Source of the DNA: Candidatus Aenigmatarchaeota archaeon | GTDB lineage: Archaea > Aenigmatarchaeota > Aenigmatarchaeia > Aenigmatarchaeales > Aenigmatarchaeaceae | Reading direction: 5' to 3' | Length of the DNA: 64,000 nt | Assembly (NCBI GenBank): GCA_043814985.1 | Contig: JBDRJK010000019.1 | Location: forward strand, 32,001 to 96,000 | In this document: piece after piece, positions 1 through 64,000 of the stretch | Numbering within the stretch: position 1 is the first letter of the stretch | Layout of the letters: every line of letters begins with the position of its first letter | Made by a program: the position numbers and the translations under genes | The notes under the pieces: model-generated | Databases searched by the model: none | What the model saw: the letters and a program-made list of their open reading frames with translations, nothing else | Told to the model about the DNA's origin: nothing

Positions 1-261
1 CTGGGTAGACAGCTGCCCCTGTTAAGGGAGGAAATTCCATCCACCATTAGCCTCAAAGGCTTGCCGTCCCTCGGGATTAGGCTGAAAAGCTTAGGTGTCC
101 AATAGGGCTTCATGTTCGACTTGGACGATGCTGGCAAGGTGCAAGACCAAACAGCTCTGATGACGAAAGAGGAGCGGGTAGGTTGCATCAGACGAATGCT
201 GTCAAGCAGGAGTGATTGTTTTTACAGGATCTGCTCACAGAAGATGGATTATGCCCAGGCC
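1..261 (+). ncRNA. rnpB: RNase P RNA (type A-like catalytic domain, reduced S-domain; 5' end probably a few nt upstream of the window)
   Basis: CR-I GAGGAAAUUCCAUC (28-41) pairs with CR-V ACAGAAGAUGGAUUAU (237-252) to form P4 with a bulged U; P1 CUGGGUA/UGCCCAG; P2 GACAGC(8-13)/GCUGUC(198-203); P15 with GGUA loop; CR-IV-like AGACGAAUG. Confidence 0.9.
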
Positions 262-462
262 ACGACTATTTTTGTTCTATATGTAGACGTTTAACTGGCT
301 GTTGGCTTAAGCGTTATAAAAATCTTGTCATTAGGAGACGACTTCTGCTATTATATAGTTTTGAACATAGTTATTAGAACTTAAAACTACACATATATCA
401 AAACATCTAGCGTACATTATATGACTCATTTAATCAAAGAAAAAATATTTAGGTGATACAGA

Positions 463-1005
463 ATGGCCTTTAAAATAAAAATACAGAACATTGTTGCATG
501 CGCTTCTTTAGGCATTAAGATAAATCTTGATAAAGTTATGTCTAAAATTGATAATACTGAGTATGAACCAAACCAGTTTCCTGGTCTGGTTTTGAGATTA
601 AAACAACCAAAGGCAGCTGCTTTGATTTTTTCTTCGGGTAAAATTGTTTGCACGGGTGCCAAGTCTCCGAAAGAGGCAAAAATAGCTATATCAAAGGTTG
701 TTAAAAAGCTTGGGGGAATAGGATTCAAAGCTCCTGAAAAATATAAGGTCAATTTAGTAAATATTGTTGCTTCAACGAAGCTTGATTTGAAAATAAATTT
801 GAATAATATAGCATTTAATTTAGAGAATACGGAATACGAACCCAATCAGTTCCCAGGTTTGGTTTATAGAATGAGCGACCCCAAGGCTACATTCTTGTTG
901 TTCGGTGGTGGCAGTGTTATTTGTACAGGAGCTAAAAATGTTGCAGATGTAAGAAGGAGTATAGAAAAACTTTATAATGTTTTAAAGGAATTAAAGTGTG
1001 ATTAA
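463..1005 (+). CDS. tbp: TATA-box binding protein
   Basis: Two direct repeats NIVA...EYEPNQFPGLV...LIF/LLF..G..VCTGAK. Confidence 0.98.
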   Translation: MAFKIKIQNIVACASLGIKINLDKVMSKIDNTEYEPNQFPGLVLRLKQPKAAALIFSSGKIVCTGAKSPKEAKIAISKVVKKLGGIGFKAPEKYKVNLVNIVASTKLDLKINLNNIAFNLENTEYEPNQFPGLVYRMSDPKATFLLFGGGSVICTGAKNVADVRRSIEKLYNVLKELKCD

Positions 1006-1112
1006 CTCTCTTTGTTTTTTTAGATACTCTTATTCCCAGCACACGACTTCTTTTTGAGTCTAAACAATAGATATATAAACATTATTTTACTTTATTTTAA
1101 TAGTGAGTTAAT

Positions 1113-1271
1113 ATGACTTTGGAAGAAGACCTTTCATTAAAGAGTAAAAATGTAGTTGTTTCTGCAGAGAATGTAGTGTATGAAGTTGACGGTCCTTTGA
1201 CAAAAAAGAAAAAGAAATATAACGCACCAGATTTTAGAGAAATTTTGGTTACGGCCATGTCTCATTGTTGA
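1113..1271 (+). CDS. 52-aa putative RiPP precursor peptide (MTLEEDLSLKSKNVVVSAENVVYEVDGPLTKKKKKYNAPDFREILVTAMSHC)
   Basis: Translated by hand (below the ORF-track cutoff); TATA-like ATATATAAAC at 1071-1080; KKxYxxPxF motif; ends 11 nt before the PqqD gene. Confidence 0.8.
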   Translation: MTLEEDLSLKSKNVVVSAENVVYEVDGPLTKKKKKYNAPDFREILVTAMSHC

Positions 1272-1282
1272 AGTGATTCCCT

Positions 1283-1546
1283 ATGAAGCAGACGACAGAC
1301 CTTAACTCTAATCTTATTGTTAGAACAAAATTAAAGAAAGTGAATGATGTATACATTCTCCCCCCTGGCTATATTCTGAACGAAACAGGGGTAAAGGTGA
1401 TAGAATATTGTGATGGCAGACATAGCGTTAAAGACATCATCATGCTAATTTCAAGGGAATATAATGAAAGACCCACGGTTGTAAAAAAAGACGTGATGAA
1501 ATTTATCAAAAGATTATTGTTTTTGTCCGCATTGAAGGTGGTATGA
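1283..1546 (+). CDS. PqqD-family RiPP recognition element (RRE)
   Basis: 87 aa, LNETG..VIEYCDGRHSV..I...Y...KDV..F...L PqqD pattern; next to a radical SAM gene. Confidence 0.88.
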   Translation: MKQTTDLNSNLIVRTKLKKVNDVYILPPGYILNETGVKVIEYCDGRHSVKDIIMLISREYNERPTVVKKDVMKFIKRLLFLSALKVV

Positions 1547-1547
1547 A

Positions 1548-2687
1548 TTGAACAATGATGTAATTGTGACAGGTAGAGAAATAAAAAAGTTGTTCAAAAA
1601 GTATCCGCTGGTAAGGCTGGCCATATCTGTTACTAACTGCTGTAATTTGAGGTGTATCCATTGCAGTCAGAACGCGGGGAATGCACTAAAAGAGGAATAT
1701 TCCATCTCGGATCTTAAGCAAATAATAAAGGACACATGCGATGAAGGGTTATGTACTGTTGGAATTACTGGTGGCGAGCCGACCATTAGAAAGGACTTGT
1801 TGTCCATAATGAGATATGCTGACAGGAAGGATATTAGCCTAGTTTTGAACACTAACGGTACTTTGATAACTAGGAAAATGGCCAAGGACATATCAAAACT
1901 GTCCAATCTGAGGATTGTTGCTGTTAGCTTAGACGGTTCAAACCCGAAGACGCATGACAATATAAGAGGAGTTAGCAGGGCTTTCTCAAGAACGATAAAA
2001 GGTATAAAGAATCTGGTATCTGAGGGAGTTGAAGTCACTCTAGCATATACCATAATGAACAGAAACAAAGGAGAAATTGAAGACTTGATAAAACTGGCAA
2101 AGAAGTTGAAAGTTTCAATTGTGAGATTTCTGTTTATGGAGAATTTCGGACGCGCCAAGACGAACTCCGAAGAAATAGTTCCTTATCTAGAGCGTCGGAA
2201 TATCATTGCAAGGATAAATAGATTGTATAAAAAATACAAGAAAAATTTAACTATATGGGTCTATGCACCTCCTTCATTGCTGCCTAAATTTTTGAGAGAC
2301 AGTATGCCGTATACTGCTGGTTGCCTTCCGGGTGTTACAATTTGCGATTTGCTAGCTGACGGCACTATGTATCCTTGTTTAGGTCTTGTTGATTTTCCAG
2401 AGATGAAGATCGGAAATGTCTTGGACAAAAACATTTTAAAACTGTGGAATGGATCAAAAGTTTTAACCCAGTTCAGGAAGGTAACCCCACAGAAGCTGAA
2501 AGGCGTCTGTAGAGATTGCTATTTCTTGCTAAATTGTATGGGACATTGTAGGGCCGCGGCATACACTTTCGGGGGAAGTATTTTTGCACCTAATCCATGG
2601 TGTCAAGAGTATTTTGATAATAATAAATTCCCTAAAAAATATTACAAGAAGGGAAGACTAAAAATTAGAGATAGAAAGACCTCATAA
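1548..2687 (+). CDS. Radical SAM/SPASM peptide maturase
   Basis: CNLRCIHC, TGGEP, SLDG; C-terminal SPASM cysteines GC...YPC...CRDC.....C...C...PWC. Confidence 0.93.
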   Translation: MNNDVIVTGREIKKLFKKYPLVRLAISVTNCCNLRCIHCSQNAGNALKEEYSISDLKQIIKDTCDEGLCTVGITGGEPTIRKDLLSIMRYADRKDISLVLNTNGTLITRKMAKDISKLSNLRIVAVSLDGSNPKTHDNIRGVSRAFSRTIKGIKNLVSEGVEVTLAYTIMNRNKGEIEDLIKLAKKLKVSIVRFLFMENFGRAKTNSEEIVPYLERRNIIARINRLYKKYKKNLTIWVYAPPSLLPKFLRDSMPYTAGCLPGVTICDLLADGTMYPCLGLVDFPEMKIGNVLDKNILKLWNGSKVLTQFRKVTPQKLKGVCRDCYFLLNCMGHCRAAAYTFGGSIFAPNPWCQEYFDNNKFPKKYYKKGRLKIRDRKTS

Positions 2688-2842
2688 CATTCTTTTATCA
2701 CTACCTTTAAGTTATAAACAATTAGCTTTAAATACTCCCAGAACATATCTATCTAAAGTAAAGTACAAAGTTGTTAAAAAATAGCGTTAGTTTATTATAC
2801 TAATTCTATGACTTTTGTGACTTTAGTAAAAAACATTAAGGA

Positions 2843-4087
2843 ATGATGGAAATGAAATTTGAAAATATGAATATAGAGCAGTCTATAAAAGACTCTCTAA
2901 ACAATCTGGGTTTTGAGAACCCAACCGAGATACAGGTTGAAACAATACCGTTGATAAAGGAAGGTCATGATGTTATTGGCCAGTCAGAGACAGGGTCAGG
3001 AAAGACCGCTGCCTTCGGCATACCCATTGTGGACAAAGTGGAAAAAGGAAAAGGTATACAAGCAATAATCCTTGCCCCCACAAGGGAACTGGCCAAGCAG
3101 ATATCCAAGGACTTGGAAAGCTACTCACGCCTAAAACAATTGTACGTGCAGACCGTCTACGGAGGCGTTGCAATGATGCCCCAGGTCTCCGGATTGAGAA
3201 AGGCTGACATTGTTGTCGGCACTCCAGGAAGGATGATGGACCACATGAGAAGGGGGACAATCGATACAAGGAATTTGAAATTCTTTGTATTAGATGAAGC
3301 AGACAAGATGATTGATATGGGCTTCATAGAGGACATAGAAGAAATAGAAAGACAAGTCCCTAAAGAAAGGCAGACATTGCTTTTCAGCGCTACAATGTCC
3401 TCAAGATTAGAGGATATTAGAAACAGGTTCACCAACAATGCCAAGAAGATCAAGACTAAGAACAAGGTGAGCGACGAAGTCCTGAAGCAGTACTACTGCG
3501 ACACAGACCCGAGAAGCAAGTTCTCCCTATTGGTTCACTTGATTAACGAGGAGAATCCAAGTCTGTCAATAGTCTTCTGTAATACAAGAAGGACAGCCGA
3601 CGAGATATGCATGAACCTTAATTCGAACAAGGTTGATGCCATGGCTCTTCACGGCGGATTAACACAGGACAAGAGGGAGAGAACGCTTGAGGCGTTCCAC
3701 AAAGGAAAAATGAGGATTCTAGTTGCGACAAACGTTGCTGCTAGAGGACTGGATATAAAGGACGTTTCCCACGTGTTCAACTACAACATACCTCAGGACA
3801 AAGAGGACTATGCGAACAGGATAGGCAGGACAGCAAGAGCAGGAAAAAGCGGTAAGGCAATATCGCTCCTGTGCAGGGAAGATCACGAGCCTTTCAGAAG
3901 AATAAACAGAGCATTCTCCTACGATGTTGAGAAACTTGTTATCAAGGACTTCAAGAATTTGCCCTTCAAGAGAAGTGGTCCGAGCAGGGAAGGCTTTAGG
4001 AGAGGCGGCTTCGGCAACAGGGCCGGGAACAACAGATTCGGGAACAGCAGGTTCGGCGGGAGAAGGTTTGGAAGCAGAAGGTTTTAA
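2843..4087 (+). CDS. DEAD-box RNA helicase
   Basis: TGSGKT, PTRELA, TPGR, DEAD, SAT, ARGLD, RIGRTAR motifs; RGG/RFG-rich tail. Confidence 0.97.
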   Translation: MMEMKFENMNIEQSIKDSLNNLGFENPTEIQVETIPLIKEGHDVIGQSETGSGKTAAFGIPIVDKVEKGKGIQAIILAPTRELAKQISKDLESYSRLKQLYVQTVYGGVAMMPQVSGLRKADIVVGTPGRMMDHMRRGTIDTRNLKFFVLDEADKMIDMGFIEDIEEIERQVPKERQTLLFSATMSSRLEDIRNRFTNNAKKIKTKNKVSDEVLKQYYCDTDPRSKFSLLVHLINEENPSLSIVFCNTRRTADEICMNLNSNKVDAMALHGGLTQDKRERTLEAFHKGKMRILVATNVAARGLDIKDVSHVFNYNIPQDKEDYANRIGRTARAGKSGKAISLLCREDHEPFRRINRAFSYDVEKLVIKDFKNLPFKRSGPSREGFRRGGFGNRAGNNRFGNSRFGGRRFGSRRF

Positions 4088-4111
4088 AAACCTTAAGTGG
4101 TAATGATAGGT

Positions 4112-4276
4112 ATGGCTGAAAAGAAGCAGATGAGAGCACCATCAGGCATGGCAGGCTTAGTGAAATACGAGGACGAGGGAGATAGCCTAATAAAAATGAA
4201 GCCTATTCATGTTGTAGGCATAGCTGTTGGTCTGATTGTCTTTGAAATGATAATGTTCTTAGCAATTCCACTTTAG
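4112..4276 (+). CDS. secG: Preprotein translocase Sec61-beta (SecG), 54 aa
   Basis: Hand translation: PSGMAGLVKYEDE..IKMKP.HVV followed by a C-terminal TM helix. Confidence 0.88.
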   Translation: MAEKKQMRAPSGMAGLVKYEDEGDSLIKMKPIHVVGIAVGLIVFEMIMFLAIPL

Positions 4277-4316
4277 AAATCATAACATCTTTATAAGAGG
4301 AAAACAAATATTCTAT

Positions 4317-4937
4317 ATGATTGACTTTAGGCTCTGGAAAGACGCGCTATTAAAGCCAGAGAAAACCTTTAGTAAAGAAAAATCAAAAGCAAGCCTTACC
4401 AAGGCAATGAAAAATATCTTTGTGGCAGGAATAATAGCAGGCGTCATAACCACTATTAGAGCTTTTAATTTGACCGAACTCTTGTCCAACATTATTCTGA
4501 GCCCTATAGCATCAATCCTTGGTCTACTATTAATCTCTGGTTTATACTACATATTTGCCAAGCTTCTTGGAGGAAAGGGAGCCTACACAGTGCAGACTTA
4601 TTTGATATCACTGTATACTGCTCCACTTTCAATCATAGGATCATTGATAGCATTGCTAGTCCCAGCAACACCAACCATGGGCGAAATAACCGTAGGCTTT
4701 TTGGCACCGTTTATTGTTTTCTTTTTACTAGCACTTGTACTATTTTTATATACCCTGTATCTGCTGACGCTTGCCTTGAAAGAGACCCACAAGTACACTG
4801 TTTGGAGGGCAATTTTGTCATGGCTGTTGGTAATCTTAATAATGGTTTTAGTCTTAATGGCACTGGTAGGCGTTGCCTTTATGGCTTTTATGGGTGGCTT
4901 CTCACCTATCTCAGAAATACCACAGCTTCTGGTTTGA
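4317..4937 (+). CDS. YIP1-family membrane protein
   Basis: LLKPEKTF..EK N-terminus, ~5 TM segments, AKLLGGKG motif. Confidence 0.8.
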   Translation: MIDFRLWKDALLKPEKTFSKEKSKASLTKAMKNIFVAGIIAGVITTIRAFNLTELLSNIILSPIASILGLLLISGLYYIFAKLLGGKGAYTVQTYLISLYTAPLSIIGSLIALLVPATPTMGEITVGFLAPFIVFFLLALVLFLYTLYLLTLALKETHKYTVWRAILSWLLVILIMVLVLMALVGVAFMAFMGGFSPISEIPQLLV

Positions 4938-4962
4938 TTCTAGACGAACCTTGCAAGATAGT

Positions 4963-5427
4963 CTAATGTTTTTTCATGTAGTCAATAACAACCTGGTCAA
5001 CCCTTTTTGGTAATGTAGGTATAAGCCTTTTAGTTATGCTGTTTTTCGTTCCCCAATCTAAATTTGTTGGCAGATTTTGTGCTATTCTTTTACCAACTAG
5101 TGTTTCGTCCCCAATCACGTATGCTATTTTTTTACGATTTAACTTACCAAGAATATCACTCGAATAATGTTTATGTTTGAGAGTACATTTTCCCAGTGAT
5201 ACATAAAGAGTATTAACAGGACCCCTTCTCTCCAGCTTTCTTATTAACCCACTCGTGATGCGGACAGGTTTTCCTAAAGTCTCAGCAACTTCTTCTATTG
5301 TCAGGGGATTTCTCTTTAGAAGTCTGAAAATCTCATCCTGAGCTGGAGTTGGATATCCCTTCCTCCCTCTACCTTCATCAACTTCTTCCAAATCATCCAA
5401 ATAAGTTAGTTCTCCAAAATCAATCAT
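4963..5427 (-). CDS. Helix-turn-helix domain protein
   Basis: PLTIEEVAETLGKP...IRKLERRG winged-HTH pattern; ATG at 5427 preferred as start. Confidence 0.6.
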   Translation of the reverse strand: MIDFGELTYLDDLEEVDEGRGRKGYPTPAQDEIFRLLKRNPLTIEEVAETLGKPVRITSGLIRKLERRGPVNTLYVSLGKCTLKHKHYSSDILGKLNRKKIAYVIGDETLVGKRIAQNLPTNLDWGTKNSITKRLIPTLPKRVDQVVIDYMKKH

Positions 5428-5515
5428 AAGCCTAAATTGCAAAGAAAGCTTTAAGTGCTTCACTACCCTCGGTGGTAAGGAAGCAATAATCTGCTACTCC
5501 TTTCTATTATTCTTC

Positions 5516-5989
5516 ATGATAGAAAATAAGGTTGTGTTTGTCCCGCATTGTATTCTAAATCCTGCTATAAGGAATAATTCAAAATCAACAAAAGAAATTA
5601 TAGAACTTTTCACGAAATCAGATATAGGTATAATCCAATTGCCTTGTCCTGAATCGGAATACAATGGAAAACTGGTAAAACAATCAAAGAACAAAGAAAA
5701 ATACAGAGTTCATTGTAAGAAACTTTCCTTAAAGGTTATGAAAGATATTAGAAAATACTTGGATGCTAATTATAAGGTTCTTGGAATTTTGGGCGTTGAG
5801 TTTTCACCTACGTGTGGAGTCCATAGAATAAGAAATGGCAAAAGGAACGTTCCTGGAAAGGGCATTTTCATAGAGGAGTTGGAGAATGAAATGCAGAAAA
5901 ATAATTTCCAAGTGCCCCTTATAACGACAAACCTTCAAAACATTTTTTCAACTCTAGAGAAAATGAGTTTGCTAATAAAAAATTGTTGA
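5516..5989 (+). CDS. DUF523/TudS-related Fe-S protein
   Basis: HCILN, LPCPE, SPTCGV, GKGIFIEEL motifs. Confidence 0.75.
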   Translation: MIENKVVFVPHCILNPAIRNNSKSTKEIIELFTKSDIGIIQLPCPESEYNGKLVKQSKNKEKYRVHCKKLSLKVMKDIRKYLDANYKVLGILGVEFSPTCGVHRIRNGKRNVPGKGIFIEELENEMQKNNFQVPLITTNLQNIFSTLEKMSLLIKNC

Positions 5990-5998
5990 GGTGATAAT

Positions 5999-6202
5999 AT
6001 GGATGAATATATTATGAAAGATTCAGTCGGATATTCGCAGAGATCGTATCTGCAGCCTTCAGTCTCTTATTTCGGTGGGAACTTGGAGGCAGGGGAAAAC
6101 ACAGTCTCTGTACTGGCTAAAACAGCAGCTGCAATCGCTCTGGCGCTTGTCGGACTTGCTGCAACAGCGGCAAGAGGGTCTGAGAGCCCTCTAGATGGGT
6201 GA
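5999..6202 (+). CDS. 67-aa putative RiPP precursor with Ala/Leu-rich core
   Basis: GAGGTGA RBS; YLQPSVSYFG fits YxxPx(L/V)xxxG; overlaps the radical SAM start. Confidence 0.78.
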   Translation: MDEYIMKDSVGYSQRSYLQPSVSYFGGNLEAGENTVSVLAKTAAAIALALVGLAATAARGSESPLDG

Positions 6203-7292
6203 TTGCTTGTTTGACTTTCAGCAATTGGTTTCAGACCTTAGCGAGGACAAGCTTTTACCGTCTGTTCCAAGAAAGGGAAACCAAGTTGAGCTCTTGAAAA
6301 CCGCTGAAAGATTTTTCGAGGATATGAAAAACAAGAAGATATATCCTAGGGAGCTTGACAGCCCTTTGGGGTGCCAGTTAGAACTGACGCACAAGTGCAA
6401 TCTTAATTGCAAGCAGTGCTACAATATGTCCAACTGCCAAAAGCCTGACATTTCCTTCAAGAGATGGATGAACGTTGCAAAACAGCTAGTTGATATGAAC
6501 ATATTTGAATGTGTGATATCTGGTGGCGAGCCATTGTTACTTGGAGACAAATTATACGACTTAATGGATGTTCTACATGACAGTGGAATGAGATTCATAC
6601 TTGTCACAAACGGGATGCTCGTAGATAAACATGTGATTGACAAACTGAGCAAGTACGACTATTACTGGGTCCAAGTCAGCATCGATGGTTCAAGACCTGA
6701 GATACACGACAAGATAAGGGGTGTTAATGGAAGCTGGAAAAAAGCTGTCAATGCTGCAAAGATGGTGTCCCAGTCTGGAATGCCACTGGTCGTATCCCAT
6801 GTAATTCAGAGGGATAATGTAGACCACATAGATGAGATGATTGAGACATCTTACCTTTTGGGAGCTAGAAGACTGATAACTGGCAAGTTCACATATTCGG
6901 GAAGAGCAATATTGAACAAAAATGAAATAGATATCGAAGAAAACAAACTAAAGCAGGTTTTCAATCTCTTGAAAACAAGACACAGTCAATACACTGGGAG
7001 CATGGAGATAGTCACTTCCACAGATCCGGTTTTCTATCTCAGATACAGGGTTTTCGAGCCGTGCAACGTGCTTTTGATAAGACCCAATGGTGACGTAAAG
7101 CTGGATTGCATACTGCCGTTCAAGATAGGAAATGTTATGGAAGAGGGCATATCCAGTATGTGGAGTAGGACTGGAAAGTCAGCTTGGAGAAATGAGCAGG
7201 TCATAAAATACATAGATTCGATAAAGGAGGAGAGCGACATGCTAAGGATTAGGCCGAGGCCCTATATTGACGAAGATATTTTGATAAGGTGA
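6195..7292 (+). CDS. Radical SAM peptide maturase with truncated SPASM (twitch-like) domain
   Basis: CNLNCKQC, SGGEP, VSIDG; only two C-terminal Cys (PC...IRPNGDV..DC). Confidence 0.9.
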   Translation: MGDCLFDFQQLVSDLSEDKLLPSVPRKGNQVELLKTAERFFEDMKNKKIYPRELDSPLGCQLELTHKCNLNCKQCYNMSNCQKPDISFKRWMNVAKQLVDMNIFECVISGGEPLLLGDKLYDLMDVLHDSGMRFILVTNGMLVDKHVIDKLSKYDYYWVQVSIDGSRPEIHDKIRGVNGSWKKAVNAAKMVSQSGMPLVVSHVIQRDNVDHIDEMIETSYLLGARRLITGKFTYSGRAILNKNEIDIEENKLKQVFNLLKTRHSQYTGSMEIVTSTDPVFYLRYRVFEPCNVLLIRPNGDVKLDCILPFKIGNVMEEGISSMWSRTGKSAWRNEQVIKYIDSIKEESDMLRIRPRPYIDEDILIR

Positions 7293-7588
7293 GAAAAATG
7301 CATGACTATATTATAGACTTACTCAAACCTTTAATGCCTAAGAAAATAGAATCCAAAAAGATCAGGAATGACAGTGATTTCTTGATACTCAGGGAAAGGA
7401 ACAAGAAGATACTCATCCTGAACCCCACTGCAAGAGAAATCTATGAAATATGTGATGGCAGGACAGTGGGTCAAATCATAAATGCTATGAGTTCGGTTTA
7501 TCCTAGTATAGACAGGAAGAAAATATCTGTAGATGTCATAAGGTGTCTTAGGGATATGGAAAGAAGAGAACTGCTTTTAATGAGATGA
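7289..7588 (+). CDS. PqqD-family RRE
   Basis: LNPTAREIYEICDGRTV..I......YP.......DV...L. Confidence 0.88.
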   Translation: MRKMHDYIIDLLKPLMPKKIESKKIRNDSDFLILRERNKKILILNPTAREIYEICDGRTVGQIINAMSSVYPSIDRKKISVDVIRCLRDMERRELLLMR

Positions 7589-8328
7589 CCTTAATGAAGG
7601 AACTACCTGTAACATTTGAATGTAAAAAACAGCAGATAGTGGGCATATACCATCTTTCAAATAATAAAAACCCTCCAACAGTCATAATGTGCCATGGTTG
7701 GGGAGGAAATAAGCTAGGAACCTGGAACGGATTGTTTGTAAAGGCTGCCAGAGAGTTTTGCAAAAACGGTTTTTCAGTATTAAGGTTTGATTTCAGGGGC
7801 TCTGGAGATTCTCAGGGCGATTTTAATAAGCAAACAAACGACACCTTGCTAGAAGATTTGGATTGTGTGATAAACAGTATAGGTTCTGATGTTGGTCTTA
7901 TAGGCCATAGCTTAGGAGGCAAGGTTTCCATACTAAAAGCTTCTATGGATAAAAGAGTAAAATGCCTGGCAGCATGGGCCTCTCCCGTGCATAAGGACTT
8001 CTTTACTAAGTCATTTATTGAGGAAATAGAACAAAGAAAATTCATTTATTTCAATGAAATTGGTTATGGTGTCAGCAAGAAGCAGATAAACAGCTATTTG
8101 AGATATGATACTGTAAAAGCTGCAAAGAAGATTAAAACACCCTTTCTGATTGTTAATGGAAGCGAAGATACTTCAGTTTATCCTTCCCAGGCAAGGAAAT
8201 TGTATAAGAATACTAACCGGCTTAAAAAACTGGTCATAATAAACGGAGCTAATCATCTTTTTCTTAGCAAGGAAAAACAACTGATAAAGGTAACCCTGGA
8301 CTGGTTTAAAAAATATTTAAGAAAATAA
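7585..8328 (+). CDS. Alpha/beta-fold hydrolase (possible S9-like peptidase)
   Basis: HGWGG, FDFRGSGDS, GHSLGG nucleophile, G.ED, GANH; overlaps the PqqD stop. Confidence 0.88.
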   Translation: MTLMKELPVTFECKKQQIVGIYHLSNNKNPPTVIMCHGWGGNKLGTWNGLFVKAAREFCKNGFSVLRFDFRGSGDSQGDFNKQTNDTLLEDLDCVINSIGSDVGLIGHSLGGKVSILKASMDKRVKCLAAWASPVHKDFFTKSFIEEIEQRKFIYFNEIGYGVSKKQINSYLRYDTVKAAKKIKTPFLIVNGSEDTSVYPSQARKLYKNTNRLKKLVIINGANHLFLSKEKQLIKVTLDWFKKYLRK

Positions 8329-8362
8329 GAAAAATAAAAGAAAAAATTAAAAAATTTCAAGA

Positions 8363-8830
8363 CTAGCTCAGTGATCCGCTTAGAGTTCCTGTGCTCTTCA
8401 AGCCTGTCAAACTACCTGCTGTGTAGGTCACAATAAGATATACGTTGTAGTTCTCACCAGTGCTTCCCGTGTTTGCACCAGCACATGTTAGTGTTTGAAG
8501 ACCTGACCTACCACCTGCTGCTACAGTGCCGGGAGTAAACCCAGTACAAGCTGTTGGTGATGCTGGTAGTGTAGTTCCCTCGTCCACAGTAATGTCTGTT
8601 ATATTTATTGTCTGGCCAACCCTGTTCTCTAGCTCGAATCTGAGAACGTCTGCTGAGCTCAAATCCCAAGGTGATATAACATCAAGTTGTGAGAATCCTG
8701 TCTTTGTTGCAGGCATTGATGCTGCTGGGTTGAAGAAACCGTACCAAGCTAAGACCCCTGCTACTATCAAAATTATCAAAATTGCCCATCCATAGGTCAT
8801 TAGGTACTCTATTGCTGTTTGTCCTTTCAT
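8363..8830 (-). CDS. Type IV pilin (class III signal peptide), likely major pilin
   Basis: MKG|QTAIEYLMTYGWAILII; GGAGG RBS. Confidence 0.9.
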   Translation of the reverse strand: MKGQTAIEYLMTYGWAILIILIVAGVLAWYGFFNPAASMPATKTGFSQLDVISPWDLSSADVLRFELENRVGQTINITDITVDEGTTLPASPTACTGFTPGTVAAGGRSGLQTLTCAGANTGSTGENYNVYLIVTYTAGSLTGLKSTGTLSGSLS

Positions 8831-8885
8831 TTTCTTACCTCCTATTTTAATAATTCTATTTTGTAAACCCGATACTTAAAGTTTT

Positions 8886-9908
8886 CTATAGCTGGAAAAA
8901 GCTGCCGAATATTGTGCTAATCAGGAAGAATGCCACTAGGAAAACTGATATTGCTCCCAGCATGAATAATGGTATGAATTTAATACCATTCTTCTCCTTG
9001 CCCGTCTGTATCAGTCCTATTATCAGTGACCCAAAGAAGGTTGTGATAGCTATTGAGGTTATGGCAAACCAGAACAGTTGGTCAGGGGTTATCTGTGGGG
9101 CGCTTGCCTGTGAGAGAAAACCACCTGCCATCTCAATGCTTCCACTCGCTTCTACGCCTCCTAACACCTCAGGCGACCACAACTTTGTCATGACCTCCAC
9201 GAAGAACAGGCTCATGGCATACAGCATGGGGGCGCCTAAAACAGCTGCAAACAGAATGAATATTGAATAAGTTGTGACAGATGCTTTTATCTCCCTTTTC
9301 ATGGCCTGGGTAACCCTTATGTTGTTGGCAGTCTCCTCAAGCAAATGTGCCAGCTCGCCTCCTGATTCAATGCCTTCAATCAGCAGCTTGACTGCCTTGT
9401 CAAGAATATCGGATTTCACCCTCTGCTTTATTTCCAGAAGTGCGATTTTGATGGGCTTTCCACCAACAGTCTTTGACCCGACTCTCCTTATCTCTTCCTC
9501 AAGCAATCCGAACTCAGGCCTTGCTGCAAGAAGTATTGCCCTGTCAACAGTCATGCCAGCCCTTATGTTTGCTGACATCAGCTGGAGAGCGTCAGGCAGT
9601 ACCTTCTCTATTTCCGCTGCCCTTGAGTCTGCTATCAGGATGATTAGGACTTGAATAATGCCCAGTGTCAGCCCTCCTATTCCCAGTCCTATTATGATTC
9701 CAGTGATGCCAAGGCCTATGAGAAACAGGTCAAAGGCAATTACCAGCCCTAGGAATATTGAGAAAAAGAAAGTGAAGCCTATGAACCTCTCAATTATGTT
9801 TTCCTTGACGCCCGCATATATTAGCTGCTTTACGAGAGATTGCTTGTACTTCATAGGTGTGTAATAAAACAATTTCTCTCTCATCTTGCCGAGTTTTTTC
9901 AATTTCAT
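8886..9908 (-). CDS. TadC/T2SS-F family pilus assembly membrane protein
   Basis: LPDALQLMSANIRAG, SGGELA.LLE, multiple TMs. Confidence 0.9.
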   Translation of the reverse strand: MKLKKLGKMREKLFYYTPMKYKQSLVKQLIYAGVKENIIERFIGFTFFFSIFLGLVIAFDLFLIGLGITGIIIGLGIGGLTLGIIQVLIILIADSRAAEIEKVLPDALQLMSANIRAGMTVDRAILLAARPEFGLLEEEIRRVGSKTVGGKPIKIALLEIKQRVKSDILDKAVKLLIEGIESGGELAHLLEETANNIRVTQAMKREIKASVTTYSIFILFAAVLGAPMLYAMSLFFVEVMTKLWSPEVLGGVEASGSIEMAGGFLSQASAPQITPDQLFWFAITSIAITTFFGSLIIGLIQTGKEKNGIKFIPLFMLGAISVFLVAFFLISTIFGSFFQL

Positions 9909-10781
9909 CTATTTCACCATCATAGGCCTCTTTGTCTTGATTATGCCCATATAGAAGTATTGGAATATCGAAAGTACCACAATTATTAGTGGGAATACCA
10001 TTTCAGGGATTACAATGCCGGAAAACGAGGACAGAATTATCATGAATGTGATGCCTAGTGATGGCATTATCACAGCAACCAGCATGTACATCAGGGTGTA
10101 GGGCCCCAGCTCCTGCCCGTACTTTCTTATTGCAATCATCTGGTCCTGTGTCAGTGATCTGACACAGGATTCTAGGACGCATGCTATGTCTCCGCCCACT
10201 TTCATTGAATTGGTCAGCTGCCATATTGCCCTCCTGAAATGAAGCGAGGGGTTCCTCAAAGAGGCTCTCTGAAAGGCCTCAATTGTCGATGTCCCTGCAT
10301 TTATTTCCATGACAATTGTTCTGAATTCATCGCTTATCTCGCCGTAGCCCTGGCTGACGCTGAGTATTGCATTGAACAGCGGAACCCCGGACTTTATCTC
10401 TATCAGTATGTGCTCTAGGGCGTTCAATAAATCTGACTCGAGCTCTTTCATTCTTCTTGTTGCCACAAGTTTCGGGTATCTGATTAAATAGAAAAATACG
10501 AATACGGAAAAAATAGAGCCTACAACCAACGGAAGGACAATTTCAGGCCTTCCAGCTATGATGCCCACTAAAAATATGAGCAGTGTCAGGACGCCGAAAT
10601 AGAATGTTGTTGTCAGGGCTATGATGGATGAGTATACCTTTGGATGCAGTTGAATCTCAGCCTGATAGAGGTCTAGCTTTAAGGAGGGGTTCATCTTCCA
10701 GATGACGTTCCCGAATCTTTCAAAAACCTTGGACTCTTTGATTGCCTTTCTCATAGGGAATGGTACAAACGGTATTCCCAT
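9909..10781 (-). CDS. TadB/T2SS-F family pilus assembly membrane protein
   Basis: IEIKSGVPLFNA, GGDIA..L, multiple TMs. Confidence 0.88.
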   Translation of the reverse strand: MGIPFVPFPMRKAIKESKVFERFGNVIWKMNPSLKLDLYQAEIQLHPKVYSSIIALTTTFYFGVLTLLIFLVGIIAGRPEIVLPLVVGSIFSVFVFFYLIRYPKLVATRRMKELESDLLNALEHILIEIKSGVPLFNAILSVSQGYGEISDEFRTIVMEINAGTSTIEAFQRASLRNPSLHFRRAIWQLTNSMKVGGDIACVLESCVRSLTQDQMIAIRKYGQELGPYTLMYMLVAVIMPSLGITFMIILSSFSGIVIPEMVFPLIIVVLSIFQYFYMGIIKTKRPMMVK

Positions 10782-10782
10782 A

Positions 10783-12333
10783 TCAGCCAGCCTCCTCCTT
10801 TATCTCCTTTAACAGGGACCTGCCAATTAATTTTTCAGGCTTCCCATTCTCTTCAACGACTTTCAAAACTCTGTCCTTGTCGTGATAGTACTCAGCAACC
10901 ACCTTTCCAACAGTGTTGACAGTTTTTATGTTGTTCTGGAGCATCCACTCAAGTATCTTTTCCTTCTCTTTCAGATCAATCTGCATCTCATCGTCTGTCA
11001 TTCCAGTATGGAGCCTTATTTCATTCAACAGTCTGACGCTGTTCTTTACTTTTTCAATTGTATCTGTTGCTGGTCTCCATCTGTACAGGATTTCCAGTCT
11101 TGATGAGAACAGGCTCCTCCCTTCCCTTCCTGGAATGAACTCCGCAACTTCAAGAGTCCTTCTTATACCGTATCTTCTATGCCTGTATTGGACAAGGACC
11201 AGATGCAATGATTCCAAAAGGCTCTCAGGCAGGTTTATTGGAGGGTTGGTCAGCCTTCTCACTACCTGTTCAGCCCTGTCTGCGTGCAGAGTAGCGTAAA
11301 CACTGTGACCAGTGTGCATAGCCTCAAATAGAACTTCTGCTTCCCTCTGCCTTCTTATCTCTCCTACCACAATCCTGTCAGGCCTCATTCTTAAAGAGTT
11401 TACTAGAAGGTCAAGCATAGAGACCTCTCCCTTGCCCTCGGGGTTTGGTTGCCTTGTTGTCAATGGAATCCAGTGCAAGAAATCAGGGAGCCTTAGCTCT
11501 CTTGTGTCTTCTATTGAAATGATCCTCTGGTTTGGCGGCATGAAGGCCATTAAGGCATTCAATATAGAAGTCTTTCCAGACGCAGTGCCGCCAGCTACAA
11601 GTATGTTCAATTCGTACTGTATGCATAACCATAATAAAGAAGCGACCTCAGGGGAGATTGTTTTTATTTTTGGATCTATGAAGTGGATTATTGTCCAAGG
11701 ATCTCTCCTGAACTTTCTTATTGTTATGGTGTTTCCTTTTGATGAAATGGGAAACAATGTAGCATTAACCCTGTCACCGGTCGTGAGGTGGGCGTCCATC
11801 AAGGGATCTAGATTTGTTATCTGCCTCCCGACCTTTCTCCCAATAAGGCTCGCATAGTTGTATATCTGCTCCTCAGTGGGCACAACCAGGTTTGTTTTTA
11901 ACCAACCCAGCTCCTTGTGGAAGACCCAGATTGTTTCTGATGAGTTGTTGATAACAATTTCTTCCAGATTGGCGTCGTTCAGCAGGACTTCTATTCTACC
12001 CAATCCGAGCATCTCGTGAACTAAATGGCCTGCTAGAATGTTTTTTTTGTTTTCATCCAGCGCCGGGAGCTCATTTGATATAGACTCTCTGGCGCTTTCT
12101 ATGAATCTGTTTTTTATGCTTTCATTTGCCTTCGGGTCGAGAATCTCTGATATCTTGATCTTAACTACTTCTATCAGCCTCTCCTTTATGGAATCCAGAA
12201 CTGCCTGGGTTGCAGGCTCTATTGTCGGGAACCTGACCTCGTAGATAGGGGTGTACTCATCCGGCTTTTTTACTATTTTAACTTCTCCGGGAACATTCTC
12301 TGAAATTATAGTATAGCTTCCTATTATTTCCAT
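10783..12333 (-). CDS. TadA/CpaF/VirB11-family pilus assembly ATPase
   Basis: GGTASGKT, IEDTREL, LRMRPDRIVVGEIR, TGH...TLHA. Confidence 0.96.
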   Translation of the reverse strand: MEIIGSYTIISENVPGEVKIVKKPDEYTPIYEVRFPTIEPATQAVLDSIKERLIEVVKIKISEILDPKANESIKNRFIESARESISNELPALDENKKNILAGHLVHEMLGLGRIEVLLNDANLEEIVINNSSETIWVFHKELGWLKTNLVVPTEEQIYNYASLIGRKVGRQITNLDPLMDAHLTTGDRVNATLFPISSKGNTITIRKFRRDPWTIIHFIDPKIKTISPEVASLLWLCIQYELNILVAGGTASGKTSILNALMAFMPPNQRIISIEDTRELRLPDFLHWIPLTTRQPNPEGKGEVSMLDLLVNSLRMRPDRIVVGEIRRQREAEVLFEAMHTGHSVYATLHADRAEQVVRRLTNPPINLPESLLESLHLVLVQYRHRRYGIRRTLEVAEFIPGREGRSLFSSRLEILYRWRPATDTIEKVKNSVRLLNEIRLHTGMTDDEMQIDLKEKEKILEWMLQNNIKTVNTVGKVVAEYYHDKDRVLKVVEENGKPEKLIGRSLLKEIKEEAG

Positions 12334-12342
12334 GAGCGCACC

Positions 12343-13182
12343 TTATTTTACTAGGCCGAAAAACCTGCTCTTATTTTTAACATGCTTCTTTTTCTCCTCC
12401 AGCTTCCTTTTCATTTTATTAGTCCTTTTCTGCATGTCATCTTTCTCGGCTTTCATTTTCTCAGTTTTTTTATCGTGTTTGGCAAAAAGTTTTATATGGA
12501 ACCTGGGGGGTCTGGATTTCTTGGTTATCAGTTTCAGTAGTTTTGCTTCCTGGTTTAGTTTCCCAATCTCTTCTTCTATCTCCTTTTTGGTTGCCTCAAG
12601 CTCCTTTGTCTTGCCGCCGTGATTTTCTATCATTTCTATCTGTTGGTTTATTTTTTCTTCCATCTCTCTGATGTCTTTTCTGATGTTTTCAAGGTTTTTA
12701 CTTACAGAATTTGTAATTGCTTTTATTTCATTTGAATCCTTTATCATCTCCCTTCTCTTCCTTTCTATTGGTTCCAGGTTTTTCAGGTTTCTGTCAAGAT
12801 CCTTTATTTTTTTGTGGAGCTCCTTTTCTATTTTTCCGAATTTTCTGCTTTTCAATTGGGTTATTTTTTCAGTCTTTTCAATTTCCCTGTCAAATTTTTC
12901 AGCTACCTTCTCAATCTTGTCCTTCTTCTTCTCAAAGTCCTTGCCCATTTTTGTTAACTTTCTCCCTTTGATGTCTTTAAGTATTATTTGCGGTTCTCCC
13001 AGAGTAGGATATATGAGTTCCACGAATCCATGCTCCTCCAGAATCTTCACCCACTCCTCGACCTTTGACGTCTCCACCCCTAGAATTGAGGCTGCCCTGT
13101 TTAGTGTTATCTTCCTCTTCTCCTTTAGCAGTTCCACAAGTTCGTCAACAGGAGTTTCTATTTTCATCCCTTTATCACCCAT
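12343..13182 (-). CDS. Winged-HTH-like N-domain plus long coiled coil, pilus-operon associated
   Basis: IETPVDELVELL...VEEWVKILEEHG then K/E-rich heptads. Confidence 0.7.
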   Translation of the reverse strand: MGDKGMKIETPVDELVELLKEKRKITLNRAASILGVETSKVEEWVKILEEHGFVELIYPTLGEPQIILKDIKGRKLTKMGKDFEKKKDKIEKVAEKFDREIEKTEKITQLKSRKFGKIEKELHKKIKDLDRNLKNLEPIERKRREMIKDSNEIKAITNSVSKNLENIRKDIREMEEKINQQIEMIENHGGKTKELEATKKEIEEEIGKLNQEAKLLKLITKKSRPPRFHIKLFAKHDKKTEKMKAEKDDMQKRTNKMKRKLEEKKKHVKNKSRFFGLVK

Positions 13183-13271
13183 ATATCTCCCTATTAAATT
13201 ATCAATATTGTATTAATAATATACTTTTCTGATATTAAGCTTATTTTTTATATCAAAGATAAATTAATTAT

Positions 13272-13811
13272 ATGAGAAAACTATATTTATTACTTTTAGT
13301 TATTGTCATGATTTTGATTACTGTGGTCATTTATTACTTGACTTCATCAGAGCCTTCTTTTATTGAAGTTATTCAGGAACAACTGCAGGAACAGGAAACA
13401 GAGGCTCCTGCTGAATCGCCTGTAACACCAGTAGAGCAAATTGAAAGAAATACTAGCGGTACTGGCGGAGGTGGGGGTACAGGAGGTGGTGGTTCAGACA
13501 ATAATACTATTATTAAGGTCAACTATACTCTAACTGTAGACTCTTTCCCACAGAATTTGAGTGTTCTTACTAACTATTCAATCAATGGCATTGACATGAC
13601 TTTTGAACAAGATACACCTTACTCAGCACTTATAGAATCTGGGACAATAGCATGTGCTTTATTGACATCTAGTGTGAAGGGAGGAACTGTTATAACTTGG
13701 GAATTGGATGGTCAAGAATGTGAACCTTATTTATGCTCAGGTTTTATTGGATGCGGTGTTCTCATGGATGGTCATCATACAGTTGCTGTTCACTATAGCA
13801 CACCTAGTTAA
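13272..13811 (+). CDS. Membrane-anchored secreted protein with Gly/Thr linker
   Basis: N-terminal TM, GTGGGGGTGGGG linker, Cys-containing beta domain. Confidence 0.7.
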   Translation: MRKLYLLLLVIVMILITVVIYYLTSSEPSFIEVIQEQLQEQETEAPAESPVTPVEQIERNTSGTGGGGGTGGGGSDNNTIIKVNYTLTVDSFPQNLSVLTNYSINGIDMTFEQDTPYSALIESGTIACALLTSSVKGGTVITWELDGQECEPYLCSGFIGCGVLMDGHHTVAVHYSTPS

Positions 13812-13814
13812 AAA

Positions 13815-15029
13815 TCAAGTTATCAAATCATTTATCCCATAACCAATTGCGTTTTGTGTGTCTATTTTGAACCATGTATAAACAGGATTGTAATTACTGT
13901 TTCTGATTTCAGAACCTACTATGTCATTCCAGTAGTTATAATCAACACAACTGGCCAAAGTATTCACAGAGACACTTGCAGCTGTTAGGTCTGGTAGATA
14001 AACAAAAGTTTCTAATCCGTAGACGTATTCTGGAGAAAGTGTAATTTTACCTTCCAATCTATCCAAAAAACTTGCACCAACACTTGAGTTGTGATAAAAG
14101 CCGTTTACTATATCCGATGTCAAATTTCCCAAATCCCAGACCTTCTTTGTGTTTTGATCCAGGTATATTTTTGAGTTGTTTGCTATTTTTTCTCTTGCCC
14201 CCGAAGCTCCTGTTATTGCTCTTCCAATTAACAGTGGTGGAATAATTGTATCGCCCTCAGAAACAACGCCTTTGAATATGGCTGCTATGGCTTCCTTGCC
14301 TGCCACAGTGTCTGTTACAAGTATCTTTTCGGCGTAAGCAGTTGTCAAGTCAGAGGAGTTAATTACAAAGGCATCGCCGCTAGCATATCCAGAAGAATTG
14401 GTGCCTTCAACCAAATAATTAGTATACTCACTGGAATTGGAAGCTCTTATGAATCTTACCACGCGACCATATGTGTTGAGAGGGAAGGTGGGATCCTCTA
14501 CACCCTCGATGGATACCAATGCAGAAGCTGTAATATTTTTTAGAATCCCCATGATTTCTATTTTGTCAGAGACATTGATTGAGACATTAACATTGAACAA
14601 AAGGTTAAAACTGTCACTTTGATTTATGTGGATTTGGATGTTTTGGAAATCAACATTAAAACCAGACCTGCCTGCTATCTCCACTATTTTACTTTTCCAA
14701 GTCTGCAGGTTGCTTGTGTCTACCAAAGGAGCAGACTCGCCATAGAGAGTTCCGTTTTCAACCATCTCTTTAAGCCTGAGCTGTGAATTATCAAGACCTG
14801 TCCCGTTTACAACAATTTTTGAAACAGCAGAAATTAGAGACCTTTTGCCGTTTATTTCCACGAATCTGGTCAAGTCCCTTTCTATGCTCTCAGTAAAATA
14901 GTCTAACTCATTTGCCCTTATCTCAACATCTATGTTCCCAGTCTGTATGTTTTCTGAATAGAATAATAATAAAGATAGAATAGGTATTAACATCAACGCT
15001 GTCATGATACTGTAAAATATGCCTTTCAT
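13815..15029 (-). CDS. Pilin-like secreted protein
   Basis: MKG|IFYS followed by a hydrophobic helix; last gene of the minor-pilin operon. Confidence 0.7.
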   Translation of the reverse strand: MKGIFYSIMTALMLIPILSLLLFYSENIQTGNIDVEIRANELDYFTESIERDLTRFVEINGKRSLISAVSKIVVNGTGLDNSQLRLKEMVENGTLYGESAPLVDTSNLQTWKSKIVEIAGRSGFNVDFQNIQIHINQSDSFNLLFNVNVSINVSDKIEIMGILKNITASALVSIEGVEDPTFPLNTYGRVVRFIRASNSSEYTNYLVEGTNSSGYASGDAFVINSSDLTTAYAEKILVTDTVAGKEAIAAIFKGVVSEGDTIIPPLLIGRAITGASGAREKIANNSKIYLDQNTKKVWDLGNLTSDIVNGFYHNSSVGASFLDRLEGKITLSPEYVYGLETFVYLPDLTAASVSVNTLASCVDYNYWNDIVGSEIRNSNYNPVYTWFKIDTQNAIGYGINDLIT

Positions 15030-15030
15030 T

Positions 15031-16953
15031 TTAAACCCATAGTTGTAACTTTATTTGCACAGGTCCCCACATATAAGGAACCCCTGCAACACTAACAGAC
15101 TCAACAACAATATCTATAGTTGAAACCTCTTCTCCCAGTATATCATTTAACCTTTGGATTGCATCGTCTGATGCGCCTGTTTCATTAACGAAAATATCCC
15201 CATAGCTGACCGAGGCTGGTATCAAGAAGACTGTGTGACCCAAGGAGTTTCCAGGATTGATGCCATAACCTTGAGAGAAATTTAATTCAAATTTATTATC
15301 ACCAGCAATTAGAATACCATCTGGATTTATGTCATGACCAAACCTGACAAATTCTATTATAAGAGGATTGCTGGATGGGTCAGATGGGTCATGATTATAG
15401 AGGGTGTAATCATTGGATTTTGCTAGCTGCTGGGGATCTGAACCACTGTTATAAAGCCATGCAAGCTGCCATTTAGACAAGAGAGCTATTTTGTTGGTTA
15501 GATTGTAGTCCCATCTTACATATTTGTAAAAACCCACAGCAGACGTTGGGTCAGCACCAACATAGTTATCCAATGTTCTCGTTATGTCAATATAATTGTA
15601 GACTTCTTCCAGTTCAGAATAGTTTAGACTAATATAGGAATCCTCTGAAACGATTACTCTCTCATAATCTGTGAAACCATATCTGTAATATTCATCAATG
15701 TCAGCCATAAACCAGAAATATCTACCACTTAAATCATCATATGATATTCCTTGAGAGGTCAGGATGTTTTTTATTTCTTCGTCATACCATTGAACAATTC
15801 CGTTTGATACATCCTTTGTGCTGATGTTATAAAACCTACCATTCCATATGAATTTTAATGTTACATTTTTTACCTGTGTTTCATTAGTAAGGTTTAAGCG
15901 AACACTCATATTGTAGATGTCACCTACAACAAACACTGGTTTTTTGTATCTTATTGGCATTTCTGATTTTACAGTTTGGAAGTGTTGTTTTTTGAATGAT
16001 TGCAGTGTTGTAAGCTGTGTTGTGTTGTAACGGACAACGAAATGTGTTGCTCCGTCGTCTCCTCCCTCACAACCACCTCCAGCATTTTCATCAGGGTTTC
16101 CCCATCTGTATTCAACATAACCTATATTTCTTCCAGTATGAAGATAATCTCTTAAATCATCATAATCTAATAAATGACTACCACCGTCTTTTGGATCTCC
16201 TGTACTTTGGAATAAAAATTGACCATTTAAGAAAATTTTGAACTTGTCATCTACCCATGAAGATTCCACGAACCAATATGCATCAGTAATGTTAGCATCT
16301 GTTGGTACGTCTATTATGTAACTGATATTAACTGTATTGCCGTTGGCTCCTGCACATTTATCACCCTGATCAAATTTAGAAATGCTGCTGTATATGACAT
16401 CCCCCATCACAATTAGGGTGTTGCTCTTTTCCACTGACCTTGCCAAAGCTCTTGCAACATAACCTTCTGTTGCCCTGTACTTCTCATAGCCCGAAGCTAT
16501 TCTGTTAGAAGATATGGATATTGTTGAATCACTGTAAGCAGGTCTTGCTGTGTCAGAAGAATTGTAAACATCATCATTGTCTATCAGAATCCTGTATCCA
16601 AAATTGCTGGGCAAGAAGGTGCCCAAAATATCTTTTGTTATGTTTGCTGCTTCTTCAATTCTTCCTGCTGACCATAGAGAACCTATTATGTCTATGGTGT
16701 TCTTGTCCAAGTCAGTCTCATTCAGAACGCCGTTTGACAGATATATATCAGTCAAATTTTGGGAAGTGACTTCACTAAGCTTAGATTCGGAAAAAATAGT
16801 TAAAACGTCTTCTGACATAGAATGTAGTTGCTGAGCTGCCAAGTAAGGATAATTAGATTCTATTCTGATGAACATCAAACTTGAAATTATAACTGTCATT
16901 ATACCGAACGCTATTATGGAATCCAAAGTCAGTACTACGCCTCTTTTATCCAA
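15031..16953 (-). CDS. Large pilin-like adhesin candidate
   Basis: MDKRG|VVLTLD followed by a hydrophobic helix; 640 aa. Confidence 0.7.
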   Translation of the reverse strand: MDKRGVVLTLDSIIAFGIMTVIISSLMFIRIESNYPYLAAQQLHSMSEDVLTIFSESKLSEVTSQNLTDIYLSNGVLNETDLDKNTIDIIGSLWSAGRIEEAANITKDILGTFLPSNFGYRILIDNDDVYNSSDTARPAYSDSTISISSNRIASGYEKYRATEGYVARALARSVEKSNTLIVMGDVIYSSISKFDQGDKCAGANGNTVNISYIIDVPTDANITDAYWFVESSWVDDKFKIFLNGQFLFQSTGDPKDGGSHLLDYDDLRDYLHTGRNIGYVEYRWGNPDENAGGGCEGGDDGATHFVVRYNTTQLTTLQSFKKQHFQTVKSEMPIRYKKPVFVVGDIYNMSVRLNLTNETQVKNVTLKFIWNGRFYNISTKDVSNGIVQWYDEEIKNILTSQGISYDDLSGRYFWFMADIDEYYRYGFTDYERVIVSEDSYISLNYSELEEVYNYIDITRTLDNYVGADPTSAVGFYKYVRWDYNLTNKIALLSKWQLAWLYNSGSDPQQLAKSNDYTLYNHDPSDPSSNPLIIEFVRFGHDINPDGILIAGDNKFELNFSQGYGINPGNSLGHTVFLIPASVSYGDIFVNETGASDDAIQRLNDILGEEVSTIDIVVESVSVAGVPYMWGPVQIKLQLWV

Positions 16954-17441
16954 AGAATTACCTCCAGTATTATCTTTTTCACTTCGCCTTCTATTTCAGA
17001 AATTCCTAATCTTTTTATCAATATGGCTTTTTTCACATTAGACAAATCACTACCAAAAGAATATGTTATGCCACCACTTTCTATCAACTGCCCGCTTTCG
17101 TTTTTTACTGATAGATACAAATCATAATTTCCAATACCTAGCATATTCCTAACAATGTCATAACTCATAGTTTTCAAATGTTCAAATTTTGTTATGTTCA
17201 ATTTACCAGAATCAAAAAGGCCTATAACTTTAACATTGGAAGGGTTCCAGAACTCAGGATTACCGCTGGTTCTTACTAATGTGTCTGAAACGCTTATAGC
17301 CTTTCTATGCATTTCATTCAGACTATATTGTTCATAAATGTCTGTTTGAAGATTACTATAGTAAACTCCCAGAATGATTACTACTGATATGAATATCATA
17401 ATGCTTATAAAAAAATCTGTTGAAAACAATTCAGCTTTCAA
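16935..17441 (-). CDS. Minor pilin-like protein
   Basis: MKA|ELFSTDF followed by a hydrophobic helix; G.P..W motif. Confidence 0.72.
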   Translation of the reverse strand: MKAELFSTDFFISIMIFISVVIILGVYYSNLQTDIYEQYSLNEMHRKAISVSDTLVRTSGNPEFWNPSNVKVIGLFDSGKLNITKFEHLKTMSYDIVRNMLGIGNYDLYLSVKNESGQLIESGGITYSFGSDLSNVKKAILIKRLGISEIEGEVKKIILEVILWIKEA

Positions 17442-17835
17442 TTATTATCAACCCACCTTGGTTTTTGATCCTGTTTGTTCCTGGACTTACATTCCCAGAT
17501 ATCTGGTCTGTTATTATGTTCGATATAACATTACTACCATCCCACCTTATTACTACAATCCTAGCATCTTTGTCAATCTCCACAGAGTAACCATTCCTGT
17601 CCACGAGTTTTTGAGATATAGTAAATTCTCTGTAGTAACCTTCCATCCTTGCCGCAGTGTTAATTTCATATGCTATCTGATTAACTATATCTTGTGCGTT
17701 TGCAAAAACTCTTGACTCGTTTACGTCCCTTGTCTTAACTCCAATTATCCCAAAATAGAAAACAAAAAAAGCAAGCAAAATCCCCATAAAGATGATAAAC
17801 TCCATGGAAATTTCAGCCTTCCGTGACGTTGACAT
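17431..17835 (-). CDS. Minor pilin
   Basis: RKA|EISMEF class III signal peptide. Confidence 0.75.
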   Translation of the reverse strand: MSTSRKAEISMEFIIFMGILLAFFVFYFGIIGVKTRDVNESRVFANAQDIVNQIAYEINTAARMEGYYREFTISQKLVDRNGYSVEIDKDARIVVIRWDGSNVISNIITDQISGNVSPGTNRIKNQGGLIIIES

Positions 17836-18217
17836 AGTTATCCTCTGCTATAATCTTTATTTTTTTCATTCCAGAAATGATTGAGATGTTGCCCTGCAAG
17901 GGGGCTTTTGATATTGCAAAAATGTCATTGGGCGCCGAACCTATGTTGACAGTCATTATCATGACGTTATTGTTGAACTCAATCGAATCTACCCTTTCTG
18001 GGATGTAGACTGAAAGTGTAATTTGTGAAGGTTTCCCCTGCGTGTACACTATGTTAGCAGCTTCTACTATCTTGTTGACAGTTGTTATCGCGTTTGTCAC
18101 TCTTATATCTTCCCTGTTTCTTGCAGTCATCTGCTGAGAAAAAAGAACTAAGATGCTGAGTAATGTGAGAGCTATAGAAAATAGCATCATGTATTCAAAA
18201 GCTGCTTGGCCACGCAT
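17813..18217 (-). CDS. Minor pilin
   Basis: MRG|QAAFEY class III signal peptide; start reassigned to 18217. Confidence 0.8.
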   Translation of the reverse strand: MRGQAAFEYMMLFSIALTLLSILVLFSQQMTARNREDIRVTNAITTVNKIVEAANIVYTQGKPSQITLSVYIPERVDSIEFNNNVMIMTVNIGSAPNDIFAISKAPLQGNISIISGMKKIKIIAEDNYVNVTEG

Positions 18218-18302
18218 AAATATAATATATTTTCCTTTTATATAAGAAAATTTATACCAAGTGAACTCTCCGCCAATACAGCTAATCAAAAAACTTTAAA
18301 TC

Positions 18303-19976
18303 TTGTCAAACAAATCTGTTATTATGCCTAAGAATTTCTGGAATTCTTTAAAAGAAGAAATAGCCAAGAGCTTGGAAGCTAGTGTTGAAGAGATAGAGGA
18401 GCCAGAGAAATACGGGGACTTTGCATACCCGTGCTTTAATCTCTCAAAGAGGATGAAGAGGAATCCCAATGAGATAGCCAAGGAACTGGCAAAAAAGACA
18501 AAGGTAAATTTTATAGAAAAGGTTGAAGCCACAGGACCTTATGTCAATTTCTATGTTGACTGGTCGAAATTTGGGAACAAGCTTCTGGAAAGTATTGATG
18601 ATGAATACGGCTCATCTGAAGAGAAGGGTACTGTCATGATGGACGTTTTCCAGGCAAATCCCTTCAAGGCCTTTCACATAGGTCATGTGAAGAACGCTGC
18701 TACAGGAGAAGCAATAAGGAGAATGCTAGAAAAAACCGGCATGAAGACAGTTACTGTTAACTATAATGGTGATGTGGGCATACATGTGGCCAGATGGTTA
18801 CTTTATTATAATAAGTTCTGCAACGGGAAAGTTCCAGAGGACTTTACAAGGTTCTCTGGCGACATATACGCAAAGTCTTCTAAATTGTCCAAGGAGGACC
18901 CCAAGTTCGAGGAAGATGCGCAGGAGCTTAATAGGAAGCTAGACCAGCGGGACCCATCAATAATCAAGCAGTGGAAGAAATTCAGGGACCTCTGCTACAA
19001 GGACATTGAAAGAATACGTAAAGATATCAATGTAAAAGTAGATGCGATGATACCTGAAAGTGAATGTGAGGAGCCTGGCAAGAAGATTGTTATGGAACTC
19101 TTTGAGAAAGGAAAGCTTGTCAAGAGTGAAGGAGCAATCGGGATAGACATGGAAAAACATGGTCTAGGGTTCTTCATATTATTAAAGTCTGATGGGACTG
19201 CGATATACGCTACAAAAGACTTTGGACTGTTTCATCTGAAGCATGAAAGATTTGATTTTGATCGCATGATGTATGTTGTCGGGTCAGAGCAGAACTTTTA
19301 TTTCAATCAACTCTTCAAAGCTTTTGATCTGCTCGGTCTTTATCCTATTGAGAAGAGCAGGCACGTGTCTCATGGTATGGTCACACTAAAGGACACAAAG
19401 ATGGCTTCTCGACTTGGTAACGTGATAACTTATGAGGAGCTCAGAGATATAATGACAAAGAAGGCCCTAGAGGAAATAGAAGCCAAGAATCCTGACATGG
19501 AAAACAAGGAGGATACTGCAAAGAAAATAGCACTGGGTGCCATGATGTTCCAAATGCTTGACATGGAAAACAACAAATCGATAAAATTCGACTGGGAGCA
19601 GGCACTTGACATTCAGGGGAGATCAGGACCATATCTGCAGTATTCGCTTGTCAGAGCCCTTAACATAATAAATAAAGATAAGGTCAGTAGCTTTGATGCT
19701 TCATTGCTGAAAGAGGATATTGAACTGAAATTAATGAAGAAGATAGCAAAGTTCCCCGATGTTTTGAAGAATGCCACTGAAAACTACTCCCCAAGCATTA
19801 TAGCCAATTATCTCTTTGAGTTGTCTCAAATCTTTAATTCTTTCTACCACTCAGCTCAAGTCCTTAAAGCAGAAGAATCTTTGAAGAATGCTAGGCTGAA
19901 GCTTGTCGATTCTGTTAGTATAGTCTTGAAGTCTGGTATTTACCTTCTCAATATTCCTTTCTTAGAGAAGATGTAA
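18303..19976 (+). CDS. argS: Arginyl-tRNA synthetase
   Basis: GDFA, GPYVNF, NPFKAFHIGH, KSDGT..Y, KMASR.G, GPYLQY. Confidence 0.97.
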   Translation: MSNKSVIMPKNFWNSLKEEIAKSLEASVEEIEEPEKYGDFAYPCFNLSKRMKRNPNEIAKELAKKTKVNFIEKVEATGPYVNFYVDWSKFGNKLLESIDDEYGSSEEKGTVMMDVFQANPFKAFHIGHVKNAATGEAIRRMLEKTGMKTVTVNYNGDVGIHVARWLLYYNKFCNGKVPEDFTRFSGDIYAKSSKLSKEDPKFEEDAQELNRKLDQRDPSIIKQWKKFRDLCYKDIERIRKDINVKVDAMIPESECEEPGKKIVMELFEKGKLVKSEGAIGIDMEKHGLGFFILLKSDGTAIYATKDFGLFHLKHERFDFDRMMYVVGSEQNFYFNQLFKAFDLLGLYPIEKSRHVSHGMVTLKDTKMASRLGNVITYEELRDIMTKKALEEIEAKNPDMENKEDTAKKIALGAMMFQMLDMENNKSIKFDWEQALDIQGRSGPYLQYSLVRALNIINKDKVSSFDASLLKEDIELKLMKKIAKFPDVLKNATENYSPSIIANYLFELSQIFNSFYHSAQVLKAEESLKNARLKLVDSVSIVLKSGIYLLNIPFLEKM

Positions 19977-20477
19977 TCAGGAAAAACTAAGAAGAGACTG
20001 TATTTTTTCTATAGAACTGAAAATATTGTTCATGTTAACTCCCACTACTGGGACCTGGAAGTTCTTTTTCTGCATCTCCATTTCCAGCTCTTCCATGAAG
20101 ATGCCCTTGCCAGGAACATTCCTCTTTCCGTTCTGTATTCTGTGGACGCCGCATGTCTGCGAGAACTCGACGCCCAATATGCCGAGAACCTTGTAGTCGT
20201 TCCTAAGGTACAGCTCTATCTTTTTCATCACTTTAGAGGACAGCTTCTTGCAGTCATTCCTGTAGCCGTTAGTGGAATTTTTTGTTGTAGGCCTTCTGTT
20301 CAGACCGTTGTTGAACTCGAGCTGTGGGCAATCCAGTTGAACAATGCCTACACCAGCTTCTGCAAATACCTCTAACAAGTCTTTGACAGAACCTGTGTAC
20401 TTCTCCGTTCCTACTGCCATTGCATTTTGGTTCAGAAGACAATGTGATACGAACAGAACCTTTTTGTTCCTTTTCAT
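19977..20477 (-). CDS. DUF523/TudS-related protein, paralog of 5516-5989
   Basis: HCLLN, DCPQ, SQTCGV; C-terminal half nearly identical to the 5516 protein. Confidence 0.75.
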   Translation of the reverse strand: MKRNKKVLFVSHCLLNQNAMAVGTEKYTGSVKDLLEVFAEAGVGIVQLDCPQLEFNNGLNRRPTTKNSTNGYRNDCKKLSSKVMKKIELYLRNDYKVLGILGVEFSQTCGVHRIQNGKRNVPGKGIFMEELEMEMQKKNFQVPVVGVNMNNIFSSIEKIQSLLSFS

Positions 20478-20707
20478 GTACTAATATACTAGCACTTTCT
20501 ATCTTATATACTTACTCGTGTCAAGTAGTAAATGTAAAGGGAATTACGTCATTCAACGATTTAAGGTATAATGCTTAAATAATGTCATTTTTATAATCCA
20601 TTTAATTCAAAGCAACTGCTTTGTTTGTCGTTCCTAAACGTATTTCATAATTTTTCAGGGCCGTTAAGATTGACCTTTTAATGGTATAACAGTAAAATGG
20701 TTGAATT

Positions 20708-21562
20708 ATGTCAGCAGAAGAAATCAAGTCATTGTTGAAGCAAGCAGGTTTGACTGAGTATGAGGCAAGGGCCTGTCTAGCTTTGGTTAGATTTGGAAAG
20801 AGTAGGGCAGACAAGATATCATCTGCAGAGGACATACCCCTTCCCAGGGTATATGACACTATGAGCAGCCTGGTAAGGAGGGGTCTGGTGGCAGTTTCCA
20901 GGACAAGGCCTCAGACATTCATGATAACTGATTTCAAGAGGTTCTTCAACATACTCAAGAACGACGAGGCAAGGAAAACAGAAAAGAAGATAAAGGAAAT
21001 AGACAAGATATCCTCTGATTTCATGAAGCTTTCCAATTCACTGAAAATAGCAGAGCCCAAGGAGGAGAAGGAGGACATCCTTTCATATTCCAGGGAGATG
21101 AACATCAATGAGGTCTGGGAGGAGGTTCAGAACCAGACAAAGAAGGAGTTCCTTGTTTTTGCCGGCGACCTTTCCTGGGTCAGTTCCAGATCCAATGATA
21201 TCAAGAAGCTCATCAAGAAAGGAGTCGATTACAGGATTTTATGGTCAAAGCCCGAGAAGGAAATTTTGCCTAATGTCAGGAAAGCCCTTAAGCTCGGAAT
21301 TAAATTGCGCTGCTACAATGACGCCTCAAACAGGCTCAGGGCCATAATATCAGACGGCAAAAAAATATCCCTCATAAGGAAGACCCTGAAGCCTGGGGTT
21401 GTTGCAGGTGCCAAGCCGCCGTTTTGGTCAGAGGACATTGCTGATTACAGTGGCGTTCTGATAACAAGTGGGATGGTGACCAAGGTCTTCAGGGACTATT
21501 TTTATCTTCTCTGGGAAAGCTCCATGCCAGCCGACAAGTTTATTAAGAAATTTAAAAAGTGA
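20708..21562 (+). CDS. TrmB-family transcriptional regulator
   Basis: GLTEYEA...L...IPLPRVYD...L..RGLV; C-terminal PLD-like effector domain. Confidence 0.9.
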   Translation: MSAEEIKSLLKQAGLTEYEARACLALVRFGKSRADKISSAEDIPLPRVYDTMSSLVRRGLVAVSRTRPQTFMITDFKRFFNILKNDEARKTEKKIKEIDKISSDFMKLSNSLKIAEPKEEKEDILSYSREMNINEVWEEVQNQTKKEFLVFAGDLSWVSSRSNDIKKLIKKGVDYRILWSKPEKEILPNVRKALKLGIKLRCYNDASNRLRAIISDGKKISLIRKTLKPGVVAGAKPPFWSEDIADYSGVLITSGMVTKVFRDYFYLLWESSMPADKFIKKFKK

Positions 21563-21567
21563 AGTTG

Positions 21568-21581
21568 ATTTCTTATTATGA
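21568..21581 (+). repeat. attL core (ATTTCTTATTATGA)
   Basis: Identical to 28835-28848. Confidence 0.82.
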
Positions 21582-21665
21582 AGTAGGGTTCGAAATTGAA
21601 GTGCTAACAAAATAATATAAGTATATACTGTGATATATATATTGAACAATATAAGAGGTGAAAAC

Positions 21666-22796
21666 ATGCGAAGCACGACAAATGAGACCTTACTTAGATA
21701 CCAGCAGGAAAGAAGGATAAACGGAATATCTGAAAACAGAAGAAGATTAGACATGACTGTCCTTGTAAGACTGGATGAATTTCTAGGTAAAGACTTTGAA
21801 AATACAAAAGAGGAGGACATAAAGGCTTTCTTCGAGCTTTTGGACATAAAACAGAGCACAAAGAACCAATACATAAGCATTTTGAAGAAGTTCTTTTCTT
21901 GGTTGGGTAAGCCAGAGGCTACAGACTGGCTCAAGTTGGGAAAAATAAAGACAACAATATTAAAGTCAGACCTGCCAACAGTTGATATTCTGAATAAAAT
22001 GATATCAAGAGCTGATAATTCAAGAGACAAGTGTCTTGTGGCTTTGAACTTTGATACTGGCGGAAGAATCAGTGAAGTTTTGAACATTCGTTTATTAGAC
22101 ATTCATCTTGAGAACGAATGTATAGAGATAGACATAAGGGTAAGCAAGACAGATATGCGTTCAGTTGTATGTTTTGACAGCATGCCATATCTTAAAGCCC
22201 ATCTCAAAGAGCATAAGTTCAGGGACAACATGGACAGCTATCTATTCTGTAGGAGCAACAACCCAAACAAACACATTTGTAAAGAAATGGCCCACAAAAT
22301 CATAACATATTACTCAGAATTGGTATGTGGAAGAAAATTCAGTCCTAAAATGTTCAGACACTTGAAAGCTAGTTTGTTGAGTAGTCAATTATCAGATAGC
22401 CATATGAAAAAATACTTTGGTTGGTGTATGGACAGCAAGATGTTAGCTCGGTATGTCCACTTAAGCAGCGATGATGTGATAAATCAATTGAAGCAACAGC
22501 AGGGACTAATAACAACCCCACAAGACAGAAATCCAATAATGCCTAGAACATGTTCAGAATGCCAAGCATTGAATCCAAGACACTTAGAATATTGTCAAAA
22601 ATGTGGATATGGATTAACAACAGGTGCAATAGAAAAGAGTTCAAGAATCAAAAAACTAGAGAAAATGGAAGGATTTCTGCATAAGATTTGCACAACACTT
22701 GCAGTCACAGATGACCATGCACTTTTGAACGCAGACCAGAAGAGATTCAACAAGGATTTGGTCAAAAAGGCACAAGAAGAACTAATGTTGAATTAG
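21666..22796 (+). CDS. Tyrosine recombinase/integrase with C-terminal zinc ribbon
   Basis: TGGRISE (R), SKT (K), PKMFRH, FGW, RYVHLS (Y); CSEC..CQKC; GAGGTGA RBS before ATG 21666. Confidence 0.93.
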   Translation: MRSTTNETLLRYQQERRINGISENRRRLDMTVLVRLDEFLGKDFENTKEEDIKAFFELLDIKQSTKNQYISILKKFFSWLGKPEATDWLKLGKIKTTILKSDLPTVDILNKMISRADNSRDKCLVALNFDTGGRISEVLNIRLLDIHLENECIEIDIRVSKTDMRSVVCFDSMPYLKAHLKEHKFRDNMDSYLFCRSNNPNKHICKEMAHKIITYYSELVCGRKFSPKMFRHLKASLLSSQLSDSHMKKYFGWCMDSKMLARYVHLSSDDVINQLKQQQGLITTPQDRNPIMPRTCSECQALNPRHLEYCQKCGYGLTTGAIEKSSRIKKLEKMEGFLHKICTTLAVTDDHALLNADQKRFNKDLVKKAQEELMLN

Positions 22797-22893
22797 GGGG
22801 GTTGGCTTTCTTTCTTTTTATCCTCCTAATAGAGTTAATAATATTATTAGAAATAACCATAGGGTTAAAAGCCTCACTTTTCATATTTCCAGT

Positions 22894-23112
22894 ATGAACA
22901 AAGTATTATTCGCTATATTTTTAACAGGAATCATACTTTCAGTTGTTGCAATATCTGGATGCACTACAGGAGCTTCTATAGTAAACCCATGCAGAGGTAG
23001 ATGTGATAGTGGATTTAATGAGTGCAATCGTAGATGCGGGCAGGGGATATTGAGCTCCATTTGTAAAGAAGTGTGTACATCAGATTATAACAAATGTTTA
23101 TCCTATTGTTAG
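22894..23112 (+). CDS. Small Cys-rich lipoprotein
   Basis: ISGC lipobox; eight further Cys in CX3C pairs. Confidence 0.7.
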   Translation: MNKVLFAIFLTGIILSVVAISGCTTGASIVNPCRGRCDSGFNECNRRCGQGILSSICKEVCTSDYNKCLSYC

Positions 23113-23120
23113 TGATTTAT

Positions 23121-23840
23121 ATGGCTAAAAAGAAAAAATGGTCTAAGCCTACTAAAATAATTGTTTCTGTTGTTGTGGTTCTTATAGCGATTACTATAAT
23201 TGGTAGTGCAGCTTCTGGTCGTTTCTTTATTCAATGTGAAAAAGAGGTTCAAGTGCCATATGATGCTCAAGAGACCTATACTGAGAATGAACCTTACATG
23301 TCAGAGGAATGTGAAACTGTTCAGGTCCCATATACAGATAAAATATGTCATAATATTCAAGTGCCTTATTCAGAAGAAGTATGTACCCAGAATTATTACA
23401 GTTATGCTGTTGAAAATAAAGGATATCATTATTGGAGTATAACTGATACAACTTGTTGGGTTCAGGCTGATATAGTAAATCATGAAGATAATGGAGGAAG
23501 TTTTATAGCCTATACTCATTTTGAATTGGTTGGTGAAGATTTTGTTTACAATCAGACACATTGGGTATATGCTAATTCAAAAAAGACTGTAAGGGCAACT
23601 TATGACTGTGCTATGGGTGAAGATATAAATTTGTACCATTTAACTATCAAACCACCATTGAAAACAGATTGTGAAACAGTTACTAAATACAGGTCTGAGC
23701 AAGAATGCAATGATGTTATAAAATACAGAAATGAACTACAATGTTCAGATGTTACAAAATATCGTGAAGTTGAAAAAACGAGAACAGTAACTAAGTATAA
23801 GACAGAAACAGAAAGCAGTTTCAGTGCTTGTTTCGATTAG
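23121..23840 (+). CDS. Membrane-anchored protein with 12-aa Cys repeats
   Basis: N-terminal TM; C...QVPY and C..VTKYR repeat blocks. Confidence 0.75.
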   Translation: MAKKKKWSKPTKIIVSVVVVLIAITIIGSAASGRFFIQCEKEVQVPYDAQETYTENEPYMSEECETVQVPYTDKICHNIQVPYSEEVCTQNYYSYAVENKGYHYWSITDTTCWVQADIVNHEDNGGSFIAYTHFELVGEDFVYNQTHWVYANSKKTVRATYDCAMGEDINLYHLTIKPPLKTDCETVTKYRSEQECNDVIKYRNELQCSDVTKYREVEKTRTVTKYKTETESSFSACFD

Positions 23841-23904
23841 TCTTTTAAATTCTCTTTGGTTTTAGTCAAATAAGCTTTTAAACATATAATTCTAAAGAAG
23901 AAGT

Positions 23905-24126
23905 ATGGGAATTCCCACAATACCTAAGGATTTTTATCCAGCCATGATAACTGTTTCTTTGTTTTTCATAAGCCTAAGTGTATTATTTTACTATCAGCCA
24001 AAAGATAGCCAAATATTTGAATTATCCATACCTCTGGCTCTTGTTTCTGTCCTTTCATTATTGTATTTTATTTACAAATGGTATGAAGAACGAAAACCTC
24101 GTAAATTCAAATTTTCACTACCTTGA
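23905..24126 (+). CDS. Small 2-TM membrane protein
   Basis: Two hydrophobic helices, own TATA box. Confidence 0.6.
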   Translation: MGIPTIPKDFYPAMITVSLFFISLSVLFYYQPKDSQIFELSIPLALVSVLSLLYFIYKWYEERKPRKFKFSLP

Positions 24127-24270
24127 GTGGTAGGGAAAACATATATTGATTTTTCTTGACATTCTAGGTATGGAAACATCACTATTAGCCCAAATAATCA
24201 AGATGGAAGGAAATTCTCAAAGGCTGGGTCAGGAGAACAATTAAATTCCTGAACTTTCTAAATATTTAGT

Positions 24271-24744
24271 ATGAAATACAGTGAAATATATTTAAAAAAA
24301 CTTGAAAGTCAAAACAAGTATCCATGGTCTACTTATGAATCTTTATCAAAAAAAATAAGTATATTACTTCAATTCTGTGATATAATCGATAAACACTTTG
24401 ATGAACTTGAGGAAAGTTTAAAATTAACAATAAAAAAATATGAGCTTGCTCCATGTAGCATGCTTTTAGAATACGTAATTCATGAAATTCAATCATTCTA
24501 TAGGCTTTCTTGGAAAAATAAAGAGAAAATAGGTATAACAGAAAAGGATTTTCCTGAATATCAGAATACAGTTTTAAGAAAATTTAGAGATAGAATAACC
24601 GGACATCTTGAGGACATGGATATGAAAGAATTTATAGAATTATATAGAGAAATTGATAAAATTGGGATTAAAAATATTTTAAAAGATTATTTAAAATTTA
24701 GAGATATAGTTATCAAAAAATTAAAAGATACGGAAAAGACTTAA
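24271..24744 (+). CDS. Hypothetical alpha-helical protein, possible HEPN domain
   Basis: RKFRDRITGH resembles the HEPN Rx4-6H motif. Confidence 0.5.
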   Translation: MKYSEIYLKKLESQNKYPWSTYESLSKKISILLQFCDIIDKHFDELEESLKLTIKKYELAPCSMLLEYVIHEIQSFYRLSWKNKEKIGITEKDFPEYQNTVLRKFRDRITGHLEDMDMKEFIELYREIDKIGIKNILKDYLKFRDIVIKKLKDTEKT

Positions 24745-24768
24745 ATCCTCGTTTTCCATATTTTTATT

Positions 24769-25152
24769 GTGAGTATTCTTGATAGATTTAGAAAAAAGAA
24801 GGAAGTAGATAAGAAAAAAATTCGATTAGAAAAGTTAAAAATGAGGGGTTTTACTCAAAGAAACGAAGATGAAGTTATGAAAAAAGAAGATATTTTAGGT
24901 TTTTGGTGTCATACTTGTGATAAAAATATAACAAAAAGAGACATAAGAAAACATCTAAAAAATAAACATAAAGTGTTTCTAGCAAAGTTTGGAGAAGAAA
25001 CAAAAATTATACATGTGTTAGATAATGATAAAAAACAAGAATTTCTAAAAATAGAGGAAGTAGCATTAAGAAAACACAAAAAAAAGACTAAAATGAAAAA
25101 AGAAAAGGTTACACCTGTAAAATACATCTTGGAATTATACTTAAAAGAATAA
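24769..25152 (+). CDS. Lys-rich protein with C2H2-like motif
   Basis: CHTC...HLKNKH. Confidence 0.55.
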   Translation: MSILDRFRKKKEVDKKKIRLEKLKMRGFTQRNEDEVMKKEDILGFWCHTCDKNITKRDIRKHLKNKHKVFLAKFGEETKIIHVLDNDKKQEFLKIEEVALRKHKKKTKMKKEKVTPVKYILELYLKE

Positions 25153-25184
25153 CCCTTAAATCCTTGTTTTTCTATAGATTTAGT

Positions 25185-25370
25185 GTGGGTGCCATACGAA
25201 TTTTAGGTCTAATCTTATTGATAGTAGGTATCATACTCTTAATTGGTCCGGTTCTTTTTTCATTTCTCGGTTTAGGTGGCTTCCTAATAACTGGAATTTT
25301 ATATGCGATTTTATTCGTCCCATCAATTATTTTAATTGTTGTGGGAGCATGGCTCTACGGAAAAAAATAA
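25185..25370 (+). CDS. Small 2-TM membrane protein
   Basis: GTG start 29 nt after TTAAA; two hydrophobic helices. Confidence 0.6.
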   Translation: MGAIRILGLILLIVGIILLIGPVLFSFLGLGGFLITGILYAILFVPSIILIVVGAWLYGKK

Positions 25371-25388
25371 GATTAGAATGGTTTTAGT

Positions 25389-26003
25389 ATGAAAAAAATA
25401 GCTTTGGTAGGCTTGATTTTATTTGTGGTTCTTATAGCTGGCTGTAGTCAAACTACTACAACTACTTCTGATACAGGTCAAGAAGCAACAAAACAAGAAA
25501 CACAAATTTACACGGGTAATACAGAAAATCTTCTACCTGAAAGAGATGAAATCAATACAGAATATGAAATATTAACAACTGAAGATTTCGATATAACTAA
25601 ATATTTTTCAAAATATCAAACAAAAGGTTTAATGACAACAGGATTTGAAAGTGGTAGTTATATGGAACATGAAATTTTGGAAGAATTTCCTAGAAACACC
25701 ATAACTGTAGGATACATTTTCATACTAAAGTTTGATTCTGTTGATAATGCCGATTTATTTTATACTACTATGATTGATATGATAAAAAACGAGGGTGGGT
25801 ATAAAGAGATAAGTTCTTTTTGGATAGATGCTGACTGTTTTGGTAAAGAAGGGTTTTATCCTGATTACCCCCTGAACAATTATTATCAAAATTTTTTCTG
25901 TAAAAAGAAGAACATCTTTTTCAATACAGAAACTTCAGGTTATAAAAAAAGCAGATTATCTGATTCTGAAGAATGGGCTAAAACAATAGCCGACAAAATT
26001 TGA
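25389..26003 (+). CDS. Lipoprotein
   Basis: MKK...LIAGC lipobox, Thr-rich linker. Confidence 0.75.
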   Translation: MKKIALVGLILFVVLIAGCSQTTTTTSDTGQEATKQETQIYTGNTENLLPERDEINTEYEILTTEDFDITKYFSKYQTKGLMTTGFESGSYMEHEILEEFPRNTITVGYIFILKFDSVDNADLFYTTMIDMIKNEGGYKEISSFWIDADCFGKEGFYPDYPLNNYYQNFFCKKKNIFFNTETSGYKKSRLSDSEEWAKTIADKI

Positions 26004-26008
26004 ATAGT

Positions 26009-26467
26009 ATGAAAATCCTAATAGCTATTTTGATTCTAGCAACAGTTTTGATAGCCGGGTGTATAAATGCACATTTGGATGTTTCTAAGTCTAAACAAGA
26101 ATTTAATTGTCCATTTGAAATGGAGATAAAAGATGCTATACAAAATAGATTTCTTTATCAAAAAGAATATGGAGCTAGTACGGAAGCTGCTCTTGTAAAT
26201 TGGAATATCTCAGACACATTACTTTTTCAAGATGATTATGAAACAAAATCAATGACTATAGTTTGTAGATATGGTTTAGAAAAAGGAGAAAATATAAACT
26301 ATCTTTATTGTCATTTTGGAATTTTTGATTATACAATCCAACAATTGATTGTGGATTCTCAAGACATCGTAAAAGAAAAAGTAGTACATAGGATACTAGA
26401 ACCTATAATTGTTGATACGAGTAATAACTTTACAGTTGTTGAATTGAAATGCCAAAAGGTTTCTTAG
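26009..26467 (+). CDS. Lipoprotein
   Basis: MK...LIAGC lipobox. Confidence 0.72.
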   Translation: MKILIAILILATVLIAGCINAHLDVSKSKQEFNCPFEMEIKDAIQNRFLYQKEYGASTEAALVNWNISDTLLFQDDYETKSMTIVCRYGLEKGENINYLYCHFGIFDYTIQQLIVDSQDIVKEKVVHRILEPIIVDTSNNFTVVELKCQKVS

Positions 26468-26706
26468 ATTCTCTCTGAAAAGAAGGTATTTTGGCAGTTA
26501 AAAGTCAATTTAACAGGTTGTAAGGCTGCACCTACCTTATGTGTAAGTGTTTAAATTCTCTTTCTTAAAAAAGGGGTAATTTTTTGACGATTTTTTTCGA
26601 TTCTTCAAATTTTTAGCGATAGAAAGCGATTTGATGATATTTTCAATTTTTTAAGCTTTAAATATCGCCACAAATGACCTATCTAAGCTAGGTAAGGTGA
26701 TTTAAT

Positions 26707-26988
26707 ATGGTAAGTGAAAGAAGAATAGAGGACATGAGCAGAGAAGAATTAATCCAAAAACTCAAAGAGACAGAGAATCTAGGTGTAAAAATGACCAGAC
26801 CAAATGACGACAGTAGAATTCAAATGAAATTGTCAGAGGACAGATTCGTTGCAGAACTGATGGACTTAGGTTTGTCAGAGAAATTAGCAACTAGACGATA
26901 TAAGGAATTTTTGAGACTAGGCGGTCTCAGTAATTTCGTCGTGCTGAAAAACGGGTCAGTTACAACCAAGAGAATTTCAAGGTATTAA
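26707..26988 (+). CDS. Hypothetical protein (element core operon)
   Basis: AGGTGA RBS; first of several tightly coupled ORFs. Confidence 0.65.
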   Translation: MVSERRIEDMSREELIQKLKETENLGVKMTRPNDDSRIQMKLSEDRFVAELMDLGLSEKLATRRYKEFLRLGGLSNFVVLKNGSVTTKRISRY

Positions 26989-26989
26989 C

Positions 26990-27151
26990 ATGACAAAAAA
27001 AGGATACTCCGTCTACTTAGGACGGGAGTTGAGCTTTATGGTAGACAAACTTATAGAAAACAACTGTGGAAAGGTCAACGATACACTTAGTGGATTGATA
27101 AAACGAGGAATTGACAGTTTCGAGAAAGAGATAATTAGGGGGAATAAATAA
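26990..27151 (+). CDS. 53-aa ribbon-helix-helix-like protein
   Basis: Hand translation KGYSVYLGRELSFMVDKLIE...SGLIKRGIDSF; stop overlaps the next ATG. Confidence 0.55.
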   Translation: MTKKGYSVYLGRELSFMVDKLIENNCGKVNDTLSGLIKRGIDSFEKEIIRGNK

Positions 27152-27546
27152 TGACAGACATACACTTTGAGAAATGGTTATACCAAAAATTCCAGAGCGA
27201 ATTTAAAAACAGTTTGAAAAAACAGAAGCAGAAAGCCAATGAGATTTTTGAGAAGCAGAAGAAGAAAAACGACAAAAGAAGGGAAGAAACACAGAAGATA
27301 GCCAGCAATGTTCTTGACAAATACCCTTTATTTGCCAATGGTGTGCAAGTGAAGGGTAAAATTACATGCAACAACAAACTTGAAGATGGTAAGCTATGTG
27401 ATTTCGAGTTTGAGCCTAAGAAAATGCTGTTGGATAGGGCACCAAACATCCAAGATGAGAATGAATTGCTGAAATACTTCTTGGGTATGGATTTGACTGC
27501 TATATGCAGGAAATGTGGGAAGACCTTGAAAATTTCATTGAGGTGA
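27151..27546 (+). CDS. Coiled-coil plus zinc-ribbon protein
   Basis: C.........C and CRKC. Confidence 0.6.
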   Translation: MTDIHFEKWLYQKFQSEFKNSLKKQKQKANEIFEKQKKKNDKRREETQKIASNVLDKYPLFANGVQVKGKITCNNKLEDGKLCDFEFEPKKMLLDRAPNIQDENELLKYFLGMDLTAICRKCGKTLKISLR

Positions 27547-27550
27547 TTGA

Positions 27551-27715
27551 ATGGACTATGATAAATTAGCTAAGAAAATTTCTAAGCATTTACAAAAGGA
27601 TTTTGTATCAAGAAAAGAATTTAAACAAATGGGCAAAGCTGTAGATACCTTGCTATTGATACATGATGAGGAAGCCAAGAAAATCAATGCTGATAAGATA
27701 AGATACATTGGCTAA
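27551..27715 (+). CDS. 54-aa hypothetical protein
   Basis: Hand translation MDYDKLAKK...RYIG; GAGGTGA RBS. Confidence 0.6.
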   Translation: MDYDKLAKKISKHLQKDFVSRKEFKQMGKAVDTLLLIHDEEAKKINADKIRYIG

Positions 27716-28433
27716 AAATATGAATAATAAGAATGTAAGAATTCAACGAATGCACAAAAAAGCTTATTTTGTACTTTACCATATGTTATTCTTGCTATCT
27801 GAGGAAGAATATAATCTTACATCACTCGCTAAAATTATCGGAGAAAGCAAACAAAACACTTTATTTCATCTTAAAAAAGCACAAAAGAAGGGATTGGTAA
27901 ACCAACATAGAGACACAAATTTCTGGTTCGTATTACCCAAAGGATTGGGGTCTATCCGACTATTGAAAGCTTTTGTCAAATCAAAGAAGAGAATACCTAA
28001 AAAATACATAGGAAAGAGACGTTTTCATGCTTTCAAGGTAAATGGTAAATTGGGAACTAAATTAGATACAAGACAGATTATAGAGCGTAATGGTGCGATT
28101 TTTGAGAATTCAGTCTATCAAGCTACTTATGGAATTGTGGTATGTGAGGATAATTTTGTTGCAACATCTAAAAAGCTTGGTTTGGCTACCTATACATTTG
28201 ATTATAGTGAAGTATATTCCATTTTTGATGAAATAATTAATAAAATTAATAAGGAAACTCCATTCAAGATAAAAACTTACGAGTGTGAGATGGAGGTTGC
28301 TGAACTTCTGGACCAAAAGGACATAATTCAGGATGCTGAAAATAATGAAGGTTACCTCTCAGAATACTATTGGTACGATAATAGCTGGGACTTCTTAGAA
28401 AGGGAATTTAGAACAGAATTTAAAGATGTCTAG
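27708..28433 (+). CDS. Winged-HTH domain protein
   Basis: NLTSLAKIIGESKQNTLFHLKKAQKKGLV. Confidence 0.65.
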   Translation: MAKNMNNKNVRIQRMHKKAYFVLYHMLFLLSEEEYNLTSLAKIIGESKQNTLFHLKKAQKKGLVNQHRDTNFWFVLPKGLGSIRLLKAFVKSKKRIPKKYIGKRRFHAFKVNGKLGTKLDTRQIIERNGAIFENSVYQATYGIVVCEDNFVATSKKLGLATYTFDYSEVYSIFDEIINKINKETPFKIKTYECEMEVAELLDQKDIIQDAENNEGYLSEYYWYDNSWDFLEREFRTEFKDV

Positions 28434-28776
28434 TGTTTTTCATCTGTAGGTCTTCTTTATCCTTTTGATGTTTAAATCCCAAAAGGGCAAAAAATATAGA
28501 AACTGAACAAAAAGCTACTCCTAATGCTAATAAAAAAGCTGAATTATTCAATGTAAATTTTGAGTCTTCTAGAAAAACATTTGATACAGAATCAAAACTT
28601 TCTTTTTGCTGTTCATAAATTTGTGGTTTTTCCAAATGTAAATCATTAGTATAAACAATGAAATCTAACCACTGACCACGTATACTAACAAAAGATGAGA
28701 ACATAAGACTGCAAATTATACCACTGAATCCTGCCAAAGTTGCCAATACTTTAGCAAATTCAAAGAATCTGTTCAC
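28420..28776 (-). CDS. 2-TM membrane protein
   Basis: Two hydrophobic helices; TATATAAA ~25-30 nt upstream of GTG. Confidence 0.6.
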   Translation of the reverse strand: MNRFFEFAKVLATLAGFSGIICSLMFSSFVSIRGQWLDFIVYTNDLHLEKPQIYEQQKESFDSVSNVFLEDSKFTLNNSAFLLALGVAFCSVSIFFALLGFKHQKDKEDLQMKNTRHL

Positions 28777-28834
28777 ATAAATTATTTAAAGTTCAAATTT
28801 TATATACTAAATAGGTATTTTAATTTCAGACCCC

Positions 28835-28848
28835 ATTTCTTATTATGA
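28835..28848 (+). repeat. attR core, includes the archease ATG
   Basis: Identical to 21568-21581; ATG at 28845. Confidence 0.82.
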
Positions 28849-29261
28849 GATTCAAATTTTTGGAGGATATGGCAACAGCAGATGTTGCGTTCGAGGCTTA
28901 CGGGAAGACTCTGGAAGAGGCCTTTGCTAATTCAGCTCTTGCAATGTTCGAGGTTCAGACTGATGTTGGAAAAATTAAACCGATTATTTCCAAGGATGTT
29001 GAGATTGTTTCCGAGAACAAGGAGTCTCTTTTGTTTGACTGGCTTTCCGAATTGCTTTATTTCAGGGACATAGAGAACATGTTCTTCGGCAAGTTTGACA
29101 TCAAGATTGAGAAGAATGAGAATTTCAAGCTGACTGGCAAGATATATGGTGAGAAGATAGAGGGGCATGAGCTGAGGACCGAAGTGAAGGGTGTCTCCTA
29201 CCAGTTGATGAAGATAGAGGAAAAGCCGGAATTCAAGATCAGGGTTATTCTTGACGTCTGA
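28845..29261 (+). CDS. Archease
   Basis: TADV..EAYG.TLEEAF, LLFDWLSEL, EVKGVSY, ILDV C-terminus. Confidence 0.95.
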   Translation: MRFKFLEDMATADVAFEAYGKTLEEAFANSALAMFEVQTDVGKIKPIISKDVEIVSENKESLLFDWLSELLYFRDIENMFFGKFDIKIEKNENFKLTGKIYGEKIEGHELRTEVKGVSYQLMKIEEKPEFKIRVILDV

Positions 29262-29310
29262 TTTTTACTACTAAAGAGTATTTAAAGTTTGCTATCTTAT
29301 TTCTATTAGG

Positions 29311-29604
29311 TTGTTTGTAATGGCTAGAATTAATAATACGATAAGAGAATCTTTGGATAAACTTAGTTTTCATTTGAGGACAGAAGAAAAGAATGACCAT
29401 ATGTCTATTAAAACCAAGCCTGACATGCTTCTTGAACTGGTCAAGAAAAGAAAGAGGACCGTTAGGGAATTGTGCAACATACTGGATGTTGATCAAAGAA
29501 TTCTGTCCAGCTGGGTTAATGCCCTTGAGAGCAATAAAATCCTGAAAACAGAAGCTTCTATTTTTGGTGAATCTTTTATTAAACTGAATGGTTACAAGGA
29601 ATAA
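29311..29604 (+). CDS. Stand-alone winged-HTH-like protein similar to the N-domain of 12343-13182
   Basis: IKTKPDMLLELVK...WVNALE; start uncertain. Confidence 0.55.
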   Translation: MFVMARINNTIRESLDKLSFHLRTEEKNDHMSIKTKPDMLLELVKKRKRTVRELCNILDVDQRILSSWVNALESNKILKTEASIFGESFIKLNGYKE

Positions 29605-29677
29605 TAAAATTATATATTAAAATAATTAAAAACAAAAATAAAGATGGTTATATTCTTTATTTGACAAAAAAACTTAC

Positions 29678-29734
29678 TTAATAATCATCATCTTCTTTTT
29701 GAACTTCTTCTTTCATTTTCTTTTTCTTTGGCAT
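29678..29734 (-). CDS. 18-aa micropeptide MPKKKKMKEEVQKEDDDY
   Basis: GGGGGTGA RBS 5 nt upstream, TTTAAATA box, T7 tract after the stop. Confidence 0.5.
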   Translation of the reverse strand: MPKKKKMKEEVQKEDDDY

Positions 29735-29840
29735 GGATATCACCCCCTGTAGGCACTATCTCTGACAGATGGAAGAATTATGGACAACCTCTATTTAAAC
29801 TTTTAACCGTATTTAAACATGACCTCTCACTTGCCAGTTA

Positions 29841-30407
29841 TTAAAAAAACGACAGTATCAGGTCTATTCCTCTGGCAGCTATGAATATGCCCATTACCTT
29901 TGAGATTATGTCAACTGTTCCCTTGCCCAAAAACTTGTTTATGAAGCCGTAGGCCCTTAGGAATACCCATATTAGAGAAAGTGAAAGCAGCAATGCAAGA
30001 GAAGTCAAAACCGCACCTATGCTGTTAGTAAAAAATATTACACTGGTTATTACTCCAGGCCCTGTTGTTATAGGGGTGGCTATTATAACAGCTGCCACAC
30101 TGTAGTTCCTAGCCTTTTCCTTTGATATTTTGAAGTTAAGTATCATCTCCAAACCCAGAAGGAAAAGGACAATGCCGCCGACAATGGTAAAGCTCCTGAG
30201 GGATATGCTGAACACGTCAAGTATGGAGTTGCCACCTATGATGAAAATAAACGCAAGAATGCCTGCAACAGTTACTGCCTTGTTTACGCTCTTTATTTTC
30301 TCTTTCTTGCTGAACTTTTTGGTTATGTCCGCGAAAACTATGTACGAAGAAAAGGGGTCCATTATCATGAAAAGTATTATGAATGCCTGTAAAAAACCCG
30401 TCAACAT
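29841..30407 (-). CDS. MarC-family membrane protein
   Basis: IMDP, GGIVLF, ATP..TGPG, six TMs. Confidence 0.92.
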   Translation of the reverse strand: MLTGFLQAFIILFMIMDPFSSYIVFADITKKFSKKEKIKSVNKAVTVAGILAFIFIIGGNSILDVFSISLRSFTIVGGIVLFLLGLEMILNFKISKEKARNYSVAAVIIATPITTGPGVITSVIFFTNSIGAVLTSLALLLSLSLIWVFLRAYGFINKFLGKGTVDIISKVMGIFIAARGIDLILSFF

Positions 30408-30444
30408 AAAGTATATTCACTTTTGTTGTTTTATAAACCTATAA

Positions 30445-31878
30445 TCAACCTTTTACAACACCCAAAGGCTTCAATCTGCAAACAATCTTACTTATACCAG
30501 CCTTCTCACAAGTCTCAACAACCTCTGTAACATCCTTGTAGGCAAAGTCTGCCTCTTCAGCCAATGTCTTCAACCCAGCGCTCCTGACAAAGATTCCCCT
30601 TTTCTCCATATCTCTTTTTACTTCCTCTCCACTCTTTCTTCTCAATGCCGCATGCCTTGACATTAATCTCCCAGCTCCGTGGGCAGTGCTGAAGAATGTA
30701 TCCTTTCCAGTCTCTGTCCCGACAAGCAAATAAGAATAAGTTCCCATTGAACCTCCTATGATAACTGGCTGGCCGATATTCTTGTAGATGTCAGGTAAGG
30801 CAGCATGACCAGGTGGAAACCCTCTCGTCGATCCTTTCCTGTGAATCCATACTTTTTTCTTGTTGCTATCAATAACATGCTCTTCCTGTTTGATGGTGTT
30901 GTGGCTGACATCGTAAATTAGTTCTAATCCTAAATCTTCTGCGCTCTTTCCAAAAATATTCTCAAAGCTCTGCCTGACCCAGTGAAGTATCATTTGTCTA
31001 TTAGCTAAAGCATAGTTGACGGCGCATGATGCAGCCTTGAAATAATCCTGTCCCTCCATGCTCTGTGCCGGGGCGCATGCAAGTTCCCTGTCAGGAATCT
31101 TTATTCCGTATTTTCTCATTGCTCCCTCCATGACCCTTATGTAGTCTGTTGCAACTTGATGTCCTAGTCCTCTTGAGCCGCAGTGTATCATGGCTGTTAT
31201 CTGGCCCTCTTTTTCTATTCCCATTGTTTTGGCGACTTCAGGCAGGAATATCTTGTCAACCCTTTGGACCTCTAGATAATGGTTTCCTGAACCAAGGCTT
31301 CCCAATTGTGGAATGCCTCTCTGCTTGGCCTTGTCAGAAACACGGGAAGCGTCAGCTTGCTTCATTCTTCCCCTGTCCTCAATCCTTTCCAAGTCCATCT
31401 TCCAGCCATAGCCGTTCTTGACAGCCCACTCAGCTCCTGTTTCCAATACCTGATTCAGCTGATTCATGTTCAGTCTTATTCTTCCTTTAGAGCCTAGACC
31501 GCTTGGGACATTCCTGAAAAATGCCTCCACCAAGCTTTTTACTTTTGGTTTCATGTCCTTCTCATTCAGGTTGGTTCTTATCATTCTCACTCCGCAAGAA
31601 ATATCATAGCCGCAGAATCCAGGAGATATGATGCCAGTATCAAAATCAAATGCCCCGACCCCTCCGATTGGAGCCCCGTATCCCTCATGTGCATCTGGCA
31701 AAACAATAATGTTCTTTAAAATTCCCTTTAATGTTGCGCAATTAGAGGCCTGCCAAAATGTCCTGTCTCCCTGTATCTTTTCAATCATCTGCCTAGAAGC
31801 GTGAACCCTGACAGGAACCAGCATCTTGCCGGTTTTTGGAATCTCCCAGAGAACATCGTTTATTTTGTTTATCTCCAT
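30445..31878 (-). CDS. rtcB: tRNA-splicing ligase RtcB
   Basis: LPDAHEGYG, GYDISCG, LGSGNHYLE, HCGSRG, HRKG, AHGAGR. Confidence 0.98.
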   Translation of the reverse strand: MEINKINDVLWEIPKTGKMLVPVRVHASRQMIEKIQGDRTFWQASNCATLKGILKNIIVLPDAHEGYGAPIGGVGAFDFDTGIISPGFCGYDISCGVRMIRTNLNEKDMKPKVKSLVEAFFRNVPSGLGSKGRIRLNMNQLNQVLETGAEWAVKNGYGWKMDLERIEDRGRMKQADASRVSDKAKQRGIPQLGSLGSGNHYLEVQRVDKIFLPEVAKTMGIEKEGQITAMIHCGSRGLGHQVATDYIRVMEGAMRKYGIKIPDRELACAPAQSMEGQDYFKAASCAVNYALANRQMILHWVRQSFENIFGKSAEDLGLELIYDVSHNTIKQEEHVIDSNKKKVWIHRKGSTRGFPPGHAALPDIYKNIGQPVIIGGSMGTYSYLLVGTETGKDTFFSTAHGAGRLMSRHAALRRKSGEEVKRDMEKRGIFVRSAGLKTLAEEADFAYKDVTEVVETCEKAGISKIVCRLKPLGVVKG

Positions 31879-31931
31879 ACTATCATCACTATCTTATTAT
31901 TCTTTATAAAGATTTAATTGCAATAACTTGT

Positions 31932-32216
31932 ATGCCAGTGAGTACAGCACCATACAGGAGGGCTTATTTACATACGAAAAGCAAGGGAAGAGAGGGCACT
32001 GTCAAGTGCGGTTATTGCGGGAGAATGGTTCCCAGATGGAAGACCTTTACAAAATTCAGGGGTTTTAGGATTTCAGACCCGATTTTGAGAAGACAGGTCC
32101 CAAGTTATAGAATACACACGTTCCAGCAGAAGATGTATGTCTGCCCGAGCTGTGCCAGGAGAAGAAAAATTGTTAAACCAGGCAAAAGCGTCAGGAAAAA
32201 ACATCTCAAGGTTTAA
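31932..32216 (+). CDS. rps26e: Ribosomal protein eS26
   Basis: GR...VKCGYCGRMVPRWK...MYVCPSCA...KIVK; start reassigned to ATG 31932. Confidence 0.8.
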   Translation: MPVSTAPYRRAYLHTKSKGREGTVKCGYCGRMVPRWKTFTKFRGFRISDPILRRQVPSYRIHTFQQKMYVCPSCARRRKIVKPGKSVRKKHLKV

Positions 32217-32248
32217 AAGCTTCAATTTCTATATAATAAAGTGATTTT

Positions 32249-32578
32249 ATGAACGTAATTGAATCAAAGCCAGTGGGAATGCCAGAAGCAAAGGAAATTA
32301 TGACTAGTCAGGAGAAGGACAAGGAAATGACATACGAGCAGAAGCTGGCAATGGAACATCTAAAGAAGTTTACCAAACTAAAAGCTGCTGAGGCCAAGAA
32401 AATGTTGGAAGAGCTATCAGCAGTTCTGAGAATGTCTGAGGAGACCAAAATCCAAATTATAAATCTCTTGCCAAAGAAGCCAGAGGAGCTGAGAATGATA
32501 TTCACAAGAGAGAACTTCAGCTTGAAGGACGATGAAATCAAGAAAATACTAGAGATAGTTAAAAAATACCATAAGTGA
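32249..32578 (+). CDS. rpoF: RNA polymerase subunit Rpo4 (F)
   Basis: TYEQK.AMEHLKKF, IINLLP...EELR; upstream of DUF655. Confidence 0.9.
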   Translation: MNVIESKPVGMPEAKEIMTSQEKDKEMTYEQKLAMEHLKKFTKLKAAEAKKMLEELSAVLRMSEETKIQIINLLPKKPEELRMIFTRENFSLKDDEIKKILEIVKKYHK

Positions 32579-33144
32579 TGCTTATGCCTTTTCTAAGAGA
32601 CGAAAATGTGATAGTATTAGATTTCCTTCCAAGGGGCCATGCAGCTGGAAGACAGGAGTCTTTGGCACAGGTAATAGGCAACAAATACTTCTCATTGTTG
32701 GAGGTTGTTGTGAGAAAGGATGTTTCCTTTAAGTCAGGAGACATTGCCTACATAGGCGAATCGAAAAGGGACCAGATAGATCACATCAAAAGAAGGATAA
32801 CCATCAGGGACCTGACAACCTTTGCCAAGTCCGAACTGCCCTTTGTTGTTGAAAAACTGGTTAAAGAGAACGAGGAGAAGTTTGTCAACTTCTTTAACAC
32901 TTCTAGACCAATCTCGACCAGATTGAATCAGTTAGAGCTCTTGCCGGGAGTCGGGAAAAAGCACATGTGGGACATAATCAAGGAGAGGAAGAAGGGAGAG
33001 TTCAAGAGCTTCAAGGACCTTTCAGAGAGGATAAAGCTCATGCCAGATCCTGCCAACATAGTCATCAAGAGAATAATGGAAGAGCTGGAAAATGACAATG
33101 TCAGATACAGGCTGTTTGTAGCAGGTCCTGTCAGGAGATATTGA
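32575..33144 (+). CDS. DUF655 RNA-binding protein
   Basis: VLDFLP.G, FSLLE, LELLPGVGKK HhH. Confidence 0.92.
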   Translation: MMLMPFLRDENVIVLDFLPRGHAAGRQESLAQVIGNKYFSLLEVVVRKDVSFKSGDIAYIGESKRDQIDHIKRRITIRDLTTFAKSELPFVVEKLVKENEEKFVNFFNTSRPISTRLNQLELLPGVGKKHMWDIIKERKKGEFKSFKDLSERIKLMPDPANIVIKRIMEELENDNVRYRLFVAGPVRRY

Positions 33145-33437
33145 TGGATGTAATGGGAAAATTGCAGCAACTTCTTCTAAAAATTCCCAGAGGCAAAGTA
33201 ACAACTTACAAGGAAATAGCTAGAGCGCTTGGTATCCATTCTAGGGCTGCCGGAAGATTGCTTGGAAGTAATCCTGACAGCAAGAAATACCCATGTTATA
33301 AGGTTGTTTATGCTGATGGAAGATTGGGAGGATACACTAGTTCTACAGGTTTAAAGGAAAAGGTAAAAAGACTTAAAAAAGATGGGATAGAAGTAAAGAA
33401 TGGAAGGATTGCCAAAAAGTCGTTCTTTTATTTTTAA
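33141..33437 (+). CDS. MGMT/Ogt-family alkyl-DNA binding protein
   Basis: IPRGKVTTY.EIA, RAAG, NP....PCYKVV..DG.LGGY. Confidence 0.88.
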   Translation: MMDVMGKLQQLLLKIPRGKVTTYKEIARALGIHSRAAGRLLGSNPDSKKYPCYKVVYADGRLGGYTSSTGLKEKVKRLKKDGIEVKNGRIAKKSFFYF

Positions 33438-33517
33438 GCTGTTTTTACTACTGGATGATAGTTTTATATATCACCTGAGCTTAATTATTATTACGGTTAA
33501 GTGATAAAGGTGTATAT

Positions 33518-33715
33518 GTGTTTCAATTTCCAAAAGGTGACTTTGTGTTTAGAAAACTCAAACCAAAAAGACCCGTTGTGATAAGGAACTGCAATACTGT
33601 AAAAGTTTGCTATTATCATAAGGGAACTAAGACATGCTTGGGTCCTTTGTGCTACTGGCTCAGGATTGGCAGATGTCCTATTCATGATAGGATAATAATC
33701 AAAAGAGGCAAGTAA
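33518..33715 (+). CDS. Small Cys-containing hypothetical protein
   Basis: TATA upstream; 65 aa with Cys/His cluster. Confidence 0.4.
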   Translation: MFQFPKGDFVFRKLKPKRPVVIRNCNTVKVCYYHKGTKTCLGPLCYWLRIGRCPIHDRIIIKRGK

Positions 33716-33725
33716 TAAGGGTTTT

Positions 33726-34835
33726 TTAAGAAGAAATCAGAATCTTCAATGTTTTGAAATCAGCATCAGTCTTTATGGCAGTTGGACAGAAATGAGTTCT
33801 TGACACCTTGAAGCCTTTTTTCTCAAGTTTTTTGAATAAATAATCCATTCTAGGTATCTTTGTTTTAAGGACCTTTGCCAGATAATGTAAATCATAGTAA
33901 AAGGCAGACATGTCAGCCTCATCTATTAATAGATTCAGGAGTTTCTCCTCTTGTTTCTCCAAATTGAAGTCCCTTTTTCTCAAGTCAGCAAGCACCTTCT
34001 TGCAGAACTTCCCATCTAGGATGCTTCCCAAGTATAAAGGACCAACTATCTTGAATTTTTCACCGCAAAAACACTTTTCCTTCAATTCTCCTTGCTCCCT
34101 ATTGCCGCAGGAGCAGTCCATGACATAACCGAATTCCTTGAGTATGTCTTTCATTTTGCCCAGATGCTCTATTTTTCCATAAACTCTGAAATAGTGCTTT
34201 GTGGAGTGCATTAGTAATGGAACAAAGACCCTCTCTCTTTTTGACAGGGTCAGCATTATGTTGGTTATCAGTATCCTCATTCCCAGTTCTGGATAGTAAT
34301 CTGTCTTCAAGGAACGGATTCCGTACTTTCTAAGGCATGTTAGAGGATAGGTTCCACATAGGGGAGCCTGATCAGTTGCAGTTACACAGAGAAAGCCTCT
34401 GTGGTATATTGACCTTGCAGCAGAATCAAGATAAGGTACGGGAGTTCCAAAGGGATCCAAATCAATGACATTAAAGATGTTCTGATGAAAAAGAATATTC
34501 GCGTCTCCCTTGCTGGCCTTGCATTTCCTTGATAGCTTGTTCTCCTTTATGTTCTTTTTAATTAGTTTCACAGCAACAGGGTTCTTGTCATTCAGGAAAA
34601 CCTTTTCTATTCCCTTGATTTCCTTGGCATACCTTAACCCTCTTATACCAGTTCCTGCTAGGGCATCGCATATGGTTATCTTGTCCTCGAACTGCTCTTG
34701 GAAGGCATGTATTGCTGATATTGAGATGTCCCTCAGCAGCTCTGCCTCTGGGTTATAGAATACAGGCACATCGTAAATTCTCCCCTCAGGAACCCAGAAC
34801 TTTACTTTTCCTTCTTGGACTTTCTTCAGTTTCAT
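33726..34835 (-). CDS. trm1: tRNA (guanine26-N2)-dimethyltransferase
   Basis: VFYNP, DALAGTGIRGLR, IDLDPFGTP, TATD, SRTHF. Confidence 0.96.
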   Translation of the reverse strand: MKLKKVQEGKVKFWVPEGRIYDVPVFYNPEAELLRDISISAIHAFQEQFEDKITICDALAGTGIRGLRYAKEIKGIEKVFLNDKNPVAVKLIKKNIKENKLSRKCKASKGDANILFHQNIFNVIDLDPFGTPVPYLDSAARSIYHRGFLCVTATDQAPLCGTYPLTCLRKYGIRSLKTDYYPELGMRILITNIMLTLSKRERVFVPLLMHSTKHYFRVYGKIEHLGKMKDILKEFGYVMDCSCGNREQGELKEKCFCGEKFKIVGPLYLGSILDGKFCKKVLADLRKRDFNLEKQEEKLLNLLIDEADMSAFYYDLHYLAKVLKTKIPRMDYLFKKLEKKGFKVSRTHFCPTAIKTDADFKTLKILISS

Positions 34836-35007
34836 AAAGAGAATTATGCCTTATCACTATTAATTACCACTGCCAGTGGTAAAGGCTGTATTTATCATTT
34901 TTGGCTAAAGCTTTGAATAGTAATTTCATGAATTGTCGAATGTGCAAAAAAGATTTATAAGCATTAATTGACTACTAAGAATAAGTTGATTATCGAGGAG
35001 CTAAAAA

Positions 35008-36084
35008 ATGCCTGAAATTGACATCAAAAAATTCTTGCTGGAGAAAAAGCCCACTATTGATAAAGTGGTTGAGAAGTGGATTCCCAAAAAATTTGACATG
35101 AATTTCATGGATTTTGTTTTTGGTAAAACAAGATACCAGTATAATGTTGATGTTGTTAACAAGACTATTACCGAGCCCATTTGGGAGTTTTTGGAAAGGG
35201 GAGGAAAGAGATGGAGACCATCTTTGTTCCTTCTAGTTGTGGAGGCTTTGGGTGGTGACAAGGAAAAGGTCTTTGACTTTGTTGTGATACCAGAAATAAT
35301 TCATAATGGGACTCTTTTTGTTGATGATATTGAGGACAGGAGCGAGTTGAGAAGAGGCAAGCCATGCATGCATTTGATGTACGGTATGGATGTGGCAATC
35401 AACACTGGCAACACTATGTATTATTTGCCTCTTTTGCCTCTGATCAAGCACAGAAAGGATTTTGATTCAAACATACTTCTTAATGTTTACGAGACTTATG
35501 TCCAGGAAATGATAAACCTGGGTCTTGGGCAGGCCATGGACATAGCTTGGCATAATGGCATATGCAATGCGGACAATCTCTCTGAGAAGGAATACTTACA
35601 GATGTGCGCTTTCAAGACAGGGACTTTGGCTAGGATGTCCGCCAAGATTGCTGCAATACTTTCAGGAGCTGATGACAAGCTTGTGGAAAATTTAGGCAAT
35701 TATGCTGAGACAATCGGTATAGCGTTCCAAATACAGGACGATGTACTGAACTTGGTTGAGGGAGAGTTCACGGAGAATAAGGGGCTTGGTGAAGATATAA
35801 CAGAGGGGAAGAGGAGCCTTTTGGTGATAAACACTTTAAACAAGGCAAGTCAAGAGGACAGGAAAAGACTTCTAGAGATTCTTGGCATGCATACTAATGT
35901 TCAGAAACTAAGGAATGAGGCAATATCCATAATCAAGAAATACGGTTCAATTGAGTATGCAAAGGAGAAGGCAAAAAAAATGATTATGGAGGCTTGGGAA
36001 GGCGTTGACAAACTTATTCCAGACTCGGATGCTAAGTTAAAGTTAAAGGCCTTTACTGATTACTTGGTTGATAGAAAAATATAA
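35008..36084 (+). CDS. Polyprenyl (geranylgeranyl) diphosphate synthase
   Basis: GGKR.RP, DDIED..RRG, GQ..D, KTG, FQIQDD. Confidence 0.93.
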   Translation: MPEIDIKKFLLEKKPTIDKVVEKWIPKKFDMNFMDFVFGKTRYQYNVDVVNKTITEPIWEFLERGGKRWRPSLFLLVVEALGGDKEKVFDFVVIPEIIHNGTLFVDDIEDRSELRRGKPCMHLMYGMDVAINTGNTMYYLPLLPLIKHRKDFDSNILLNVYETYVQEMINLGLGQAMDIAWHNGICNADNLSEKEYLQMCAFKTGTLARMSAKIAAILSGADDKLVENLGNYAETIGIAFQIQDDVLNLVEGEFTENKGLGEDITEGKRSLLVINTLNKASQEDRKRLLEILGMHTNVQKLRNEAISIIKKYGSIEYAKEKAKKMIMEAWEGVDKLIPDSDAKLKLKAFTDYLVDRKI

Positions 36085-36095
36085 GGAGGAATAAT

Positions 36096-36248
36096 ATGGA
36101 GAATGACAATCTAAAAATGGTTTTAATAGATGCATCTGATGGACAGTGGGTAACTGTACCTAAACCAATTTACGAGACAGTAATAGAGGATAAGGGTTTC
36201 CTTGAAGGAAGACTTTATCTGTTAAGAAAAGAACATCCTAGTTTATAA
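36096..36248 (+). CDS. 50-aa hypothetical protein
   Basis: AGGAGG RBS; hand translation MENDNLKMVLIDASDGQW... Confidence 0.5.
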   Translation: MENDNLKMVLIDASDGQWVTVPKPIYETVIEDKGFLEGRLYLLRKEHPSL

Positions 36249-36308
36249 TTAGCACCACCAAGGGTAGTAAATAAAATACATATTCCCTTAAATTGAATAC
36301 TACATGTT

Positions 36309-36617
36309 ATGTTCCAAAAAATATCAGGAAACGTTTTAACTCCTGAAAAAATCAAAATTTTATTGAAGCTTAATAATATCATGATAAAGTTTTCCCCCTT
36401 CGAGGACCATACAGAGTTCGGCAGAAAGATTGAGGGTGAATTGAAAAAGAGATTCGGTACACATGGTTTGGAGTATGATTCAGAAAGTAACAAGTTTAGA
36501 GTCGAGGAAGGGAAAATCAGATGCATAACTCACGACTGTGGGAGCACCTGTTGCAGCGGTCTAGGAGATATTTTTTATGTTAGTGGAGAAGAACTTCAAG
36601 AGATTGCGAAAAACTAA
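36309..36617 (+). CDS. Hypothetical protein
   Basis: ORF with a Cys cluster, overlapping the mevalonate kinase start. Confidence 0.45.
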   Translation: MFQKISGNVLTPEKIKILLKLNNIMIKFSPFEDHTEFGRKIEGELKKRFGTHGLEYDSESNKFRVEEGKIRCITHDCGSTCCSGLGDIFYVSGEELQEIAKN

Positions 36618-37626
36618 GGCTTCTGCTCCAGGCAAGGTTATATTGTTCGGCGAACATGCTGTTGTCTATGATAAGCTAGGAATTGCCGCTTCTGTTGATT
36701 TGAATTGTCTTATTGAGGTTAGTACTAATAACGAGAATAAGGTTACCTATGAGATAAAGAAAATAGGAATGAAGAAGTCCATGACAAAGGAAGAGCTTTT
36801 CAATCTTTATGAAACTGTTGAAAGGCTCAAAAGAGAGGAAAGATTTGACGAAATAAAAGAACTTCAAAAAAATGAAAAGCTAAACGCAGCCCTTTTCCTA
36901 ATTTCTTCACTAATGAAGAAATACGGGTTTGTACCTATTGATGTGGTTGGTGATTCAGGCGTTACCAAGAACCTAGGTTCCAGTTCCTCAGCCTTTTCCG
37001 CGACTGCTATGGCAGTTTCAAAGTTTCTGGGAAAAGATATCTCTAAAGAGGATATTTGTGATATGGCTTACCAGGGAGATGTGGTTGCTCATGGTGGCAC
37101 GCCGTCGGGCATTGACAACTCCATTGTTACTTACGGTGGTTATATCCAATACAGGAAATCAAAGGGAATAAAACCTCTTGACATTAAGTTCAAGCTTCCT
37201 ATAATTTTTGTGGACAGCGGTCAACCGTCCAGAACAGGTGAGACTGTTCCTTACATCAGGGACCAGAGAAATAAGAACAAGGAATTCGTTGACCAAGTTT
37301 TGGATAAGCTAGACAAAATCTCTATCCAAGCCTTGGACGCTCTGAAAGAAAATAAATTGGAATTGATAGGCAAGTTAATGCTGGAATATTATTCGGAATT
37401 GAAAAAGCTCAACATATCAACAGAAAAACTGGATGAGATAGTTGAGATCGCTATCAAGAACGGAGCATTAGGAGCAAAACCAACAGGAGGATGGGGTGGA
37501 GGTTGCTGTCTGGTTCTTGCAAAGGATCAGGAACATGCAGATGAATTGGTAAAGATTTACGAAGAGAACGGTTTTAATTCTTTCCAGACCAAAATAGGCG
37601 TAGAGGGTGTCAGGGAGATAAAATGA
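36577..37626 (+). CDS. mvk: Mevalonate kinase
   Basis: SAPGKVILFGEHAVVY, LGSSSS, HGG.PSGID, GAK.TG..GGGC; true start probably ~36605. Confidence 0.93.
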   Translation: MLVEKNFKRLRKTKASAPGKVILFGEHAVVYDKLGIAASVDLNCLIEVSTNNENKVTYEIKKIGMKKSMTKEELFNLYETVERLKREERFDEIKELQKNEKLNAALFLISSLMKKYGFVPIDVVGDSGVTKNLGSSSSAFSATAMAVSKFLGKDISKEDICDMAYQGDVVAHGGTPSGIDNSIVTYGGYIQYRKSKGIKPLDIKFKLPIIFVDSGQPSRTGETVPYIRDQRNKNKEFVDQVLDKLDKISIQALDALKENKLELIGKLMLEYYSELKKLNISTEKLDEIVEIAIKNGALGAKPTGGWGGGCCLVLAKDQEHADELVKIYEENGFNSFQTKIGVEGVREIK

Positions 37627-38153
37627 GAATAGCAGTTGCAATTACAGGTGCTTCTGGCAGTGTTGTTGGTTTGAGATTAATAGAAGAACTAAAGAAGAAA
37701 GTTGAAGTTACAACAATAATATCAGATGCAGGTGAGAAAGTACTGAAAGAAGAGACAGGAACTAAAATGAAAGCCGACTATGAGGAAGATGATATAGAGT
37801 CTCCCTTGGCGAGTAGCTCGAACATCGTAGATGCTTTCATAATATGTCCTTGCTCTGTGAAGACCCTGTCTGCAGTTGCCAATGGTTATACTAACAACCT
37901 TATTATCCGTTTGGCTGATATACAACTGAAGATGAGAAGGAAGTTGATATTGTGCATTAGGGAGACTCCCTTCAATCTCATGCACATAGAGAATATGAGA
38001 AAGGTTACCTTGGCCGGTGGAATCATAATGCCTTTGAACATCGCATATTATTCCAAGCCTAAAACCTTGGATGACGTTAATGATTTTTTTGTGGGCAAAG
38101 CTTTAGATTTAATTGGAATTGAAAACAAATTGTATAAGAGGTGGAAAGAATGA
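37623..38153 (+). CDS. ubiX: Flavin prenyltransferase UbiX
   Basis: ITGASG, PCS.KTL, RETP. Confidence 0.95.
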   Translation: MRIAVAITGASGSVVGLRLIEELKKKVEVTTIISDAGEKVLKEETGTKMKADYEEDDIESPLASSSNIVDAFIICPCSVKTLSAVANGYTNNLIIRLADIQLKMRRKLILCIRETPFNLMHIENMRKVTLAGGIIMPLNIAYYSKPKTLDDVNDFFVGKALDLIGIENKLYKRWKE

Positions 38154-39400
38154 GTTTTAGAGGATTCATAAAAAAACTTGAAAATAACAATATGATTAAA
38201 AAAATCGAAGATGAGATTGATTTGAACTTGGGTCTTACCGGTTTTTTGAAAAATAAAACCCAGAGTTATGTTTTTGAAAACATAAGAGACTTTCCTAATT
38301 TTAAGATAGCCGCAAACCTTGTGACAGACAGAAAACATTTGGGCTTATCCTTTGATTGTAGTGAACAGGAAGTTGTAAAGAAGGTAGCCGATGCTATTAG
38401 AAATCCCGGAAAGTTGAATGAGGTAGACGATGCGCCATTTTTTGAGGTTGAAGCAAAACTATCAGACCTACCAATACCTAGATATTTGCCTACAGATGGG
38501 GGTCCTTACTTATCGTCTGCTATTGTCTTTTCAAAAGATAAAGAACTTGGAGACAATGTTTCTTTCCATCGAATGATGGTAAAGGACGGAAGGATAATAA
38601 TAAGGCTTGTTAAAAGACATACTTGGGAATTCTATGAGAGGTCAAATAGAAATTTGGACATAGCGATATGCATAGGTCTTGACCCTGCTATTTTAGAGGC
38701 CGCTGCTGTATGCACAGATATAAGTGTATTTGAATTGCCAATAGCAAGCGCAATAATCGGAAAACCAATTGATGTTGTTAAATGTAGAACATGTGATTTG
38801 AAGGTTCCTGCTGAATCTGAGATAGTTATCGAGGCAACGATTACAGAGGAATGGGATGACGAGGGGCCCTTCTTGGATATTACACTTACTCCTGACATAG
38901 TCAGAAGCCAGCCAGTGGTAAAGGTCAAAAAGATATTCCATAGGAAAAATCCTATATTTCATGCTTTGCTTCCAGGCGGCTATGAACATGGAACAGTATG
39001 GAAAACGCCAACAGAGTCAGTCATGTTTAATGAAGTGAACAAAGTGTGTGCATGCAAGGATGTCTTTCTAAGCTTTGGGGGATGCTCCCGTTTGCATGGG
39101 ATGGTTCAGATAAAAAAGAAAAATAAGGAAGACGGACTAAGTGCTATAGAAGCTGCGTTCAAGGCGCATCCGAGCATGAAGCATGTGTTCATAGTTGATG
39201 AGGATATTGATATCTATGACATTAATGCAGTTGAATGGGCCCTTGCAACAAGATTCCAGGCAAAAACAGACTTGGTTATAAAACATGACTTAAAGGGTTC
39301 TACTCTGGATCCATCTTCTAGCAAGACGGGGAAGACATCCAAACTAGGGTTTGACTGTACAATAAAAGGTGACCCAAAGGAATTCAGAAAAGTATTTTGA
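38150..39400 (+). CDS. UbiD-family decarboxylase (anhydromevalonate phosphate decarboxylase by context)
   Basis: DGGPY, HRMM, EGPF, VDEDIDI, WALATRFQ, DPS. Confidence 0.92.
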   Translation: MSFRGFIKKLENNNMIKKIEDEIDLNLGLTGFLKNKTQSYVFENIRDFPNFKIAANLVTDRKHLGLSFDCSEQEVVKKVADAIRNPGKLNEVDDAPFFEVEAKLSDLPIPRYLPTDGGPYLSSAIVFSKDKELGDNVSFHRMMVKDGRIIIRLVKRHTWEFYERSNRNLDIAICIGLDPAILEAAAVCTDISVFELPIASAIIGKPIDVVKCRTCDLKVPAESEIVIEATITEEWDDEGPFLDITLTPDIVRSQPVVKVKKIFHRKNPIFHALLPGGYEHGTVWKTPTESVMFNEVNKVCACKDVFLSFGGCSRLHGMVQIKKKNKEDGLSAIEAAFKAHPSMKHVFIVDEDIDIYDINAVEWALATRFQAKTDLVIKHDLKGSTLDPSSSKTGKTSKLGFDCTIKGDPKEFRKVF

Positions 39401-39430
39401 TGAACTCCATATACAAAAATCGTCAATAAA

Positions 39431-39754
39431 ATGATTGTAATGATTGCTGGTAGGGGAAAATATAAAGTTTGGCTAGAAAAGAAAAAGGTTGGCAAGGAGA
39501 CAGTTTTATTTTTGTTTGGTGGAGAAAAACCGCATGTAGGCTGTGTTATAATAGTTGAACCAAAGAGGAAAACTAAATTGATAAAATTTGATAACCATAA
39601 AGACTATATTGTTGCAAGACCTATTGCTGAAAAGTTTTGTAAAAAAACAAAGAGAAGAGTTGTTTGTGTTGCAGGAATCCATGTGGACAATGCGACAAAA
39701 GAAGAGATTAAGATTTTAGTTGACAACTGCAAAAAAATTGAGGAAAGGATATAG
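39431..39754 (+). CDS. LpdD-like prenylated-flavin chaperone
   Basis: GGEKPHVG, HKD, V.CVAGIHVDNATKEEI. Confidence 0.7.
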   Translation: MIVMIAGRGKYKVWLEKKKVGKETVLFLFGGEKPHVGCVIIVEPKRKTKLIKFDNHKDYIVARPIAEKFCKKTKRRVVCVAGIHVDNATKEEIKILVDNCKKIEERI

Positions 39755-40951
39755 ATGGAACTGACAAAAGAAGAGAGGGAAATGTTTGTTGGTGAAAGGG
39801 GAGAAGGCATACAAAAGGCAATGGAAATAATTGTTGCTTTAGGAAAGATATACAGTGCTGAAAGGCTCATAAGGGTTACAAGCGTTCAGGTTGCTGGTGT
39901 TAGCTACAAGAACCTGGGCGATGCTGGCATTGAATTTCTAGAGGATTGGGCAAGAAAGGGAGCAAAGATTTCTGTCAGAACTACATTAAATCCTGCAGGC
40001 ATGGACTTGGAGAACTGGAAGAGATTAGGTTTCAAGGAAGAGTTTGCAAAAAAGCAGCTCAAAGTAATAGAGGCTTTCAAGAAGATAGGCATATCTCCTG
40101 TCTGCACATGCACACCCTACCTGATAGGCAACCTGCCAAAGTTCGGGGAGCATATTGCATGGAGCGAGTCGTCTGCTGTTTCCTTTGCCAATTCTGTAAT
40201 AGGAGCTAGGACCAACAGGGAAGGAGGTCCCTCTGCACTGGCAGCTGCAATAACAGGAAGGACAGCCTGCTATGGTTTTCATTTGAAGGAGAACCGCAAG
40301 GCAGACTTTGTCTTTGATGTGAAGTGCAAGGTTGATGGCTTCTCAGACTTAGGAGCTTTGGGGAACATTATTGGAAAATCTGTGAAAAACAAGGTACCAT
40401 ACATAATAGGTGTGAAAGAAGAGAATCAGGACAACCTGAAAGTTTTGGGAGCCTCAATGGCTGCTAGCGGTGCTGTAGCATTATACCATATTGATAATGT
40501 TACTCCTGAAGCTAAGATAAGGGACATGAGAAAGGAAGAATTCCAGACCATAGTCATTGAATCCTTGGAAGAGGGCTACAAGTCTTTGAACTCTAACGAG
40601 AATGAGATAGACTTTGTTAGTATAGGATGCCCTCATGCTTCAGTTGATGAGATTAAGAAGATATCAGAACTTGTCATAGGAAAGAAACTCAAGGCAGAAC
40701 TGTGGGTCACAACCTCAAAACATGTCAAAAAGCTGGCAGACAAATATGTTAGGACAATAGAGCAAAGCGGCGGCAAGGTCCTAAGTGATACGTGTATGAT
40801 TGTTGCACCAGTTGAGGATTTTGGTTTCAAGAATCTTGCCACAAACTCTGGCAAGGCTGCGTTCTATGCGCCTTCTTATTCTAAACTCAATGTCAGGTTC
40901 GGCTCGCTTGAACAATGTATTAATGCAGCATTAACAGGTAGATGGGAATGA
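39755..40951 (+). CDS. Aconitase X large subunit (phosphomevalonate dehydratase)
   Basis: TCTPY, AWSESSA, NSVIGARTNREG, GCPHAS, DTCM, TNSGK. Confidence 0.94.
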   Translation: MELTKEEREMFVGERGEGIQKAMEIIVALGKIYSAERLIRVTSVQVAGVSYKNLGDAGIEFLEDWARKGAKISVRTTLNPAGMDLENWKRLGFKEEFAKKQLKVIEAFKKIGISPVCTCTPYLIGNLPKFGEHIAWSESSAVSFANSVIGARTNREGGPSALAAAITGRTACYGFHLKENRKADFVFDVKCKVDGFSDLGALGNIIGKSVKNKVPYIIGVKEENQDNLKVLGASMAASGAVALYHIDNVTPEAKIRDMRKEEFQTIVIESLEEGYKSLNSNENEIDFVSIGCPHASVDEIKKISELVIGKKLKAELWVTTSKHVKKLADKYVRTIEQSGGKVLSDTCMIVAPVEDFGFKNLATNSGKAAFYAPSYSKLNVRFGSLEQCINAALTGRWE

Positions 40952-41325
40952 AGGGAAGAATAATAAAATTTGGAGATGTGGAAGGAGAGGCTATTGTCTC
41001 AAAAGAACCAATAAGCTTTTTTGGCGGCGTTGACCCGGATACTGGAATAGTTATTGAGAAAGGCCATTCTCTGGAAGGCAAAAACATCAAAGGAAAAATA
41101 CTGGTCTTTCCCACAGGAAAGGGTTCCACTGTCGGTTCCTATGTCTTGTACAGGTTAAAGAAGAGCAATGTCGCTCCCTTGGGTATAATAAACGAGGAGT
41201 GCGAGCCCATAGTTGCTGTCGGTGCAATAATATCTGACATACCATGTGTTGACAAGATTGACATAGGTAAGATAAATGATGGTGATATGGTCGTTATTGA
41301 GGGAGAGAAGGTTACCATCAAATGA
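40942..41325 (+). CDS. Aconitase X small (swiveling) subunit, DUF126
   Basis: ISFFGGVDP.TG, GKGSTVGSY. Confidence 0.94.
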   Translation: MGMKGRIIKFGDVEGEAIVSKEPISFFGGVDPDTGIVIEKGHSLEGKNIKGKILVFPTGKGSTVGSYVLYRLKKSNVAPLGIINEECEPIVAVGAIISDIPCVDKIDIGKINDGDMVVIEGEKVTIK

Positions 41326-41371
41326 CGATGCCATTAAAAAGGTATTAAAAGATTTGGACATAAAGTGTATT

Positions 41372-42172
41372 ATGACGGACAACCTAATTTTGATCAAGCT
41401 CGGCGGCAGTCTTATAACAGACAAGAACACGCCCTTTACACCAAGACACGATGTTATCAACAGACTGGCAAAGGAGATACACGAGGCCAGGCAGGAAAAG
41501 AAATTAAAGATTATTGTAGGACATGGTGGCGGTTCTTTCCCTCACAAGCCGGCAAAGGACTATAGGACTAATGAAGGCATAGTGAACGGAGACAGTTTCA
41601 AAGGAATCTCTCTTGTCCAGGACGCGGCTTCTAAGCTTAATCGAATAATTGTTGATGCTTTGATAGATGCTGGCGAGAACGCTATTTCTGTGCAACCTTC
41701 TGCTTCCCTTATATCAGAGAACGGCAGGATAAAGGAGTGGTATCTTAAGCCAGTAACTGAGATGCTAAAAAATGATTTGTTGCCAGTACCTTATGGTGAT
41801 GTTTCAATGGACACAAAAAAGGGCTGCTGCATAATATCCACTGAGGAGATTCTTAATTACATAGCAAAACATTCTTCTTTCAAGAAAATAATCCTTGCTG
41901 GTATAACCAATGGTGTGTATGAGAAAGACCCTACAATATACAAGGATGCCAAACTGATTCCTGAGATAAACTCGAAGAACTTCGAGGAAATCAAAAAATA
42001 CCTTGGTGGCAGTACTGGGATTGATGTCACTGGAGGCATGCTCCACAGGGTAACTAGGATATTTGAGCTGTCAAAGTTCGGTACTGAATCTATTGTGATG
42101 AGCGGGGAAATAGAGGGCAACCTGAAAAGGGCTTTGCTTGGAGAAAGAGTAGGAACGCTTATGAGATTGTGA
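41372..42172 (+). CDS. Isopentenyl phosphate kinase
   Basis: IKLGGSLITDK, GHGGGSF.H, GDV, DVTGGM; start reassigned to 41372. Confidence 0.92.
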   Translation: MTDNLILIKLGGSLITDKNTPFTPRHDVINRLAKEIHEARQEKKLKIIVGHGGGSFPHKPAKDYRTNEGIVNGDSFKGISLVQDAASKLNRIIVDALIDAGENAISVQPSASLISENGRIKEWYLKPVTEMLKNDLLPVPYGDVSMDTKKGCCIISTEEILNYIAKHSSFKKIILAGITNGVYEKDPTIYKDAKLIPEINSKNFEEIKKYLGGSTGIDVTGGMLHRVTRIFELSKFGTESIVMSGEIEGNLKRALLGERVGTLMRL

Positions 42173-42699
42173 TTATGGAAGAGATAATTTCTGTTGTAGA
42201 TGAGAAGGATATTTTACTGAGAGGAGAAGACAGGAAAAAAGTCCATGCTTCCACCTTTTGGCACAGAGGAATACATGTTTTTCTTTTCAATAAAAAAGGT
42301 GAGCTGTTAGTTCAATTGCGATCTCCAGACAAGGACAAATATCCCAATACTTTCGATTGTTCTGTCTCAGGTCATGTTGATTATGGAAATGGATATCTTG
42401 AGACCGCTAATAGGGAAATGAATGAGGAAGTTGGGCTGGATGGTTTAGATTTGGAACTGCTTGTGCATTTCAGGATGGTTTATGGTGATAGGGATTATAT
42501 GATAAGCAAGCTTTTCAGGTGCGAATATGGTGGTGAGATAAAACCGAATGAAGAAGTTTCAGAAATAAAATTCTTGAAGATGGATGAACTGAAAAAAGCA
42601 ATAATTGAGAAGCCTGATATGTTTACTCCTTGGTTTGTGGAAATGTTAAAATGGCATTTTAAGATGGAAAATAAGTTGCATATTCTTAAGGTTTATTGA
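42169..42699 (+). CDS. Nudix protein of the IDI-1-like clade
   Basis: HRG.HVFLFN, R...K..YP, SVSGHV, REMNEEVG, FTPW. Confidence 0.8.
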   Translation: MIMEEIISVVDEKDILLRGEDRKKVHASTFWHRGIHVFLFNKKGELLVQLRSPDKDKYPNTFDCSVSGHVDYGNGYLETANREMNEEVGLDGLDLELLVHFRMVYGDRDYMISKLFRCEYGGEIKPNEEVSEIKFLKMDELKKAIIEKPDMFTPWFVEMLKWHFKMENKLHILKVY

Positions 42700-42706
42700 G
42701 AATTTT

Positions 42707-43747
42707 CTAAAGCTTTCTTTGATCAACCCAGTCCTTGACTTTTCCATCCAAAATGTATTTTGTATTTTTCAATTCTTCTATGTTCTTAGAGCCAGTCAAA
42801 AGCATTGTTGTCTTCAGCTCCTTTTCCAGTTTGTCAATATATTCTTCCACACCCTGTTTTCCTTTGGTTTTCAGAATCCTCAAGAAGGGTAAAGCTATGC
42901 CGCACATCTCCGCTCCAAGTGCAATTGATTTGGCAATGTCAACACCTGACCTAATCCCGCCCGTAGCAATTAGAGGCAGCCCTACTTTGGCTTCTATAAT
43001 CGAAACAGGAGTCGGGATTCCCCAATTCTTGAAATTCTGGAACTCCTTGCCAGATATCAAGCCGTCAATAACAATCCAGTTAGTTCCCCCAAAACCTCCC
43101 ACATCTATTGCCTTGACACCAGCTTCCTTAAGTTTCAAAGCAACATCTCTTGATATGCCAAAACCTACCTCCTTGCCAATAACAGGGTATTTCAAATCCT
43201 TGCATAAGTCCTTCAGAAAACATAGGCATTCACTGAAATTGGAGTCTCCGTTTTTCTGGAATATCTCTTGGGAGGGGTTTATGTGAACGCAAAGGGCATT
43301 TGCTCCAACATATTTCAAGGCTTCCTCGATTTTATCAATGCTGAATTTCTTCAATTGATATATGCCTACATTGCCGAAAAGCAGAACATTAGGAGCAACA
43401 TCTCTAACATAGTAAGTATCCTTCAATTTAGGGTCTTCTATCATGGCTCTCTGGGATCCCAAAGAAAATCCAATACCTTTCTTCTCTGCTATTTCTGCTA
43501 GGTCCTTGTTTATTTTAGTTGCCTCTTCTGTCCCACCTGTCATTGATGCTATTGTCAGGGGTAATCTGAGTTTTGTTCCAAGAAACTCCGTGGTAGTGTC
43601 TATTTTTGCCAAATCCAATTCAGGCAAAGAATTATGAACTAGGTTAACATCCTCAAAACATGCCTTATTGCTTTCAACATTCTCCTCTATGCATATCTTA
43701 AGATGGTCCTTTTTTCTTCTCTCCGTTGTCATAGTAATAGAATACAA
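42707..43747 (-). CDS. fni: Type 2 isopentenyl diphosphate isomerase
   Basis: RK.DHL, SMTGG, GSQR, H.NP.QE, KEVG.G, GGT.W, TGGIR. Confidence 0.96.
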   Translation of the reverse strand: MYSITMTTERRKKDHLKICIEENVESNKACFEDVNLVHNSLPELDLAKIDTTTEFLGTKLRLPLTIASMTGGTEEATKINKDLAEIAEKKGIGFSLGSQRAMIEDPKLKDTYYVRDVAPNVLLFGNVGIYQLKKFSIDKIEEALKYVGANALCVHINPSQEIFQKNGDSNFSECLCFLKDLCKDLKYPVIGKEVGFGISRDVALKLKEAGVKAIDVGGFGGTNWIVIDGLISGKEFQNFKNWGIPTPVSIIEAKVGLPLIATGGIRSGVDIAKSIALGAEMCGIALPFLRILKTKGKQGVEEYIDKLEKELKTTMLLTGSKNIEELKNTKYILDGKVKDWVDQRKL

Positions 43748-43798
43748 AGGAAGAATATATAAAAGTGATAACCGGATACGATGAAAGACGAAGGCTTG

Positions 43799-44188
43799 TC
43801 AGAATTTGACTGTTTCTTTGGGAAATACCTTTCTAAATGATTCGTATACATTTTCATTTAATTGTTTTTTTGTTTCTTTATCCAACTCATGGAGATACAT
43901 ATCCCCCCCTGCATGAGCTCTATCTAAACCTCCAATATTATTCAAGAAATCCAAATTGTCTGTGTTCGTTTTCCTTGCTCCTTTATACTGTGGAATCAGT
44001 TTTTTAGAATCAATATCATGAATCACAGAAAGAAGAATATTTTGCTCTCCATATCTTAGCAAAAGAGTTTGTTCTATACCATTCTTTGTAAAGAAATCTT
44101 TTCTATCTAAAACATTAAGTCCTCTTTCCTTAAGTTCATCAATTACTCGTCCTATATTGCCTTTTTTAGTTTCTTGTACCATAGCCAT
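43799..44188 (-). CDS. Hypothetical protein
   Basis: ORF with GGTGA RBS; no recognised motif. Confidence 0.55.
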   Translation of the reverse strand: MAMVQETKKGNIGRVIDELKERGLNVLDRKDFFTKNGIEQTLLLRYGEQNILLSVIHDIDSKKLIPQYKGARKTNTDNLDFLNNIGGLDRAHAGGDMYLHELDKETKKQLNENVYESFRKVFPKETVKF

Positions 44189-44204
44189 ATTTTCACCAAT
44201 TATA

Positions 44205-44579
44205 CTATTGGGATCCTATGCTGAGTTTCGGTATATCCAATCTCTTTTTCCCAATCCCTAATCTTCCAAACAACTTCCATCTTGTTGCCTTTACTACAAC
44301 TTCCTTTCCAACCCCACATTTTTTAATTTGTGTATGAATATATCTATTACAACTTGGTGAATGTGGTCTTTTGACTTCTTTATACTCCATTAGAGCATTT
44401 TTATTCATATATCCCTCTGGTAAAATATACACATCTTGATTGCATCCTGGACATGGTATACCCGTTTTTGCAACTCCACTACCCGGAACTTGTATAGGAA
44501 TATCTATGTTGTAATTTACCAACGGGATTTTTTTCAGATTTGGTTCACCGTTTTCGTATACAGTTTCTATTAATGACAT
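44205..44579 (-). CDS. Hypothetical protein with CPGC motif
   Basis: GGAGG RBS; CxxC...HxxxC. Confidence 0.55.
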   Translation of the reverse strand: MSLIETVYENGEPNLKKIPLVNYNIDIPIQVPGSGVAKTGIPCPGCNQDVYILPEGYMNKNALMEYKEVKRPHSPSCNRYIHTQIKKCGVGKEVVVKATRWKLFGRLGIGKKRLDIPKLSIGSQ

Positions 44580-44705
44580 ATTTACAACCTCCCTTTTAGG
44601 TTATCCTATTATAAAACTAAATCTTTATATACTTATCGGTAGTAAAAACAGCCTTATAAAATCTTCCCTGATTCTAATATCGTTGTTTGCTGAATTTCTC
44701 GTCAA

Positions 44706-45068
44706 ATGACTGAAGTTTGTAAATTGTCGTGGTTAAGTATATATTCCGACGATGAGATATTTTCTATTCGAGTGGTGGTAATTTTTATGACAGCTGATCC
44801 CATCTTAGGTCAAACAAAGTCATACAGGCATAAGGACATGCCAGATGCCGTGAGGAGGGCTGCTGAAAGTCTTCCTAAATTGGAAGGCAACCCACACCTG
44901 CCTGTATATGGTTCTCAGCATCTTGAAATACTAAGAAAGTCTTTGGAAAAGCAACTGAATGTTTCCATACCGCATATCCTTGTGAAAATCATTCCTGAGG
45001 AAAAACCATCAATTGATTATGAAACTGATTTGGTTTTTCATGCAGGTTATTCTGGTACCGAAGGTTAG
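44706..45068 (+). CDS. Hypothetical protein
   Basis: ORF only; start probably later (MTADP). Confidence 0.45.
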   Translation: MTEVCKLSWLSIYSDDEIFSIRVVVIFMTADPILGQTKSYRHKDMPDAVRRAAESLPKLEGNPHLPVYGSQHLEILRKSLEKQLNVSIPHILVKIIPEEKPSIDYETDLVFHAGYSGTEG

Positions 45069-45120
45069 CAATTTTTTACACTAAAGATAAAATCTTTTAA
45101 GCTTCTAGATTTAACTATTT

Positions 45121-46848
45121 TTGATTGATATGATTAGGCAGCCCATTGTTGTGACTATTGGCCATGTGGACCATGGAAAAACCACTTTGCTAGACAAGAT
45201 TAGAAAAACAGCTGTCCAGTCAAAGGAAGCTGGCGGCATAACGCAGGCAATAGGCGCAACAGAGATACCTCTGGACATTGTCAAGAAAGTGTGCGGCGAC
45301 CTTCTGAAGAAAATGAAAATAGAAATCAAAATTCCAGGCTTGTTATTCATAGACACTCCTGGACACGAGGCTTTCACAGCTATCAGGAAGAGGGGATCAT
45401 CAATAGCTGACTTAGCGATTCTTGTTATTGACATAAATTCCGGCATACAGCCCCAGACAGACGAGTCAATTCAGATATTGAAAGAGTTCAAGACGCCCTT
45501 CCTTATCGCAGCAACCAAGATTGACAGGTTGGAGGGTTGGATAAGAAAAGAGGGCTCTTGCTTTTTAGAGAGCTTCGAGAAGCAGCCGGACTGGGTAAAG
45601 CAGAGGTTTGATGAGAAGTTCTACAGGCTCATTGGTCAGCTATCAGAGAGGGGTTTCAATTCAGAAAGATTTGACAGGGTTGAGGATTTCAAGAAGACCG
45701 TTTCAGTAGTGCCGTGCTCCGGATTGACTGGCGAAGGCATACCTGAACTTTTGATGATGCTTACTGGTCTTGCACAGAACTTCCTGAAAAATGAGTTGGA
45801 AGTATCCAAGGGCATTGGCAGGGGCTCCATACTTGAGGTTAAAAATGTGAGAGGTTTGGGCTCAACAATAGATGTGATTCTTTATGACGGAGAAATAAAG
45901 AAGGGGGACTGGTTGATAGTCGGTGGTAAAAAACCAATAGTGACAAAGATAAAGGCCCTGCTAAAACCTAGGCCGTTAAAAGAAATAAGAGTCGAGAAGC
46001 AGTTCGAAAATATCGATTATGTTTTTGCTGCTGCTGGAGTAAAGATTGCAGCGCCTGATTTGGAGGATGCCATTGCAGGAAGTCCCATAGCTACTGTCCA
46101 TGAGGGAGGCCAGATAGAGGAGATGAAGAAGGAACTGCAAACAGGTATAGAAGAGATTGAGTTTGAAAAGGCAATTGATGGGATAATACTGAAGGCAGAC
46201 AACCTCGGCAGTTTGGAAGCCTTGATTGGTATTTTCAAGGACAGGGTTCCCATACAGAAGGCAGGAACAGGGAATGTTCTGAGAAAGGACGTTATTGCGA
46301 TAGATGCTGGCAAGGATTCCCTGAAGAAAATTATTATAGCTTTCAATGTGGGCATTGATGATGTGGCTGCCCAATACGCAAAAGACAAGTCAATCAAGAT
46401 TCTACAGAACAACATAATATACAAACTGACAGAAGGTTATGACGAGTTTGTGAAAGAAGCTAAAGAGAAAATCAGATTGCAGAAGCTTGACACAATAACC
46501 ATGCCAGCCAAGATTAGGATAATACCAGGTCACACCTTCAGGGCTTCAAACCCTGCCATAGTTGGAGTAGAAGTTTTAGCAGGGACAATAAAGGCTGGCT
46601 ACAGGCTCCAGAAGGGAGGGAAGGAGATTGGGGAAATAAAGACAATACAGTCTGACAACAAGACTTTGGAGAGGGCTGAAACTGGAGACAAAGCCGCAGT
46701 TTCCATTGTTGGACCGACTGTTGGAAGGCACATAATGGAAGGGGATGAAATAACAACTCTTTTGACTGAAAAGGACTTGAAGGTTTTGGAAGATTTAGAA
46801 CTGAATGCGGAAATACAGCTTGCCAAGCAAATTCTAGGCATTGATTAG
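45121..46848 (+). CDS. infB: Translation initiation factor aIF5B (IF-2)
   Basis: RQPIV..GHVDHGKT, GGITQ.IGA, DTPGHEAF, GSLEAL. Confidence 0.97.
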   Translation: MIDMIRQPIVVTIGHVDHGKTTLLDKIRKTAVQSKEAGGITQAIGATEIPLDIVKKVCGDLLKKMKIEIKIPGLLFIDTPGHEAFTAIRKRGSSIADLAILVIDINSGIQPQTDESIQILKEFKTPFLIAATKIDRLEGWIRKEGSCFLESFEKQPDWVKQRFDEKFYRLIGQLSERGFNSERFDRVEDFKKTVSVVPCSGLTGEGIPELLMMLTGLAQNFLKNELEVSKGIGRGSILEVKNVRGLGSTIDVILYDGEIKKGDWLIVGGKKPIVTKIKALLKPRPLKEIRVEKQFENIDYVFAAAGVKIAAPDLEDAIAGSPIATVHEGGQIEEMKKELQTGIEEIEFEKAIDGIILKADNLGSLEALIGIFKDRVPIQKAGTGNVLRKDVIAIDAGKDSLKKIIIAFNVGIDDVAAQYAKDKSIKILQNNIIYKLTEGYDEFVKEAKEKIRLQKLDTITMPAKIRIIPGHTFRASNPAIVGVEVLAGTIKAGYRLQKGGKEIGEIKTIQSDNKTLERAETGDKAAVSIVGPTVGRHIMEGDEITTLLTEKDLKVLEDLELNAEIQLAKQILGID

Positions 46849-47567
46849 AATACCGTGAAACCTAGCAACAACAAAATAATTATCAGCAGAGGCTGGTGCA
46901 CCAGATAAATGAACAGCGACTTTCTACCAAGAAATGATAAGAATCTTACAATGGAAGAGTTTGAAACATCTTTTATCTTGAAGCTTCTTTTGCCGTTCTT
47001 GTATAAAACGTTTCCAAAATAAATTCCCAACAGAGTTATCCCGAACCATGGAAGAATTGGAAAGTAGTCAAAGGTGTAAAAATGTTGTGGAGCAAAGCCC
47101 AGCCACAAAAGCCAAGGGAAATCAAAGCTGAAGTTTTGTAGATATAAACCAATAATAATTAACAACAATCCTAGCAACAAGTTCAGTTTTTTAAACTTCA
47201 AGAAGAACTGACCGAGTATTATTGAAACCCCTATGAAATGAAGGATTCCGAAAACTACAAAGGATTCAGGAAATGTTAGAAACGTGATAACACTTATTAG
47301 AAGACCATAACTAAAAACCTTCAAGCCCCTTGAAAAGTACTTCTTGTATGTTTCCTTTAATTTCTTGCCCCTGATTCTACTATAGCTTATTGTCAGGCTT
47401 AAACCAACTAGGAAAATGAAAATAGAGGCACCTAAACCTGGAAGAGCCATTCCCAAGCTGAAGGTGTATATTCCCAGATACATAAGGGTAAAGGACCAGT
47501 TGAAAATCACAATCCTGATTAATGCAATTCCACGCAGAGCATCTATTTCCCAAAACCTCTTCTTCAT
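46845..47567 (-). CDS. DUF1624 / HGSNAT-like membrane acyltransferase
   Basis: RFWEIDALRG, FGILHFIG, DYFPILPW, GR.SL.IYLVHQP. Confidence 0.85.
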   Translation of the reverse strand: MKKRFWEIDALRGIALIRIVIFNWSFTLMYLGIYTFSLGMALPGLGASIFIFLVGLSLTISYSRIRGKKLKETYKKYFSRGLKVFSYGLLISVITFLTFPESFVVFGILHFIGVSIILGQFFLKFKKLNLLLGLLLIIIGLYLQNFSFDFPWLLWLGFAPQHFYTFDYFPILPWFGITLLGIYFGNVLYKNGKRSFKIKDVSNSSIVRFLSFLGRKSLFIYLVHQPLLIIILLLLGFTVF

Positions 47568-47645
47568 AACTTTTAAATAGTTTCTTTTTAATTAATAAAC
47601 AACCCGGAAATGTGCCTAATAAGCTAAAACTGGGGGTGATATATT

Positions 47646-48227
47646 ATGGCATTTAAAATTGTAGTAAGCGAACCAAAAAGCAGAAAGGCTTGGCAGATAG
47701 AAAAAGAAGCGCCTTTGCTGGTTGGGAAGAAGATTGGGGAAAATTTCGACGGTTCTTTGATAGGCTTGTCCGGTTTCAAGTTGCAAGTTACTGGCGGTAG
47801 TGACAAGGACGGCTTTCCAATGAGACCGGATTTGGACGGGTCGCAAAGGAAAAAGGCTTTGCTGACAAAGGGCATCGGTTTCAAGGGAAGGAAAAAGATA
47901 AAGAAGAAAATCTTCAAGGTCAAGGGCCTTAGAAAGAGGAAGTTCATAAGAGGCAACATAGTTTCTGACGATATAATGCAGATAAACTGCAAGATTGTGG
48001 AAGGAGAAGGTGACATTCCAAAGATATTGGGAATACAGCCAAAGGTAAAAGAGGGTGAGGAAAAAGCAGCAGAACAGCCTAAAGAGGAAAAGCCACAAGA
48101 GAAACCAAAAGAGGCTCCCAAGGAAGAAGCAAAACCTGTAGAGAAGAAAGAGGAACCCAAGAAGGAAGAGCCCAAACCAGAACCAAATAAAGAAGAAAGC
48201 AAGCCTGAAGAGAAGAAGGGTGAGTAA
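47646..48227 (+). CDS. rps6e: Ribosomal protein eS6 with K/E/P-rich tail
   Basis: FKIVVS, TGGSDKDGFPMR, RKRK.IRGN, QIN. Confidence 0.95.
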   Translation: MAFKIVVSEPKSRKAWQIEKEAPLLVGKKIGENFDGSLIGLSGFKLQVTGGSDKDGFPMRPDLDGSQRKKALLTKGIGFKGRKKIKKKIFKVKGLRKRKFIRGNIVSDDIMQINCKIVEGEGDIPKILGIQPKVKEGEEKAAEQPKEEKPQEKPKEAPKEEAKPVEKKEEPKKEEPKPEPNKEESKPEEKKGE

Positions 48228-48738
48228 ATTCAACAGGGAAATCGAGACCAAGTTCAGAGTGGATGAGAAACTCTCCTCCAAGCTAAAGAGTCTAAACCTT
48301 GTTCCACATGAAGAGATAGATGAATATTTCTTTACAAAGGAAAATGTTACTGGAAGCACATATCTCAGGTTCAGAAAGAAAAAGGGAAAGGTGTTTCTTA
48401 ATTTAAAGAACGTGATAATCGGTGGGACTGATGTTGACATCTATGAGTCAGAGGAAATTATGACCGAATTGACAGCAGAACAGTATGAAAAATTAAGAAA
48501 AATATTTGAAATACTATTTCCCATAAAATTACAGGTAAGAAAAATAAGAAAGACTGGAAAATACGGGCAATGTGAAATATGCCATGATTCTGTTGATGAC
48601 TTGGGCGAATTTTTTGAAATAGAAGGCAGCAGAGAAAATATAAAGAAAGTCTGCGAAGAATTAGATATTGATAATAGCTTGAGAGACAGAGAAAAGGGTT
48701 ATGTTGAAATGACTTTAAAGAAAATGGGATTGAAATGA
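48220..48738 (+). CDS. CYTH-domain protein
   Basis: EIETK, DEYF, LRFR, K.R, D.V..LG.F.EIE. Confidence 0.85.
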   Translation: MSKFNREIETKFRVDEKLSSKLKSLNLVPHEEIDEYFFTKENVTGSTYLRFRKKKGKVFLNLKNVIIGGTDVDIYESEEIMTELTAEQYEKLRKIFEILFPIKLQVRKIRKTGKYGQCEICHDSVDDLGEFFEIEGSRENIKKVCEELDIDNSLRDREKGYVEMTLKKMGLK

Positions 48739-49934
48739 AAAAAATAGATGAGAGATTAATACCAGAAGTTAATATCGGCACTCTTGGTCATGTAGATCAT
48801 GGCAAGTCATCAGTTGTCCAGGCAATTTCAGGAAAGTGGCCGGCAACTCATTCTGAGGAACTCAAGAGAGGAATCACAATAAAATTAGGATATGCTGATG
48901 CAACTATATACAAGTGTGATAAATGCAATTTGTTTTGCTCAACAGAAAAATGCATCAAATGTTCTGGAAAGTGCGAGCCTGTGAGAACAGTCTCATTTGT
49001 TGACGCTCCTGGCCACGAGACCCTGATGGCGACTGTTTTGGCAGGGGCAAGCTTAATGGATGGAATATTGTTTATCATAGCTGCTAACGAGAAGTGTCCG
49101 CAGCCCCAGACAAGGGAGCACCTGATGGTTCTTAACATCGTTGGGATAAAGAACGTCATTATTGTCCAGTCCAAGGTAGATCTGGTTACCAGGGAAAAGG
49201 CAATGAATAGCTACAATCAAATAAAGGAGTTCGTCAAGGGGACAGTGGCTGAGAATGCTCCGATAATTCCTGTTTCTGCGCAGAAGAACCTTAACATGGA
49301 CCTTCTGTTGCAATTGATACAAGAGAGAATACCGACTCCGAAAAAGGACAATACCAAGCCTGCCAAGATGCTGGTTGTCAGGTCTTTTGATGTTAACAAG
49401 CCTGGAACAGAGATTGAGAAACTGAGAGGAGGAGTATTGGGAGGAGCCCTCATACAAGGAGAATTGAAGGTTGGGGACGAAGTCGAGATAAGGCCTGGCA
49501 TAAGGACAAAGGACAACTGGAATCCAATCAAGACAAAAGTATCTGGTTTGCAGAAAGCAGGCAAGGATTTGGAAAGAGCAGATGCGGGAGGTCTGCTGGG
49601 TGTTCTGACAGAGCTTGATCCATTCCTATCCAAGGCAGACTCGCTCACGGGCTCTCTGGTTGGAAATGAGCTGCCTCCTATATTAAACAACATATCCTTC
49701 AGGCCAAACCTTTTTGATAAGATAATTGAGAAAATAGAACCGTTGAGAATGGAGGAGCAGCTGATGGTCAATGTGGGGACTGCTAGAACATTGGGAATAA
49801 TCAAGAACCTTAAGGACGGTGTCTGCGATTTGGAGCTAAGGCTTCCCATATGCGCTGCCAAGGGTGACAGAATCGTCCTTTCAAGGAGAATTGCAGAAAG
49901 ATGGAGACTCATTGGGTGGGGTCTCATAGAATAA
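48735..49934 (+). CDS. eif2g: Translation initiation factor aIF2 gamma
   Basis: GHVDHGK, HSEELKRGITIKLGYA, DAPGHE, PQPQTREH, WRLIG.G. Confidence 0.98.
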   Translation: MKKIDERLIPEVNIGTLGHVDHGKSSVVQAISGKWPATHSEELKRGITIKLGYADATIYKCDKCNLFCSTEKCIKCSGKCEPVRTVSFVDAPGHETLMATVLAGASLMDGILFIIAANEKCPQPQTREHLMVLNIVGIKNVIIVQSKVDLVTREKAMNSYNQIKEFVKGTVAENAPIIPVSAQKNLNMDLLLQLIQERIPTPKKDNTKPAKMLVVRSFDVNKPGTEIEKLRGGVLGGALIQGELKVGDEVEIRPGIRTKDNWNPIKTKVSGLQKAGKDLERADAGGLLGVLTELDPFLSKADSLTGSLVGNELPPILNNISFRPNLFDKIIEKIEPLRMEEQLMVNVGTARTLGIIKNLKDGVCDLELRLPICAAKGDRIVLSRRIAERWRLIGWGLIE

Positions 49935-49960
49935 CAAAATATTTAAGCTTAAATGTATAA

Positions 49961-51370
49961 TTGTTTCTTATGAAAAAGCTGGTATTGTCATTTCTGGTCC
50001 TATCTATTATCTTGACACAAGTTGCATTTGCGCAAGATTTCAACATTGTTGTGGAACCTTCTGATTTATCACACTATGATTTTTTTGCCAGCCATACTGC
50101 TTACATAACAGTTACCATAAACAACCCAATGCCAGAGGACTGGTTCTCAATAATTGTGTTCGGATTTCCTAATGAATGGGTTGTTGCCAAGGAGTCCTTG
50201 GTAAAAATACCTTCTTACAGTAGCAAAACAGTACTTCTAGAGGTCAAACCAGCAAGAGATGCCATACCTCAAGAAAAGGAATACCTGCTTAAGATTACAA
50301 GGCCCAGCACAGGTTCTGTATTAGAGCAAGCCATGCGCATAAATATCAAGCAGGTCACATCAGCAATAATAAGGGACATTTCCCTGAGCTGCGAGACTTG
50401 CTCTGATGAAGTCATAGTTTCGGGTGATGCTCTTAATGTTGGCTCAAAATCGTTGACCAACTTGGCTGTCATAGTAAAGGTTGCCAACCAGCAAAAAACA
50501 TTTCCAATCAATAGGTTGGGTGTGCTAGAAAGCAAAGATTTTGCTCTCAGCTTCTCGTTAGATGGATTAAGTCCAGAAGAATATGATGTTGATTTTAACT
50601 TGGTCAATGATGTTGGCATGAGCTTTTACAAAGAAACAAAGACACTTAACATCCCTTCCTTTGAGAACGTCATCTATGATGAAGAGGTATCTACAACACC
50701 GTTCGGAAGCTCGGTGACTGTTACAGCAACCAACACCGGTAATGTTGTTGCAGAGGCTGACTTGCAGTCTGTTTCAACAGAGGGATGGCATTATTTCATA
50801 TCAGGCCCGACTCCAACAGGCATGATGCTCGGCAGTTATTTCTGGAAAGTAAGCTTGGCGCCTAACGAGTCCAGAAGCATAACCTACTCTGAAATCTACT
50901 GGCCAACTTATGTTCTGATAATTTCCGCTGTGATGATTGCAGTTTTCATATACTGGCAGTCAACAGCTTTGGTTTTCTCAAAAAGATTGATTAGGAAGTC
51001 TGGAAAAGAGGTCTCAGTCTCCCTTCACTTGAAGAGCAAGAAAAGGGGCGTTGGCAATGTTGTTGTCAAGGACAGTGTTCCTGCTGATTTCTCGATTGTC
51101 AGCAAGTTCGAAAGCGTTAAACCGCTCATAAGAAAGGTAGCAAGCGGGGTAGAGCTCCATTGGAAGTTGGGAAGTCTGAGTCCACATGAGGAAAGAGTTC
51201 TCCATTACACATTGAAGCCAGCAAGGGAATTGTTTAAAGATGTAAAGCTACCAAGCGCAAAGGCAAAGGGTGTTAGACGCAAAGCACCTATTTACAAACG
51301 TTCTAACAGGGTTTCTATTCATCCCAAGAAAAGGGCAAAAGGCTTTGTCACAGTATCAGTCAAGGAATGA
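49961..51370 (+). CDS. Secreted/membrane protein with Ig-like domains
   Basis: Signal peptide, beta-rich repeats, TM near residue 315. Confidence 0.7.
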   Translation: MFLMKKLVLSFLVLSIILTQVAFAQDFNIVVEPSDLSHYDFFASHTAYITVTINNPMPEDWFSIIVFGFPNEWVVAKESLVKIPSYSSKTVLLEVKPARDAIPQEKEYLLKITRPSTGSVLEQAMRINIKQVTSAIIRDISLSCETCSDEVIVSGDALNVGSKSLTNLAVIVKVANQQKTFPINRLGVLESKDFALSFSLDGLSPEEYDVDFNLVNDVGMSFYKETKTLNIPSFENVIYDEEVSTTPFGSSVTVTATNTGNVVAEADLQSVSTEGWHYFISGPTPTGMMLGSYFWKVSLAPNESRSITYSEIYWPTYVLIISAVMIAVFIYWQSTALVFSKRLIRKSGKEVSVSLHLKSKKRGVGNVVVKDSVPADFSIVSKFESVKPLIRKVASGVELHWKLGSLSPHEERVLHYTLKPARELFKDVKLPSAKAKGVRRKAPIYKRSNRVSIHPKKRAKGFVTVSVKE

Positions 51371-51402
51371 TTCTGGAAAAGAATTTAAAGCTTACATAAC
51401 TA

Positions 51403-51657
51403 ATGATTTTTATGTCCAAACGTGATCGTTTTAGTATACCAGTAGAGATTTTGGAAACATCTATAAATGGAGCTACAATGAGACAGATTGAGCGTGAAAT
51501 GTGTCTAGCTGATACTCTTTTTAAAAAATATGAACCAATGCTTTTAGAAGAAGGAACATTAGAAAAGAAAGAAAAAATATATATAACAACAGAAAAAGGC
51601 AAAAATGCTATAACAACATATCAAGAAATGATGGCATTGATCGAATCCAAGGCTTGA
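51403..51657 (+). CDS. Small winged-HTH protein
   Basis: KRDRF.I..EILE...Y.TTEKG. Confidence 0.75.
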   Translation: MIFMSKRDRFSIPVEILETSINGATMRQIEREMCLADTLFKKYEPMLLEEGTLEKKEKIYITTEKGKNAITTYQEMMALIESKA

Positions 51658-51706
51658 TGATACCAAATAAACTTATAAATACTTCTTTAATTAATTCTGA
51701 ATATAT

Positions 51707-51822
51707 CCCCGTCTGGCTCAATGGTAGAGCGGTCGGCTGTAGCTTTTTACTGTTGTATTAAGCATTTAGCAACCGTTCAAACAGAAACCGACAGGTTGGG
51801 AGTTCGACTCTCCCGGCGGGGA
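51707..51822 (+). tRNA. tRNA-Tyr(GUA) with 44-nt intron (51743-51786)
   Basis: C1-G72 acceptor CCCCGUC/GGCGGGG, A73, BHB helix CUGU/ACAG, GUUCGA T-loop. Confidence 0.93.
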
Positions 51823-51866
51823 CTCTTTTCCTTTTTAGAAAAGAATAAATCTATGTTATCCAAAAG

Positions 51867-52184
51867 ATGAATATGGTATTAAAGAGAATTAGAAACTTTT
51901 TAGAAATTCACACTGACTACTTCAAACTATCCCTCAGGAATAGGAAAAAGTCTGTCCTTTGTCCCATGTGCAGCAAAAACATATCTAAGATAAGTGCAAT
52001 AGTACTTTGTAAAAAATGCGATGAAAAATTCTCTAAGTATTCTGATAACTTGAAAAGAACAATCGTTGAGAGAATAAAGAAACGTCCGAACAAAACCAAA
52101 TGCTCTTTCTGTAATGAAGGCGGTCTGAAATTGGATAACAGACTGATTTACTGTGCTGATTGCGACGTCTCCTTCCATCTCTAG
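51867..52184 (+). CDS. Zinc-finger hypothetical protein
   Basis: Four CxxC pairs. Confidence 0.6.
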   Translation: MNMVLKRIRNFLEIHTDYFKLSLRNRKKSVLCPMCSKNISKISAIVLCKKCDEKFSKYSDNLKRTIVERIKKRPNKTKCSFCNEGGLKLDNRLIYCADCDVSFHL

Positions 52185-52220
52185 AATAACCTTTAAATAC
52201 TTTTCAATTGAAATAAGGTT

Positions 52221-52339
52221 TGGTTGCCGATCAAAGAGTGTAGGCAAGACCCGTTCCCATTTCGAACACGGTAGTGAATCTACATTTCGATTTCGGTTGT
52301 ACTGTCGAAAAGATGGGAACCCGAAGTAGTTGGCGACCA
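52221..52339 (+). rRNA. rrf: 5S rRNA
   Basis: Helix I UGGUUGCCGA/UUGGCGACCA; CCCGUUCCCAU..CGAACACGG.AGU; GUACUG...UGGGAA; ~119 nt. Confidence 0.9.
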
Positions 52340-52406
52340 CTACTTTTCTAAATATTCACAAACTAGAAAACTATTTAAATATCTTACGAAATAAAACAAT
52401 AGATAT

Positions 52407-52478
52407 GCCTCGATAGTATAGTGGTTAGTATACGGGCCTGTCGAGTCCGTGACCTGGGTTCAAATCCCAGTCGGGGCG
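52407..52478 (+). tRNA. tRNA-Asp(GUC)
   Basis: Full cloverleaf, G73. Confidence 0.95.
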
Positions 52479-52489
52479 CAATTATATTC

Positions 52490-52747
52490 ATGGTCGTCAT
52501 ACTGAAGCTGAACAAAGGAACAGCAGAGAAGCTTTTGGAATTCACTTACATCAAGCCAGAGCAGTCTAGGAATCTCTCAGGCAAGGGACTGACATTGGAA
52601 ATTGATGATAAGGACTTTTTGATAGAAATACACGAAAGGGAAAAGATGATAGAGATAGCGGACTATAATGGAAGCTTCGGGATATGGTTCAAGCTTACAA
52701 AGGAGAAAGTCAAGAAATTGAAGGAAATAGCAAAAATGGGCCCATAA
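52490..52747 (+). CDS. Hypothetical protein between tRNAs
   Basis: 85-aa ORF from ATG 52490; last codons overlap tRNA-Lys. Confidence 0.65.
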   Translation: MVVILKLNKGTAEKLLEFTYIKPEQSRNLSGKGLTLEIDDKDFLIEIHEREKMIEIADYNGSFGIWFKLTKEKVKKLKEIAKMGP

Positions 52748-52859
52748 CTCAGTTGGTAGAGTGCCAGGCTTTTATCTGTTAGATAAAAGCATGTGTAACG
52801 CGAAAGCGTGATGACAGGAAGAAACCTGGAAGTCGTGGGTTCGACCCCCACTGGGCCCA
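52738..52859 (+). tRNA. tRNA-Lys(UUU) with 49-nt intron (52775-52823)
   Basis: GGGCCCA/UGGGCCC acceptor; CCAGG/CCUGG anticodon stem; BHB CUUU/GAAG. Confidence 0.92.
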
Positions 52860-52865
52860 CTTTAT

Positions 52866-52975
52866 GCCGAGATAGCTCAGCCTGGTGGAGCGCCGGTCTC
52901 ATAAAATCATTATGAGATTTGATCCCAAGATGATATGGAATCCGGAGGTCGAGGGTTCAAATCCCTCTCTCGGCA
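52866..52975 (+). tRNA. tRNA-Met(CAU), elongator type, with 36-nt intron (~52904-52939)
   Basis: G1-C72 acceptor GCCGAGA/UCUCGGC; relaxed splice motif (UCAU/AUGG), so a 38/39 position is also possible. Confidence 0.9.
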
Positions 52976-52998
52976 TAATTCATTGTTAAAGTGATTGA

Positions 52999-53355
52999 AT
53001 GCACTGGAAAGAGAACTTCAAGGAAGGCAAAGAAATAATTCTTTCTACATGCTCCAATTCAGGGGAGCCCAATGCCAACATAGTCATTTCCTTGGGGTTT
53101 GCTGATGAGAAGCTGCTTGTAGCGGACTGCTAGATGACAACCACAATAAAGAACCTGAGGGAAAACAAGAATATCTGCGTGGTCGGTGGCTATTTCAGAA
53201 TAAAGGGAACAGTTGAAATATACGATTCTGGAAAGTACTTTGACGTTTGTTCTGAAATTCTTCGTGGGCAAGATGAAACACTTGAAATGAGGAATGCAAT
53301 CATTATTACTGTTAAAGAAGTTTTTGACTTGGAAAATAATAAGAAAATAATTTAA
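52999..53355 (+). pseudogene. Pyridoxamine-5'-phosphate-oxidase-like FMN-binding protein with in-frame TAG
   Basis: LSTCS..GEPN...LLVADC*MTTTIKNLREN...IKG; TAG at 53131-53133. Confidence 0.78.
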
Positions 53356-54045
53356 TTACCAATACATTTTCTGCTCCTTTCCTATCTTCAGTCTGAAGTA
53401 GTTCAATAGGTAATACTTGAAGGCTGTCCTGTGGAAGCCTTTCTTGAAGCGCCTTGCAGAAATGAGCATGTACAATTCTTTACAACACTTGACCTTCCCC
53501 ACCTTTCTCAACCTGTTGCCCAGGTCAAAGTCCTCCAAAAAATTTAATCTGAAAGGATGCTTCTTCAGAATATCTCTTTTGAAGGCAGCGTTCGATGCGC
53601 ATATGCAAGGGTAATCCATTTTTGAGACTATCCTCAAAAACAAATCTCCCCATACTTTCAAACCGATCCTGGCCTCGGTTTTTGCATCATATGGGATTAT
53701 TGGCCCGAATATGCATACATTGTCTTTCATTAATTTAGATATTTTTTCAATCCAGTCATCGGGGGGACGGCAGTCAGCATCGCAATATGCTACTATTTCT
53801 CCTTTAGCAGTCTTCCATCCAAGGTTCCTTGCACTGGCAATTCCATTTTTTTTGTCCCTGACAACTTTGTCAGCGTATTTCTTGGCTATATTATATGTGT
53901 CGTCAATTGAATGTCCGTCCACGACAATTATTTCAGGTTTCAGAGTCTGCCTCTTCAAACACTGCAGACATTTCTTTATGTACTTTTCCTCGTTCTTGGC
54001 GCAGACCACCACAGATATTGTCATAAGAGAAATATGAAAAAACAA
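53356..54045 (-). CDS. Family 2 glycosyltransferase
   Basis: SVVV.AKNEE, VVDG.S.D, DAD, ED. Confidence 0.92.
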   Translation of the reverse strand: MFFHISLMTISVVVCAKNEEKYIKKCLQCLKRQTLKPEIIVVDGHSIDDTYNIAKKYADKVVRDKKNGIASARNLGWKTAKGEIVAYCDADCRPPDDWIEKISKLMKDNVCIFGPIIPYDAKTEARIGLKVWGDLFLRIVSKMDYPCICASNAAFKRDILKKHPFRLNFLEDFDLGNRLRKVGKVKCCKELYMLISARRFKKGFHRTAFKYYLLNYFRLKIGKEQKMYW

Positions 54046-54069
54046 AATATATAATGCTTGTGCAAGAGT

Positions 54070-56721
54070 TTACTTCTTTGTCTTGAGTGCTGCCTGCGCA
54101 GCAGAAAGAATGGCTATTGGAACCCTGTAGGGAGAAGCGCTGACATTGGTAAGTCCTATGCTGTGGAAATACTTGACGCTTTCAGGGTCTCCACCATGCT
54201 CCCCGCAAACACCTATCTCAATACCCTTCTTCACCTTGTTGGCCTTCTTGATTGTTATCTCCATCAGCTGTCCCACCCCGACCTTGTCTATGGTCTGGAA
54301 CGGGTCCTTCTCTAATATGCCACTGTCTAGATAACATGAAATGAACTTGCCTGCGTCGTCCCTTGAGAAACCAAGGGTTGTCTGCGTTAGGTCGTTCGTG
54401 CCGAAGCTTATGAAGTCAGACTCCTTTGCAATCGCATCAGCTGTCAACGAAGCTCTCGGAAACTCTATCATGGTTCCTATCTGGTATTTTATCTTGCCTT
54501 GGGCTCCTGTCTCCTTGGCAGCCTTCAATATTATCTCCTTGATTTTTCTGAACTCTTGGATATCAATAATATTAGGAACCTCGATCATGGGTTTGGGATT
54601 TTTGCCCGCTTTTTTGGCTTTCAATGCTGCCTTGAAGATGGCCTTGGCCTGCATCTCACTTATTTCAGGATAGACAACACCTATTCTGCATCCCCTGAAG
54701 CCGAGCATAGGATTGAACTCATGTAATTTGGAAATCCTCTCCCTTATTGTCTTTTCAGGAGTCTTTGATGTTCTGGACAATGTCTTTATGCCGCCCTCTG
54801 TTTTGGGCAGGAACTCGTGCAATGGTGGGTCAAGCAGTCTTATTATCACAGGTTTATTGTTCATGACCTTGAATATTGCTACAAAATCACTTACCTGGTG
54901 TGGCAAGAGCTTGTCAAGTGCAATCCTCCTCTCCTTTTCATTGTCTGCTATGATCATTTCTCTCATTGAGTTTATCCTGTCCTCCTCGAAGAACATGTGC
55001 TCAGTGCGGCACAATCCAATTCCCTCGGCGCCAAAGTCTAGTGCCACCTTGGCGTCATGTGGGTTGTCTGCATTGGTCATTATCTCCATCTTCTTGACCT
55101 TCTTTGCCCATTCCATCAACACTCCAAACTCGTCAGATATGATAGGATCAATAACTGGAAGCTCACCCAAATAGAATTCGCCTGTTGTTCCGTCAAGCGT
55201 GATGTAGTCCCCTTCCTTGATTTTTATGAAGCCTACTGTCATCATGTTGTTTTCCTCGTCAATCGATATTTTCCCGCAGCCCGCAATGCAGCACTTGCCC
55301 ATTCCCCTTGCGACAACAGCAGCGTGCGAGGTCATGCCGCCTCTTGCTGTCAGTATGCCCTCTGCGACATGCATTCCCTCAATGTCCTCTGGTGATGTCT
55401 CGTTCCTAACAAGTATTACTTTCTCATCCCTGTCGCTTGACCATACAAGAGCATCCTCTGCTGTGAACACAACCCTTCCAACAGATGCTCCTGGCGATGC
55501 TGGCAGGCCCTTGCCCAGCGGCTTCTTCTTTTCCTTGGGGTCTATTCTTTTATGTAGGAGCTGCTCCAGTTTGCTCGGCGCTACTCTCATAATTGCCTCC
55601 TCTTTTTTTATGAGGCCTTCCTTGACCATGTCAACAGCAATTTTAACAGCTGCCGGTCCTGTCCTTTTCCCGTTTCTTGTTTGTAAAATGAAAAGCTTGC
55701 CCTTCTGGACTGTGAATTCTAAATCCTGCATGTCCTTGTAATGCTTCTCAAGCTTGTTCCTTATCTGATACAGCTGCTTGTAAATGACTGGCATCTCCTT
55801 CTTTAGCTTGTCTATGCTTTTGGGCGTTCTTATTCCTGCAACCACATCCTCTCCTTGAGCATTGATTAGGTATTCGCCGTAGAACTTGTTCTCTCCCGTG
55901 CTTGGGTTTCTTGTGAAAGCAACACCAGTACATGAGTCTTCTCCCATGTTGCCAAAAATCATGGTCTGTACATTCACGGCAGTTCCAATCAGACCCTTTA
56001 TGTCGTTTATTTTCCTGTACTTTATTGCTCTAGAGTTGTTCCATGAACTGAAGACAGCGTCAATTGCCATTTTCAGCTGCTTCTTGATATCATTTGGAAA
56101 GTCCTTTTTTGTTTCCTTTTTGATGACTGCCTTGAAGTCCTTTACCAATTTCTTGAGGTCATCAACCCCAAGTTCGTAATCATAATGTATATCCTTTCTC
56201 TTCTTTGCCTTGGTTATTATTCCTTCAAAGTGCTTGTGCTCCACATCCATGACAACATTCCCGAACATCTGTACGAACCTTCTGTAGGAATCCCATGCAA
56301 ATCTTTCGTTGCCAGTGTTTTCTTTTAATCCTTTCAACGTCTTTTCATTTAGACCTAGGTTCAATACTGTGTCCATCATGCCAGGCATGCTGACAGCAGC
56401 GCCGCTCCTTATTGATAATAGCAGAGGCCTCTTCACATTTCCCAGGCAGAAGCCCATCTTGTCCTCCAGCTTCTTTATGTTTTTATCAATCTGCTCCTGC
56501 AGTCCAGAAGGATATGAATTTTTGTTCTTGTAAAAGTAATCGCATGTTTCTGTTGTTATGGTGAACCCAGGTGGCACTGGCAGGCCCATTTTTGTCATCT
56601 CTCCCAGGTTTGCTCCTTTGCCTCCTAGAAGGAGTTTGTCCTTTGTATTGCCCTCTCCGAAGAAATACACGAATTTTTTTGATTTGGTGTTTGTTTTCAT
56701 TAAATCTTTTACTCCTCTCAA
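54070..56721 (-). CDS. ppdK: Pyruvate, phosphate dikinase
   Basis: GGKGANL, SMPGMMDT, GGMTSHAAVVARG, GLCRTEHMF, CGEHGG. Confidence 0.98.
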   Translation of the reverse strand: MRGVKDLMKTNTKSKKFVYFFGEGNTKDKLLLGGKGANLGEMTKMGLPVPPGFTITTETCDYFYKNKNSYPSGLQEQIDKNIKKLEDKMGFCLGNVKRPLLLSIRSGAAVSMPGMMDTVLNLGLNEKTLKGLKENTGNERFAWDSYRRFVQMFGNVVMDVEHKHFEGIITKAKKRKDIHYDYELGVDDLKKLVKDFKAVIKKETKKDFPNDIKKQLKMAIDAVFSSWNNSRAIKYRKINDIKGLIGTAVNVQTMIFGNMGEDSCTGVAFTRNPSTGENKFYGEYLINAQGEDVVAGIRTPKSIDKLKKEMPVIYKQLYQIRNKLEKHYKDMQDLEFTVQKGKLFILQTRNGKRTGPAAVKIAVDMVKEGLIKKEEAIMRVAPSKLEQLLHKRIDPKEKKKPLGKGLPASPGASVGRVVFTAEDALVWSSDRDEKVILVRNETSPEDIEGMHVAEGILTARGGMTSHAAVVARGMGKCCIAGCGKISIDEENNMMTVGFIKIKEGDYITLDGTTGEFYLGELPVIDPIISDEFGVLMEWAKKVKKMEIMTNADNPHDAKVALDFGAEGIGLCRTEHMFFEEDRINSMREMIIADNEKERRIALDKLLPHQVSDFVAIFKVMNNKPVIIRLLDPPLHEFLPKTEGGIKTLSRTSKTPEKTIRERISKLHEFNPMLGFRGCRIGVVYPEISEMQAKAIFKAALKAKKAGKNPKPMIEVPNIIDIQEFRKIKEIILKAAKETGAQGKIKYQIGTMIEFPRASLTADAIAKESDFISFGTNDLTQTTLGFSRDDAGKFISCYLDSGILEKDPFQTIDKVGVGQLMEITIKKANKVKKGIEIGVCGEHGGDPESVKYFHSIGLTNVSASPYRVPIAILSAAQAALKTKK

Positions 56722-56848
56722 TGAGTAAATATTGATTTTTTAATATATTTAAAATTTACACAATAACCAACATTTATTTTGATGTTCAATAAAAGATTAA
56801 AGAGTTGTTATATAAATAAAATATCCAAGAAACATATATATTGAAAAT

Positions 56849-56922
56849 GCCTCGATAACTCAGTTCGGTAGAGTGCCTCACTTGTAATGAGGATGTCGGG
56901 GGTTCAAATCCCTCTCGAGGCT
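56849..56922 (+). tRNA. tRNA-Thr(UGU)
   Basis: Full cloverleaf GCCUCGA/UCGAGGC. Confidence 0.95.
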
Positions 56923-57067
56923 TCAGTTTTTTTCAGATATGGAAAATCCAGAATTTAAATTAAGGTCTTAAAACACTTTCAACGAGCATTCTCAAGACTT
57001 TTTAAAGCTTTCATTAGTTTATAAGATTCCGTATAATTTTATAAATGAGTTTTTCTCTATTCTTAAT

Positions 57068-58099
57068 ATGCTTCCTACGGTGAGTTTGATTGTTCCAGCG
57101 AGGAACGAGGAGAAGGTTATAGGCAAATGCGTAAGAAGTTTGTTAAATTTGGACTATCCCAGAGACAAGCTAGAGTTAATAGTTGCAATAGACGGCTCCA
57201 AGGACAGAACCTTAGAGATATGCAAGAGCTTTGGTAGGAGAGTGAGGGTCATAAAATCCTGTCCAAAGACATGCAAGGGAGACGCCTTGAACAATGTGAT
57301 ACCCAAGGCAAAAGGCGAGATAATAGGTATCTATGATGCTGACTGTATTGTTGATAAAAACTGCCTGAAACATGCTGTCAAGCACTTTTCTGATAAAAAA
57401 ATAGCAGGAGTTTGCGGCAATCTCAAGTCCCACAACAAGGAGCAGGGCATGATTGCAAGGTCACTGGCCCTAGAAACCAGCTTCATATCTTTCATAGAGT
57501 ACTTCCTTAACAGTCTCGGAGCCAACACACATTTCTTTGGAAAGAACATGTTCATAAGAAAGAATGTTTTGATGGATGTGGGCTGTTTTGACACTGAGAC
57601 TTTTGTGGAAGACGTGGAGATGTCAATAAAGCTGAAAAAATACGGTTACAAGACGGTTTTCGAGCCCAATGCAATTGCATGGAACGAGGAGCCGCCTTCC
57701 TTCAGAGCATTCTTCAAGCAGCGTATAAGATGGGCCAGAGGAGCTGCAAAGCTGCTTAAGTACAAAAGAAGGCATGGAAAGGAATTCTTGTCAGATGCAA
57801 TGCACGGCATATACTTCTACGTTCCACCTTTCGGTCTTATAACAGCAACTGTCCTTGCAATTGTTATGCAGTTCGGCTTGCCCTTTTTCTTGATACTTCC
57901 CTTTATTGTCCTTTTTATGTTCAACATGGTTCTGCTGGTTTATTCGAGGATAAAGTTCAAGGAGCCTATGGGAGATTTGCTTTATCTGCCGGTGTGGTTT
58001 GTTTTGAGCAATGTTCACTTGGTCTTGTTGCTCAAAGGCCTTCTAGATGAGAAAATGGAAAAGAGTGTTTCTTGGAATTCTGTCAGGGCATTTTCTTAA
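57068..58099 (+). CDS. Processive-type GT2 glycosyltransferase with C-terminal TMs
   Basis: DGSKD, DAD, ED, QRIRW. Confidence 0.92.
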   Translation: MLPTVSLIVPARNEEKVIGKCVRSLLNLDYPRDKLELIVAIDGSKDRTLEICKSFGRRVRVIKSCPKTCKGDALNNVIPKAKGEIIGIYDADCIVDKNCLKHAVKHFSDKKIAGVCGNLKSHNKEQGMIARSLALETSFISFIEYFLNSLGANTHFFGKNMFIRKNVLMDVGCFDTETFVEDVEMSIKLKKYGYKTVFEPNAIAWNEEPPSFRAFFKQRIRWARGAAKLLKYKRRHGKEFLSDAMHGIYFYVPPFGLITATVLAIVMQFGLPFFLILPFIVLFMFNMVLLVYSRIKFKEPMGDLLYLPVWFVLSNVHLVLLLKGLLDEKMEKSVSWNSVRAFS

Positions 58100-58141
58100 A
58101 TGTAAATATATAAAAACACTTGCATATTATTCTCTTAAACA

Positions 58142-58250
58142 GGGGTCATAGTCCAACCAGGCCAAGACGGCTGGCTCCAGTCATGGAGCTTTGATTCCGA
58201 AGATGAAAGGAAGAAACCAGCTGATGGGGGTTCAAATCCCTCTGACCCCA
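58142..58250 (+). tRNA. tRNA-Trp(CCA) with 35-nt intron (58181-58215)
   Basis: GGGGUCA/UGACCCC acceptor; GCUGG/CCAGC anticodon stem. Confidence 0.92.
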
Positions 58251-58265
58251 CTTCATTGTGATTGT

Positions 58266-58664
58266 ATGGATTGTGTCTTTTGCAAGATTGTGAAGGGGGA
58301 GATACCCTGCCACAGGGTTTATGAGGACGATGAGTTCTTTGCATTTTTTGATATAAATCCTCTGAACCCAGGACATACTCTCCTTATTCCCAAGAAGCAT
58401 GTCCAGTGGGTTAATGATTATGAGCCATTTTGCAGTTACTGGCAAACAGCAAGGAAAGTAGCTAATGTGATACAGAAGGTTCTTGACCCTTTGGTTGTCT
58501 CCTATGTTGTATATGGTTTGGGTGTTCCCCACGCGCACATACATCTGATACCAAAGTTCGAGAACGACGAGCATCCATTGGGACCCAACCCTGAGAAGGT
58601 GCAGAAGATACCAGAAGAGGAAATGAAAAAAATCGCTGAGAAAATAAGAAAGTCTTTTAAATAA
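58266..58664 (+). CDS. HIT-family nucleotide hydrolase
   Basis: MDCVFCKI, GHTLLIPKKH, HAHIHLIP; start reassigned to 58266. Confidence 0.95.
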   Translation: MDCVFCKIVKGEIPCHRVYEDDEFFAFFDINPLNPGHTLLIPKKHVQWVNDYEPFCSYWQTARKVANVIQKVLDPLVVSYVVYGLGVPHAHIHLIPKFENDEHPLGPNPEKVQKIPEEEMKKIAEKIRKSFK

Positions 58665-58687
58665 TTACAATTAAAATCTATTCTAGA

Positions 58688-58759
58688 GCGCCGATAGTCT
58701 AATGGTTAGGACTTCAGCCTTCCAAGCTGATAATCCGGGTTCGAATCCCGGTCGGCGCA
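58688..58759 (+). tRNA. tRNA-Gly(UCC)
   Basis: Full cloverleaf GCGCCGA/UCGGCGC. Confidence 0.95.
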
Positions 58760-58766
58760 CATTTTT

Positions 58767-60194
58767 GTGATTAACATGAGGATAGTCTTATGCACACCAC
58801 CATTCAGGACGACTGATTATTGCTGGCCACCTCTGGGTCTATTGTATATGGCTTCCTATCTCAAGACAAAAAGCAGCCATGTTGTGAAGGTCATTGACGC
58901 TTATTACAGCATGAATGAGAAGCAGTTTCTGGATCAAATGAAGAAGGAGAAGCCTGACGTGATAGGCTTCAGCTGTACAACTTACACATTCTTGAAATCA
59001 ATGGAACTGCTTAAGAAAATAAAAAATGCCCTTCCCAACACCACAATTGTTCTGGGCGGCATCCATGCGACATTCTTTGCTGACAAGATATTGAAGAACT
59101 ACAAGTTCATAGACTTTGTGGTCAGAGGAGAAGGTGAGATTGCCTTTACGGAACTGGTCAATAATCTGGGGAACAGGAAGAAACTGATAAATATCAATGG
59201 ACTGGCCCTTCGCGATAAAGGCAAGATAATAAGCAACGAGCCAAGCTTTATCTCTGATTTGGACTCCTTACCTTTGCCAGACAGAAGGCTTTTGGGGAAC
59301 AATGACTATTCACAGTACTGGTTTGGTCTGAAGCTTAACTTTGGAAAGTTCACCACGCTCCTGACATCAAGGGGGTGTCCGCACAATTGCAATTTCTGCT
59401 GTTGTTCCGCCCTGTTCAAGAGAAGATGGAGAACAAAGTCTGTAAAAAACATCCTTGATGAGTTGGAGGAGATGTACTTGCAGGGTTACGGGACCTGCAT
59501 TATTGTTGATGACAACTTTACCTTGAATCCCAAAAGAGTTGTTCAGATATGTAGGGGCATAAGAAAGAGAAAAATAAAGATGAATTTCCATTGCGAGGGA
59601 AGGGTCGACAGGACAGACCCCAAAATATTGAAGGAAATGAGAAAGGCAGGCTTTTCAACCATATACTTTGGGATGGAAAGCGGGGTCCAGAAGGCTCTTG
59701 ATTATTACAAGAAGGGGATTAAGGTTGAGCAAATCAAGAATGCTGTCAGGAATGTTAAAAAGGCTAGGATGAATGCTATAGGATCCTTCATAATAGGTTC
59801 CCCGGTAGAGACCAAGGAGGATGTAATGAAGACACTTGAATTCGCTTCTGGGTTGAAAATAGGTCTTCAGATAAACATACTAGAGCTTGTTCCAGGATCA
59901 GAGATATGGATGGATAATATTAAGAAGATGGGAAAGGACGACTGGAAGAAGGCGCATTTCATAACAGAATTCTATGACAACTTCACAAGAAAGGAGATGC
60001 TTTATTTTAGGGACTTGGGCTATAAGATGCTGTCTGAAAAGTGGATGAAAGTAAGTTCTGTGAAGGAACTGCCCAGCCTGTTGACAAGCTATAACGTAAA
60101 GGTTATAGTATCAAACATTTCCAAAGACCCATACTTATTCGTAAAACAGTTGAGCAAAATTCACAAAAAGGGTCTGTACCCTTTCAAGGTATGA
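58767..60194 (+). CDS. Cobalamin-binding radical SAM protein
   Basis: PPLGLLY, GGIHAT, GEGE, SRGCPHNCNFC, G.ESG. Confidence 0.93.
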   Translation: MINMRIVLCTPPFRTTDYCWPPLGLLYMASYLKTKSSHVVKVIDAYYSMNEKQFLDQMKKEKPDVIGFSCTTYTFLKSMELLKKIKNALPNTTIVLGGIHATFFADKILKNYKFIDFVVRGEGEIAFTELVNNLGNRKKLININGLALRDKGKIISNEPSFISDLDSLPLPDRRLLGNNDYSQYWFGLKLNFGKFTTLLTSRGCPHNCNFCCCSALFKRRWRTKSVKNILDELEEMYLQGYGTCIIVDDNFTLNPKRVVQICRGIRKRKIKMNFHCEGRVDRTDPKILKEMRKAGFSTIYFGMESGVQKALDYYKKGIKVEQIKNAVRNVKKARMNAIGSFIIGSPVETKEDVMKTLEFASGLKIGLQINILELVPGSEIWMDNIKKMGKDDWKKAHFITEFYDNFTRKEMLYFRDLGYKMLSEKWMKVSSVKELPSLLTSYNVKVIVSNISKDPYLFVKQLSKIHKKGLYPFKV

Positions 60195-60742
60195 GTATGG
60201 ATAAAACACAAAATGAAATAATCAAGACTGCTGCAGAAATTATTAGGAAAGGTCAAATAGTCGTGTATCCGACAGACACTGTCTATGGTATTGGTGGTGA
60301 TGCTACTTCTGAGGAGGTTGTTAGGAAAGTATACGAAATAAAGAGGAGACCTATGAATATGCCGATTTCAGTTCTTGTTTCAGACTTTGAAATGCTTGAG
60401 AAATATGCTGAAATAAACGAAGAGCAAATGGCTATCTTAAAGAAATTTTTACCAGGACCCTTCACCTTCATTCTAAAGCCAAAAATAAGGCTTTTTGTTT
60501 CTCGGGGTACAGTTGGGTTCAGAATACCAAATCACTGGTGCACCCTGATAGTTAAGGAATTTGGAAAGCCAATAACAACCACATCAGCCAACATACACCA
60601 ACAGACTACTCCTGATAACATAGAAAAAATAAGAGATAATTTTAAGGAATCTGTTTCTCTATACATAGATGAAGGAACTCTAGAAGGAAAGCCTTCAAAG
60701 GTTGTAGACTTGATAGATAGATTAAAAGTGATTAGAGAATGA
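60191..60742 (+). CDS. Threonylcarbamoyl-AMP synthase (YrdC/TsaC/Sua5 domain)
   Basis: YPTDTVYG, K.R, PGPFT, TTSAN. Confidence 0.95.
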   Translation: MSMDKTQNEIIKTAAEIIRKGQIVVYPTDTVYGIGGDATSEEVVRKVYEIKRRPMNMPISVLVSDFEMLEKYAEINEEQMAILKKFLPGPFTFILKPKIRLFVSRGTVGFRIPNHWCTLIVKEFGKPITTTSANIHQQTTPDNIEKIRDNFKESVSLYIDEGTLEGKPSKVVDLIDRLKVIRE

Positions 60743-60900
60743 AATACAAAAGGTTCAAACAATTCAAGGACCAGAGAAGGAAGATAGCAGAAGAGAGGAT
60801 AGAAATACTTGAAGGCATGGTAAAGAAGAAGCCTGAGTTCGAAAAGAGGTATAAAGAACTAATAAAAAGGATAGCTAAGAAATATAGATTAAACATTTAA
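60739..60900 (+). CDS. Truncated RNase P protein Rpp21-like (N-terminal helices only), 53 aa
   Basis: Hand translation RKIAEERIEIL...PEFEKRY..LI..IAKKYRLNI; sits just upstream of rps19e, where rpp21 is often found. Confidence 0.7.
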   Translation: MKYKRFKQFKDQRRKIAEERIEILEGMVKKKPEFEKRYKELIKRIAKKYRLNI

Positions 60901-60924
60901 ATATTAAAGACGTAAAGTGAGTTT

Positions 60925-61329
60925 ATGAAACAAGTGCCACCACAGAAGATTGTAGAGAGAGTTTCAGAGAGACTGAAGAAGGACGAGAACATCAAGCCTC
61001 CACAGTGGTCTAAGTTCGTGAAGACAGGTATGTCAAGCGAAAGGCCCCCTATAAAAGAGGACTGGTGGTTTTCCAGGTCCGCAGCCATTCTGAGAAGGAT
61101 TTATGTTCATGGGCCTGTTGGCACGCAGAGACTTAGGACGTCTTTGGGAGGCAGGAGAAGAAGAGGACACAAGCCTGCTCACCGTGCCAGTGCTGGAGGA
61201 AAGATAATAAGGACAATTCTTCAGCAGTTGGAAAAGGCTGGTTATGTTAAAATAGTTGAGAATCCAAAAAAGGGAAGAGTAATAACGCCCAAGGGCCAGA
61301 AACTTTTGGAAAAGGCTGCAGGTGGATAA
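60925..61329 (+). CDS. rps19e: Ribosomal protein eS19
   Basis: PP.W..FVKTG...ERPP, WW..R.A.ILR, IIR.ILQQLE, GR.ITP.G. Confidence 0.97.
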   Translation: MKQVPPQKIVERVSERLKKDENIKPPQWSKFVKTGMSSERPPIKEDWWFSRSAAILRRIYVHGPVGTQRLRTSLGGRRRRGHKPAHRASAGGKIIRTILQQLEKAGYVKIVENPKKGRVITPKGQKLLEKAAGG

Positions 61330-61585
61330 GATGAAGAGCGATGATGTCAAGCAGTTCGAGGATTTGAAGAACCAGACTCTCAGGAAGGTCCTGTCCAAAA
61401 ACGCCCTTGAAAGGCTTGGTAGAGTTAAGCTGGCAAACCCTGTGCTTGCGACCCAGTTGGAGATGTACTTGCTTCAGGCTTTCCAGACTGGCCAGTTGAA
61501 GGGAAACGTTGATGATAAAAAGCTGAAACAGATTCTCAATATCCTAGTTCCAAAAAAGAGGAAGACGAGTATCAAGAGAAAGTGA
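61322..61585 (+). CDS. PDCD5-like DNA-binding protein
   Basis: LR.VL...A.ERL.RVKLA.P, LK.IL. Confidence 0.88.
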   Translation: MDKMKSDDVKQFEDLKNQTLRKVLSKNALERLGRVKLANPVLATQLEMYLLQAFQTGQLKGNVDDKKLKQILNILVPKKRKTSIKRK

Positions 61586-61589
61586 TTAT

Positions 61590-61757
61590 ATGCCCAAGGC
61601 AAACCCATTAGCAAAAAAACTGAGACTGATAGCCGCTGGCAAGAAGAAGCCAGCTCCTAGATGGGCTGATCTGAAAAAGCATGGGAAGAGAGCTAGGACC
61701 AGAAGAATTGCTGTTCATGTTACAAAGCACTGGAGAAGAGGAAGACTAAAGAAATAA
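61590..61757 (+). CDS. rpl39e: Ribosomal protein eL39
   Basis: Hand translation KKLRL...P.W...HWRR.RLK; follows the PDCD5 gene. Confidence 0.85.
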   Translation: MPKANPLAKKLRLIAAGKKKPAPRWADLKKHGKRARTRRIAVHVTKHWRRGRLKK

Positions 61758-61768
61758 TACTCTGACTA

Positions 61769-62473
61769 TTATTTTATATTCATTCCAAGCAATTTTAAAA
61801 CATTTCTTACAAGAGGATGATTCATTATCCTGTCCAGACCATCCAGTTTTTCTATTGTGGCCAATATACCCAGAGTGTAGAGACCGTATAACAGTGGTAT
61901 GAGAAGGGAAAACCCATTGGGATAACCGTAGCTACCGCTTCCAATAACTGTTATTTCAACTATAATATCAACAACAGCGATAACCATGGCCAATATCAGG
62001 GCACTCTCCCTGTTTTTCTTTGGAATGTTCGCTATGCCCCACAAGCCTACCACTATTGCCAGTGGCATCATGTCAGGTAGTGGCTCCAGATAGAGGTCCC
62101 TGATATAAAGTACGAGCGCAGAGAAAATCAGAGCATAGAAAATGGCGTTTGCCCCTATTAGGAATTTTACTTTTTTAAAATTCAGGAATAAGAACCTGAC
62201 AATGACTCCAAGTGAGAAAAATAAAAACACCAACTCTACGGGTACCAGCCCAAAGACAAAGAAGAGGGATTCATTGTATGTCCAGTGTCCGTTCAGCGTG
62301 CCAAAGTATTCAAAAATGAAATCTGCAAGTGCTACAATAAGGCCTATTCTCCAGTACTTTTCAATTTCCTTTAATTCCTTCCTCTTGAGAATTATAATCA
62401 GCACCGAGAGTGCTGTTGCGAAAAGCGATAGTAATGTCAAGTAGCCTAGCATGGTCGATACCTTATTACTCAA
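61769..62473 (-). CDS. Multi-pass membrane protein
   Basis: ~7-8 TMs, G.W.Y...GLVPVE motif. Confidence 0.7.
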   Translation of the reverse strand: MSNKVSTMLGYLTLLSLFATALSVLIIILKRKELKEIEKYWRIGLIVALADFIFEYFGTLNGHWTYNESLFFVFGLVPVELVFLFFSLGVIVRFLFLNFKKVKFLIGANAIFYALIFSALVLYIRDLYLEPLPDMMPLAIVVGLWGIANIPKKNRESALILAMVIAVVDIIVEITVIGSGSYGYPNGFSLLIPLLYGLYTLGILATIEKLDGLDRIMNHPLVRNVLKLLGMNIK

Positions 62474-62507
62474 TGATGTTTTTTCTACCTCAAATATCTT
62501 TCACTCT

Positions 62508-63368
62508 CTATGTTAATAGTTTCAATTCTTCCATTCTCTTCTTAGCATCTATCGAGCTTCTGAAAAGGTGCCAAAATATCTTTTGCAACCATTCAACCCA
62601 TTGCTCATCATAAATATAGTAAAGAATGTACATCTTTTCTTTCATCTCGTCCTTTGAGTAGTCCTTGGGATCCAATGATTCCCTTAGGATAGCTACCTTG
62701 TTGTCTATTATGTTGCCTCTTATGGGATGGAAGCAGTGTCTTACCTCAACAACATCTCTTCCTGTCTTCTGGTTTATTGAGAGAACATTCTGTATATTGT
62801 CTATGCCTGCCAATTCCACCCTGTTCAAGAACTTCAGTGAAATTTTATCTTTGCCCATAACCTCCAAAACATTAAAGATTCTCTTCTTTTGGTCTGTTAG
62901 GTTGACAAATGATAGATTCCCTGATAAAAATAATATTTGCTTCTCTGCTTGCCTGAGCTCGTTCACAAATTCTTTGAAATGCGAGGATGAACTATATTCT
63001 TTTTTATTGATCATCTTCATTTCTTTCTTGTCATTGTCAATGAACTGGAATATTTCTGAAGGGCTGAAGTCTTTGTGGTACCTGCCAAAAATTATTTGTT
63101 TGAAAAGTCTTTCTTGAATATTAGATGCATGGAATTTCTCCATATTATTCCAGAAAACAACCTTTAGCGAGCCTCTGGTACCTCCCCTGAAGACCCTTGA
63201 GGAGATGGTTCCCTGTTCCTTTTCTATTTTTTCCACATAATTGTTGGCTGTTCTCCAGTTAATATTAATGTACTTCGCTATCTCATTGATGCTTCTAGGC
63301 TTCTGATAGACGAATTCATTGATTTTCTTTGTTATTTCCTTGGTTAGAACCATGCTAATAATATACAA
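62508..63368 (-). CDS. HTH regulator with TrmB-like C-terminal domain
   Basis: PRSINEIAK..NWRTA..Y; IIDNK...W PLD-like tail. Confidence 0.7.
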   Translation of the reverse strand: MYIISMVLTKEITKKINEFVYQKPRSINEIAKYININWRTANNYVEKIEKEQGTISSRVFRGGTRGSLKVVFWNNMEKFHASNIQERLFKQIIFGRYHKDFSPSEIFQFIDNDKKEMKMINKKEYSSSSHFKEFVNELRQAEKQILFLSGNLSFVNLTDQKKRIFNVLEVMGKDKISLKFLNRVELAGIDNIQNVLSINQKTGRDVVEVRHCFHPIRGNIIDNKVAILRESLDPKDYSKDEMKEKMYILYYIYDEQWVEWLQKIFWHLFRSSIDAKKRMEELKLLT

Positions 63369-63427
63369 CTATGTGTATAAAAAAGTGTATGTAATATACA
63401 TATTTTGTACAACTATAAACTAATTAT

Positions 63428-63727
63428 ATGAAAAGAAATGTGAATTGGAAAAAATTCAAGAAACTGCTTGATAAGAATGAAGCAGGGTATGGTGCCATCA
63501 AGTATAGAGAAACCGTTGATAAACTACTCGAGGACGAAATATTCAGCTTTAAGCCAGAAGGCAATTACCAGATAGTGGGGTGTAACGTGGTTCTTAATCC
63601 CCACTCACATATATTGACTCTCTATTTCACAAGAAAGTCTGACGCTGTCAAATATGCAAATAAAAATTATGGCAATGCTTTATACGAGGTAATGGTTGAC
63701 AAGATAGAAACTCTTGTTCGGAGTTGA
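63428..63727 (+). CDS. Hypothetical protein
   Basis: 99-aa ORF, divergent from the regulator. Confidence 0.55.
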   Translation: MKRNVNWKKFKKLLDKNEAGYGAIKYRETVDKLLEDEIFSFKPEGNYQIVGCNVVLNPHSHILTLYFTRKSDAVKYANKNYGNALYEVMVDKIETLVRS

Positions 63728-64000
63728 TTAAATGTCTATGCATCCTGATATAATTAAACTGACACATGAATTGTTTCCTGTAATAGCTGAATTTATAATC
63801 CAAAAAGAAAAGGAAAAGGAAAGGAAGGGGTTTCAGAGCCGCAAATACATCAATACTTTCATAAGTTGAGCCAGGAGGGAGGTGTAGATGGTTTGACATT
63901 CAGATATGAGACATTGGAAAGGCCATGGAGTACACAATTAGAACAAGTCATAACAAACAATACTAGAAGTGGACGAATCGAACAAATTGGGAACTCTTTA

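Follow-up and report, generated by a model that had tools for sequence, protein, structure and literature searches.

An RNase P RNA gene at the edge of the window

The window, a 64,000-nucleotide stretch of DNA from the 808-kb genome of an Aenigmatarchaeota archaeon (DPANN), begins inside the gene of a structured RNA and also carries the gene of a shortened protein that proved relevant to it:

−4..263, + strand: RNase P RNA (RPR) gene, ~268 nt, RF00373 match
60739..60900, + strand: mini-Rpp21 gene, 53 aa, matched by the in-order Rpp21 profile at 36.7 bits (E 2.2e-9)
60925–61329: ribosomal protein S19e gene, just downstream of the mini-Rpp21 gene

Searching the window with RF00373 aligned positions 3–256 with a score of 77.5 bits (E 7.4e-22), short of the 84-bit gathering threshold of the model because the window truncates helix P1. 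The whole-genome search, in which P1 was complete, returned G000:C19:31997-32262 at 88.2 bits, above the threshold, which bore out the initial annotation of this locus as an RNase P RNA; the extent of 1..261 proposed there covers the same RNA, but the true limits lie at −4 and ~263. The 5′ start corresponds to position 1496 of L001, 4 nt upstream of the window, with a TATA-like TTTAAATAAT located ~27 nt farther upstream, and a T-run (269–273) follows the 3′ end of the RNA. CR-I, CR-IV and CR-V aligned to RF00373 in Infernal, and compensatory changes were detected in 30 of the 48 predicted pairs among 17 sequences, with P4, P1, P3, P15 and P16 all covarying.

A single RNA-library contig of 185 nt (n = 1), identical to the gene, covered L001 1496–1680; it lay wholly within the RNA, began at the predicted 5′ end and broke at position 1680, the same point as the DNA contigs. 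RNA-library contigs were absent from the flanks and from the 3′ third of the RPR, and, since contigs cannot reveal ends or levels, these uncovered parts carry no conclusion. DNA contigs of two other runs matched the RPR sequence. All genomes compared in this work were MAGs of 42–98% completeness. Taken together, these data identify window positions −4..263 as the gene for this archaeon's RNase P RNA.

A complete catalytic domain with a K-turn signature in P19

The catalytic domain was assigned as follows:

1..6 plus 4 nt upstream of the window, + strand: P1 5′ strand, paired with 253–263
8..13, + strand: P2 5′ strand GACAGC, 6 bp with 198–203 (Infernal alignment and direct reading)
17..28, + strand: P3, 4-bp hairpin with a GUUA loop, four pairs with compensatory changes among relatives
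28..41, + strand: CR-I and P4 5′ strand GAGGAAAUUCCAUC, U36 bulged, U35 paired with A248
42..45, + strand: P5 5′ strand, paired with 138–141, 100% of cells paired
142..144, + strand: L5-15 linker CAA, 3 nt (direct reading and Infernal alignment)
145..184, + strand: P15 (145–148/181–184), P16 (154–158/171–175), 12-nt P16 loop GAUGACGAAAGA and L15 (Infernal and relatives' alignment)
185..197, + strand: CR-IV / J15-2 (Infernal alignment)
198..203, + strand: P2 3′ strand GCUGUC (Infernal alignment and direct reading)
206..234, + strand: P19 hairpin, a 29-nt insertion relative to RF00373
237..250, + strand: CR-V and P4 3′ strand ACAGAAGAUGGAUU (Infernal and relatives' alignment)
253..263, + strand: P1 3′ strand (sequence and alignment of relatives)

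By these alignments the domain is complete and type-A-like, comprising P1–P5, CR-I/IV/V, a 3-nt L5-15 linker, P15/P16 with GGU, and P19. P1 covaried (for example, columns 6/334 were CG in 15 sequences and UA in 2), and the P4 pseudoknot with its bulged U retained eight pairs with compensatory changes across the 17 sequences. The initial annotation had pointed to a U-A pair replacing the usual G-C before the bulged U of P4, and this pair was indeed found (U35–A248, preceding U36). The corresponding position is UG in 6, CG in 6 and UA in 5 of the 17 sequences; the U-A change is common to most of the class and unrelated to the change in the specificity (S) domain described below. P15 consisted of 4 bp, equal to the RF00373 consensus, and the GGU of the P15/P16 loop, also recognized earlier, was located at 177–179, GGGU being invariant in the 17 sequences and the GGGUR motif present in 32/32 RPRs of the order. 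PMC6565675 places the "A anchor" at the L5-15 linker. P6, which the annotation had folded, was not confirmed: by eye, the 12-nt P16 loop offered no complement to the bases joining P5 and P7. P17 is absent from the RNA.

The P19 hairpin, recognized from the outset, consists of a C-stem (206–210/230–234), an AGU bulge (211–213) and an NC stem (216–219/224–227), with GA 214–215 facing GA 228–229, which is a K-turn sequence signature. The C-stem was paired in 8/8 family members with 4/5 pairs covarying, and both GA dinucleotides were invariant in this 8-sequence alignment, on which the K-turn assignment rests; outside those eight the P19 loop is longer. A strict K-turn scan found the motif in 7/32 inserts, and a looser scan was discarded for losing its anchors in 24/31 sequences. 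Thus, all elements of the pattern (C-stem, 3-nt bulge, tandem G.A/A.G and NC stem) are present at the sequence level as a putative L7Ae site, and L7Ae, whose gene was found in the same genome at 60.2 bits, probably binds P19.

Base-paired arm in place of CR-II and CR-III

The S-domain, enclosed between the two strands of P5, was resolved into these elements:

49..61, + strand: extra hairpin inserted, with respect to RF00373, between P5 and P7, 4/5 pairs changing on both sides
62..65, + strand: P7 5′ strand, paired with 133–136, 4/4 pairs covarying
66..77, + strand: P8 hairpin, 4/4 pairs covarying, 100% paired
78..93, + strand: P9 hairpin with GAAA tetraloop (84–87), 6/6 pairs covarying
94..96, + strand: P10 5′ strand, paired with 130–132, 3/3 pairs covarying
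97..126, + strand: shrunken P11-P12 arm, occupying the place of CR-II, long P12 and CR-III
97–102/121–126, + strand: P11, GUCCAA/UUGGAC, 6 bp, covariation on 19 aligned relatives
103–104 (UA) and 118–120 (GAC), + strand: P11/P12 internal loop, 2+3 nt
105–108/114–117, + strand: P12, 4 bp with the 5-nt loop UUCAU (aligned relatives)
130..141, + strand: 3′ strands of P10 (130–132), P7 (133–136) and P5 (138–141) (19-sequence alignment)

P7–P9, reported as present by the initial annotation, were substantiated by covariation of all three helices, and the P9 loop letters G, A and A were invariant in 17 sequences. The extra hairpin noted there is real and extends over 49–61, but it lies between P5 and P7 rather than between P6 and P7. 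By position only, this hairpin resembles P5.1.

The helix GUCCAA (97–102)/UUGGAC (121–126) recognized earlier was firmly established as P11, 6/6 of its pairs being altered on both sides among 19 relatives. The 18 nt that it encloses do lack CR-II and CR-III, as had been noted; they are structured, with a 4-bp P12 and an internal loop. Infernal, in which an intact CR-II/CR-III at 94–132 should have aligned, placed a local end there, with 34 nt in the RNA where RF00373 has 84 model positions. In addition, we built a covariance model of the CR-II/P12/CR-III module (R1) from 25 RPRs of other orders. R1 matched, at E ≤ 0.01, 82/106 RPR loci from other orders (25 of these being the training sequences) and 0/32 RPR loci of this order, and 12 RPRs of this order remained without a match with the filters switched off. 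Silence of R1 alone is no proof that the module is absent, because R1 also misses 24/106 RPRs of other orders, as well as three in-order RPRs accompanied by full-length Rpp21. The helices that replace the module were supported by covariation: across 19 sequences, 96.0% of cells in the S-domain helices were paired and 31/36 pairs were altered on both sides, in an alignment (A6) whose fitting to the model structure favours pairing. None of 500 shuffles equalled this result, and slid controls reached 24–46% pairing. A MAFFT alignment (A4), the 3′ half of which is not structural, was left out of the counts. Altogether, the interleaved T-loops CR-II/CR-III appear to be gone, with ordinary base pairs in their place, and the predicted S-domain is a scaffold made of the P7/P8/P9/P10 junction, the GNRA loop L9 and a short P11-P12 arm. 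The P12 loop is conserved as C...AUG, with little or no variation at C108 and A112 in 17 sequences, and might serve as a cryptic replacement contact.

Graded reduction throughout the order

The P11-P12 arm architecture was seen, with covariation, in 19 independent assemblies. The distance between the P5 strands, measured in 28 RPRs of the order, was 34–50 nt (a single hairpin) in 6, 66–98 nt in 19 and 105–181 nt in 3. Single-hairpin relatives, such as G032, G027 and G028, have a type T-like P10 (small loop or missing). Sister orders of the class contain intact CR-II/III. The predicted S-domain reduction is therefore order-wide and graded, single-hairpin forms included. Renewed RF00373 searches of five genomes of the order in which the first search had detected no RPR (G009, G005, G017, G022 and G039) returned nothing at E ≤ 1.

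A regular-expression classing of CR-II, CR-III and L15 over 138 RPRs was rejected as too crude, since it lost its anchors and took a CR-III variant for L15; a strict rule that both anchors are never lost together is therefore not claimed. In these crude tests neither anchor was detected in ten RPRs from other orders, and those of the ten that were inspected by eye showed variant CR-II/III letters.

Truncated Rpp21 without the zinc ribbon

Rpp21 normally covers the T-loops and P12. In the host genome the mini-Rpp21 gene encodes only the N-terminal two-helix part of this protein; the zinc ribbon is missing and the 53-aa ORF contains zero cysteines. Pfam Rpr2 (PF04032) gave no match on this ORF, and the best Rpr2 match of the genome (12.2 bits) lay at a different locus and contained internal stops. 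Across the order, Rpr2 matches above the cut-off, indicating full-length Rpp21, occurred in 4/23 genomes, in contrast to 124/128 genomes of the other orders of the class. The in-order Rpp21 profile found matches in 37/41 genomes, mostly in ORFs of 50–67 aa aligned to profile positions ~8–62 only, and it matched the solved Rpp21 structures with E-values from 1e-15 to 1e-13. An S19e gene was located downstream in 29/34 Rpp21 loci, full-length genes included.

Residues I, E-R and L are invariant in mini-Rpp21, with A, I and R-Y nearly so, and the conserved residues correspond to A14, E16, R17, L21 and Y39 of the Pfu protein, which form the Rpp29 interface according to the available text of PMC4919917. 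Mini-Rpp21 thus appears to keep the residues contacting Rpp29; Rpp29 of the order has an invariant H-E. The genome also encodes Pop5 (74.8 bits), Rpp30 (136.1 bits) and Rpp29 (94.7 bits), and no HARP was found in it. Structure prediction of the Rpp29/mini-Rpp21 complex gave a median score of 0.52 (runs of 0.52, 0.47 and 0.83) compared to 0.00 for the best control, with at least 51% of contacts agreeing between the runs and a partner pLDDT of at least 70. The mark applied is reached by 116/157 solved complexes and 2/215 mismatches, of which 18 solved complexes and both mismatches score ≤0.60. The prediction hints at a complex, and the pass may reflect mere likeness because a similar complex has already been solved.

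The three RPRs accompanied by full-length Rpp21 (369 nt in G031, 306 nt in G038 and 308 nt in G026) rank within the top six by length among the order's 32 RPRs. Of the three longest S-domain stretches in the set of 28 measured, which does not include G026, two belong to G031 and G038. Rpp21 status was assigned in 27 of the 32 RPR-bearing genomes (all except G014, G023, G028, G030 and G037), and the RF00373 search found no RPR in G009, which has full-length Rpp21, or in G005, which has an intermediate form. By these comparisons, the zinc ribbon of Rpp21 was lost in the same order as the elbow module. The available text of PMC4919917 describes this ribbon as universally conserved and needed for activity of the P. 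horikoshii enzyme.

Proposed pre-tRNA selection by an enzyme lacking the elbow module

We consider it probable that the locus encodes an RNase P RNA devoid of the elbow-binding module, matched by a truncated Rpp21, in an RNP that selects pre-tRNA by its acceptor end. The enzyme would consist of the RNA with Pop5, Rpp30, Rpp29 and mini-Rpp21, probably joined by L7Ae on the P19 K-turn. Recognition of pre-tRNA would be mainly by the end of the acceptor stem, through the A anchor, the 5′ leader bound on Pop5 and perhaps L15, by analogy with the way type T enzymes are thought to work, and the length of the acceptor/T-arm would go unmeasured. The retained P7–P9 may brace the structure through an L9-P1 contact and offer a platform to Rpp29 and mini-Rpp21. 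The 3′ CCA is encoded in 0–2 of the 30 tRNA genes of this genome; since so few genes encode CCA, an L15–CCA contact would require addition of CCA ahead of 5′ cleavage.

In canonical enzymes CR-II and CR-III, two interleaved T-loops, stack on the tRNA elbow, and such a contact could have been kept in a cryptic, re-invented form, either by the internal loop 103–104/118–120 together with the P12 loop or by Rpp29/mini-Rpp21. The near-invariance of C108 and A112 and the P12 loop that always ends in AU before G (17 sequences) agree with this possibility, as do the retention, rather than deletion, of the P11-P12 arm in 19 RPRs and the CR-III-like letters of some relatives (UGAAACG in G023 and G030, CUGAAC in G025). 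However, these letters pair with the opposite strand (GUUCAG/CUGAAC), no unpaired stretch of T-loop size is left, and other families of the order dispense with the arm entirely, having a single hairpin instead. We therefore regard a cryptic elbow contact as unlikely.

A decaying relic, in which RNase P is dispensable because the tRNAs lack leaders (a situation reported for Nanoarchaeum equitans) or is replaced by another enzyme, would suit a very small DPANN genome (808 kb) that has lost both an essential-looking module and a protein domain. This reading has little to commend it given that compensatory changes accompany the conservation of the catalytic core and of every helix across the order, that Pop5, Rpp30, Rpp29 and mini-Rpp21 are retained with no HARP found, and that an RNA-library contig matches the RPR. 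That the RNA is an ordinary type A form, its missing module being an assembly or alignment artefact, is scarcely credible, even with the 5′ end truncated by the window and all genomes being MAGs, because the same architecture recurs with covariation in 19 independent assemblies, DNA contigs of two other runs show the same sequence, and the same analysis clearly reveals the module in sister orders.

The order could represent a natural deletion series of the substrate-measuring device, a broader proposal that we advance only tentatively. The series would run from a full S-domain through the mini P11-P12 arm to a single hairpin, with Rpp21 shrinking in step, the full zinc ribbon giving way first to a short Cys knuckle (G025, G005) and then to the helices only. 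tRNA precursors would be selected by the acceptor end alone or by an undescribed contact, while the sister orders would have retained the elbow anchor and given up L15/P16.

Both the T-loop anchor formed by CR-II/CR-III and the zinc ribbon of Rpp21 have been described as conserved in RNA-based RNase P. The new element on the protein side is that Rpp21 in this order appears mostly cut to Rpp29-binding helices of 50–67 aa that lack the ribbon. A second loss of the elbow anchor, independent of the first and accompanied by living intermediates and a corresponding truncation of the protein, would make RNA-protein co-evolution directly testable and would supply small natural constructs for studying substrate choice without elbow measuring. 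Our results also indicate that RNase P components of DPANN genomes are undercounted by routine annotation, in which the Rfam threshold is applied to fragments and Rpp21 is sought with Pfam Rpr2. The available parts of PMC12974513, PMC10966300 and PMC4919917 mention loss of most of the S-domain for Thermoproteaceae (type T) alone, and the available main text of the papers found on RNase P RNA and Rpp21 in DPANN, Aenigmarchaeota and metagenomes does not describe this form.

Comparison with known RNase P types

The initial annotation had proposed an independent reduction state distinct from types A, M and T, and the comparisons below support this proposal. The reduction can be considered independent because the Aenigmatarchaeota lineage is far from Thermoproteaceae and its sister orders have intact CR-II/III. 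The state is order-wide rather than a one-off, the P4 change is unrelated to it, and P6 was not found.

Type T RNase P RNA of Thermoproteaceae was reportedly described by Lai et al. in 2010. It is defined, in the available text of Chan et al. 2012 (PMC3579882), by a 3-bp P2, a 2-nt P5/P15 linker and a P15 shorter by one bp. Its P10 is either lacking or ends in a small loop, and the threshold of the corresponding model, RF02357, is 60 bits. Our RNA shares with type T a conventional C-domain, the lost T-loop anchor, the presence of L15 and the L9 GNRA loop, an Rpp21 undetectable by standard searches, and the retention of Pop5, Rpp30 and Rpp29. Unlike type T, it comes from an unrelated lineage and has a 6-bp rather than 3-bp P2, a 3-nt rather than 2-nt L5-15 linker, a 4-bp P15, a P10 leading into a 6-bp P11 and a 4-bp P12, and an N-terminal remnant of Rpp21. 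It scores 88 bits with RF00373 compared to ≤10 bits reported for type T. RF02357, the model expected to reveal a type T RNA, gave no match at E ≤ 10 in the host genome, nor did it match the RPR locus of any of five single-hairpin relatives.

The RNA resembles type A (RF00373) in the 6-bp P2, 3-nt L5-15 linker, 4-bp P15, P16, L15 GGU, P8, P9 with a GNRA loop and P19, and it passes the RF00373 threshold. It differs by the absence of the CR-II/CR-III T-loops between P11 and P12, by a P12 of only 4 bp without a K-turn, by P6 and P17, which were not found, by the hairpin inserted between P5 and P7, and by an Rpp21 partner without the zinc ribbon. Compared to Rpp21/Rpr2 (PF04032; 1x0t, 2k3r, 2ki7 and 6k0a), that partner lacks the zinc ribbon and is not recognized by Pfam, whereas the two-helix N-terminus with the A, E-R, L and R-Y residues is the same and the gene adjoins S19e, as the full-length genes of the order do.

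In type M, L15/P16/P17/P6 (often P8) are lost and CR-II/III and a K-turn-bearing P12 are kept. Like type M of Methanococcales and Archaeoglobus, our RNA is a reduced, protein-dependent archaeal RPR of ~250 nt, but P8, P16 and L15 are present and CR-II/III are absent. Within the same class, the type-M-like families f12, f16, f19 and f28 appear to have followed the opposite course of reduction to this RNA and have full-length Rpp21.

Identity, ends and source of the RNA

An RNase P RNA (RPR) had been assigned to 1-261 of the window, and this was confirmed with RF00373, the Rfam model of archaeal RNase P RNA. The match at 3-256 (77.5 bits, E 7.4e-22) fell short of the gathering score of 84 bits, so that a default scan missed the RPR, because the window edge cuts the RNA; with the whole genome sequence (G000, G numbers denoting genomes), the match at positions 31997-32262 of contig C19, where the window covers 32001-96000, reached 88.2 bits. 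A TATA-like TTTAAATAAT was located ~27 nt upstream of position 1496 in L001 (the locus of this RPR), the G at 1496 would pair with C263, giving the extended P1 that relatives also show (GUG.GC ... GC.CAC), and a five-T run occupies 269-273, 3′ of the RNA. Together, these three features set the RNA at window -4 to 263, a length of ~268 nt. A groundwater RNA library yielded one 185-nt contig identical to L001 1496-1680, a weak hint of expression.

The source is a DPANN archaeon with an 808-kb genome in 21 contigs (91% complete) containing intron-bearing tRNA genes; for the TBP gene near the RPR, the nearest named records carry the label Candidatus Aenigmatarchaeota. ARAGORN reported only 30 tRNA genes in total, including, outside the window, one with anticodon CUA at C1:15164-15250 (labelled Pyl) and an intron-bearing one with anticodon UUA at C13:20278-20390 (labelled Stop), which may be suppressor-like tRNAs or miscalls. 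Within the window, a 5S rRNA gene clusters with seven tRNA genes at 51707-58759; among the latter, four are 109-122 nt long and presumably intron-bearing. An 87-aa ORF at 1283-1546 is directly followed by a 379-aa ORF at 1548-2687 with CxxxCxxC and a Cys-rich C-terminus, which may be a pair of a small peptide-binding protein and a radical-SAM/SPASM maturase.

Catalytic domain

The following elements were recognized in the catalytic domain:

-4 to 6 with 253-263: P1
8-13 with 198-203: P2, 6 bp
17-20 with 25-28: P3
33-35 and 37-41 with 243-250: P4, U36 bulged
42-45 with 138-141: P5, also supported by the covariation alignment
142-144: L5-15 linker, CAA
145-148 with 181-184: P15
154-158 with 171-175: P16, 12-nt loop
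177-179: GGU of L15
185-197: CR-IV
237-242: CR-V
206-210 with 230-234: C-stem of the P19 K-turn pattern
211-213: bulge AGU of this pattern
214-215 opposite 228-229: its two GA dinucleotides
216-219 with 224-227: its NC stem

P15/P16 with the GGU loop and P19 were found as initially annotated, and the GGGUR motif of L15 was present in 32/32 RPRs of the window's order. P19 corresponds to a 29-nt insertion relative to RF00373 between P2 and CR-V; its C-stem was paired in 8/8 family sequences with 4 of the 5 pairs changed on both sides, and both GA dinucleotides were invariant in the same eight. PMC12974513 describes P19 as ancestral in Archaea and sporadically lost. The K-turn pattern suggests that P19 would bind L7Ae, the gene for which is present in the genome. 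The P16 loop GAUGACGAAAGA (154-175, flanks CUCU/GGAG) resembles a K-loop (GA ... GA), with similar letters in the RF00373 consensus at this site, and may be a second L7Ae site.

Inspection by eye found no P17 and no partner for the bases joining P5 and P7, which leaves the earlier claim of a folded P6 unconfirmed. The P4 change was real and compensated (U35-A248) but, despite its initial reading, not special to this RPR: among 17 in-order sequences, the bulged U was preceded by U-G (6), C-G (6) or U-A (5) and never by G-C, and by a loose motif count the base before this U was a pyrimidine in 28/29 RPRs of the order and 87/102 of the other orders of the class.

A specificity domain without the T-loop module

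The S-domain contains the following helices, all supported by covariation:

49-53 with 57-61: extra hairpin between P5 and P7, an insertion relative to RF00373
62-65 with 133-136: P7
66-69 with 74-77: P8
78-83 with 88-93: P9, GAAA loop
94-96 with 130-132: P10
97-102 with 121-126: P11
105-108 with 114-117: P12, 4 bp, loop UUCAU

A covariance model (R2) built from the four genus sequences (alignment A5) aligned 19 of 31 RPR loci of the order, with 96.0% of cells paired and 31 of 36 pairs changing on both sides; fitting the alignment to the model favours pairing, but the margin over controls was large (0/500 shuffles matched this pairing, and slid controls were 24-46% paired). The GUCCAA/UUGGAC helix of the initial annotation was thereby substantiated as P11, and its extra hairpin was supported as well, although between P5 and P7 instead of P6 and P7; we liken it to P5.1 by position only.

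Only UA (103-104) and GAC (118-120) are unpaired between P11 and P12, whereas in the RF00373 consensus ACAGAAACGAcA and gaUGAAACG flank a long P12 that bears a K-turn. Infernal aligned no CR-II/CR-III, the T-loop module that binds the tRNA elbow, and left the P11-P12 part as a local end, with 34 nt replacing 84 model positions. As a positive control, 106 RPRs from other orders were inspected among 151 genomes of the phylum (a single class), and most carried plain AUCAGAAACGA ... [AG]UGAAACGG flanking a GAUGA-bearing P12. From 25 of these, a CR-II/P12/CR-III module model (R1) was built, which matched 82/106 of the other-order loci at E<=0.01 (25 being the training sequences) and 0/32 of those in the window's order; with filters off, it matched none of 12 RPRs of the order, the only hits lying outside RPRs or on a plain hairpin of locus L188. 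Because R1 also missed 24 other-order RPRs with variant CR-II/III letters (e.g. CAGAAAUAAACC, GGGUGAAAGA) as well as the three RPRs of the window's order whose S-domains are larger, a lack of R1 matches does not by itself prove loss. The local end, the covarying P11 and the lack of any unpaired stretch of T-loop length indicate that CR-II/III is gone from this RPR, as first noted. CR-III-like letters persist in some relatives (UGAAACG in G023 and G030, CUGAAC in G025), paired with the opposite strand.

An Rpp21 remnant

The genome encodes Pop5 (74.8 bits), Rpp30 (136.1 bits) and Rpp29 (94.7 bits); HARP was not found in it. The best match to Rpr2, the Pfam family of Rpp21, reached only 12.2 bits with internal stops. 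Rpr2 exceeded the cut-off in 124/128 phylum-sample genomes of other orders and in 4/23 of the window's order (G009, G026, G031 and G038, the same four among all 41), where Rpp29 was detected in 37/41. A profile (A2) of these four full-length proteins and a sub-threshold G025 protein also matched 37/41 genomes. In 27 of 35 loci with extracted ORFs, the product was only 50-67 aa long, covered profile positions ~8-62 only and lacked CxxC (mini-Rpp21); the 128-aa G027 ORF combines the same N-terminal domain with a low-complexity tail. The window's copy is as follows:

60739-60900: mini-Rpp21 ORF, 53 aa, no cysteine

This ORF ends 24 nt before the ribosomal protein gene S19e, a gap too short to hold a decayed zinc ribbon. 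In 29/34 loci, S19e follows downstream on the same strand, including the full-length genes of G009, G031 and G038, which identifies the short ORFs as positional orthologues of Rpp21. In a joint alignment (A7), of which Pfam recognizes only the four full-length rows, the minis fall on the two N-terminal helices, and the A7 profile matched solved Rpp21 chains 2k3r, 1x0t and 6k0a (E 1e-15 to 1e-13). The conserved mini residues A, E-R, L and R-Y correspond to Pfu A14, E16, R17, L21 and Y39, which form the Rpp29 interface and helical core in PMC4919917; an invariant H-E of the order's Rpp29 corresponds to H46/E47. PMC4919917 also calls the zinc ribbon universally conserved and reports that the P. 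horikoshii enzyme is defective when cysteines are mutated. From their sequences, the Rpp21 ORFs of G025 (short CxxC...CxC) and G005 (CEKC...CKC) look like intermediates.

Complex prediction weakly supports pairing of Rpp29 with the mini. The median score was 0.52 (runs 0.52, 0.47 and 0.83; best control 0.00), runs shared at least 51% of contacts, and partner pLDDT was at least 70. The mark was reached by 116/157 solved complexes and 2/215 mismatches, but at scores up to 0.60 by no more than 18 of those solved complexes and by both mismatches. Since a similar complex has a known structure, likeness alone may explain the pass.

Family f4 (L080 983-1117 in G023; L188 in G030) keeps UGAAACG in its RPR. 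The Rpp21 profile found no N-terminal mini in either genome, and in G023 matched only a 45-aa ORF with two CxxC (positions 42-93, 18.9 bits). In G023, a 23S rRNA 3′ end (L010 2571-3295) lies ~800 nt from the RPR, with 211-nt and 52-nt insertions relative to the Rfam model.

Correspondence between RNA and protein losses

In the M. jannaschii holoenzyme, as described in PMC6565675, Rpp21 contacts the T-loops, P12 and the P12 extension and holds L7Ae on the P12 K-turn, and Rpp29-Rpp21-L7Ae sits at the P1 and P9 ends. The order jointly lacks the T-loops, long P12, P12 K-turn and Rpp21 zinc ribbon, and retains the P7-P9 scaffold, the L9 loop and a long P1, together with Rpp29 and the half of Rpp21 that binds it. 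With Rpp21 status assigned outside G014, G023, G028, G030 and G037, RPRs accompanied by full-length Rpp21 were three of the six longest among 32 (G031 369, G026 308 and G038 306 nt); an RF00373 search found no RPR in G009 and G005. The persistence of full-length genes in two families (f1, f7) suggests more than one loss.

We propose an enzyme without an elbow anchor, in which the RNP would bind pre-tRNA through the C-domain, with the A anchor at L5-15 and the leader on Pop5, and perhaps also through L15. The main alternative is a cryptic new elbow contact that proteins or the P12 loop, which is conserved (C...AUG), could make. One point against a simple L15-CCA compensation is that CCA is encoded by just 0-2 of the 30 ARAGORN tRNA genes and would have to be added first. 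An elbow anchor is likewise proposed to be lacking in type T in PMC10966300.

A graded series and comparison with types T and M

RF00373 matched 32/41 genomes of the order; for 28 of these RPRs, the length of RNA enclosed by the two strands of P5 was determined. Six (G032, G028, G027, G033, G021, G037) had a single hairpin of 34-50 nt, mostly with a GNRA-like cap; 19 spanned 66-98 nt, including the window's RPR (92 nt); and three (G038, G023, G031) spanned 105-181 nt, two of which, G031 and G038, have full-length Rpp21 (G026 lay outside the measured set). The evidence for this RPR form is comparative only. We found no description of it, or of a zinc-ribbon-less Rpp21, in the literature, supplements aside, and the available portions of PMC12974513, PMC10966300 and PMC4919917 attribute loss of most of the S-domain only to Thermoproteaceae.

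Like type T, the RNA of Thermoproteaceae, this RPR is without the elbow module. In contrast to the type T criteria in PMC3579882, it has a 6-bp P2, a 3-nt L5-15 linker and a 4-bp P15 and retains the P10-P12 arm. The type T model RF02357 had no match in the genome at E<=10, nor did it match the RPR loci of five relatives with a single hairpin. The RPR is therefore not a member of the type T family, in agreement with the initial annotation.

Within this one class, the two substrate-contact modules were lost on different branches; a crude module classification does not rule out RPRs lacking both. Among RPRs of the other families (L081-L108, L109-L186), those of family f18 (G160, G137, G057; 357-386 nt) have both modules complete and a P19 K-turn-like insert. 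RPRs of ~210-260 nt in families f12, f16, f19 and f28 keep CR-II/CR-III and a K-turn P12 intact; their P15 is reduced to a mini hairpin, L15 and P16 are missing, and they resemble type M.

What the first reader, a model, noticed from the sequence alone, without database searches (positions are those of the whole stretch)
1113..2687. RiPP cluster 1: hidden precursor with a very short C-terminal core, stand-alone RRE and rSAM/SPASM
Seen: a 52-aa ORF missing from the ORF track ends KKKKKYNAPDFREILVTAMSHC*, directly before PqqD and rSAM/SPASM genes. Established: KxxYxxPx(L) is an RRE docking motif (lasso-type leaders); PqqA/PqqD/PqqE and MftA/MftB/MftC turn a few precursor residues into small cofactors. 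Inference: the docking motif lies only ~11 residues from the C-terminus, so the product probably comes from the MSHC end (His-Cys or Cys-carbon crosslink, or C-terminal decarboxylation). That would be a peptide-derived small molecule or cofactor in a lineage where RiPPs are little studied. The cluster has no peptidase or exporter.
Basis: partly seen in the sequence, partly recalled or inferred. Interest (0 to 1): 0.82.

Follow-up and report, generated by a model that had tools for sequence, protein, structure and literature searches.

The report
Archaeal cysteine-tipped peptide-modifying cassette
A tiny-genome archaeon carries a rare three-gene unit (a 52-residue peptide ending in His-Cys, a peptide-docking protein and an iron-sulfur radical enzyme of an unnamed subfamily) that likely makes a short modified peptide, most likely by oxidising the terminal cysteine, but the chemistry and the product's role are untested.

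Summary
Observation confirmed: peptide (1113-1271), PqqD-family RRE (1283-1546) and radical SAM/SPASM enzyme (1548-2687) form one tight unit, present here but missing at the same site in a congener (1,678 bp). The enzyme is no haem enzyme (trees reject AhbC/AhbD; no haem genes found). It passes no curated family cut-off and is nearest to the uncharacterised ScmF branch. Only three close enzyme relatives (53-85%) and one RRE relative were found, with no peptide homologue and no reachable gene context, so conservation of S-H-C could not be tested. The YxxPxF motif sits 13 residues before the terminal Cys, matching the StsA register, so a C-terminal core is likely (0.8); short cores are ordinary, not novel. 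One unrelated cassette in the same class also has a KKYxxP peptide ending in Cys. Best guess at chemistry: Cys52 C-beta oxidation with decarboxylation (0.33); thioether ring 0.25; His or other chemistry 0.22. The cofactor idea lacks support (no PQQ or mycofactocin tailoring genes found). The scan noted other DPANN RiPP cassettes before, none on this DNA. New variant of a known kind; interest 0.42.

The parts
1072..1079 (+). TATA-like box (TATATAAA) ahead of the precursor gene; likely archaeal promoter
   Evidence: read from the sequence; function inferred
1103..1107 (+). GTGAG ribosome-binding-like word 5 nt before the precursor ATG
   Evidence: sequence; such words precede 22% of long ORFs and 8% of short intergenic ORFs in this genome
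1113..1271 (+). 52-aa precursor peptide gene, single Cys as last residue, TGA stop
   Evidence: no homologue found; no Sec machinery found, so TGA is read as stop
1209..1235 (+). K33-x-x-Y36-x-x-P39-x-F41, likely RRE recognition sequence
   Evidence: sequence; motif class from PMC12710340 section 7; binding not modelled
1254..1268 (+). A48-M-S-H-C52, likely core (P+9 to P+13)
   Evidence: inferred from register: StsA has P(-12) and first donor Cys2, i.e. P+13; own count
1283..1546 (+). 87-aa stand-alone PqqD-family RRE
   Evidence: PF05402 E=2.5e-10 over cut-off; below all six NCBIfam PqqD-type cut-offs; one relative at 64%
1548..2687 (+). 379-aa radical SAM/SPASM enzyme, TTG start, unnamed subfamily nearest ScmF
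1641..1664 (+). C32-x3-C36-x2-C39 SAM-cluster motif
   Evidence: invariant in 4 of 4 orthologues
2322..2603 (+). SPASM domain with eight Cys (259, 266, 277, 321, 324, 330, 334, 352), spacing 6-10-43-2-5-3-17
   Evidence: all eight invariant in 4 of 4 orthologues; an MftC over its cut-off has 6-10-40-2-5-3-17
1015..2692 (.). 1,678-bp segment absent from congener G002, where the TBP and DEAD-helicase genes are adjacent; junction on a 4-nt T run
7585..8328 (+). alpha/beta hydrolase (GHSLG at residue 107); weak candidate for a leader peptidase acting in trans, not shown to belong
   Evidence: found in G000 but not in three congeners that lack this cassette

Best explanation
The three genes form a minimal RiPP cassette in which the RRE likely binds the precursor's YxxPxF motif and the radical SAM/SPASM enzyme likely oxidises the terminal Cys52, most likely at C-beta with loss of CO2, which would leave a short peptide ending in His-enethiol. 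Step 1 (shown): a peptide gene, a PqqD-family gene and an intact rSAM/SPASM gene form one tight unit that is gained or lost as a block. Step 2 (inferred, about 0.85): the peptide is the enzyme's substrate and docks through Y36-x-x-P39-x-F41. Step 3 (inferred, about 0.8 overall): the target lies in A48-C52, because nothing else follows the docking motif at the known reach. Step 4 (inferred, 0.33 overall): the 5'-deoxyadenosyl radical takes an H from Cys52 C-beta; the fully Cys-ligated auxiliary clusters take the electron, giving a thioaldehyde that loses CO2 to an enethiol (-46 Da), or is trapped as a thio-oxazole or hydrolysed. Step 5 (speculative): a host peptidase trims the leader, and the product acts as a signal, narrow antagonist or metal ligand, not as a PQQ-type cofactor.
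For: Unit: gene spacing; block absence in G002. Not haem: AU tests reject joining AhbC (p 0.008), AhbD (0.003) or both (0.006); HemB, HemC, AhbA/B not found. Nearest kin are peptide-associated: the clade groups with ScmF-like enzymes (support 94-97), the nearest Atlas model is an ScmF cluster (TM 0.87), and the top solved folds are SkfB, SuiB and PqqE. Register: Cys52 is P+13, as the first donor Cys of StsA. Terminal Cys: among 192 distinct rSAM ORFs in the fetched loci, 6 have an upstream short [KR][YF]xxP ORF, and 2 of the 5 other than this one end in Cys against 3.2% background (p about 0.01, post hoc). One is a 20-aa peptide in the same class (G132, Cys at P+12) beside an enzyme with eight SPASM Cys in MftC-like positions. 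Eight invariant SPASM Cys with MftC spacing; fully ligated clusters occur in anSME, SuiB and PqqE, an open site in the thioether makers CteB and SkfB (PMC6231123 passages). Precedents: MftC decarboxylates a C-terminal residue (PMC10288494); anSME and SbtM oxidise Cys through a thioaldehyde (PMC13638132 passages).
Against: No orthologous precursor was found, so neither Cys52 nor His51 is shown to be conserved. The six catalytic-site residues (S-T-N-S-L-G) match MftC (L-G-S-S-P-F) at only 1 of 6 positions, and a clade with MftC is rejected (p 0.027). The G132 enzyme is not an orthologue (p 0.031), so its terminal Cys is an analogy. Three of three ScmF-like relatives counted also have eight or more SPASM-region Cys, one beside a Cys-rich precursor (L120), and SkfB shows an open site despite four predicted ligands, so eight Cys does not exclude thioether chemistry. 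In all cases I read, C-terminal Cys decarboxylation is done by flavoproteins (PMC10989515 passages). Full-length similarity has mispredicted function in this clan before (StsB). Codon-use support for the ORF is modest.
Confidence: 0.33

Rival explanations
1. Same cassette, but the enzyme closes a small thioether ring from the Cys52 sulfur to a carbon of M49, S50, A48 or T47 (sacti- or ranthipeptide type, -2 Da).
For: Thioether formation is the commonest fate of Cys in rSAM RiPPs (my knowledge). NxxcB links Cys to an upstream Asn and QmpB makes rings with one intervening residue (PMC13361665 section 13). SycC acts on a 22-aa precursor ending in Cys, at the residue three upstream (PMC10989515). 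StsB is a thioether maker within the MftC-like group, with the same P+13 register. The ScmF sister group has a Cys-rich precursor (L120).
Against: Eight invariant SPASM Cys leave no evident open iron site. Catalytic-site residues S-T-N-S-L-G match StsB (Y-T-I-S-K-L) at 2 of 6 and CteB (F-F-T-S-H-Q) at 1 of 6 (my mapping of positions). The upstream-acceptor enzymes are described as CteB/ranthisynthase-like, and CteB ranks below SkfB, PqqE, anSME and SuiB by sequence. No Asn, Asp or Gly acceptor is present in the core.
Confidence: 0.25
2. Same cassette, but the chemistry is centred on His51 or another core residue: a His-to-aliphatic C-C or N-C crosslink, dehydrogenation, epimerisation or an ether, with Cys52 incidental.
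For: Fully ligated SPASM enzymes SuiB and PqqE are C-C crosslinkers and are top fold matches. WgkB and WgkC models are among the best sub-threshold hits. His-containing products are known: didehydrohistidine in GRC and a His-Tyr link in dynobactin.
Against: His51 has only one residue after it, so a three-residue cyclophane towards the C-terminus is impossible (sequence; motif rule recalled). The G132 analogue has no His but keeps the terminal Cys.
Confidence: 0.22
3. The 52-aa ORF is not the substrate: it is a chance ORF, a regulatory leader peptide or a relic, and the RRE/rSAM pair acts on something else or is idle.
For: No homologue found; modest codon score; 23 of 30 PqqD-like loci fetched from this class have no rSAM within 1.5 kb, so PqqD-like genes here are often not RiPP genes; earlier unchecked notes report leader uORFs in this genome.
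Against: Promoter-like and ribosome-binding-like signals; the motif is at the expected place; only 14 of 2,046 intergenic ORFs carry it; it lies inside the block missing from G002; both enzyme and RRE are intact and conserved in relatives.
Confidence: 0.15
4. The product is a PQQ- or mycofactocin-like redox cofactor cut out of the last residues.
For: Same three-part architecture; SPASM Cys spacing as in MftC.
Against: No tailoring genes in the unit; PF02633, PF03070 and PF01523 not found in the genome (91% complete); no Tyr in the core; patchy presence: no orthologue in 370 other genomes of the phylum; scores far below the MftC and PqqE cut-offs (133 of 265; 122 of 381).
Confidence: 0.04
5. 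The enzyme is an AhbC/AhbD/NirJ haem enzyme and the neighbours are incidental.
For: AhbD and NirJ2 models are second and third best hits (187 and 186 bits).
Against: Cut-offs are 500 bits; AU tests reject the grouping; HemB, HemC and AhbA/B not found; AhbD's Arg after the SAM motif is Ser here (7 of 7 AhbD-like rows have Arg).
Confidence: 0.01

Closest known systems
SynChlorMet cassette (ScmD RRE TIGR04248, ScmE/ScmF rSAM TIGR04250/TIGR04251, ScmC TIGR04249)
   Same: ScmF is the best profile hit, the sister branch in both trees and the nearest predicted structure; discrete RRE; a ScmEF locus fetched here has a precursor with a YxxP motif (L120).
   Different: 191 of 400 bits; one rSAM, not two; no ScmC; single terminal Cys rather than a Cys-rich core; different catalytic-site residues (S-T-N-S-L-G against mostly W-T-E-S-G-I). 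The term SynChlorMet was in 0 papers of the library.
Mycofactocin MftA/MftB/MftC
   Same: Precursor, discrete RRE, rSAM/SPASM; same eight-Cys spacing; modification at the extreme C-terminus.
   Different: Needs C-terminal Val-Tyr; here His-Cys. 133 of 265 bits; clade rejected; no MftE-type gene found.
StsA/StsB/StsC sactipeptide system
   Same: Discrete RRE binding a WxxP motif, first Cys at P+13, enzyme of the MftC-like group.
   Different: StsA has three Cys-Gly hairpin links; here one terminal Cys and no Gly in the core; 132 of 625 bits; catalytic-site match 2 of 6.
SycA/SycC/SycD (AviCamCys) and NxxcA/NxxcB
   Same: Short precursor ending in Cys, processed by an rSAM/SPASM enzyme.
   Different: Acceptor is Asn three residues upstream (here Met); decarboxylation needs a LanD-like flavoprotein, absent from this unit; enzymes are CteB-like.
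WgkABC / WprABC and PqqA/PqqD/PqqE
   Same: Three-part precursor/rSAM/discrete RRE layout with a short C-terminal core; some WprB-related enzymes are archaeal (PMC11851443 passage).
   Different: Cores use Trp-Lys/Arg or Glu-Tyr; neither is present; all below cut-offs.

Membership tests
RRE-dependent rSAM/SPASM RiPP cluster | rSAM with CxxxCxxC and SPASM domain | tested here: met
RRE-dependent rSAM/SPASM RiPP cluster | PqqD-family RRE within three ORFs | tested here: met
   PF05402 over cut-off, adjacent; criterion from PMC10288494
RRE-dependent rSAM/SPASM RiPP cluster | RRE fold (three strands, three helices) | tested here: inconclusive
   model from a 2-row alignment had pLDDT 43.6
RRE-dependent rSAM/SPASM RiPP cluster | Adjacent short ORF with a W/Y/LxxP recognition sequence | tested here: met
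RRE-dependent rSAM/SPASM RiPP cluster | Precursor conserved beside orthologous enzymes | tested here: inconclusive
   3 close enzyme relatives, no context reached; no peptide homologue
RRE-dependent rSAM/SPASM RiPP cluster | Enzyme modifies the peptide | not testable with these tools
   needs co-expression and MS
SynChlorMet (ScmF) | TIGR04251 score of at least 400 | tested here: not met
   191 bits; orthologues 194-199
SynChlorMet (ScmF) | Paired ScmE and ScmC in the cassette | tested here: not met
   neighbours are TBP and a DEAD helicase
Mycofactocin | TIGR03962 cut-off and C-terminal Val-Tyr precursor | tested here: not met
   133 of 265 bits; precursor ends His-Cys; p-AU 0.027
PQQ | PqqE cut-off and PqqC-type oxidase | tested here: not met
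   122 of 381 bits; PF03070 not found
AhbC/AhbD/NirJ haem enzymes | Curated cut-offs, clade membership, haem pathway in genome | tested here: not met
Sactipeptide/ranthipeptide | Cys donor in the core | tested here: met
   Cys52
Sactipeptide/ranthipeptide | Sactisynthase-type catalytic-site residues or open auxiliary site | tested here: inconclusive
   2 of 6 with StsB, 1 of 6 with CteB; eight SPASM Cys; the paper's figure supplement with other profiles could not be read
Selenocysteine-extended precursor | SelD and SepSecS in the genome to read the TGA after Cys52 | tested here: not met
   neither found (91% complete)

The most novel reading that the evidence does not exclude
A flavin-independent, radical-SAM route to C-terminal cysteine decarboxylation: one enzyme turns the His-Cys tail into a His-enethiol (or thio-oxazole) N,S metal-binding head. 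It would have arisen at least twice in DPANN archaea with minimal KKYxxP...Cys precursors, and be the first RiPP chemistry defined from a symbiotic DPANN lineage.
Probability: 0.17. Interest if true: 0.75.

Novelty: new variant of a known kind. Interest (0 to 1): 0.42.

Why it matters
The layout is textbook, but the enzyme belongs to no named family, sits beside the uncharacterised ScmF branch, and comes with a one-cysteine substrate whose possible target is only five residues long. That makes it a clean test system: one co-expression and a mass spectrum would separate the candidate chemistries and give a first handle on the ScmF clan. It also shows that a 0.8-Mb archaeon keeps two separate rSAM RiPP cassettes within 7 kb. 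Against high interest: the family is very small (4 enzyme sequences found), the product and its role are unknown, and this scan has already noted several other DPANN RiPP cassettes.

Tried and rejected
Gene context of the three close enzyme relatives was not reached. The metagenome and genome collection scans used generic peptide patterns and returned 80 loci each at 26-38% identity, all distant. Class, order and phylum searches (371, 42, 371 genomes; the phylum is the same 371) found nothing above 215 bits against 748 for G000. Viral scans found no relative; plasmid hits were all below 60% identity, the 15 listed at 26-34%. The cluster-member look-up could not be made. Peptide searches: 1 of 1 candidate was itself; 3 hits among 1.84 billion, itself and two low-complexity repeat proteins judged spurious; no usable Atlas hit. 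Class-wide DNA pattern for KK[YF]xxP-(9-14)-C-stop: 312 matches in 197 of 371 genomes, mostly chance. I picked in-frame matches by eye and fetched 22; none of the 22 had an rSAM or RRE within about 2.5 kb; the only two beside such genes are G000 and G132. The G132 enzyme had no close relative in 60 other genomes, and its peptide gave no BLASTP alignment with this one. RRE-peptide complex: the prediction queue was full, so binding was not modelled. RRE fold model was uninformative. No RNA holder was listed; four further runs laid nothing; neither bears on expression. Selenocysteine read-through rejected. 'Recent insertion into G000' was considered and dropped: G001 shares the TBP terminator tail up to 1029 with G000 while G002 lacks it, so loss in G002 is as likely. 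The bacterial promoter scan does not apply to an archaeon. Literature: eight searches listed no paper on this subfamily or on an rSAM that decarboxylates a terminal Cys; the library lacks most subscription papers.

Full report
1. Observation. The window lies in an 808-kb archaeal genome, 91% complete, in a phylum held as one class of 371 genomes. The three ORFs are as described: a 52-aa peptide (1113-1271), an 87-aa PqqD-family protein (PF05402, E 2.5e-10) and a 379-aa radical SAM/SPASM protein. Gaps are 11 and 1 nt, each start has a ribosome-binding-like word, and a TATA-like box precedes the first gene (read from the sequence). Contigs of two studies repeat the peptide gene with no difference (one may be the source). 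Of 2,046 short intergenic ORFs in the genome, 14 have a [KR][YF]xxP motif near their end and only this one also ends in Cys; its codon score ranks 56 of 411. SelD and SepSecS were not found, so the TGA is a stop.

2. The unit moves as a block. In congener G002 (TBP 93%, helicase 95% identical) the two flanking genes are adjacent; 1,678 bp are missing, with a 4-nt T run at the junction. G001 has a third arrangement and shares the TBP terminator tail with G000, so the direction (gain or loss) is open. No orthologue was found in the other 370 genomes (best 215 bits against 748).

3. The enzyme. Of 120 hits among 3,702 candidates, three are close (85, 64, 53%) and the next are 33-34%. The RRE has one relative (64%; 2 hits of 4 candidates). 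None of the 25 best NCBIfam families reaches its cut-off; ScmF is best at 191 of 400 bits. A 314-row FastTree and a 49-row IQ-TREE both place the four orthologues with two further proteins beside ScmF-like enzymes (support 97 and 94; the second is not starred, and the tool flags long branches). AU tests on the 49 rows reject joining AhbC (p 0.008), AhbD (0.003), both (0.006), MftC-like rows (0.027) and the G132 enzyme (0.031). Group labels came from source names or profile scores (one search checked a few: P0100 and L102 pass their cut-offs; L144, L022 and L120 fall short). HemB, HemC and AhbA/B were not found. The model is confident (pLDDT 90.7); its best solved matches are SkfB, SuiB and PqqE and its nearest Atlas model is an ScmF cluster (TM 0.87).

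4. The precursor. No homologue was found, and the contexts of the three orthologues were out of reach, so conservation of S-H-C is untested. The motif class W/Y/LxxP is shared by lasso, PQQ and sactipeptide RREs and says nothing on product class (PMC12710340, section 7 read). It does fix a register: StsA has P(-12) and its first donor Cys at position 2, i.e. P+13; here Cys52 is P+13. Only A48-C52 lie in that reach, so a very short core is likely and ordinary. Among 192 distinct rSAM ORFs in the loci I fetched, 6 have an upstream short [KR][YF]xxP ORF; 3 end in Cys (this one, a 20-aa peptide in G132, a 53-aa peptide in a Chloroflexota locus) against 3.2% background (post hoc, p about 0.01 without this one). 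Two of the other three stand beside haem-type enzymes and are probably chance. A class-wide pattern search added no further case (0 of 22 fetched). The precursors of the second cassette (five sequences) and of L120 carry YxxP and do not end in Cys.

5. Mechanism. The SPASM domain has eight invariant Cys with the spacing of an MftC. Fully ligated clusters are reported for anSME, SuiB and PqqE, open sites for CteB and SkfB (PMC6231123 passages; PMC10452713 passages). This leans away from sulfur activation on iron, but weakly: ScmF-like relatives also have eight Cys and SkfB defied the count. The six catalytic-site residues defined in PMC10288494 (parts 2-4 of 8 read) are S-T-N-S-L-G by my mapping, invariant in the four orthologues, and match StsB at 2, CteB at 1 and MftC at 1 of 6; the enzyme resembles no characterised type. 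A substrate whose only Cys is the last residue suits a reaction that needs the free carboxylate. MftC decarboxylates its terminal residue; anSME and SbtM oxidise Cys through a thioaldehyde (PMC13638132 passages); LanD-type flavoproteins give an enethiol from a terminal Cys (PMC10989515 passages). I therefore commit to C-beta oxidation of Cys52 with decarboxylation (0.33), ahead of a thioether ring of NxxcB/SycC/QmpB type (0.25; PMC13361665 section 13) and His-centred or other chemistry (0.22). These three share steps 1-3 (0.8 together). Not a substrate: 0.15. Cofactor: 0.04, since MftE-, PqqC- and TldD-type families were not found. An alpha/beta hydrolase 5 kb away is present in G000 and not in three congeners; it is a weak candidate for leader removal (S9 proteases in RiPP pathways: bioRxiv 10.1101/2025.10.18.683210, listing only).

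6. What is known. The architecture equals PqqA/D/E, MftA/B/C, StsA/C/B and WgkABC/WprABC (PMC11851443 and PMC8326336 passages; PMC10114670 part 1 of 5). It is a member of none by cut-off or core motif. Archaeal rSAM thioether chemistry has a precedent in CrpC (PMC13692751, abstract only). Passages of PMC9062424 and PMC9389541 added nothing specific. The spreadsheet of PMC10288494 gave 0 hits for six archaeal terms (it may not list organisms); its PDF supplement, which holds further catalytic-site profiles, could not be read and may bear on the chemistry. Eight literature searches listed no paper on this subfamily. The scan's own notes hold no look-alike DNA or protein but at least seven other RiPP-like cassettes of DPANN or CPR genomes (unchecked), which lowers the surprise of the lineage.

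7. Verdict. A real, rare, likely functional RiPP cassette with an unnamed maturase and an unusually simple substrate. New variant of a known kind; interest 0.42. Most novel open reading: a radical-SAM cysteine decarboxylase making a His-enethiol head (0.17; interest 0.75 if true).

Noticed in passing
window 5999-7588: Second rSAM RiPP cassette: 67-aa peptide with YxxP and an Ala-rich hydrophobic tail, an rSAM with only two Cys after residue 200 (twitch-like or degenerate SPASM) and an RRE. Conserved in all three congeners; G002 has two tandem precursors.
   Followed up: partly
window 7585-8328: Alpha/beta hydrolase appended to the second cassette only in G000; not found in G001-G003; G132 has a 37% relative. 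It tracks the first cassette, not the second, in this sample of four genomes.
   Followed up: partly
L271:6276-9897 (G132:C11, - strand): Five-gene cassette: 20-aa KKYxxP peptide ending in Cys, rSAM/SPASM, GNAT, amidohydrolase, RRE fused to a metallo-beta-lactamase fold. A similar RRE-MBL fusion stands without the cassette in G362 (L272).
   Followed up: partly
window 1005-1030: The site after the TBP gene is variable: RiPP cassette in G000, DEAD helicase in G002, an isopropylmalate-synthase-like gene in G001 (name from my reading of the sequence). G000 and its congeners G001 and G002 appear to have a second TBP paralogue (two matches in G001 and G002).
   Followed up: partly
L200-L229: 23 of 30 PqqD-like loci fetched from this class have no rSAM nearby; many sit beside a PRC-barrel-like or housekeeping gene (label recalled), suggesting a non-RiPP role for stand-alone PqqD-like proteins.
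   Followed up: no
L277 (G057:C9:6000-25000): Thirteen rSAM-like genes in tandem beside glycosyltransferase-like genes.
   Followed up: no
L273:3040-4507 (G217:C9): 51-aa Pro-rich ORF directly before an rSAM/SPASM gene that converges on an RRE gene; possible further RiPP cassette.
   Followed up: no
window 35008-43747: Isoprenoid gene block: polyprenyl synthase, GHMP kinase, flavoprotein (UbiX-like), UbiD, both aconitase X subunits, amino-acid-kinase family, NUDIX, FMN-dependent enzyme; looks like the archaeal modified mevalonate pathway (recalled).
   Followed up: no
window 21630-28776: Phage-type integrase followed by about nine ORFs without useful Pfam match; possible integrated element.
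   Followed up: no
window 5516-5989 and 19977-20477: Two copies of a TudS-related (2-thiouracil desulfurase-like) gene; the first directly precedes the second RiPP cassette in all four congeners.
   Followed up: no

Follow-up and report, generated by a model that had tools for sequence, protein, structure and literature searches.

A free-standing C/D sRNA for tRNA position 34, sR-tMet, is known from Haloferax, and RNAs that guide methylation of the wobble base are among the closest described counterparts of the intron analysed here. Cm34 and Um34 have been reported in several archaeal tRNAs (PMC7668247), and Pyrococcus C/D sRNAs are described, in the accessible part of a review (PMC7994747), as aiming at position 34 of tRNA-Leu(CAA), Leu(UAA), Met and Trp. 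A guide lodged in the intron of its own target is known from euryarchaeal pre-tRNA-Trp (Pyrococcus sR50, Haloferax volcanii; Clouet d'Orval 2001 and Singh 2004, via the accessible parts of PMC7994747 and PMC4090602), and the latter, a 2014 review, calls it a 'unique example' in the text available. The closest published case is the 66-nt intron of elongator tRNA-Met in Nanoarchaeum equitans, a stable RNA of high abundance that has a single box D, a single mutated box C and a 6-bp GC hairpin, and for which a role as C/D sRNA was put forward as a possibility (Randau 2012, Genome Biol 13:R63, PMC3491384, accessible sections). Natural guides as a class are described as bipartite, with a double set of C/D motifs as their hallmark (PMC9670817) and an 'absolutely conserved pseudo-symmetric architecture' (PMC1635284), in the available portions of two studies of guide RNAs. 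Half-mer C/D RNAs with one motif set were active and specific in vitro with L7Ae (PMC9670817, citing Yang 2020), while an earlier in vitro study, whose result tells against the guide reading proposed below, found the hemi-complex active yet non-specific (PMC1635284; both as far as their accessible text goes).

Here, we describe a 36-nt intron in the elongator tRNA-Met gene of an aenigmatarchaeal genome which, judged from sequence features, is probably a naturally occurring half-mer box C'/D' guide that directs 2'-O-methylation to the wobble base, and part of a set serving the purine-ending split-box tRNAs. With the pre-tRNA-Trp guide it shares the location inside the target's own intron, C34 as the methylation target (here predicted) and alternative guide and bulge-helix-bulge (BHB) folds (here modelled); the Trp intron, however, as described in the available text, is about 60 to 105 nt long and has both motif sets and two guides (C34, U39), whereas a single set and a single guide are found here. 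With the N. equitans RNA it has in common that a DPANN elongator tRNA-Met intron carries one C box and one D box. The N. equitans intron is 66 nt with a GC hairpin, compared to 36 nt with a loop in this case, and only tRNA-Met was involved there; the accessible part of that report gives no target, +5 register or covariation (PMC3491384). The target position 34 and an overlapping set of tRNAs are shared with the free-standing Pyrococcus sRNAs, which, as far as their available description goes, are bipartite and have separate genes, unlike the intron-borne half-mer. The engineered half-mer and hemi C/D RNAs likewise have one K-turn, one guide, and the target at position 5, but those in the accessible text of PMC9670817 and PMC1635284 are laboratory constructs, in contrast to a natural intron. 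The original prediction had held that known intron guides carry both motif sets; this is true of the classical pre-tRNA-Trp guide but not of the tRNA-Met intron from N. equitans, with its one C and one D box (PMC3491384, accessible sections). A literature search, whose coverage lay outside subscription journals, returned no account of single-K-turn guides in several tRNA introns.

The window, i.e., the whole stretch of DNA that was analysed, comprises 64,000 nucleotides of a Candidatus Aenigmatarchaeota archaeon (assembly GCA_043814985.1, contig JBDRJK010000019.1, positions 32,001 to 96,000, forward strand), and coordinates given without a contig refer to it (Table 1). The source genome is 808 kb in 21 contigs, with 40% G+C, and 91% complete. 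ARAGORN at default settings overlooked the tRNA-Met gene and, with introns allowed, detected it under a wrong name; the Rfam alignment places a 38-nt insert within its anticodon loop. Because the initiator tRNA, identified by an anticodon stem with three G-C pairs, has its own gene on contig C21, and a tRNA-Ile(UAU) also exists in the genome, this CAU tRNA is most simply the elongator tRNA-Met. Positions 31 and 39 form a U·U mismatch. Since an A flanks both ends, the two possible placements of the intron give the same mature tRNA, and the BHB model described below prefers cuts after 52904 and 52940. Reading the sequence directly, we located all elements of the Met intron named in the original prediction at the coordinates it gave. 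The Rfam search of the introns gave no match to any sRNA or snoRNA family. Folded alone, the Met intron did no better than its shuffles (z -0.61), which counts against the guide reading, and the idea that it forms a stable hairpin by itself was thus unsupported.

Table 1. Coordinates of the tRNA-Met, tRNA-Trp and tRNA-Lys features in the window
Feature	Position	Strand	Basis or remark
tRNA-Lys(UUU) gene	52738-52859	+	intron 52775-52823
Elongator-type tRNA-Met(CAU) gene with intron	52866-52975	+	Rfam tRNA, 56.9 bits, full model 1-71
C34, wobble base, predicted 2'-O-methylation target	52900	+	pairs with G52914
tRNA-Met intron, 36 nt	52904-52939 (52905-52940 equally possible)	+	sequence and Rfam alignment
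Guide, antisense to tRNA positions 30-38	52910-52918	+	9 pairs
Box D'-like UUGA	52919-52922	+	NNGA at the same offset in 21/21 Met introns
Linker (loop of the K-loop)	52923-52929	+	length and sequence variable among relatives
Box C'-like AUGAUAU (R-U-G-A-N5-N6-N7), conserved G52929 just before	52930-52936	+	RUGA downstream of D' in 70/70 introns
Splicing motif, 3' half: H' AUGG (52935-38, pairs with U33-U36) and bulge (52939-41)	52935-52941	+	hand model, evaluated energetically
tRNA-Trp(CCA) gene	58142-58250	+	35-nt intron 58181-58215, same single-guide design
Trp intron elements: guide; UUGA; GAUGA (RUGA)	58183-90; 58191-94; 58202-06 (58203-06)	+	D'+5 = G58186 opposite C34 (58177)

Within the Met intron, UUAUGAGAU (52910-18) lies antisense to G30-A37 and the next A (52896-52904), with eight Watson-Crick pairs and one G·U. 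A central claim of the original prediction, that the fifth nucleotide upstream of UUGA (G52914) pairs with C34, was confirmed both by hand and by script, and the intron thus has the arrangement of a C/D guide, in which an antisense of about 10 nt (here nine pairs) stands directly upstream of D or D' with the target opposite its fifth position. The D'-like box is followed by UCCC (52923-26) and AAGAUGA (52927-33). The sheared pairs of a box C/D kink-turn are made by two GA dinucleotides, one from box C and one from box D, and the next two bases of box C (N5 and N6) face the first two bases of box D; the available description in PMC9670817 is consistent with this scheme. UUGA and (G)AUGAUAU could form a K-turn or K-loop of this type with tandem G·A pairs, judged by sequence and covariation; N6 (A52935) pairs with D'1 (U52919), and N5 (U52934) stands opposite D'2 (U52920) as U·U. 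Counting against a guide, D' is UUGA and not CUGA, and C' fits RUGAUGA at only five of seven positions. Furthermore, a canonical guide has two motif sets (C/D and C'/D') with two spacers of about 12 nt, and the 36-nt intron has one set only; a second RUGAUGA/CUGA pair was found neither within it nor at its ends. We have therefore not filed the intron as a canonical C/D sRNA, and would rather see it as working like a C'/D' half. The full motif test (a minimum of 7 pairs out of 9, an in-register NNGA, an RUGA that follows 2 to 14 nt later, and N6 pairing with D'1) was satisfied by 117 of 200,000 composition-preserving shuffles of the intron, a figure to be read in the knowledge that the test was devised after the motif had been seen and that the comparative evidence is the real control.

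For the comparative analysis, tRNA genes of the source genome and of loci from 41 relatives in its order were collected, giving 186 unique genes. Of these, 125 were at least 88 nt long, and two exceeding 260 nt were dropped; anchoring on the T-loop parsed 109 of the remaining 123 and left 14 unparsed. An intron of at least 25 nt was present in 100 of the parsed genes, 91 of which had an antisense with at least 6 of 7 pairs to positions 31-37, selected by complementarity alone. In 70 of these 91 introns a GA starts 7 bases past the base opposite position 34, which makes position 34 the fifth pair counted from NNGA; no other offset in the range 3 to 13 accounted for more than nine cases. Broken down by anticodon, the register was found in all introns with CAU (21/21, from 13 genera and 4 families), UUG (22/22, 6 families), CCA (12/12) and UCU (10/10), and in 5 of 14 with UUU, while it was absent from CUU (0/4), GUA (0/2), UGU (0/3), UAU (0/1) and two mis-parsed rows (0/2). 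All 70 in-register introns have RUGA downstream. The original prediction had named conservation of the +5 register in relatives as a point on which it could fail; it did hold, in 70 of the 91 introns, although the relatives share ancestry and such comparative figures are not probabilities.

The two boxes also vary together in the manner of a K-turn. N6 and D'1 can form a pair in 56 of the 60 unique motif variants (A-U 34, G-C 17, C-G 3, U-A 1, G·U 1), a number that none of 5000 permutations reached (mean 39.4, max 48), and N5 forms a pair or a U·U with D'2 in 53 (permutation max 52). Rare boxes change in concert, AGGA occurring with GA-CU (in Met and Trp introns of different genomes), GCGA with GA-GC, and GUGA with GA-UC. 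We also assembled a wider Met set across the whole class, in which 85 loci, five of them without tRNA context, yielded 80 unique introns. N6 pairs with D'1 in 72 of the 80 (permutation max 63), and in 73 the guide base that faces position 31 forms a pair with it (G-C 43, A-U 20, U-A 10; permutation max 57). In 34 of the 80 introns, the linker is a terminal stem of at least 3 bp, giving the order D', hairpin, 3 nt, GA of a textbook K-turn; hairpin forms therefore exist among the relatives. NNNNGA and RTGA were already part of the pattern by which this set was pre-selected, and its independent evidence is thus limited to the pairings and stems.

Next to Met, the design was found in the source genome in the tRNAs for Trp, Gln(UUG) and Arg(UCU), and in a tRNA named Arg(UCG) by ARAGORN. 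Neither a second antisense (to position 39) nor terminal C/D boxes were seen in its Met or Trp introns. The gene named Arg(UCG) (contig C5:7452-7567; L060:353-468) is the ortholog of a clear tRNA-Glu(UUC) in five relatives, and we set the Arg reading, which has a C31·A39 mismatch, aside in favour of Glu(UUC) on grounds of orthology, short of proof. The loop reads CUUUCGA in the relatives and CCUUCGA in the source genome, which places a C at position 33, a near-universal U elsewhere. Under Glu numbering, U34 stands at +5 in the source gene and in the orthologs inspected by eye (two of the printed sequences being incomplete); that this tRNA fits only under Glu numbering with C33 weighs against the guide reading. 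No other Glu tRNA and no other Arg(UCG) tRNA was found in the 91%-complete genome. ARAGORN also listed an odd 87-nt tRNA with anticodon CUA (C1:15164-15250), whose anticodon arm was not cleanly parsed.

The Lys introns are a further point against the guide reading, through a D' without GA and a +5 position at C32 or position 30. The tRNA-Lys(UUU) intron of the window has an antisense (52782-91), a CGC-GAAA-GCG hairpin and a perfect GUGAUGA, and its D' is UGUG/UGUA without GA. In the Lys(UUU) introns of genera g11 and g4, UUGA lies 2 nt further on, and +5 falls on C32, not U34. Among the Lys(CUU) introns of relatives, +5 is C32 in L025, L032 and L035 and position 30 in L114; in L035, D' is ACUA, with UA for GA, and the N5 and N6 pairing is retained. 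The leucine introns separate the guide register from the position of the intron: 13 unique Leu(CAA)/Leu(UAA) introns of relatives keep the register, 6 of them lying 5' and 7 lying 3' of the anticodon loop. Since introns on either side keep it, selection appears to maintain the spacing to the K-turn and not the geometry of the splice sites.

The motif is absent from the source-genome introns of Tyr, Ile(UAU), Ile(GAU), Pro(GGG), initiator Met, three Ser tRNAs and Arg(CCU). The carriers are tRNAs for the purine-ending codons of split boxes (AUG, UGG, CAR, GAR, AAR, AGR, UUR), a set that fits the known use of wobble ribose methylation; the Pyrococcus position-34 targets given in the accessible part of PMC7994747 overlap with it. 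Separately, hand parsing assigned three genes at C13:26820-26924, C5:7214-7328 and C13:9999-10102 to Ser(GGA), Ser(GCU) and Arg(CCU), respectively; all three contain a short intron of conserved sequence, GAAAGG-N-CGAAC, which is inserted upstream of the anticodon loop, at position 31/32, and another intron is present in two of them. The tRNA-Ser(UGA) gene (C13:47769-47923) has an intron of about 70 nt with apparent full-size C, D', C' and D-like boxes.

Of 371 genomes of the phylum, 150 (from 96 of 170 genera) contain the Met pattern, compared to 3 genomes for a reversed-pattern control. A scan of genome contigs with the same pattern gave at least 120 rows, with bacterial records in most of the rows listed. 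Among the matches listed, eight archaeal rows were inspected; six are tRNA-Met introns in the half- or full-size form, and two (L188, L198) are not tRNAs. The named records with the motif, again among the matches listed, bear the submitter labels Candidatus Aenigmatarchaeota or Micrarchaeota. In genus g13 of family f2 (L026, L150, L178), the tRNA-Met intron is a full bipartite C/D RNA in the order anti-anticodon stretch, UGAUGA, 12-nt spacer, D', C', second spacer, CUGA.

We also compared the guide fold with a modelled splicing fold. The canonical archaeal BHB consists of two 3-nt bulges, with a 4-bp helix between them, at the splice sites. In a relaxed BHB model, helix H pairs 52899-902 with 52935-38, bulges of 3 nt occupy 52903-05 and 52939-41, and an outer helix h' of 6 bp pairs 52906-11 with 52929-34, leaving U31 and C32 unpaired opposite the 3' bulge. 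The model has an energy of -33.9 kcal/mol as drawn and of -38.9 kcal/mol as constrained MFE, compared to -42.2 kcal/mol (constrained MFE) for the guide fold, in which 52896-52904 pairs with 52910-18, and the unconstrained fold of the pre-tRNA adopts the guide helix. The two folds are, according to these models, mutually exclusive and about equally stable. In relatives, G52938 is an A, and the U33·G pair becomes U33-A. H' lies apart from the antisense, at the 3' end of the intron, and the BHB as modelled can therefore do without the antisense; in the other motif-bearing introns of the genome, H' is likewise separate, beside the 3' splice site. The outer helix does use GAUGAU, and the K-loop and the splicing fold therefore compete. 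This weighs against the guide reading, in that the C' box also provides one strand for the outer helix of the BHB, and its conservation could in part serve splicing.

Profile searches of the source genome identified fibrillarin (265.9 bits), Nop5 (166.2 bits) and L7Ae (60.2 bits), the first two encoded by adjacent genes on contig C5 and the third on C19, outside the window. A lack of fibrillarin and Nop5 would have undermined the original prediction, and both genes are present. Its wider claim, a half-size guide with one K-loop and its own C34 as target, thus gains support from the conservation of +5, the K-turn covariation and the genes for fibrillarin, Nop5 and L7Ae. Nop5 (336 aa) aligns to P. 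furiosus Nop5 across the NTD, the coiled coil and the CTD, which excludes a coiled-coil-less Nop5 acting as a monomeric enzyme; as the coiled coil is present, the enzyme is presumably the usual dimer, and two half-mer RNAs would then have to share one Nop5 dimer. The genome has an RtcB gene and a single gene for the splicing endonuclease EndA (185-aa frame, C1:47369-47650), despite introns at non-canonical positions. Searching the 91%-complete genome for Elp3 (TIGR01211) gave a best score of 29.6 bits against a cut-off of 350, and none was found; such an absence, which is only suggestive, would leave ribose methylation as a main wobble safeguard. A strict scan of the genome for bipartite C/D sRNAs gave two candidates (53101-53158 and C1:81800-81853), compared to 0, 0, 1, 0 and 0 in shuffles, and by this strict scan canonical C/D sRNAs are provisionally few in the genome. 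The first candidate sits inside a reading frame at 52999-53355, of about 119 codons, which has an in-frame TAG at 53131-53133.

Several other explanations of these introns were weighed against guided methylation. The K-turn could be an L7Ae-binding structural module, serving pre-tRNA folding, stability or splicing timing, or the stability of the excised intron, with no methylation guided by it. L7Ae is a K-turn binder in several archaeal RNPs, the models give the two conformers nearly equal energies, and C' shares bases with the outer helix h' and, in several relatives, even with H' (UGAG of AUGAGAG). We nevertheless consider such a module unlikely, as it leaves unexplained why the box is placed such that position 34 forms the fifth pair in every one of the 65 Met, Trp, Arg and Gln introns, why the register holds with the intron on the opposite side of the anticodon, and why the motif is restricted to NNR split boxes, with the introns of Tyr, Ile, Pro, Thr and initiator tRNAs lacking it. 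One could also regard the introns as decaying, no longer functional remnants of a full-size intron-borne C/D sRNA, given the full-size tRNA-Met introns still present in family f2 (genus g13) and the sub-consensus boxes of the source intron. Compensatory changes, however, maintain the K-turn pairs and the position-31 guide pair across genera of the phylum (the pattern being present in the 96 of 170 mentioned above), and the design is retained in up to eight tRNA species, and decay is thus, to our mind, quite improbable.

It is very unlikely, although the excised intron could circulate in a cell that encodes RtcB and EndA and although position 32 or 30 is at +5 in some Lys introns, that the guide works on another substrate or with another outcome, such as on a different RNA in trans or by blocking the anticodon until splicing; the antisense tracks each tRNA's own anticodon (CAU, CCA, UUG, UCU, UUC, CAA, UAA), and the guide covaries with position 31 of the same tRNA. 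Finally, chance alone, by which the antisense would be a mere complement for the BHB and an AT-rich intron would contain UUGA and GAUGA at random, is hardly credible. The motif is short, the genome has 40% G+C, and the shuffles that passed the motif test indicate that single cases can arise, but the register, the covariation, the spread and the Leu comparisons contradict this explanation, and the BHB employs a different complement (52935-38).

Guided methylation of the wobble base, the reading that we favour, would proceed as follows. The 9-nt antisense would pair with the anticodon loop of its own tRNA, in a guide fold that leaves the K-loop free to form; the K-loop of UUGA and GAUGA would bind L7Ae, which would recruit Nop5 and fibrillarin, and the fibrillarin complex would 2'-O-methylate C34, the base that faces the fifth position of the guide, so that elongator tRNA-Met would carry Cm34. 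Then the RNP would depart or the RNA refold, the BHB would form and the intron be excised. Since the guide and splicing folds exclude each other, methylation would have to precede splicing, or the excised intron would act in trans; both cis and trans action are possible, because the guide pairs with exon bases except for the first intron base, an A like position 38. We infer the protein binding, the methylation and this order of events from the features described above. The same design may serve Trp, Gln(UUG), Glu(UUC), Arg(UCU) and some Lys(UUU) tRNAs, and in relatives Leu(CAA) and Leu(UAA); in split boxes, a 2'-O-methylated wobble base restricts misreading. A bolder version, on which we are close to evenly divided but lean toward doubt, is that in Aenigmatarchaeota-like DPANN the tRNA introns make up a full set of single-K-turn guides, each in its own target, placing Nm34 on every purine-ending split-box tRNA (Met, Trp, Gln, Glu, Lys, Arg-AGR, Leu-UUR), in genomes from which Elp3 and nearly all free-standing C/D sRNAs seem to be missing.

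If the guide reading is true, the intron would be a conserved half-mer of natural origin, evidence that a single K-turn with a single guide is enough in cells and that a bipartite guide is not required. A substrate and its guide in a single RNA, with an intron of 36 nt, would also be convenient for structural and mechanistic work on how the box C/D enzyme is positioned. For these archaea, it would offer a reason why tRNA introns persist in reduced genomes, each intron guiding its own tRNA, and would tie intron content to the accuracy with which split codon boxes are decoded.

Follow-up and report, generated by a model that had tools for sequence, protein, structure and literature searches.

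A 35-nt tRNA-Trp intron with a single box pair as a candidate half-mer guide to the wobble base in an Aenigmatarchaeota genome

To our knowledge, tRNA-Trp intron guides have been known since 2001 and have always been complete, two-sided box C/D RNAs; the intron-encoded box C/D guide of euryarchaeal pre-tRNA-Trp was reportedly described in that year by Clouet-d'Orval. According to PMC7994747, this guide (Haloferax volcanii; Pyrococcus sR50) specifies Cm34 and Um39 and is built from four boxes and two guides, which agrees with what an earlier note on the present DNA had claimed of the longer euryarchaeal Trp introns. The same source gives the N+5 rule, by which the target base of a box C/D RNA is the fifth nucleotide upstream of box D or D′ (PMC7994747).

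The intron studied here lies in a stretch of 64,000 nucleotides (hereafter the window, meaning that whole stretch) from a genome of 0.81 Mb in 21 contigs, 91% complete. Like the euryarchaeal guide, it sits in the same tRNA and at the same intron site, carries an antisense across the anticodon loop with C34 at N+5 of box D′, and forms a guide duplex that competes with the splicing fold. The euryarchaeal guide has four boxes and addresses position 39 with a further guide; the present intron has only boxes D′ and C′ and a single antisense of 5–7 bp, within 35 nt in all. The module would work like known intron guides yet lacks two defining features, the terminal C/D motif and a guide of 10–12 nt.

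Two further systems invite comparison. The elongator tRNA-Met of Nanoarchaeum equitans is described as carrying a box C/D-like RNA in a 66-nt intron (Randau 2012, PMC3491384). Here, too, a DPANN tRNA-Met intron contains an RNA that resembles a guide, but the N. equitans RNA is reported with box C, box D and a GC hairpin, whereas the Met intron here follows the same single-module design as Trp in 36 nt. Engineered half-mer C/D RNAs (Yang 2020, PMC7229835; Hardin and Batey 2006, PMC1635284) resemble the Trp module in having one box pair and one open-ended spacer. As these sources present them, they are synthetic, act in trans and form duplexes of 9–10 bp, whereas the Trp module is natural, would act in cis and has a shorter duplex. 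Such RNAs are reported to direct site-specific methylation in vitro (PMC7229835), specificity was reported as lost in the half-mer study of Hardin and Batey (PMC1635284), and whether half-mer C/D RNAs exist in cells is a question that the authors of PMC7229835 themselves pose. No description of single-module intron guides was found in the literature searched outside subscription journals.

We consider it probable that the tRNA-Trp intron represents a naturally occurring half-mer methylation guide of the box C/D type, with one antisense, one D′/C′ pair and no terminal C/D motif. To judge from its sequence, it would most likely direct 2′-O-methylation of C34 in cis before splicing.

Anatomy of the intron and its two folds

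The Rfam tRNA model matches the locus and treats 39 nt of the anticodon loop as an insertion. ARAGORN misses the gene under default settings but, once introns are permitted, reports tRNA-Trp(cca) and an intron of 35 nt. The intron occupies the canonical 37/38 site of archaeal bulge-helix-bulge (BHB) introns, and its borders are unique because moving either cut alters the mature sequence. Protein genes flank the tRNA gene on both sides, and an A/T-rich element upstream is a candidate promoter by the usual archaeal TATA spacing. Read from the sequence, the intron is UCA-UGGAGCU-UUGA-UUCCGA-AGAUGA-AAGGAAGAA.

Table 1. Features of the tRNA-Trp locus and of other intron-bearing tRNA genes. Coordinates are window positions, or genome:contig:positions where a contig is named.
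Feature	Coordinates	Strand	Basis or remark
tRNA-Trp(CCA) gene with intron	58142-58250	+	Rfam RF00005, 48.3 bits; ARAGORN with introns allowed
TATA-like A/T-rich element TATATAAAAA, candidate archaeal promoter	58107-58116	+	~30 nt upstream of tRNA-Trp
5′ exon, positions 1-37, 3′ end CUCCAG (32-37)	58142-58180	+	sequence, Rfam, ARAGORN
Target stretch GGCUCCA, positions 30-36	58173-58179	+	paired with antisense in minimum free energy (MFE) fold
Anticodon CCA	58177-58179	+	C34 = 58177
Intron, 35 nt, canonical 37/38 site	58181-58215	+	Rfam and ARAGORN
Antisense (guide) UGGAGCU	58184-58190	+	complementary to 58173-58179
Box D′-like UUGA	58191-58194	+	sequence
Spacer/loop UUCCGA, 6 nt, separating the boxes	58195-58200	+	sequence
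Box C′-like AGAUGA	58201-58206	+	sequence
Intron 3′ tail AAGGAAGAA	58207-58215	+	GAAGAA/A conserved in relatives (/, splice border)
3′ exon, positions 38-73, first base A38 = 58216	58216-58250	+	sequence, Rfam
Elongator tRNA-Met(CAU), 36-nt intron	52866-52975	+	sequence, Rfam
Met antisense UUAUGAGAU	52910-52918	+	
Met box UUGA, followed by UCCCA	52919-52922	+	
Met box AGAUGA	52928-52933	+	AAGAUGA at 52927-52933
tRNA-Arg(UCU) intron	G000:C1:64968-65077	-	UUAGAAGU-U-CUGA-UUCGA-AGAUGA; U34 at N+5
tRNA-Gln(UUG) intron	G000:C13:20278-20390	+	CUAAAGC-A-CUGA-stem-loop-UGUGA; U34 at N+5
tRNA-Arg(UCG) intron	G000:C5:7452-7567		UUCGAAGG-AU-AUGA-CUCAA-AGAUGA; N+5 is U33, not U34
tRNA-Lys(UUU), intron ~50 nt	52738-52859		antisense AUAAAAGC to own anticodon loop; N+5 not assignable
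Initiator tRNA-Met, 14-nt intron	G000:C21:52747-52835	-	clean 4-bp bulge-helix-bulge, no module

The elements that the earlier note had placed in this intron, including a division of the box region into UUCCG (58195-99) and AAGAUGA (58200-06) after UGGAGCU (58184-90) and UUGA (58191-94), are all present at those positions. The proposed pairing is likewise there: C34 lies opposite G58186, the fifth base upstream of UUGA, as the N+5 rule prescribes. The same note had cautioned that a 7-bp duplex is short, and this caveat is real, even understated. The 7 bp include a wobble pair, U58190-G58173, and since the anticodon stem also uses G30 and G31, the strain-free duplex amounts to 5 bp (positions 32-36), the full 7 bp requiring the end of the stem to open. 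In some relatives 5 bp are the most that the Trp antisense can form. An antisense of 5–7 bp, against the usual 10–12 nt of archaeal box C/D guides, counts against the guide reading.

UUGA and AGAUGA, set 6 nt apart, could form the tandem sheared G-A pairs of an internal D′/C′ motif. A terminal box C (RUGAUGA) and box D (CUGA) with the K-turn of a terminal stem are absent from the intron and its flanking exons; box C would have no room in the intron, since the sequence 12 nt upstream of UUGA is already exon. A CUGA in the 3′ exon (58221-24) was considered as a terminal box D and ruled out, as it is not conserved in relatives. Searched against the Rfam C/D and tRNA-intron guide families, the intron gave no match even at E values up to 10, the only matches at 58142-58250 being to tRNA; the lack of a C/D match is a further point against the guide reading.

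Two folds compete for the same bases and are mutually exclusive, as in the known Trp intron. In the MFE fold the antisense is paired with the anticodon loop. When the cloverleaf is imposed on the calculation, the guide hairpin comes to -40.1 kcal/mol, as against -34.0 kcal/mol for a BHB-like conformer. In the latter, GAAG (58210-13) lies opposite C35, C34, U33 and C32, with an A facing C34, and AA together with A38 makes a 3-nt bulge adjoining the anticodon stem. With the A-C34 mismatch and a weak outer helix, this is a relaxed bulge-helix-bulge only and not the strict form with a 4-bp central helix. The fold of the whole pre-tRNA is not unusually stable (z of -1.85; 10 of 200 shuffled sequences fold at least as well), which also speaks against the guide reading.

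On the half-mer reading, these elements would act in sequence. In the unspliced precursor the antisense is predicted to fold back on the anticodon loop, the thermodynamically favoured fold of the calculation above. The box pair would then form tandem sheared G-A pairs and be bound by L7Ae, Nop5-fibrillarin would be recruited, and C34, which lies five positions from box D′, would be methylated on its ribose in cis. Finally, the RNA would refold to the relaxed bulge-helix-bulge by way of the conserved GAAGAA tail and be spliced. In this sequence L7Ae binding, methylation and action in cis rather than in trans are inferred.

Archaeal tRNA introns are circularised, and the excised intron, linear or circular, might instead act in trans on other precursors or RNAs and not in cis. 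A trans mode is reported for the Haloferax pre-tRNA-Trp (PMC7994747). In trans, however, a duplex of 5–7 bp would be weak, folding favours the intramolecular hairpin, and a 35-nt RNA that must also carry a K-loop offers little room; we regard action in trans as distinctly improbable. Two in vitro results count against the half-mer guide itself: a trans substrate of 8 bp is reported as unmodified (PMC7229835), and an engineered single-motif complex as methylating non-specifically (PMC1635284).

Conservation and register of the Trp module

The pattern TGGAG-NNN-TGA-N2-12-GATGA occurs once in the window, against an expectation of 0.03. Taken by itself, the box pair (TTGA-N3-8-AAGATGA) is not rare: it occurs twice against 0.92 expected, both times within a tRNA intron. 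The tRNA-Trp motif is not due to chance.

A similarity search made without selection for the motif found the Trp locus in 25 of 41 relatives, from which 20 tRNA-Trp genes were extracted. Two of these genes are intron-less. Among the 18 that bear introns, UGGAG-NN-NUGA is kept in 16, and GAUGA also follows downstream in 14; the exceptions are L020, with UCGA at the place of NUGA, and L014, which is altogether different. Loss of the motif in close relatives, the outcome that had been named as telling against the proposal, was not seen: relatives both close and distant retain the module together with its N+5 register.

Several of these relatives have peculiarities of their own. The two intron-less tRNA-Trp genes, L016 (G040) and L025 (G004), have an encoded CCA end, and a motif match lies elsewhere in both genomes; they are possibly extra or foreign copies. 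The tRNA-Trp of L007 (G017) has, besides an anticodon-loop intron with the module, another ~24 nt inserted behind the D arm. The 71-nt Trp intron of L026 (G005) also contains UUGGUAUG-UUGA, an additional element with which C39 would fall at N+5, and L026 is the only relative with a plausible-looking two-guide layout. A second guide for position 39 was dropped as a candidate, there being no D box at that place in L017 and L018 and no such element in the tRNA-Trp studied here.

Across the phylum, the strict pattern CTCCA-N3-12-TGGAG-NNN-TGA-N2-32-GATGA is found in 96 of 371 genomes, in 31 of the 98 of high quality and, counted by genus, in 53 of 170, with the reversed-pattern control at 0 in all; about three of the listed places lack a tRNA-like context. 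The register was then left open by allowing any gap of 0–9 nt between TGGAG and TGA. This free-gap pattern has a match in 241 of the 371 genomes, and its control has a real background. Among the matches listed, which comprise 138 distinct sites with 258 further matches beyond them, a hand count gave 6, 4, 7, 74, 10, 6, 5, 14, 6 and 6 sites for gaps of 0 to 9 nt. The 3-nt gap is thereby enriched about ten-fold (74 of the 138 listed sites, against 4–14 for each of the nine other gaps).

A single plan recurs at 24 loci across the phylum: the exon GGCUCCAG, a loop of 2–14 nt, (N)UGGAG-NN-YUGA, a short spacer, NGAUGA and a tail that ends in GAAGAA immediately before A38. In 68 distinct related Trp modules, box D′ reads UUGA (42), CUGA (23) or AUGA (3) and box C′ reads AGAUGA (39), CGAUGA (21), GGAUGA (4) or UGAUGA (4), with mostly 5–10 nt between UGA and GAUGA.

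The pattern extends beyond this phylum. In a second DPANN phylum, centred on a Woesearchaeota genome, the strict pattern occurs in 84 of 251 sampled genomes (83 of 250 without the unpublished G616), and the control again gives 0. A scan of species-representative genomes returned at least 119 stretches with the pattern; among those listed, ARAGORN finds a tRNA in 40, with introns of 21–74 nt, and the remainder are chance matches, mostly bacterial. The sources of those with a tRNA include Aenigmatarchaeota, Woesearchaeota/Nanoarchaeota, Undinarchaeota, Micrarchaeota, Altiarchaeales and Haiyanarchaeum. No tRNA context surrounds the listed matches in Bathyarchaeota, Jordarchaeia, Methanobacteriota and Thalassarchaeaceae, which were set aside as chance. 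The genomes of the second DPANN phylum (G371-G623) show a symmetric arrangement, for example GCGAAAGC, unlike the loop form of the tRNA-Trp studied here; a G usually precedes box D′ there, which places GAUGA on both sides of a stem-loop closed by G-C.

This distribution bears on whether the module could be a decaying, non-working leftover of a full box C/D intron present in an ancestor. Longer Trp introns, of 66–98 nt, do occur in relatives (L010, L015, L017, L018, L020, L022 and L026), and the boxes are degenerate, as a remnant would have them. Yet in two phyla introns down to ~27–29 nt preserve both boxes, the antisense, the spacing and the 3′ tail, the same design is retained in tRNA-Met, and a relic would be expected to erode or vanish from genomes of 0.8 Mb. 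We judge such decay very improbable.

Box C′ itself supplies an objection to the half-mer guide. The base before GA is A or C in 60 of the 68 modules, and A in this tRNA-Trp, and recognition by L7Ae is said to need a U at that place (PMC7994747). The first and last bases of the spacer are, moreover, complementary in 54 of the 68 modules against 29.8 expected, a statistic that may count few independent events, since the contrast is chiefly between two types of lineage (U...A and G...C). If these bases pair, no unpaired bases are left for the kink.

Sister modules, methylation proteins and wider meaning

The whole genome was scanned for box pairs with a self-complementary stretch ahead of them, which yielded 19 matches, 4 of them inside tRNA introns; all intron-bearing tRNAs were then read. 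In elongator tRNA-Met, C34 (52900) pairs with G52914, again the fifth base upstream of UUGA. The earlier note had held that the boxes are identical in the Met and Trp introns and that the guide changes with the anticodon; UUGA and AAGAUGA indeed stand in both, each with an antisense matched to its own tRNA. The Met version of the pattern is present in 118 of the 371 genomes of the phylum (control 0) and was not found in three genomes of other DPANN groups. The Arg(UCU) and Gln(UUG) modules have consensus CUGA boxes. The Arg(UCG) module is off register by one base, the only one of the five modules in the genome to be so, and it counts against the guide reading. With the register kept in relatives and the antisense following the anticodon in Met, Arg(UCU) and Gln(UUG), the computational evidence supports the proposal of a family of ultra-short self-targeting guide introns. 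The same device, with matching antisense, would serve tRNA-Met, tRNA-Arg(UCU) and tRNA-Gln(UUG). Cm34 in archaeal tRNA-Trp and Um34 in tRNA-Gln(UUG) are both documented (PMC7668247).

The proteins that would be needed are all encoded, namely L7Ae, Nop5 and fibrillarin, the set associated with archaeal box C/D sRNAs. Fibrillarin is an intact ORF of 219 aa (266 bits); it is adjoined by Nop5, an intact ORF of 336 aa with an N-terminal domain and a Nop domain, and the L7Ae gene is present and intact. Fibrillarin is found in 356 of the phylum's 371 genomes, and in 98 of 98 among those of high quality, so that no correlation between it and the motif can be drawn; its absence, considered as a natural knockout, is uninformative for the same reason. 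The genome has one splicing endonuclease gene. No SpoU-type methylase was found in this 91%-complete genome, and matches to FtsJ are only marginal. Two regex scans for stand-alone C/D sRNAs, too crude for a claim of absence, gave 3 and 5 matches against 0 and 1 in reversed controls, none of them convincing. The intronic modules may be a major clientele of fibrillarin in this genome.

L7Ae is also a subunit of archaeal RNase P. The box pair might be a site for L7Ae or another protein that chaperones or times pre-tRNA processing with no methylation involved, for instance by masking the anticodon or by ordering the RNase P or splicing steps. The hairpin does compete with the splicing fold and could in this way be a timing switch, and the box C′ variant and the closing pair depart from classical K-turn rules. 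A mere binding site, however, needs no fixed distance to an antisense, yet N+5 is enriched about ten-fold, and in each of four tRNAs the base so selected is the one at the wobble position, which is reported as ribose-methylated in other archaea (PMC7668247). A role confined to protein binding seems to us unlikely.

If the half-mer guide is real, half-mer C/D RNAs exist and work in cells, which would answer the question posed in PMC7229835. The need for a bipartite architecture is disputed in vitro, as set out in PMC1635284 and PMC7229835, and a natural, conserved one-sided guide would make that architecture dispensable in vivo. Wobble-base methylation through intronic half guides would also explain the persistence of introns in reduced genomes, giving the tiny introns of the most reduced archaeal genomes a functional reason, and the Trp, Met, Arg and Gln introns would amount to a natural guide-swap series. 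More tentatively, and with somewhat less confidence than doubt, we suggest that these modules of ~25 nt are the smallest natural RNA-guided modification units, each a single kink acting in cis with the standard L7Ae-Nop5-fibrillarin machinery in at least four tRNAs, and that wobble methylation is possibly a main job of fibrillarin in these reduced genomes.

Other tRNA introns of this genome vary the theme. The tRNA-Lys(UUU) intron has a consensus GUGAUGA after a CGC-GAAA-GCG hairpin, with UGUG at the place of box D′ and no recognisable D′. Only 6 nt separate the end of the Lys gene from tRNA-Met, which makes co-transcription of the two probable. The intron of initiator tRNA-Met offers an internal contrast to the guide-bearing introns. 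The intron of tRNA-Tyr(GUA), ~44–47 nt long, has no module; this gene and a stand-alone 5S rRNA gene lie in one tRNA-rich stretch (window 51707-51822, 52223-52338).
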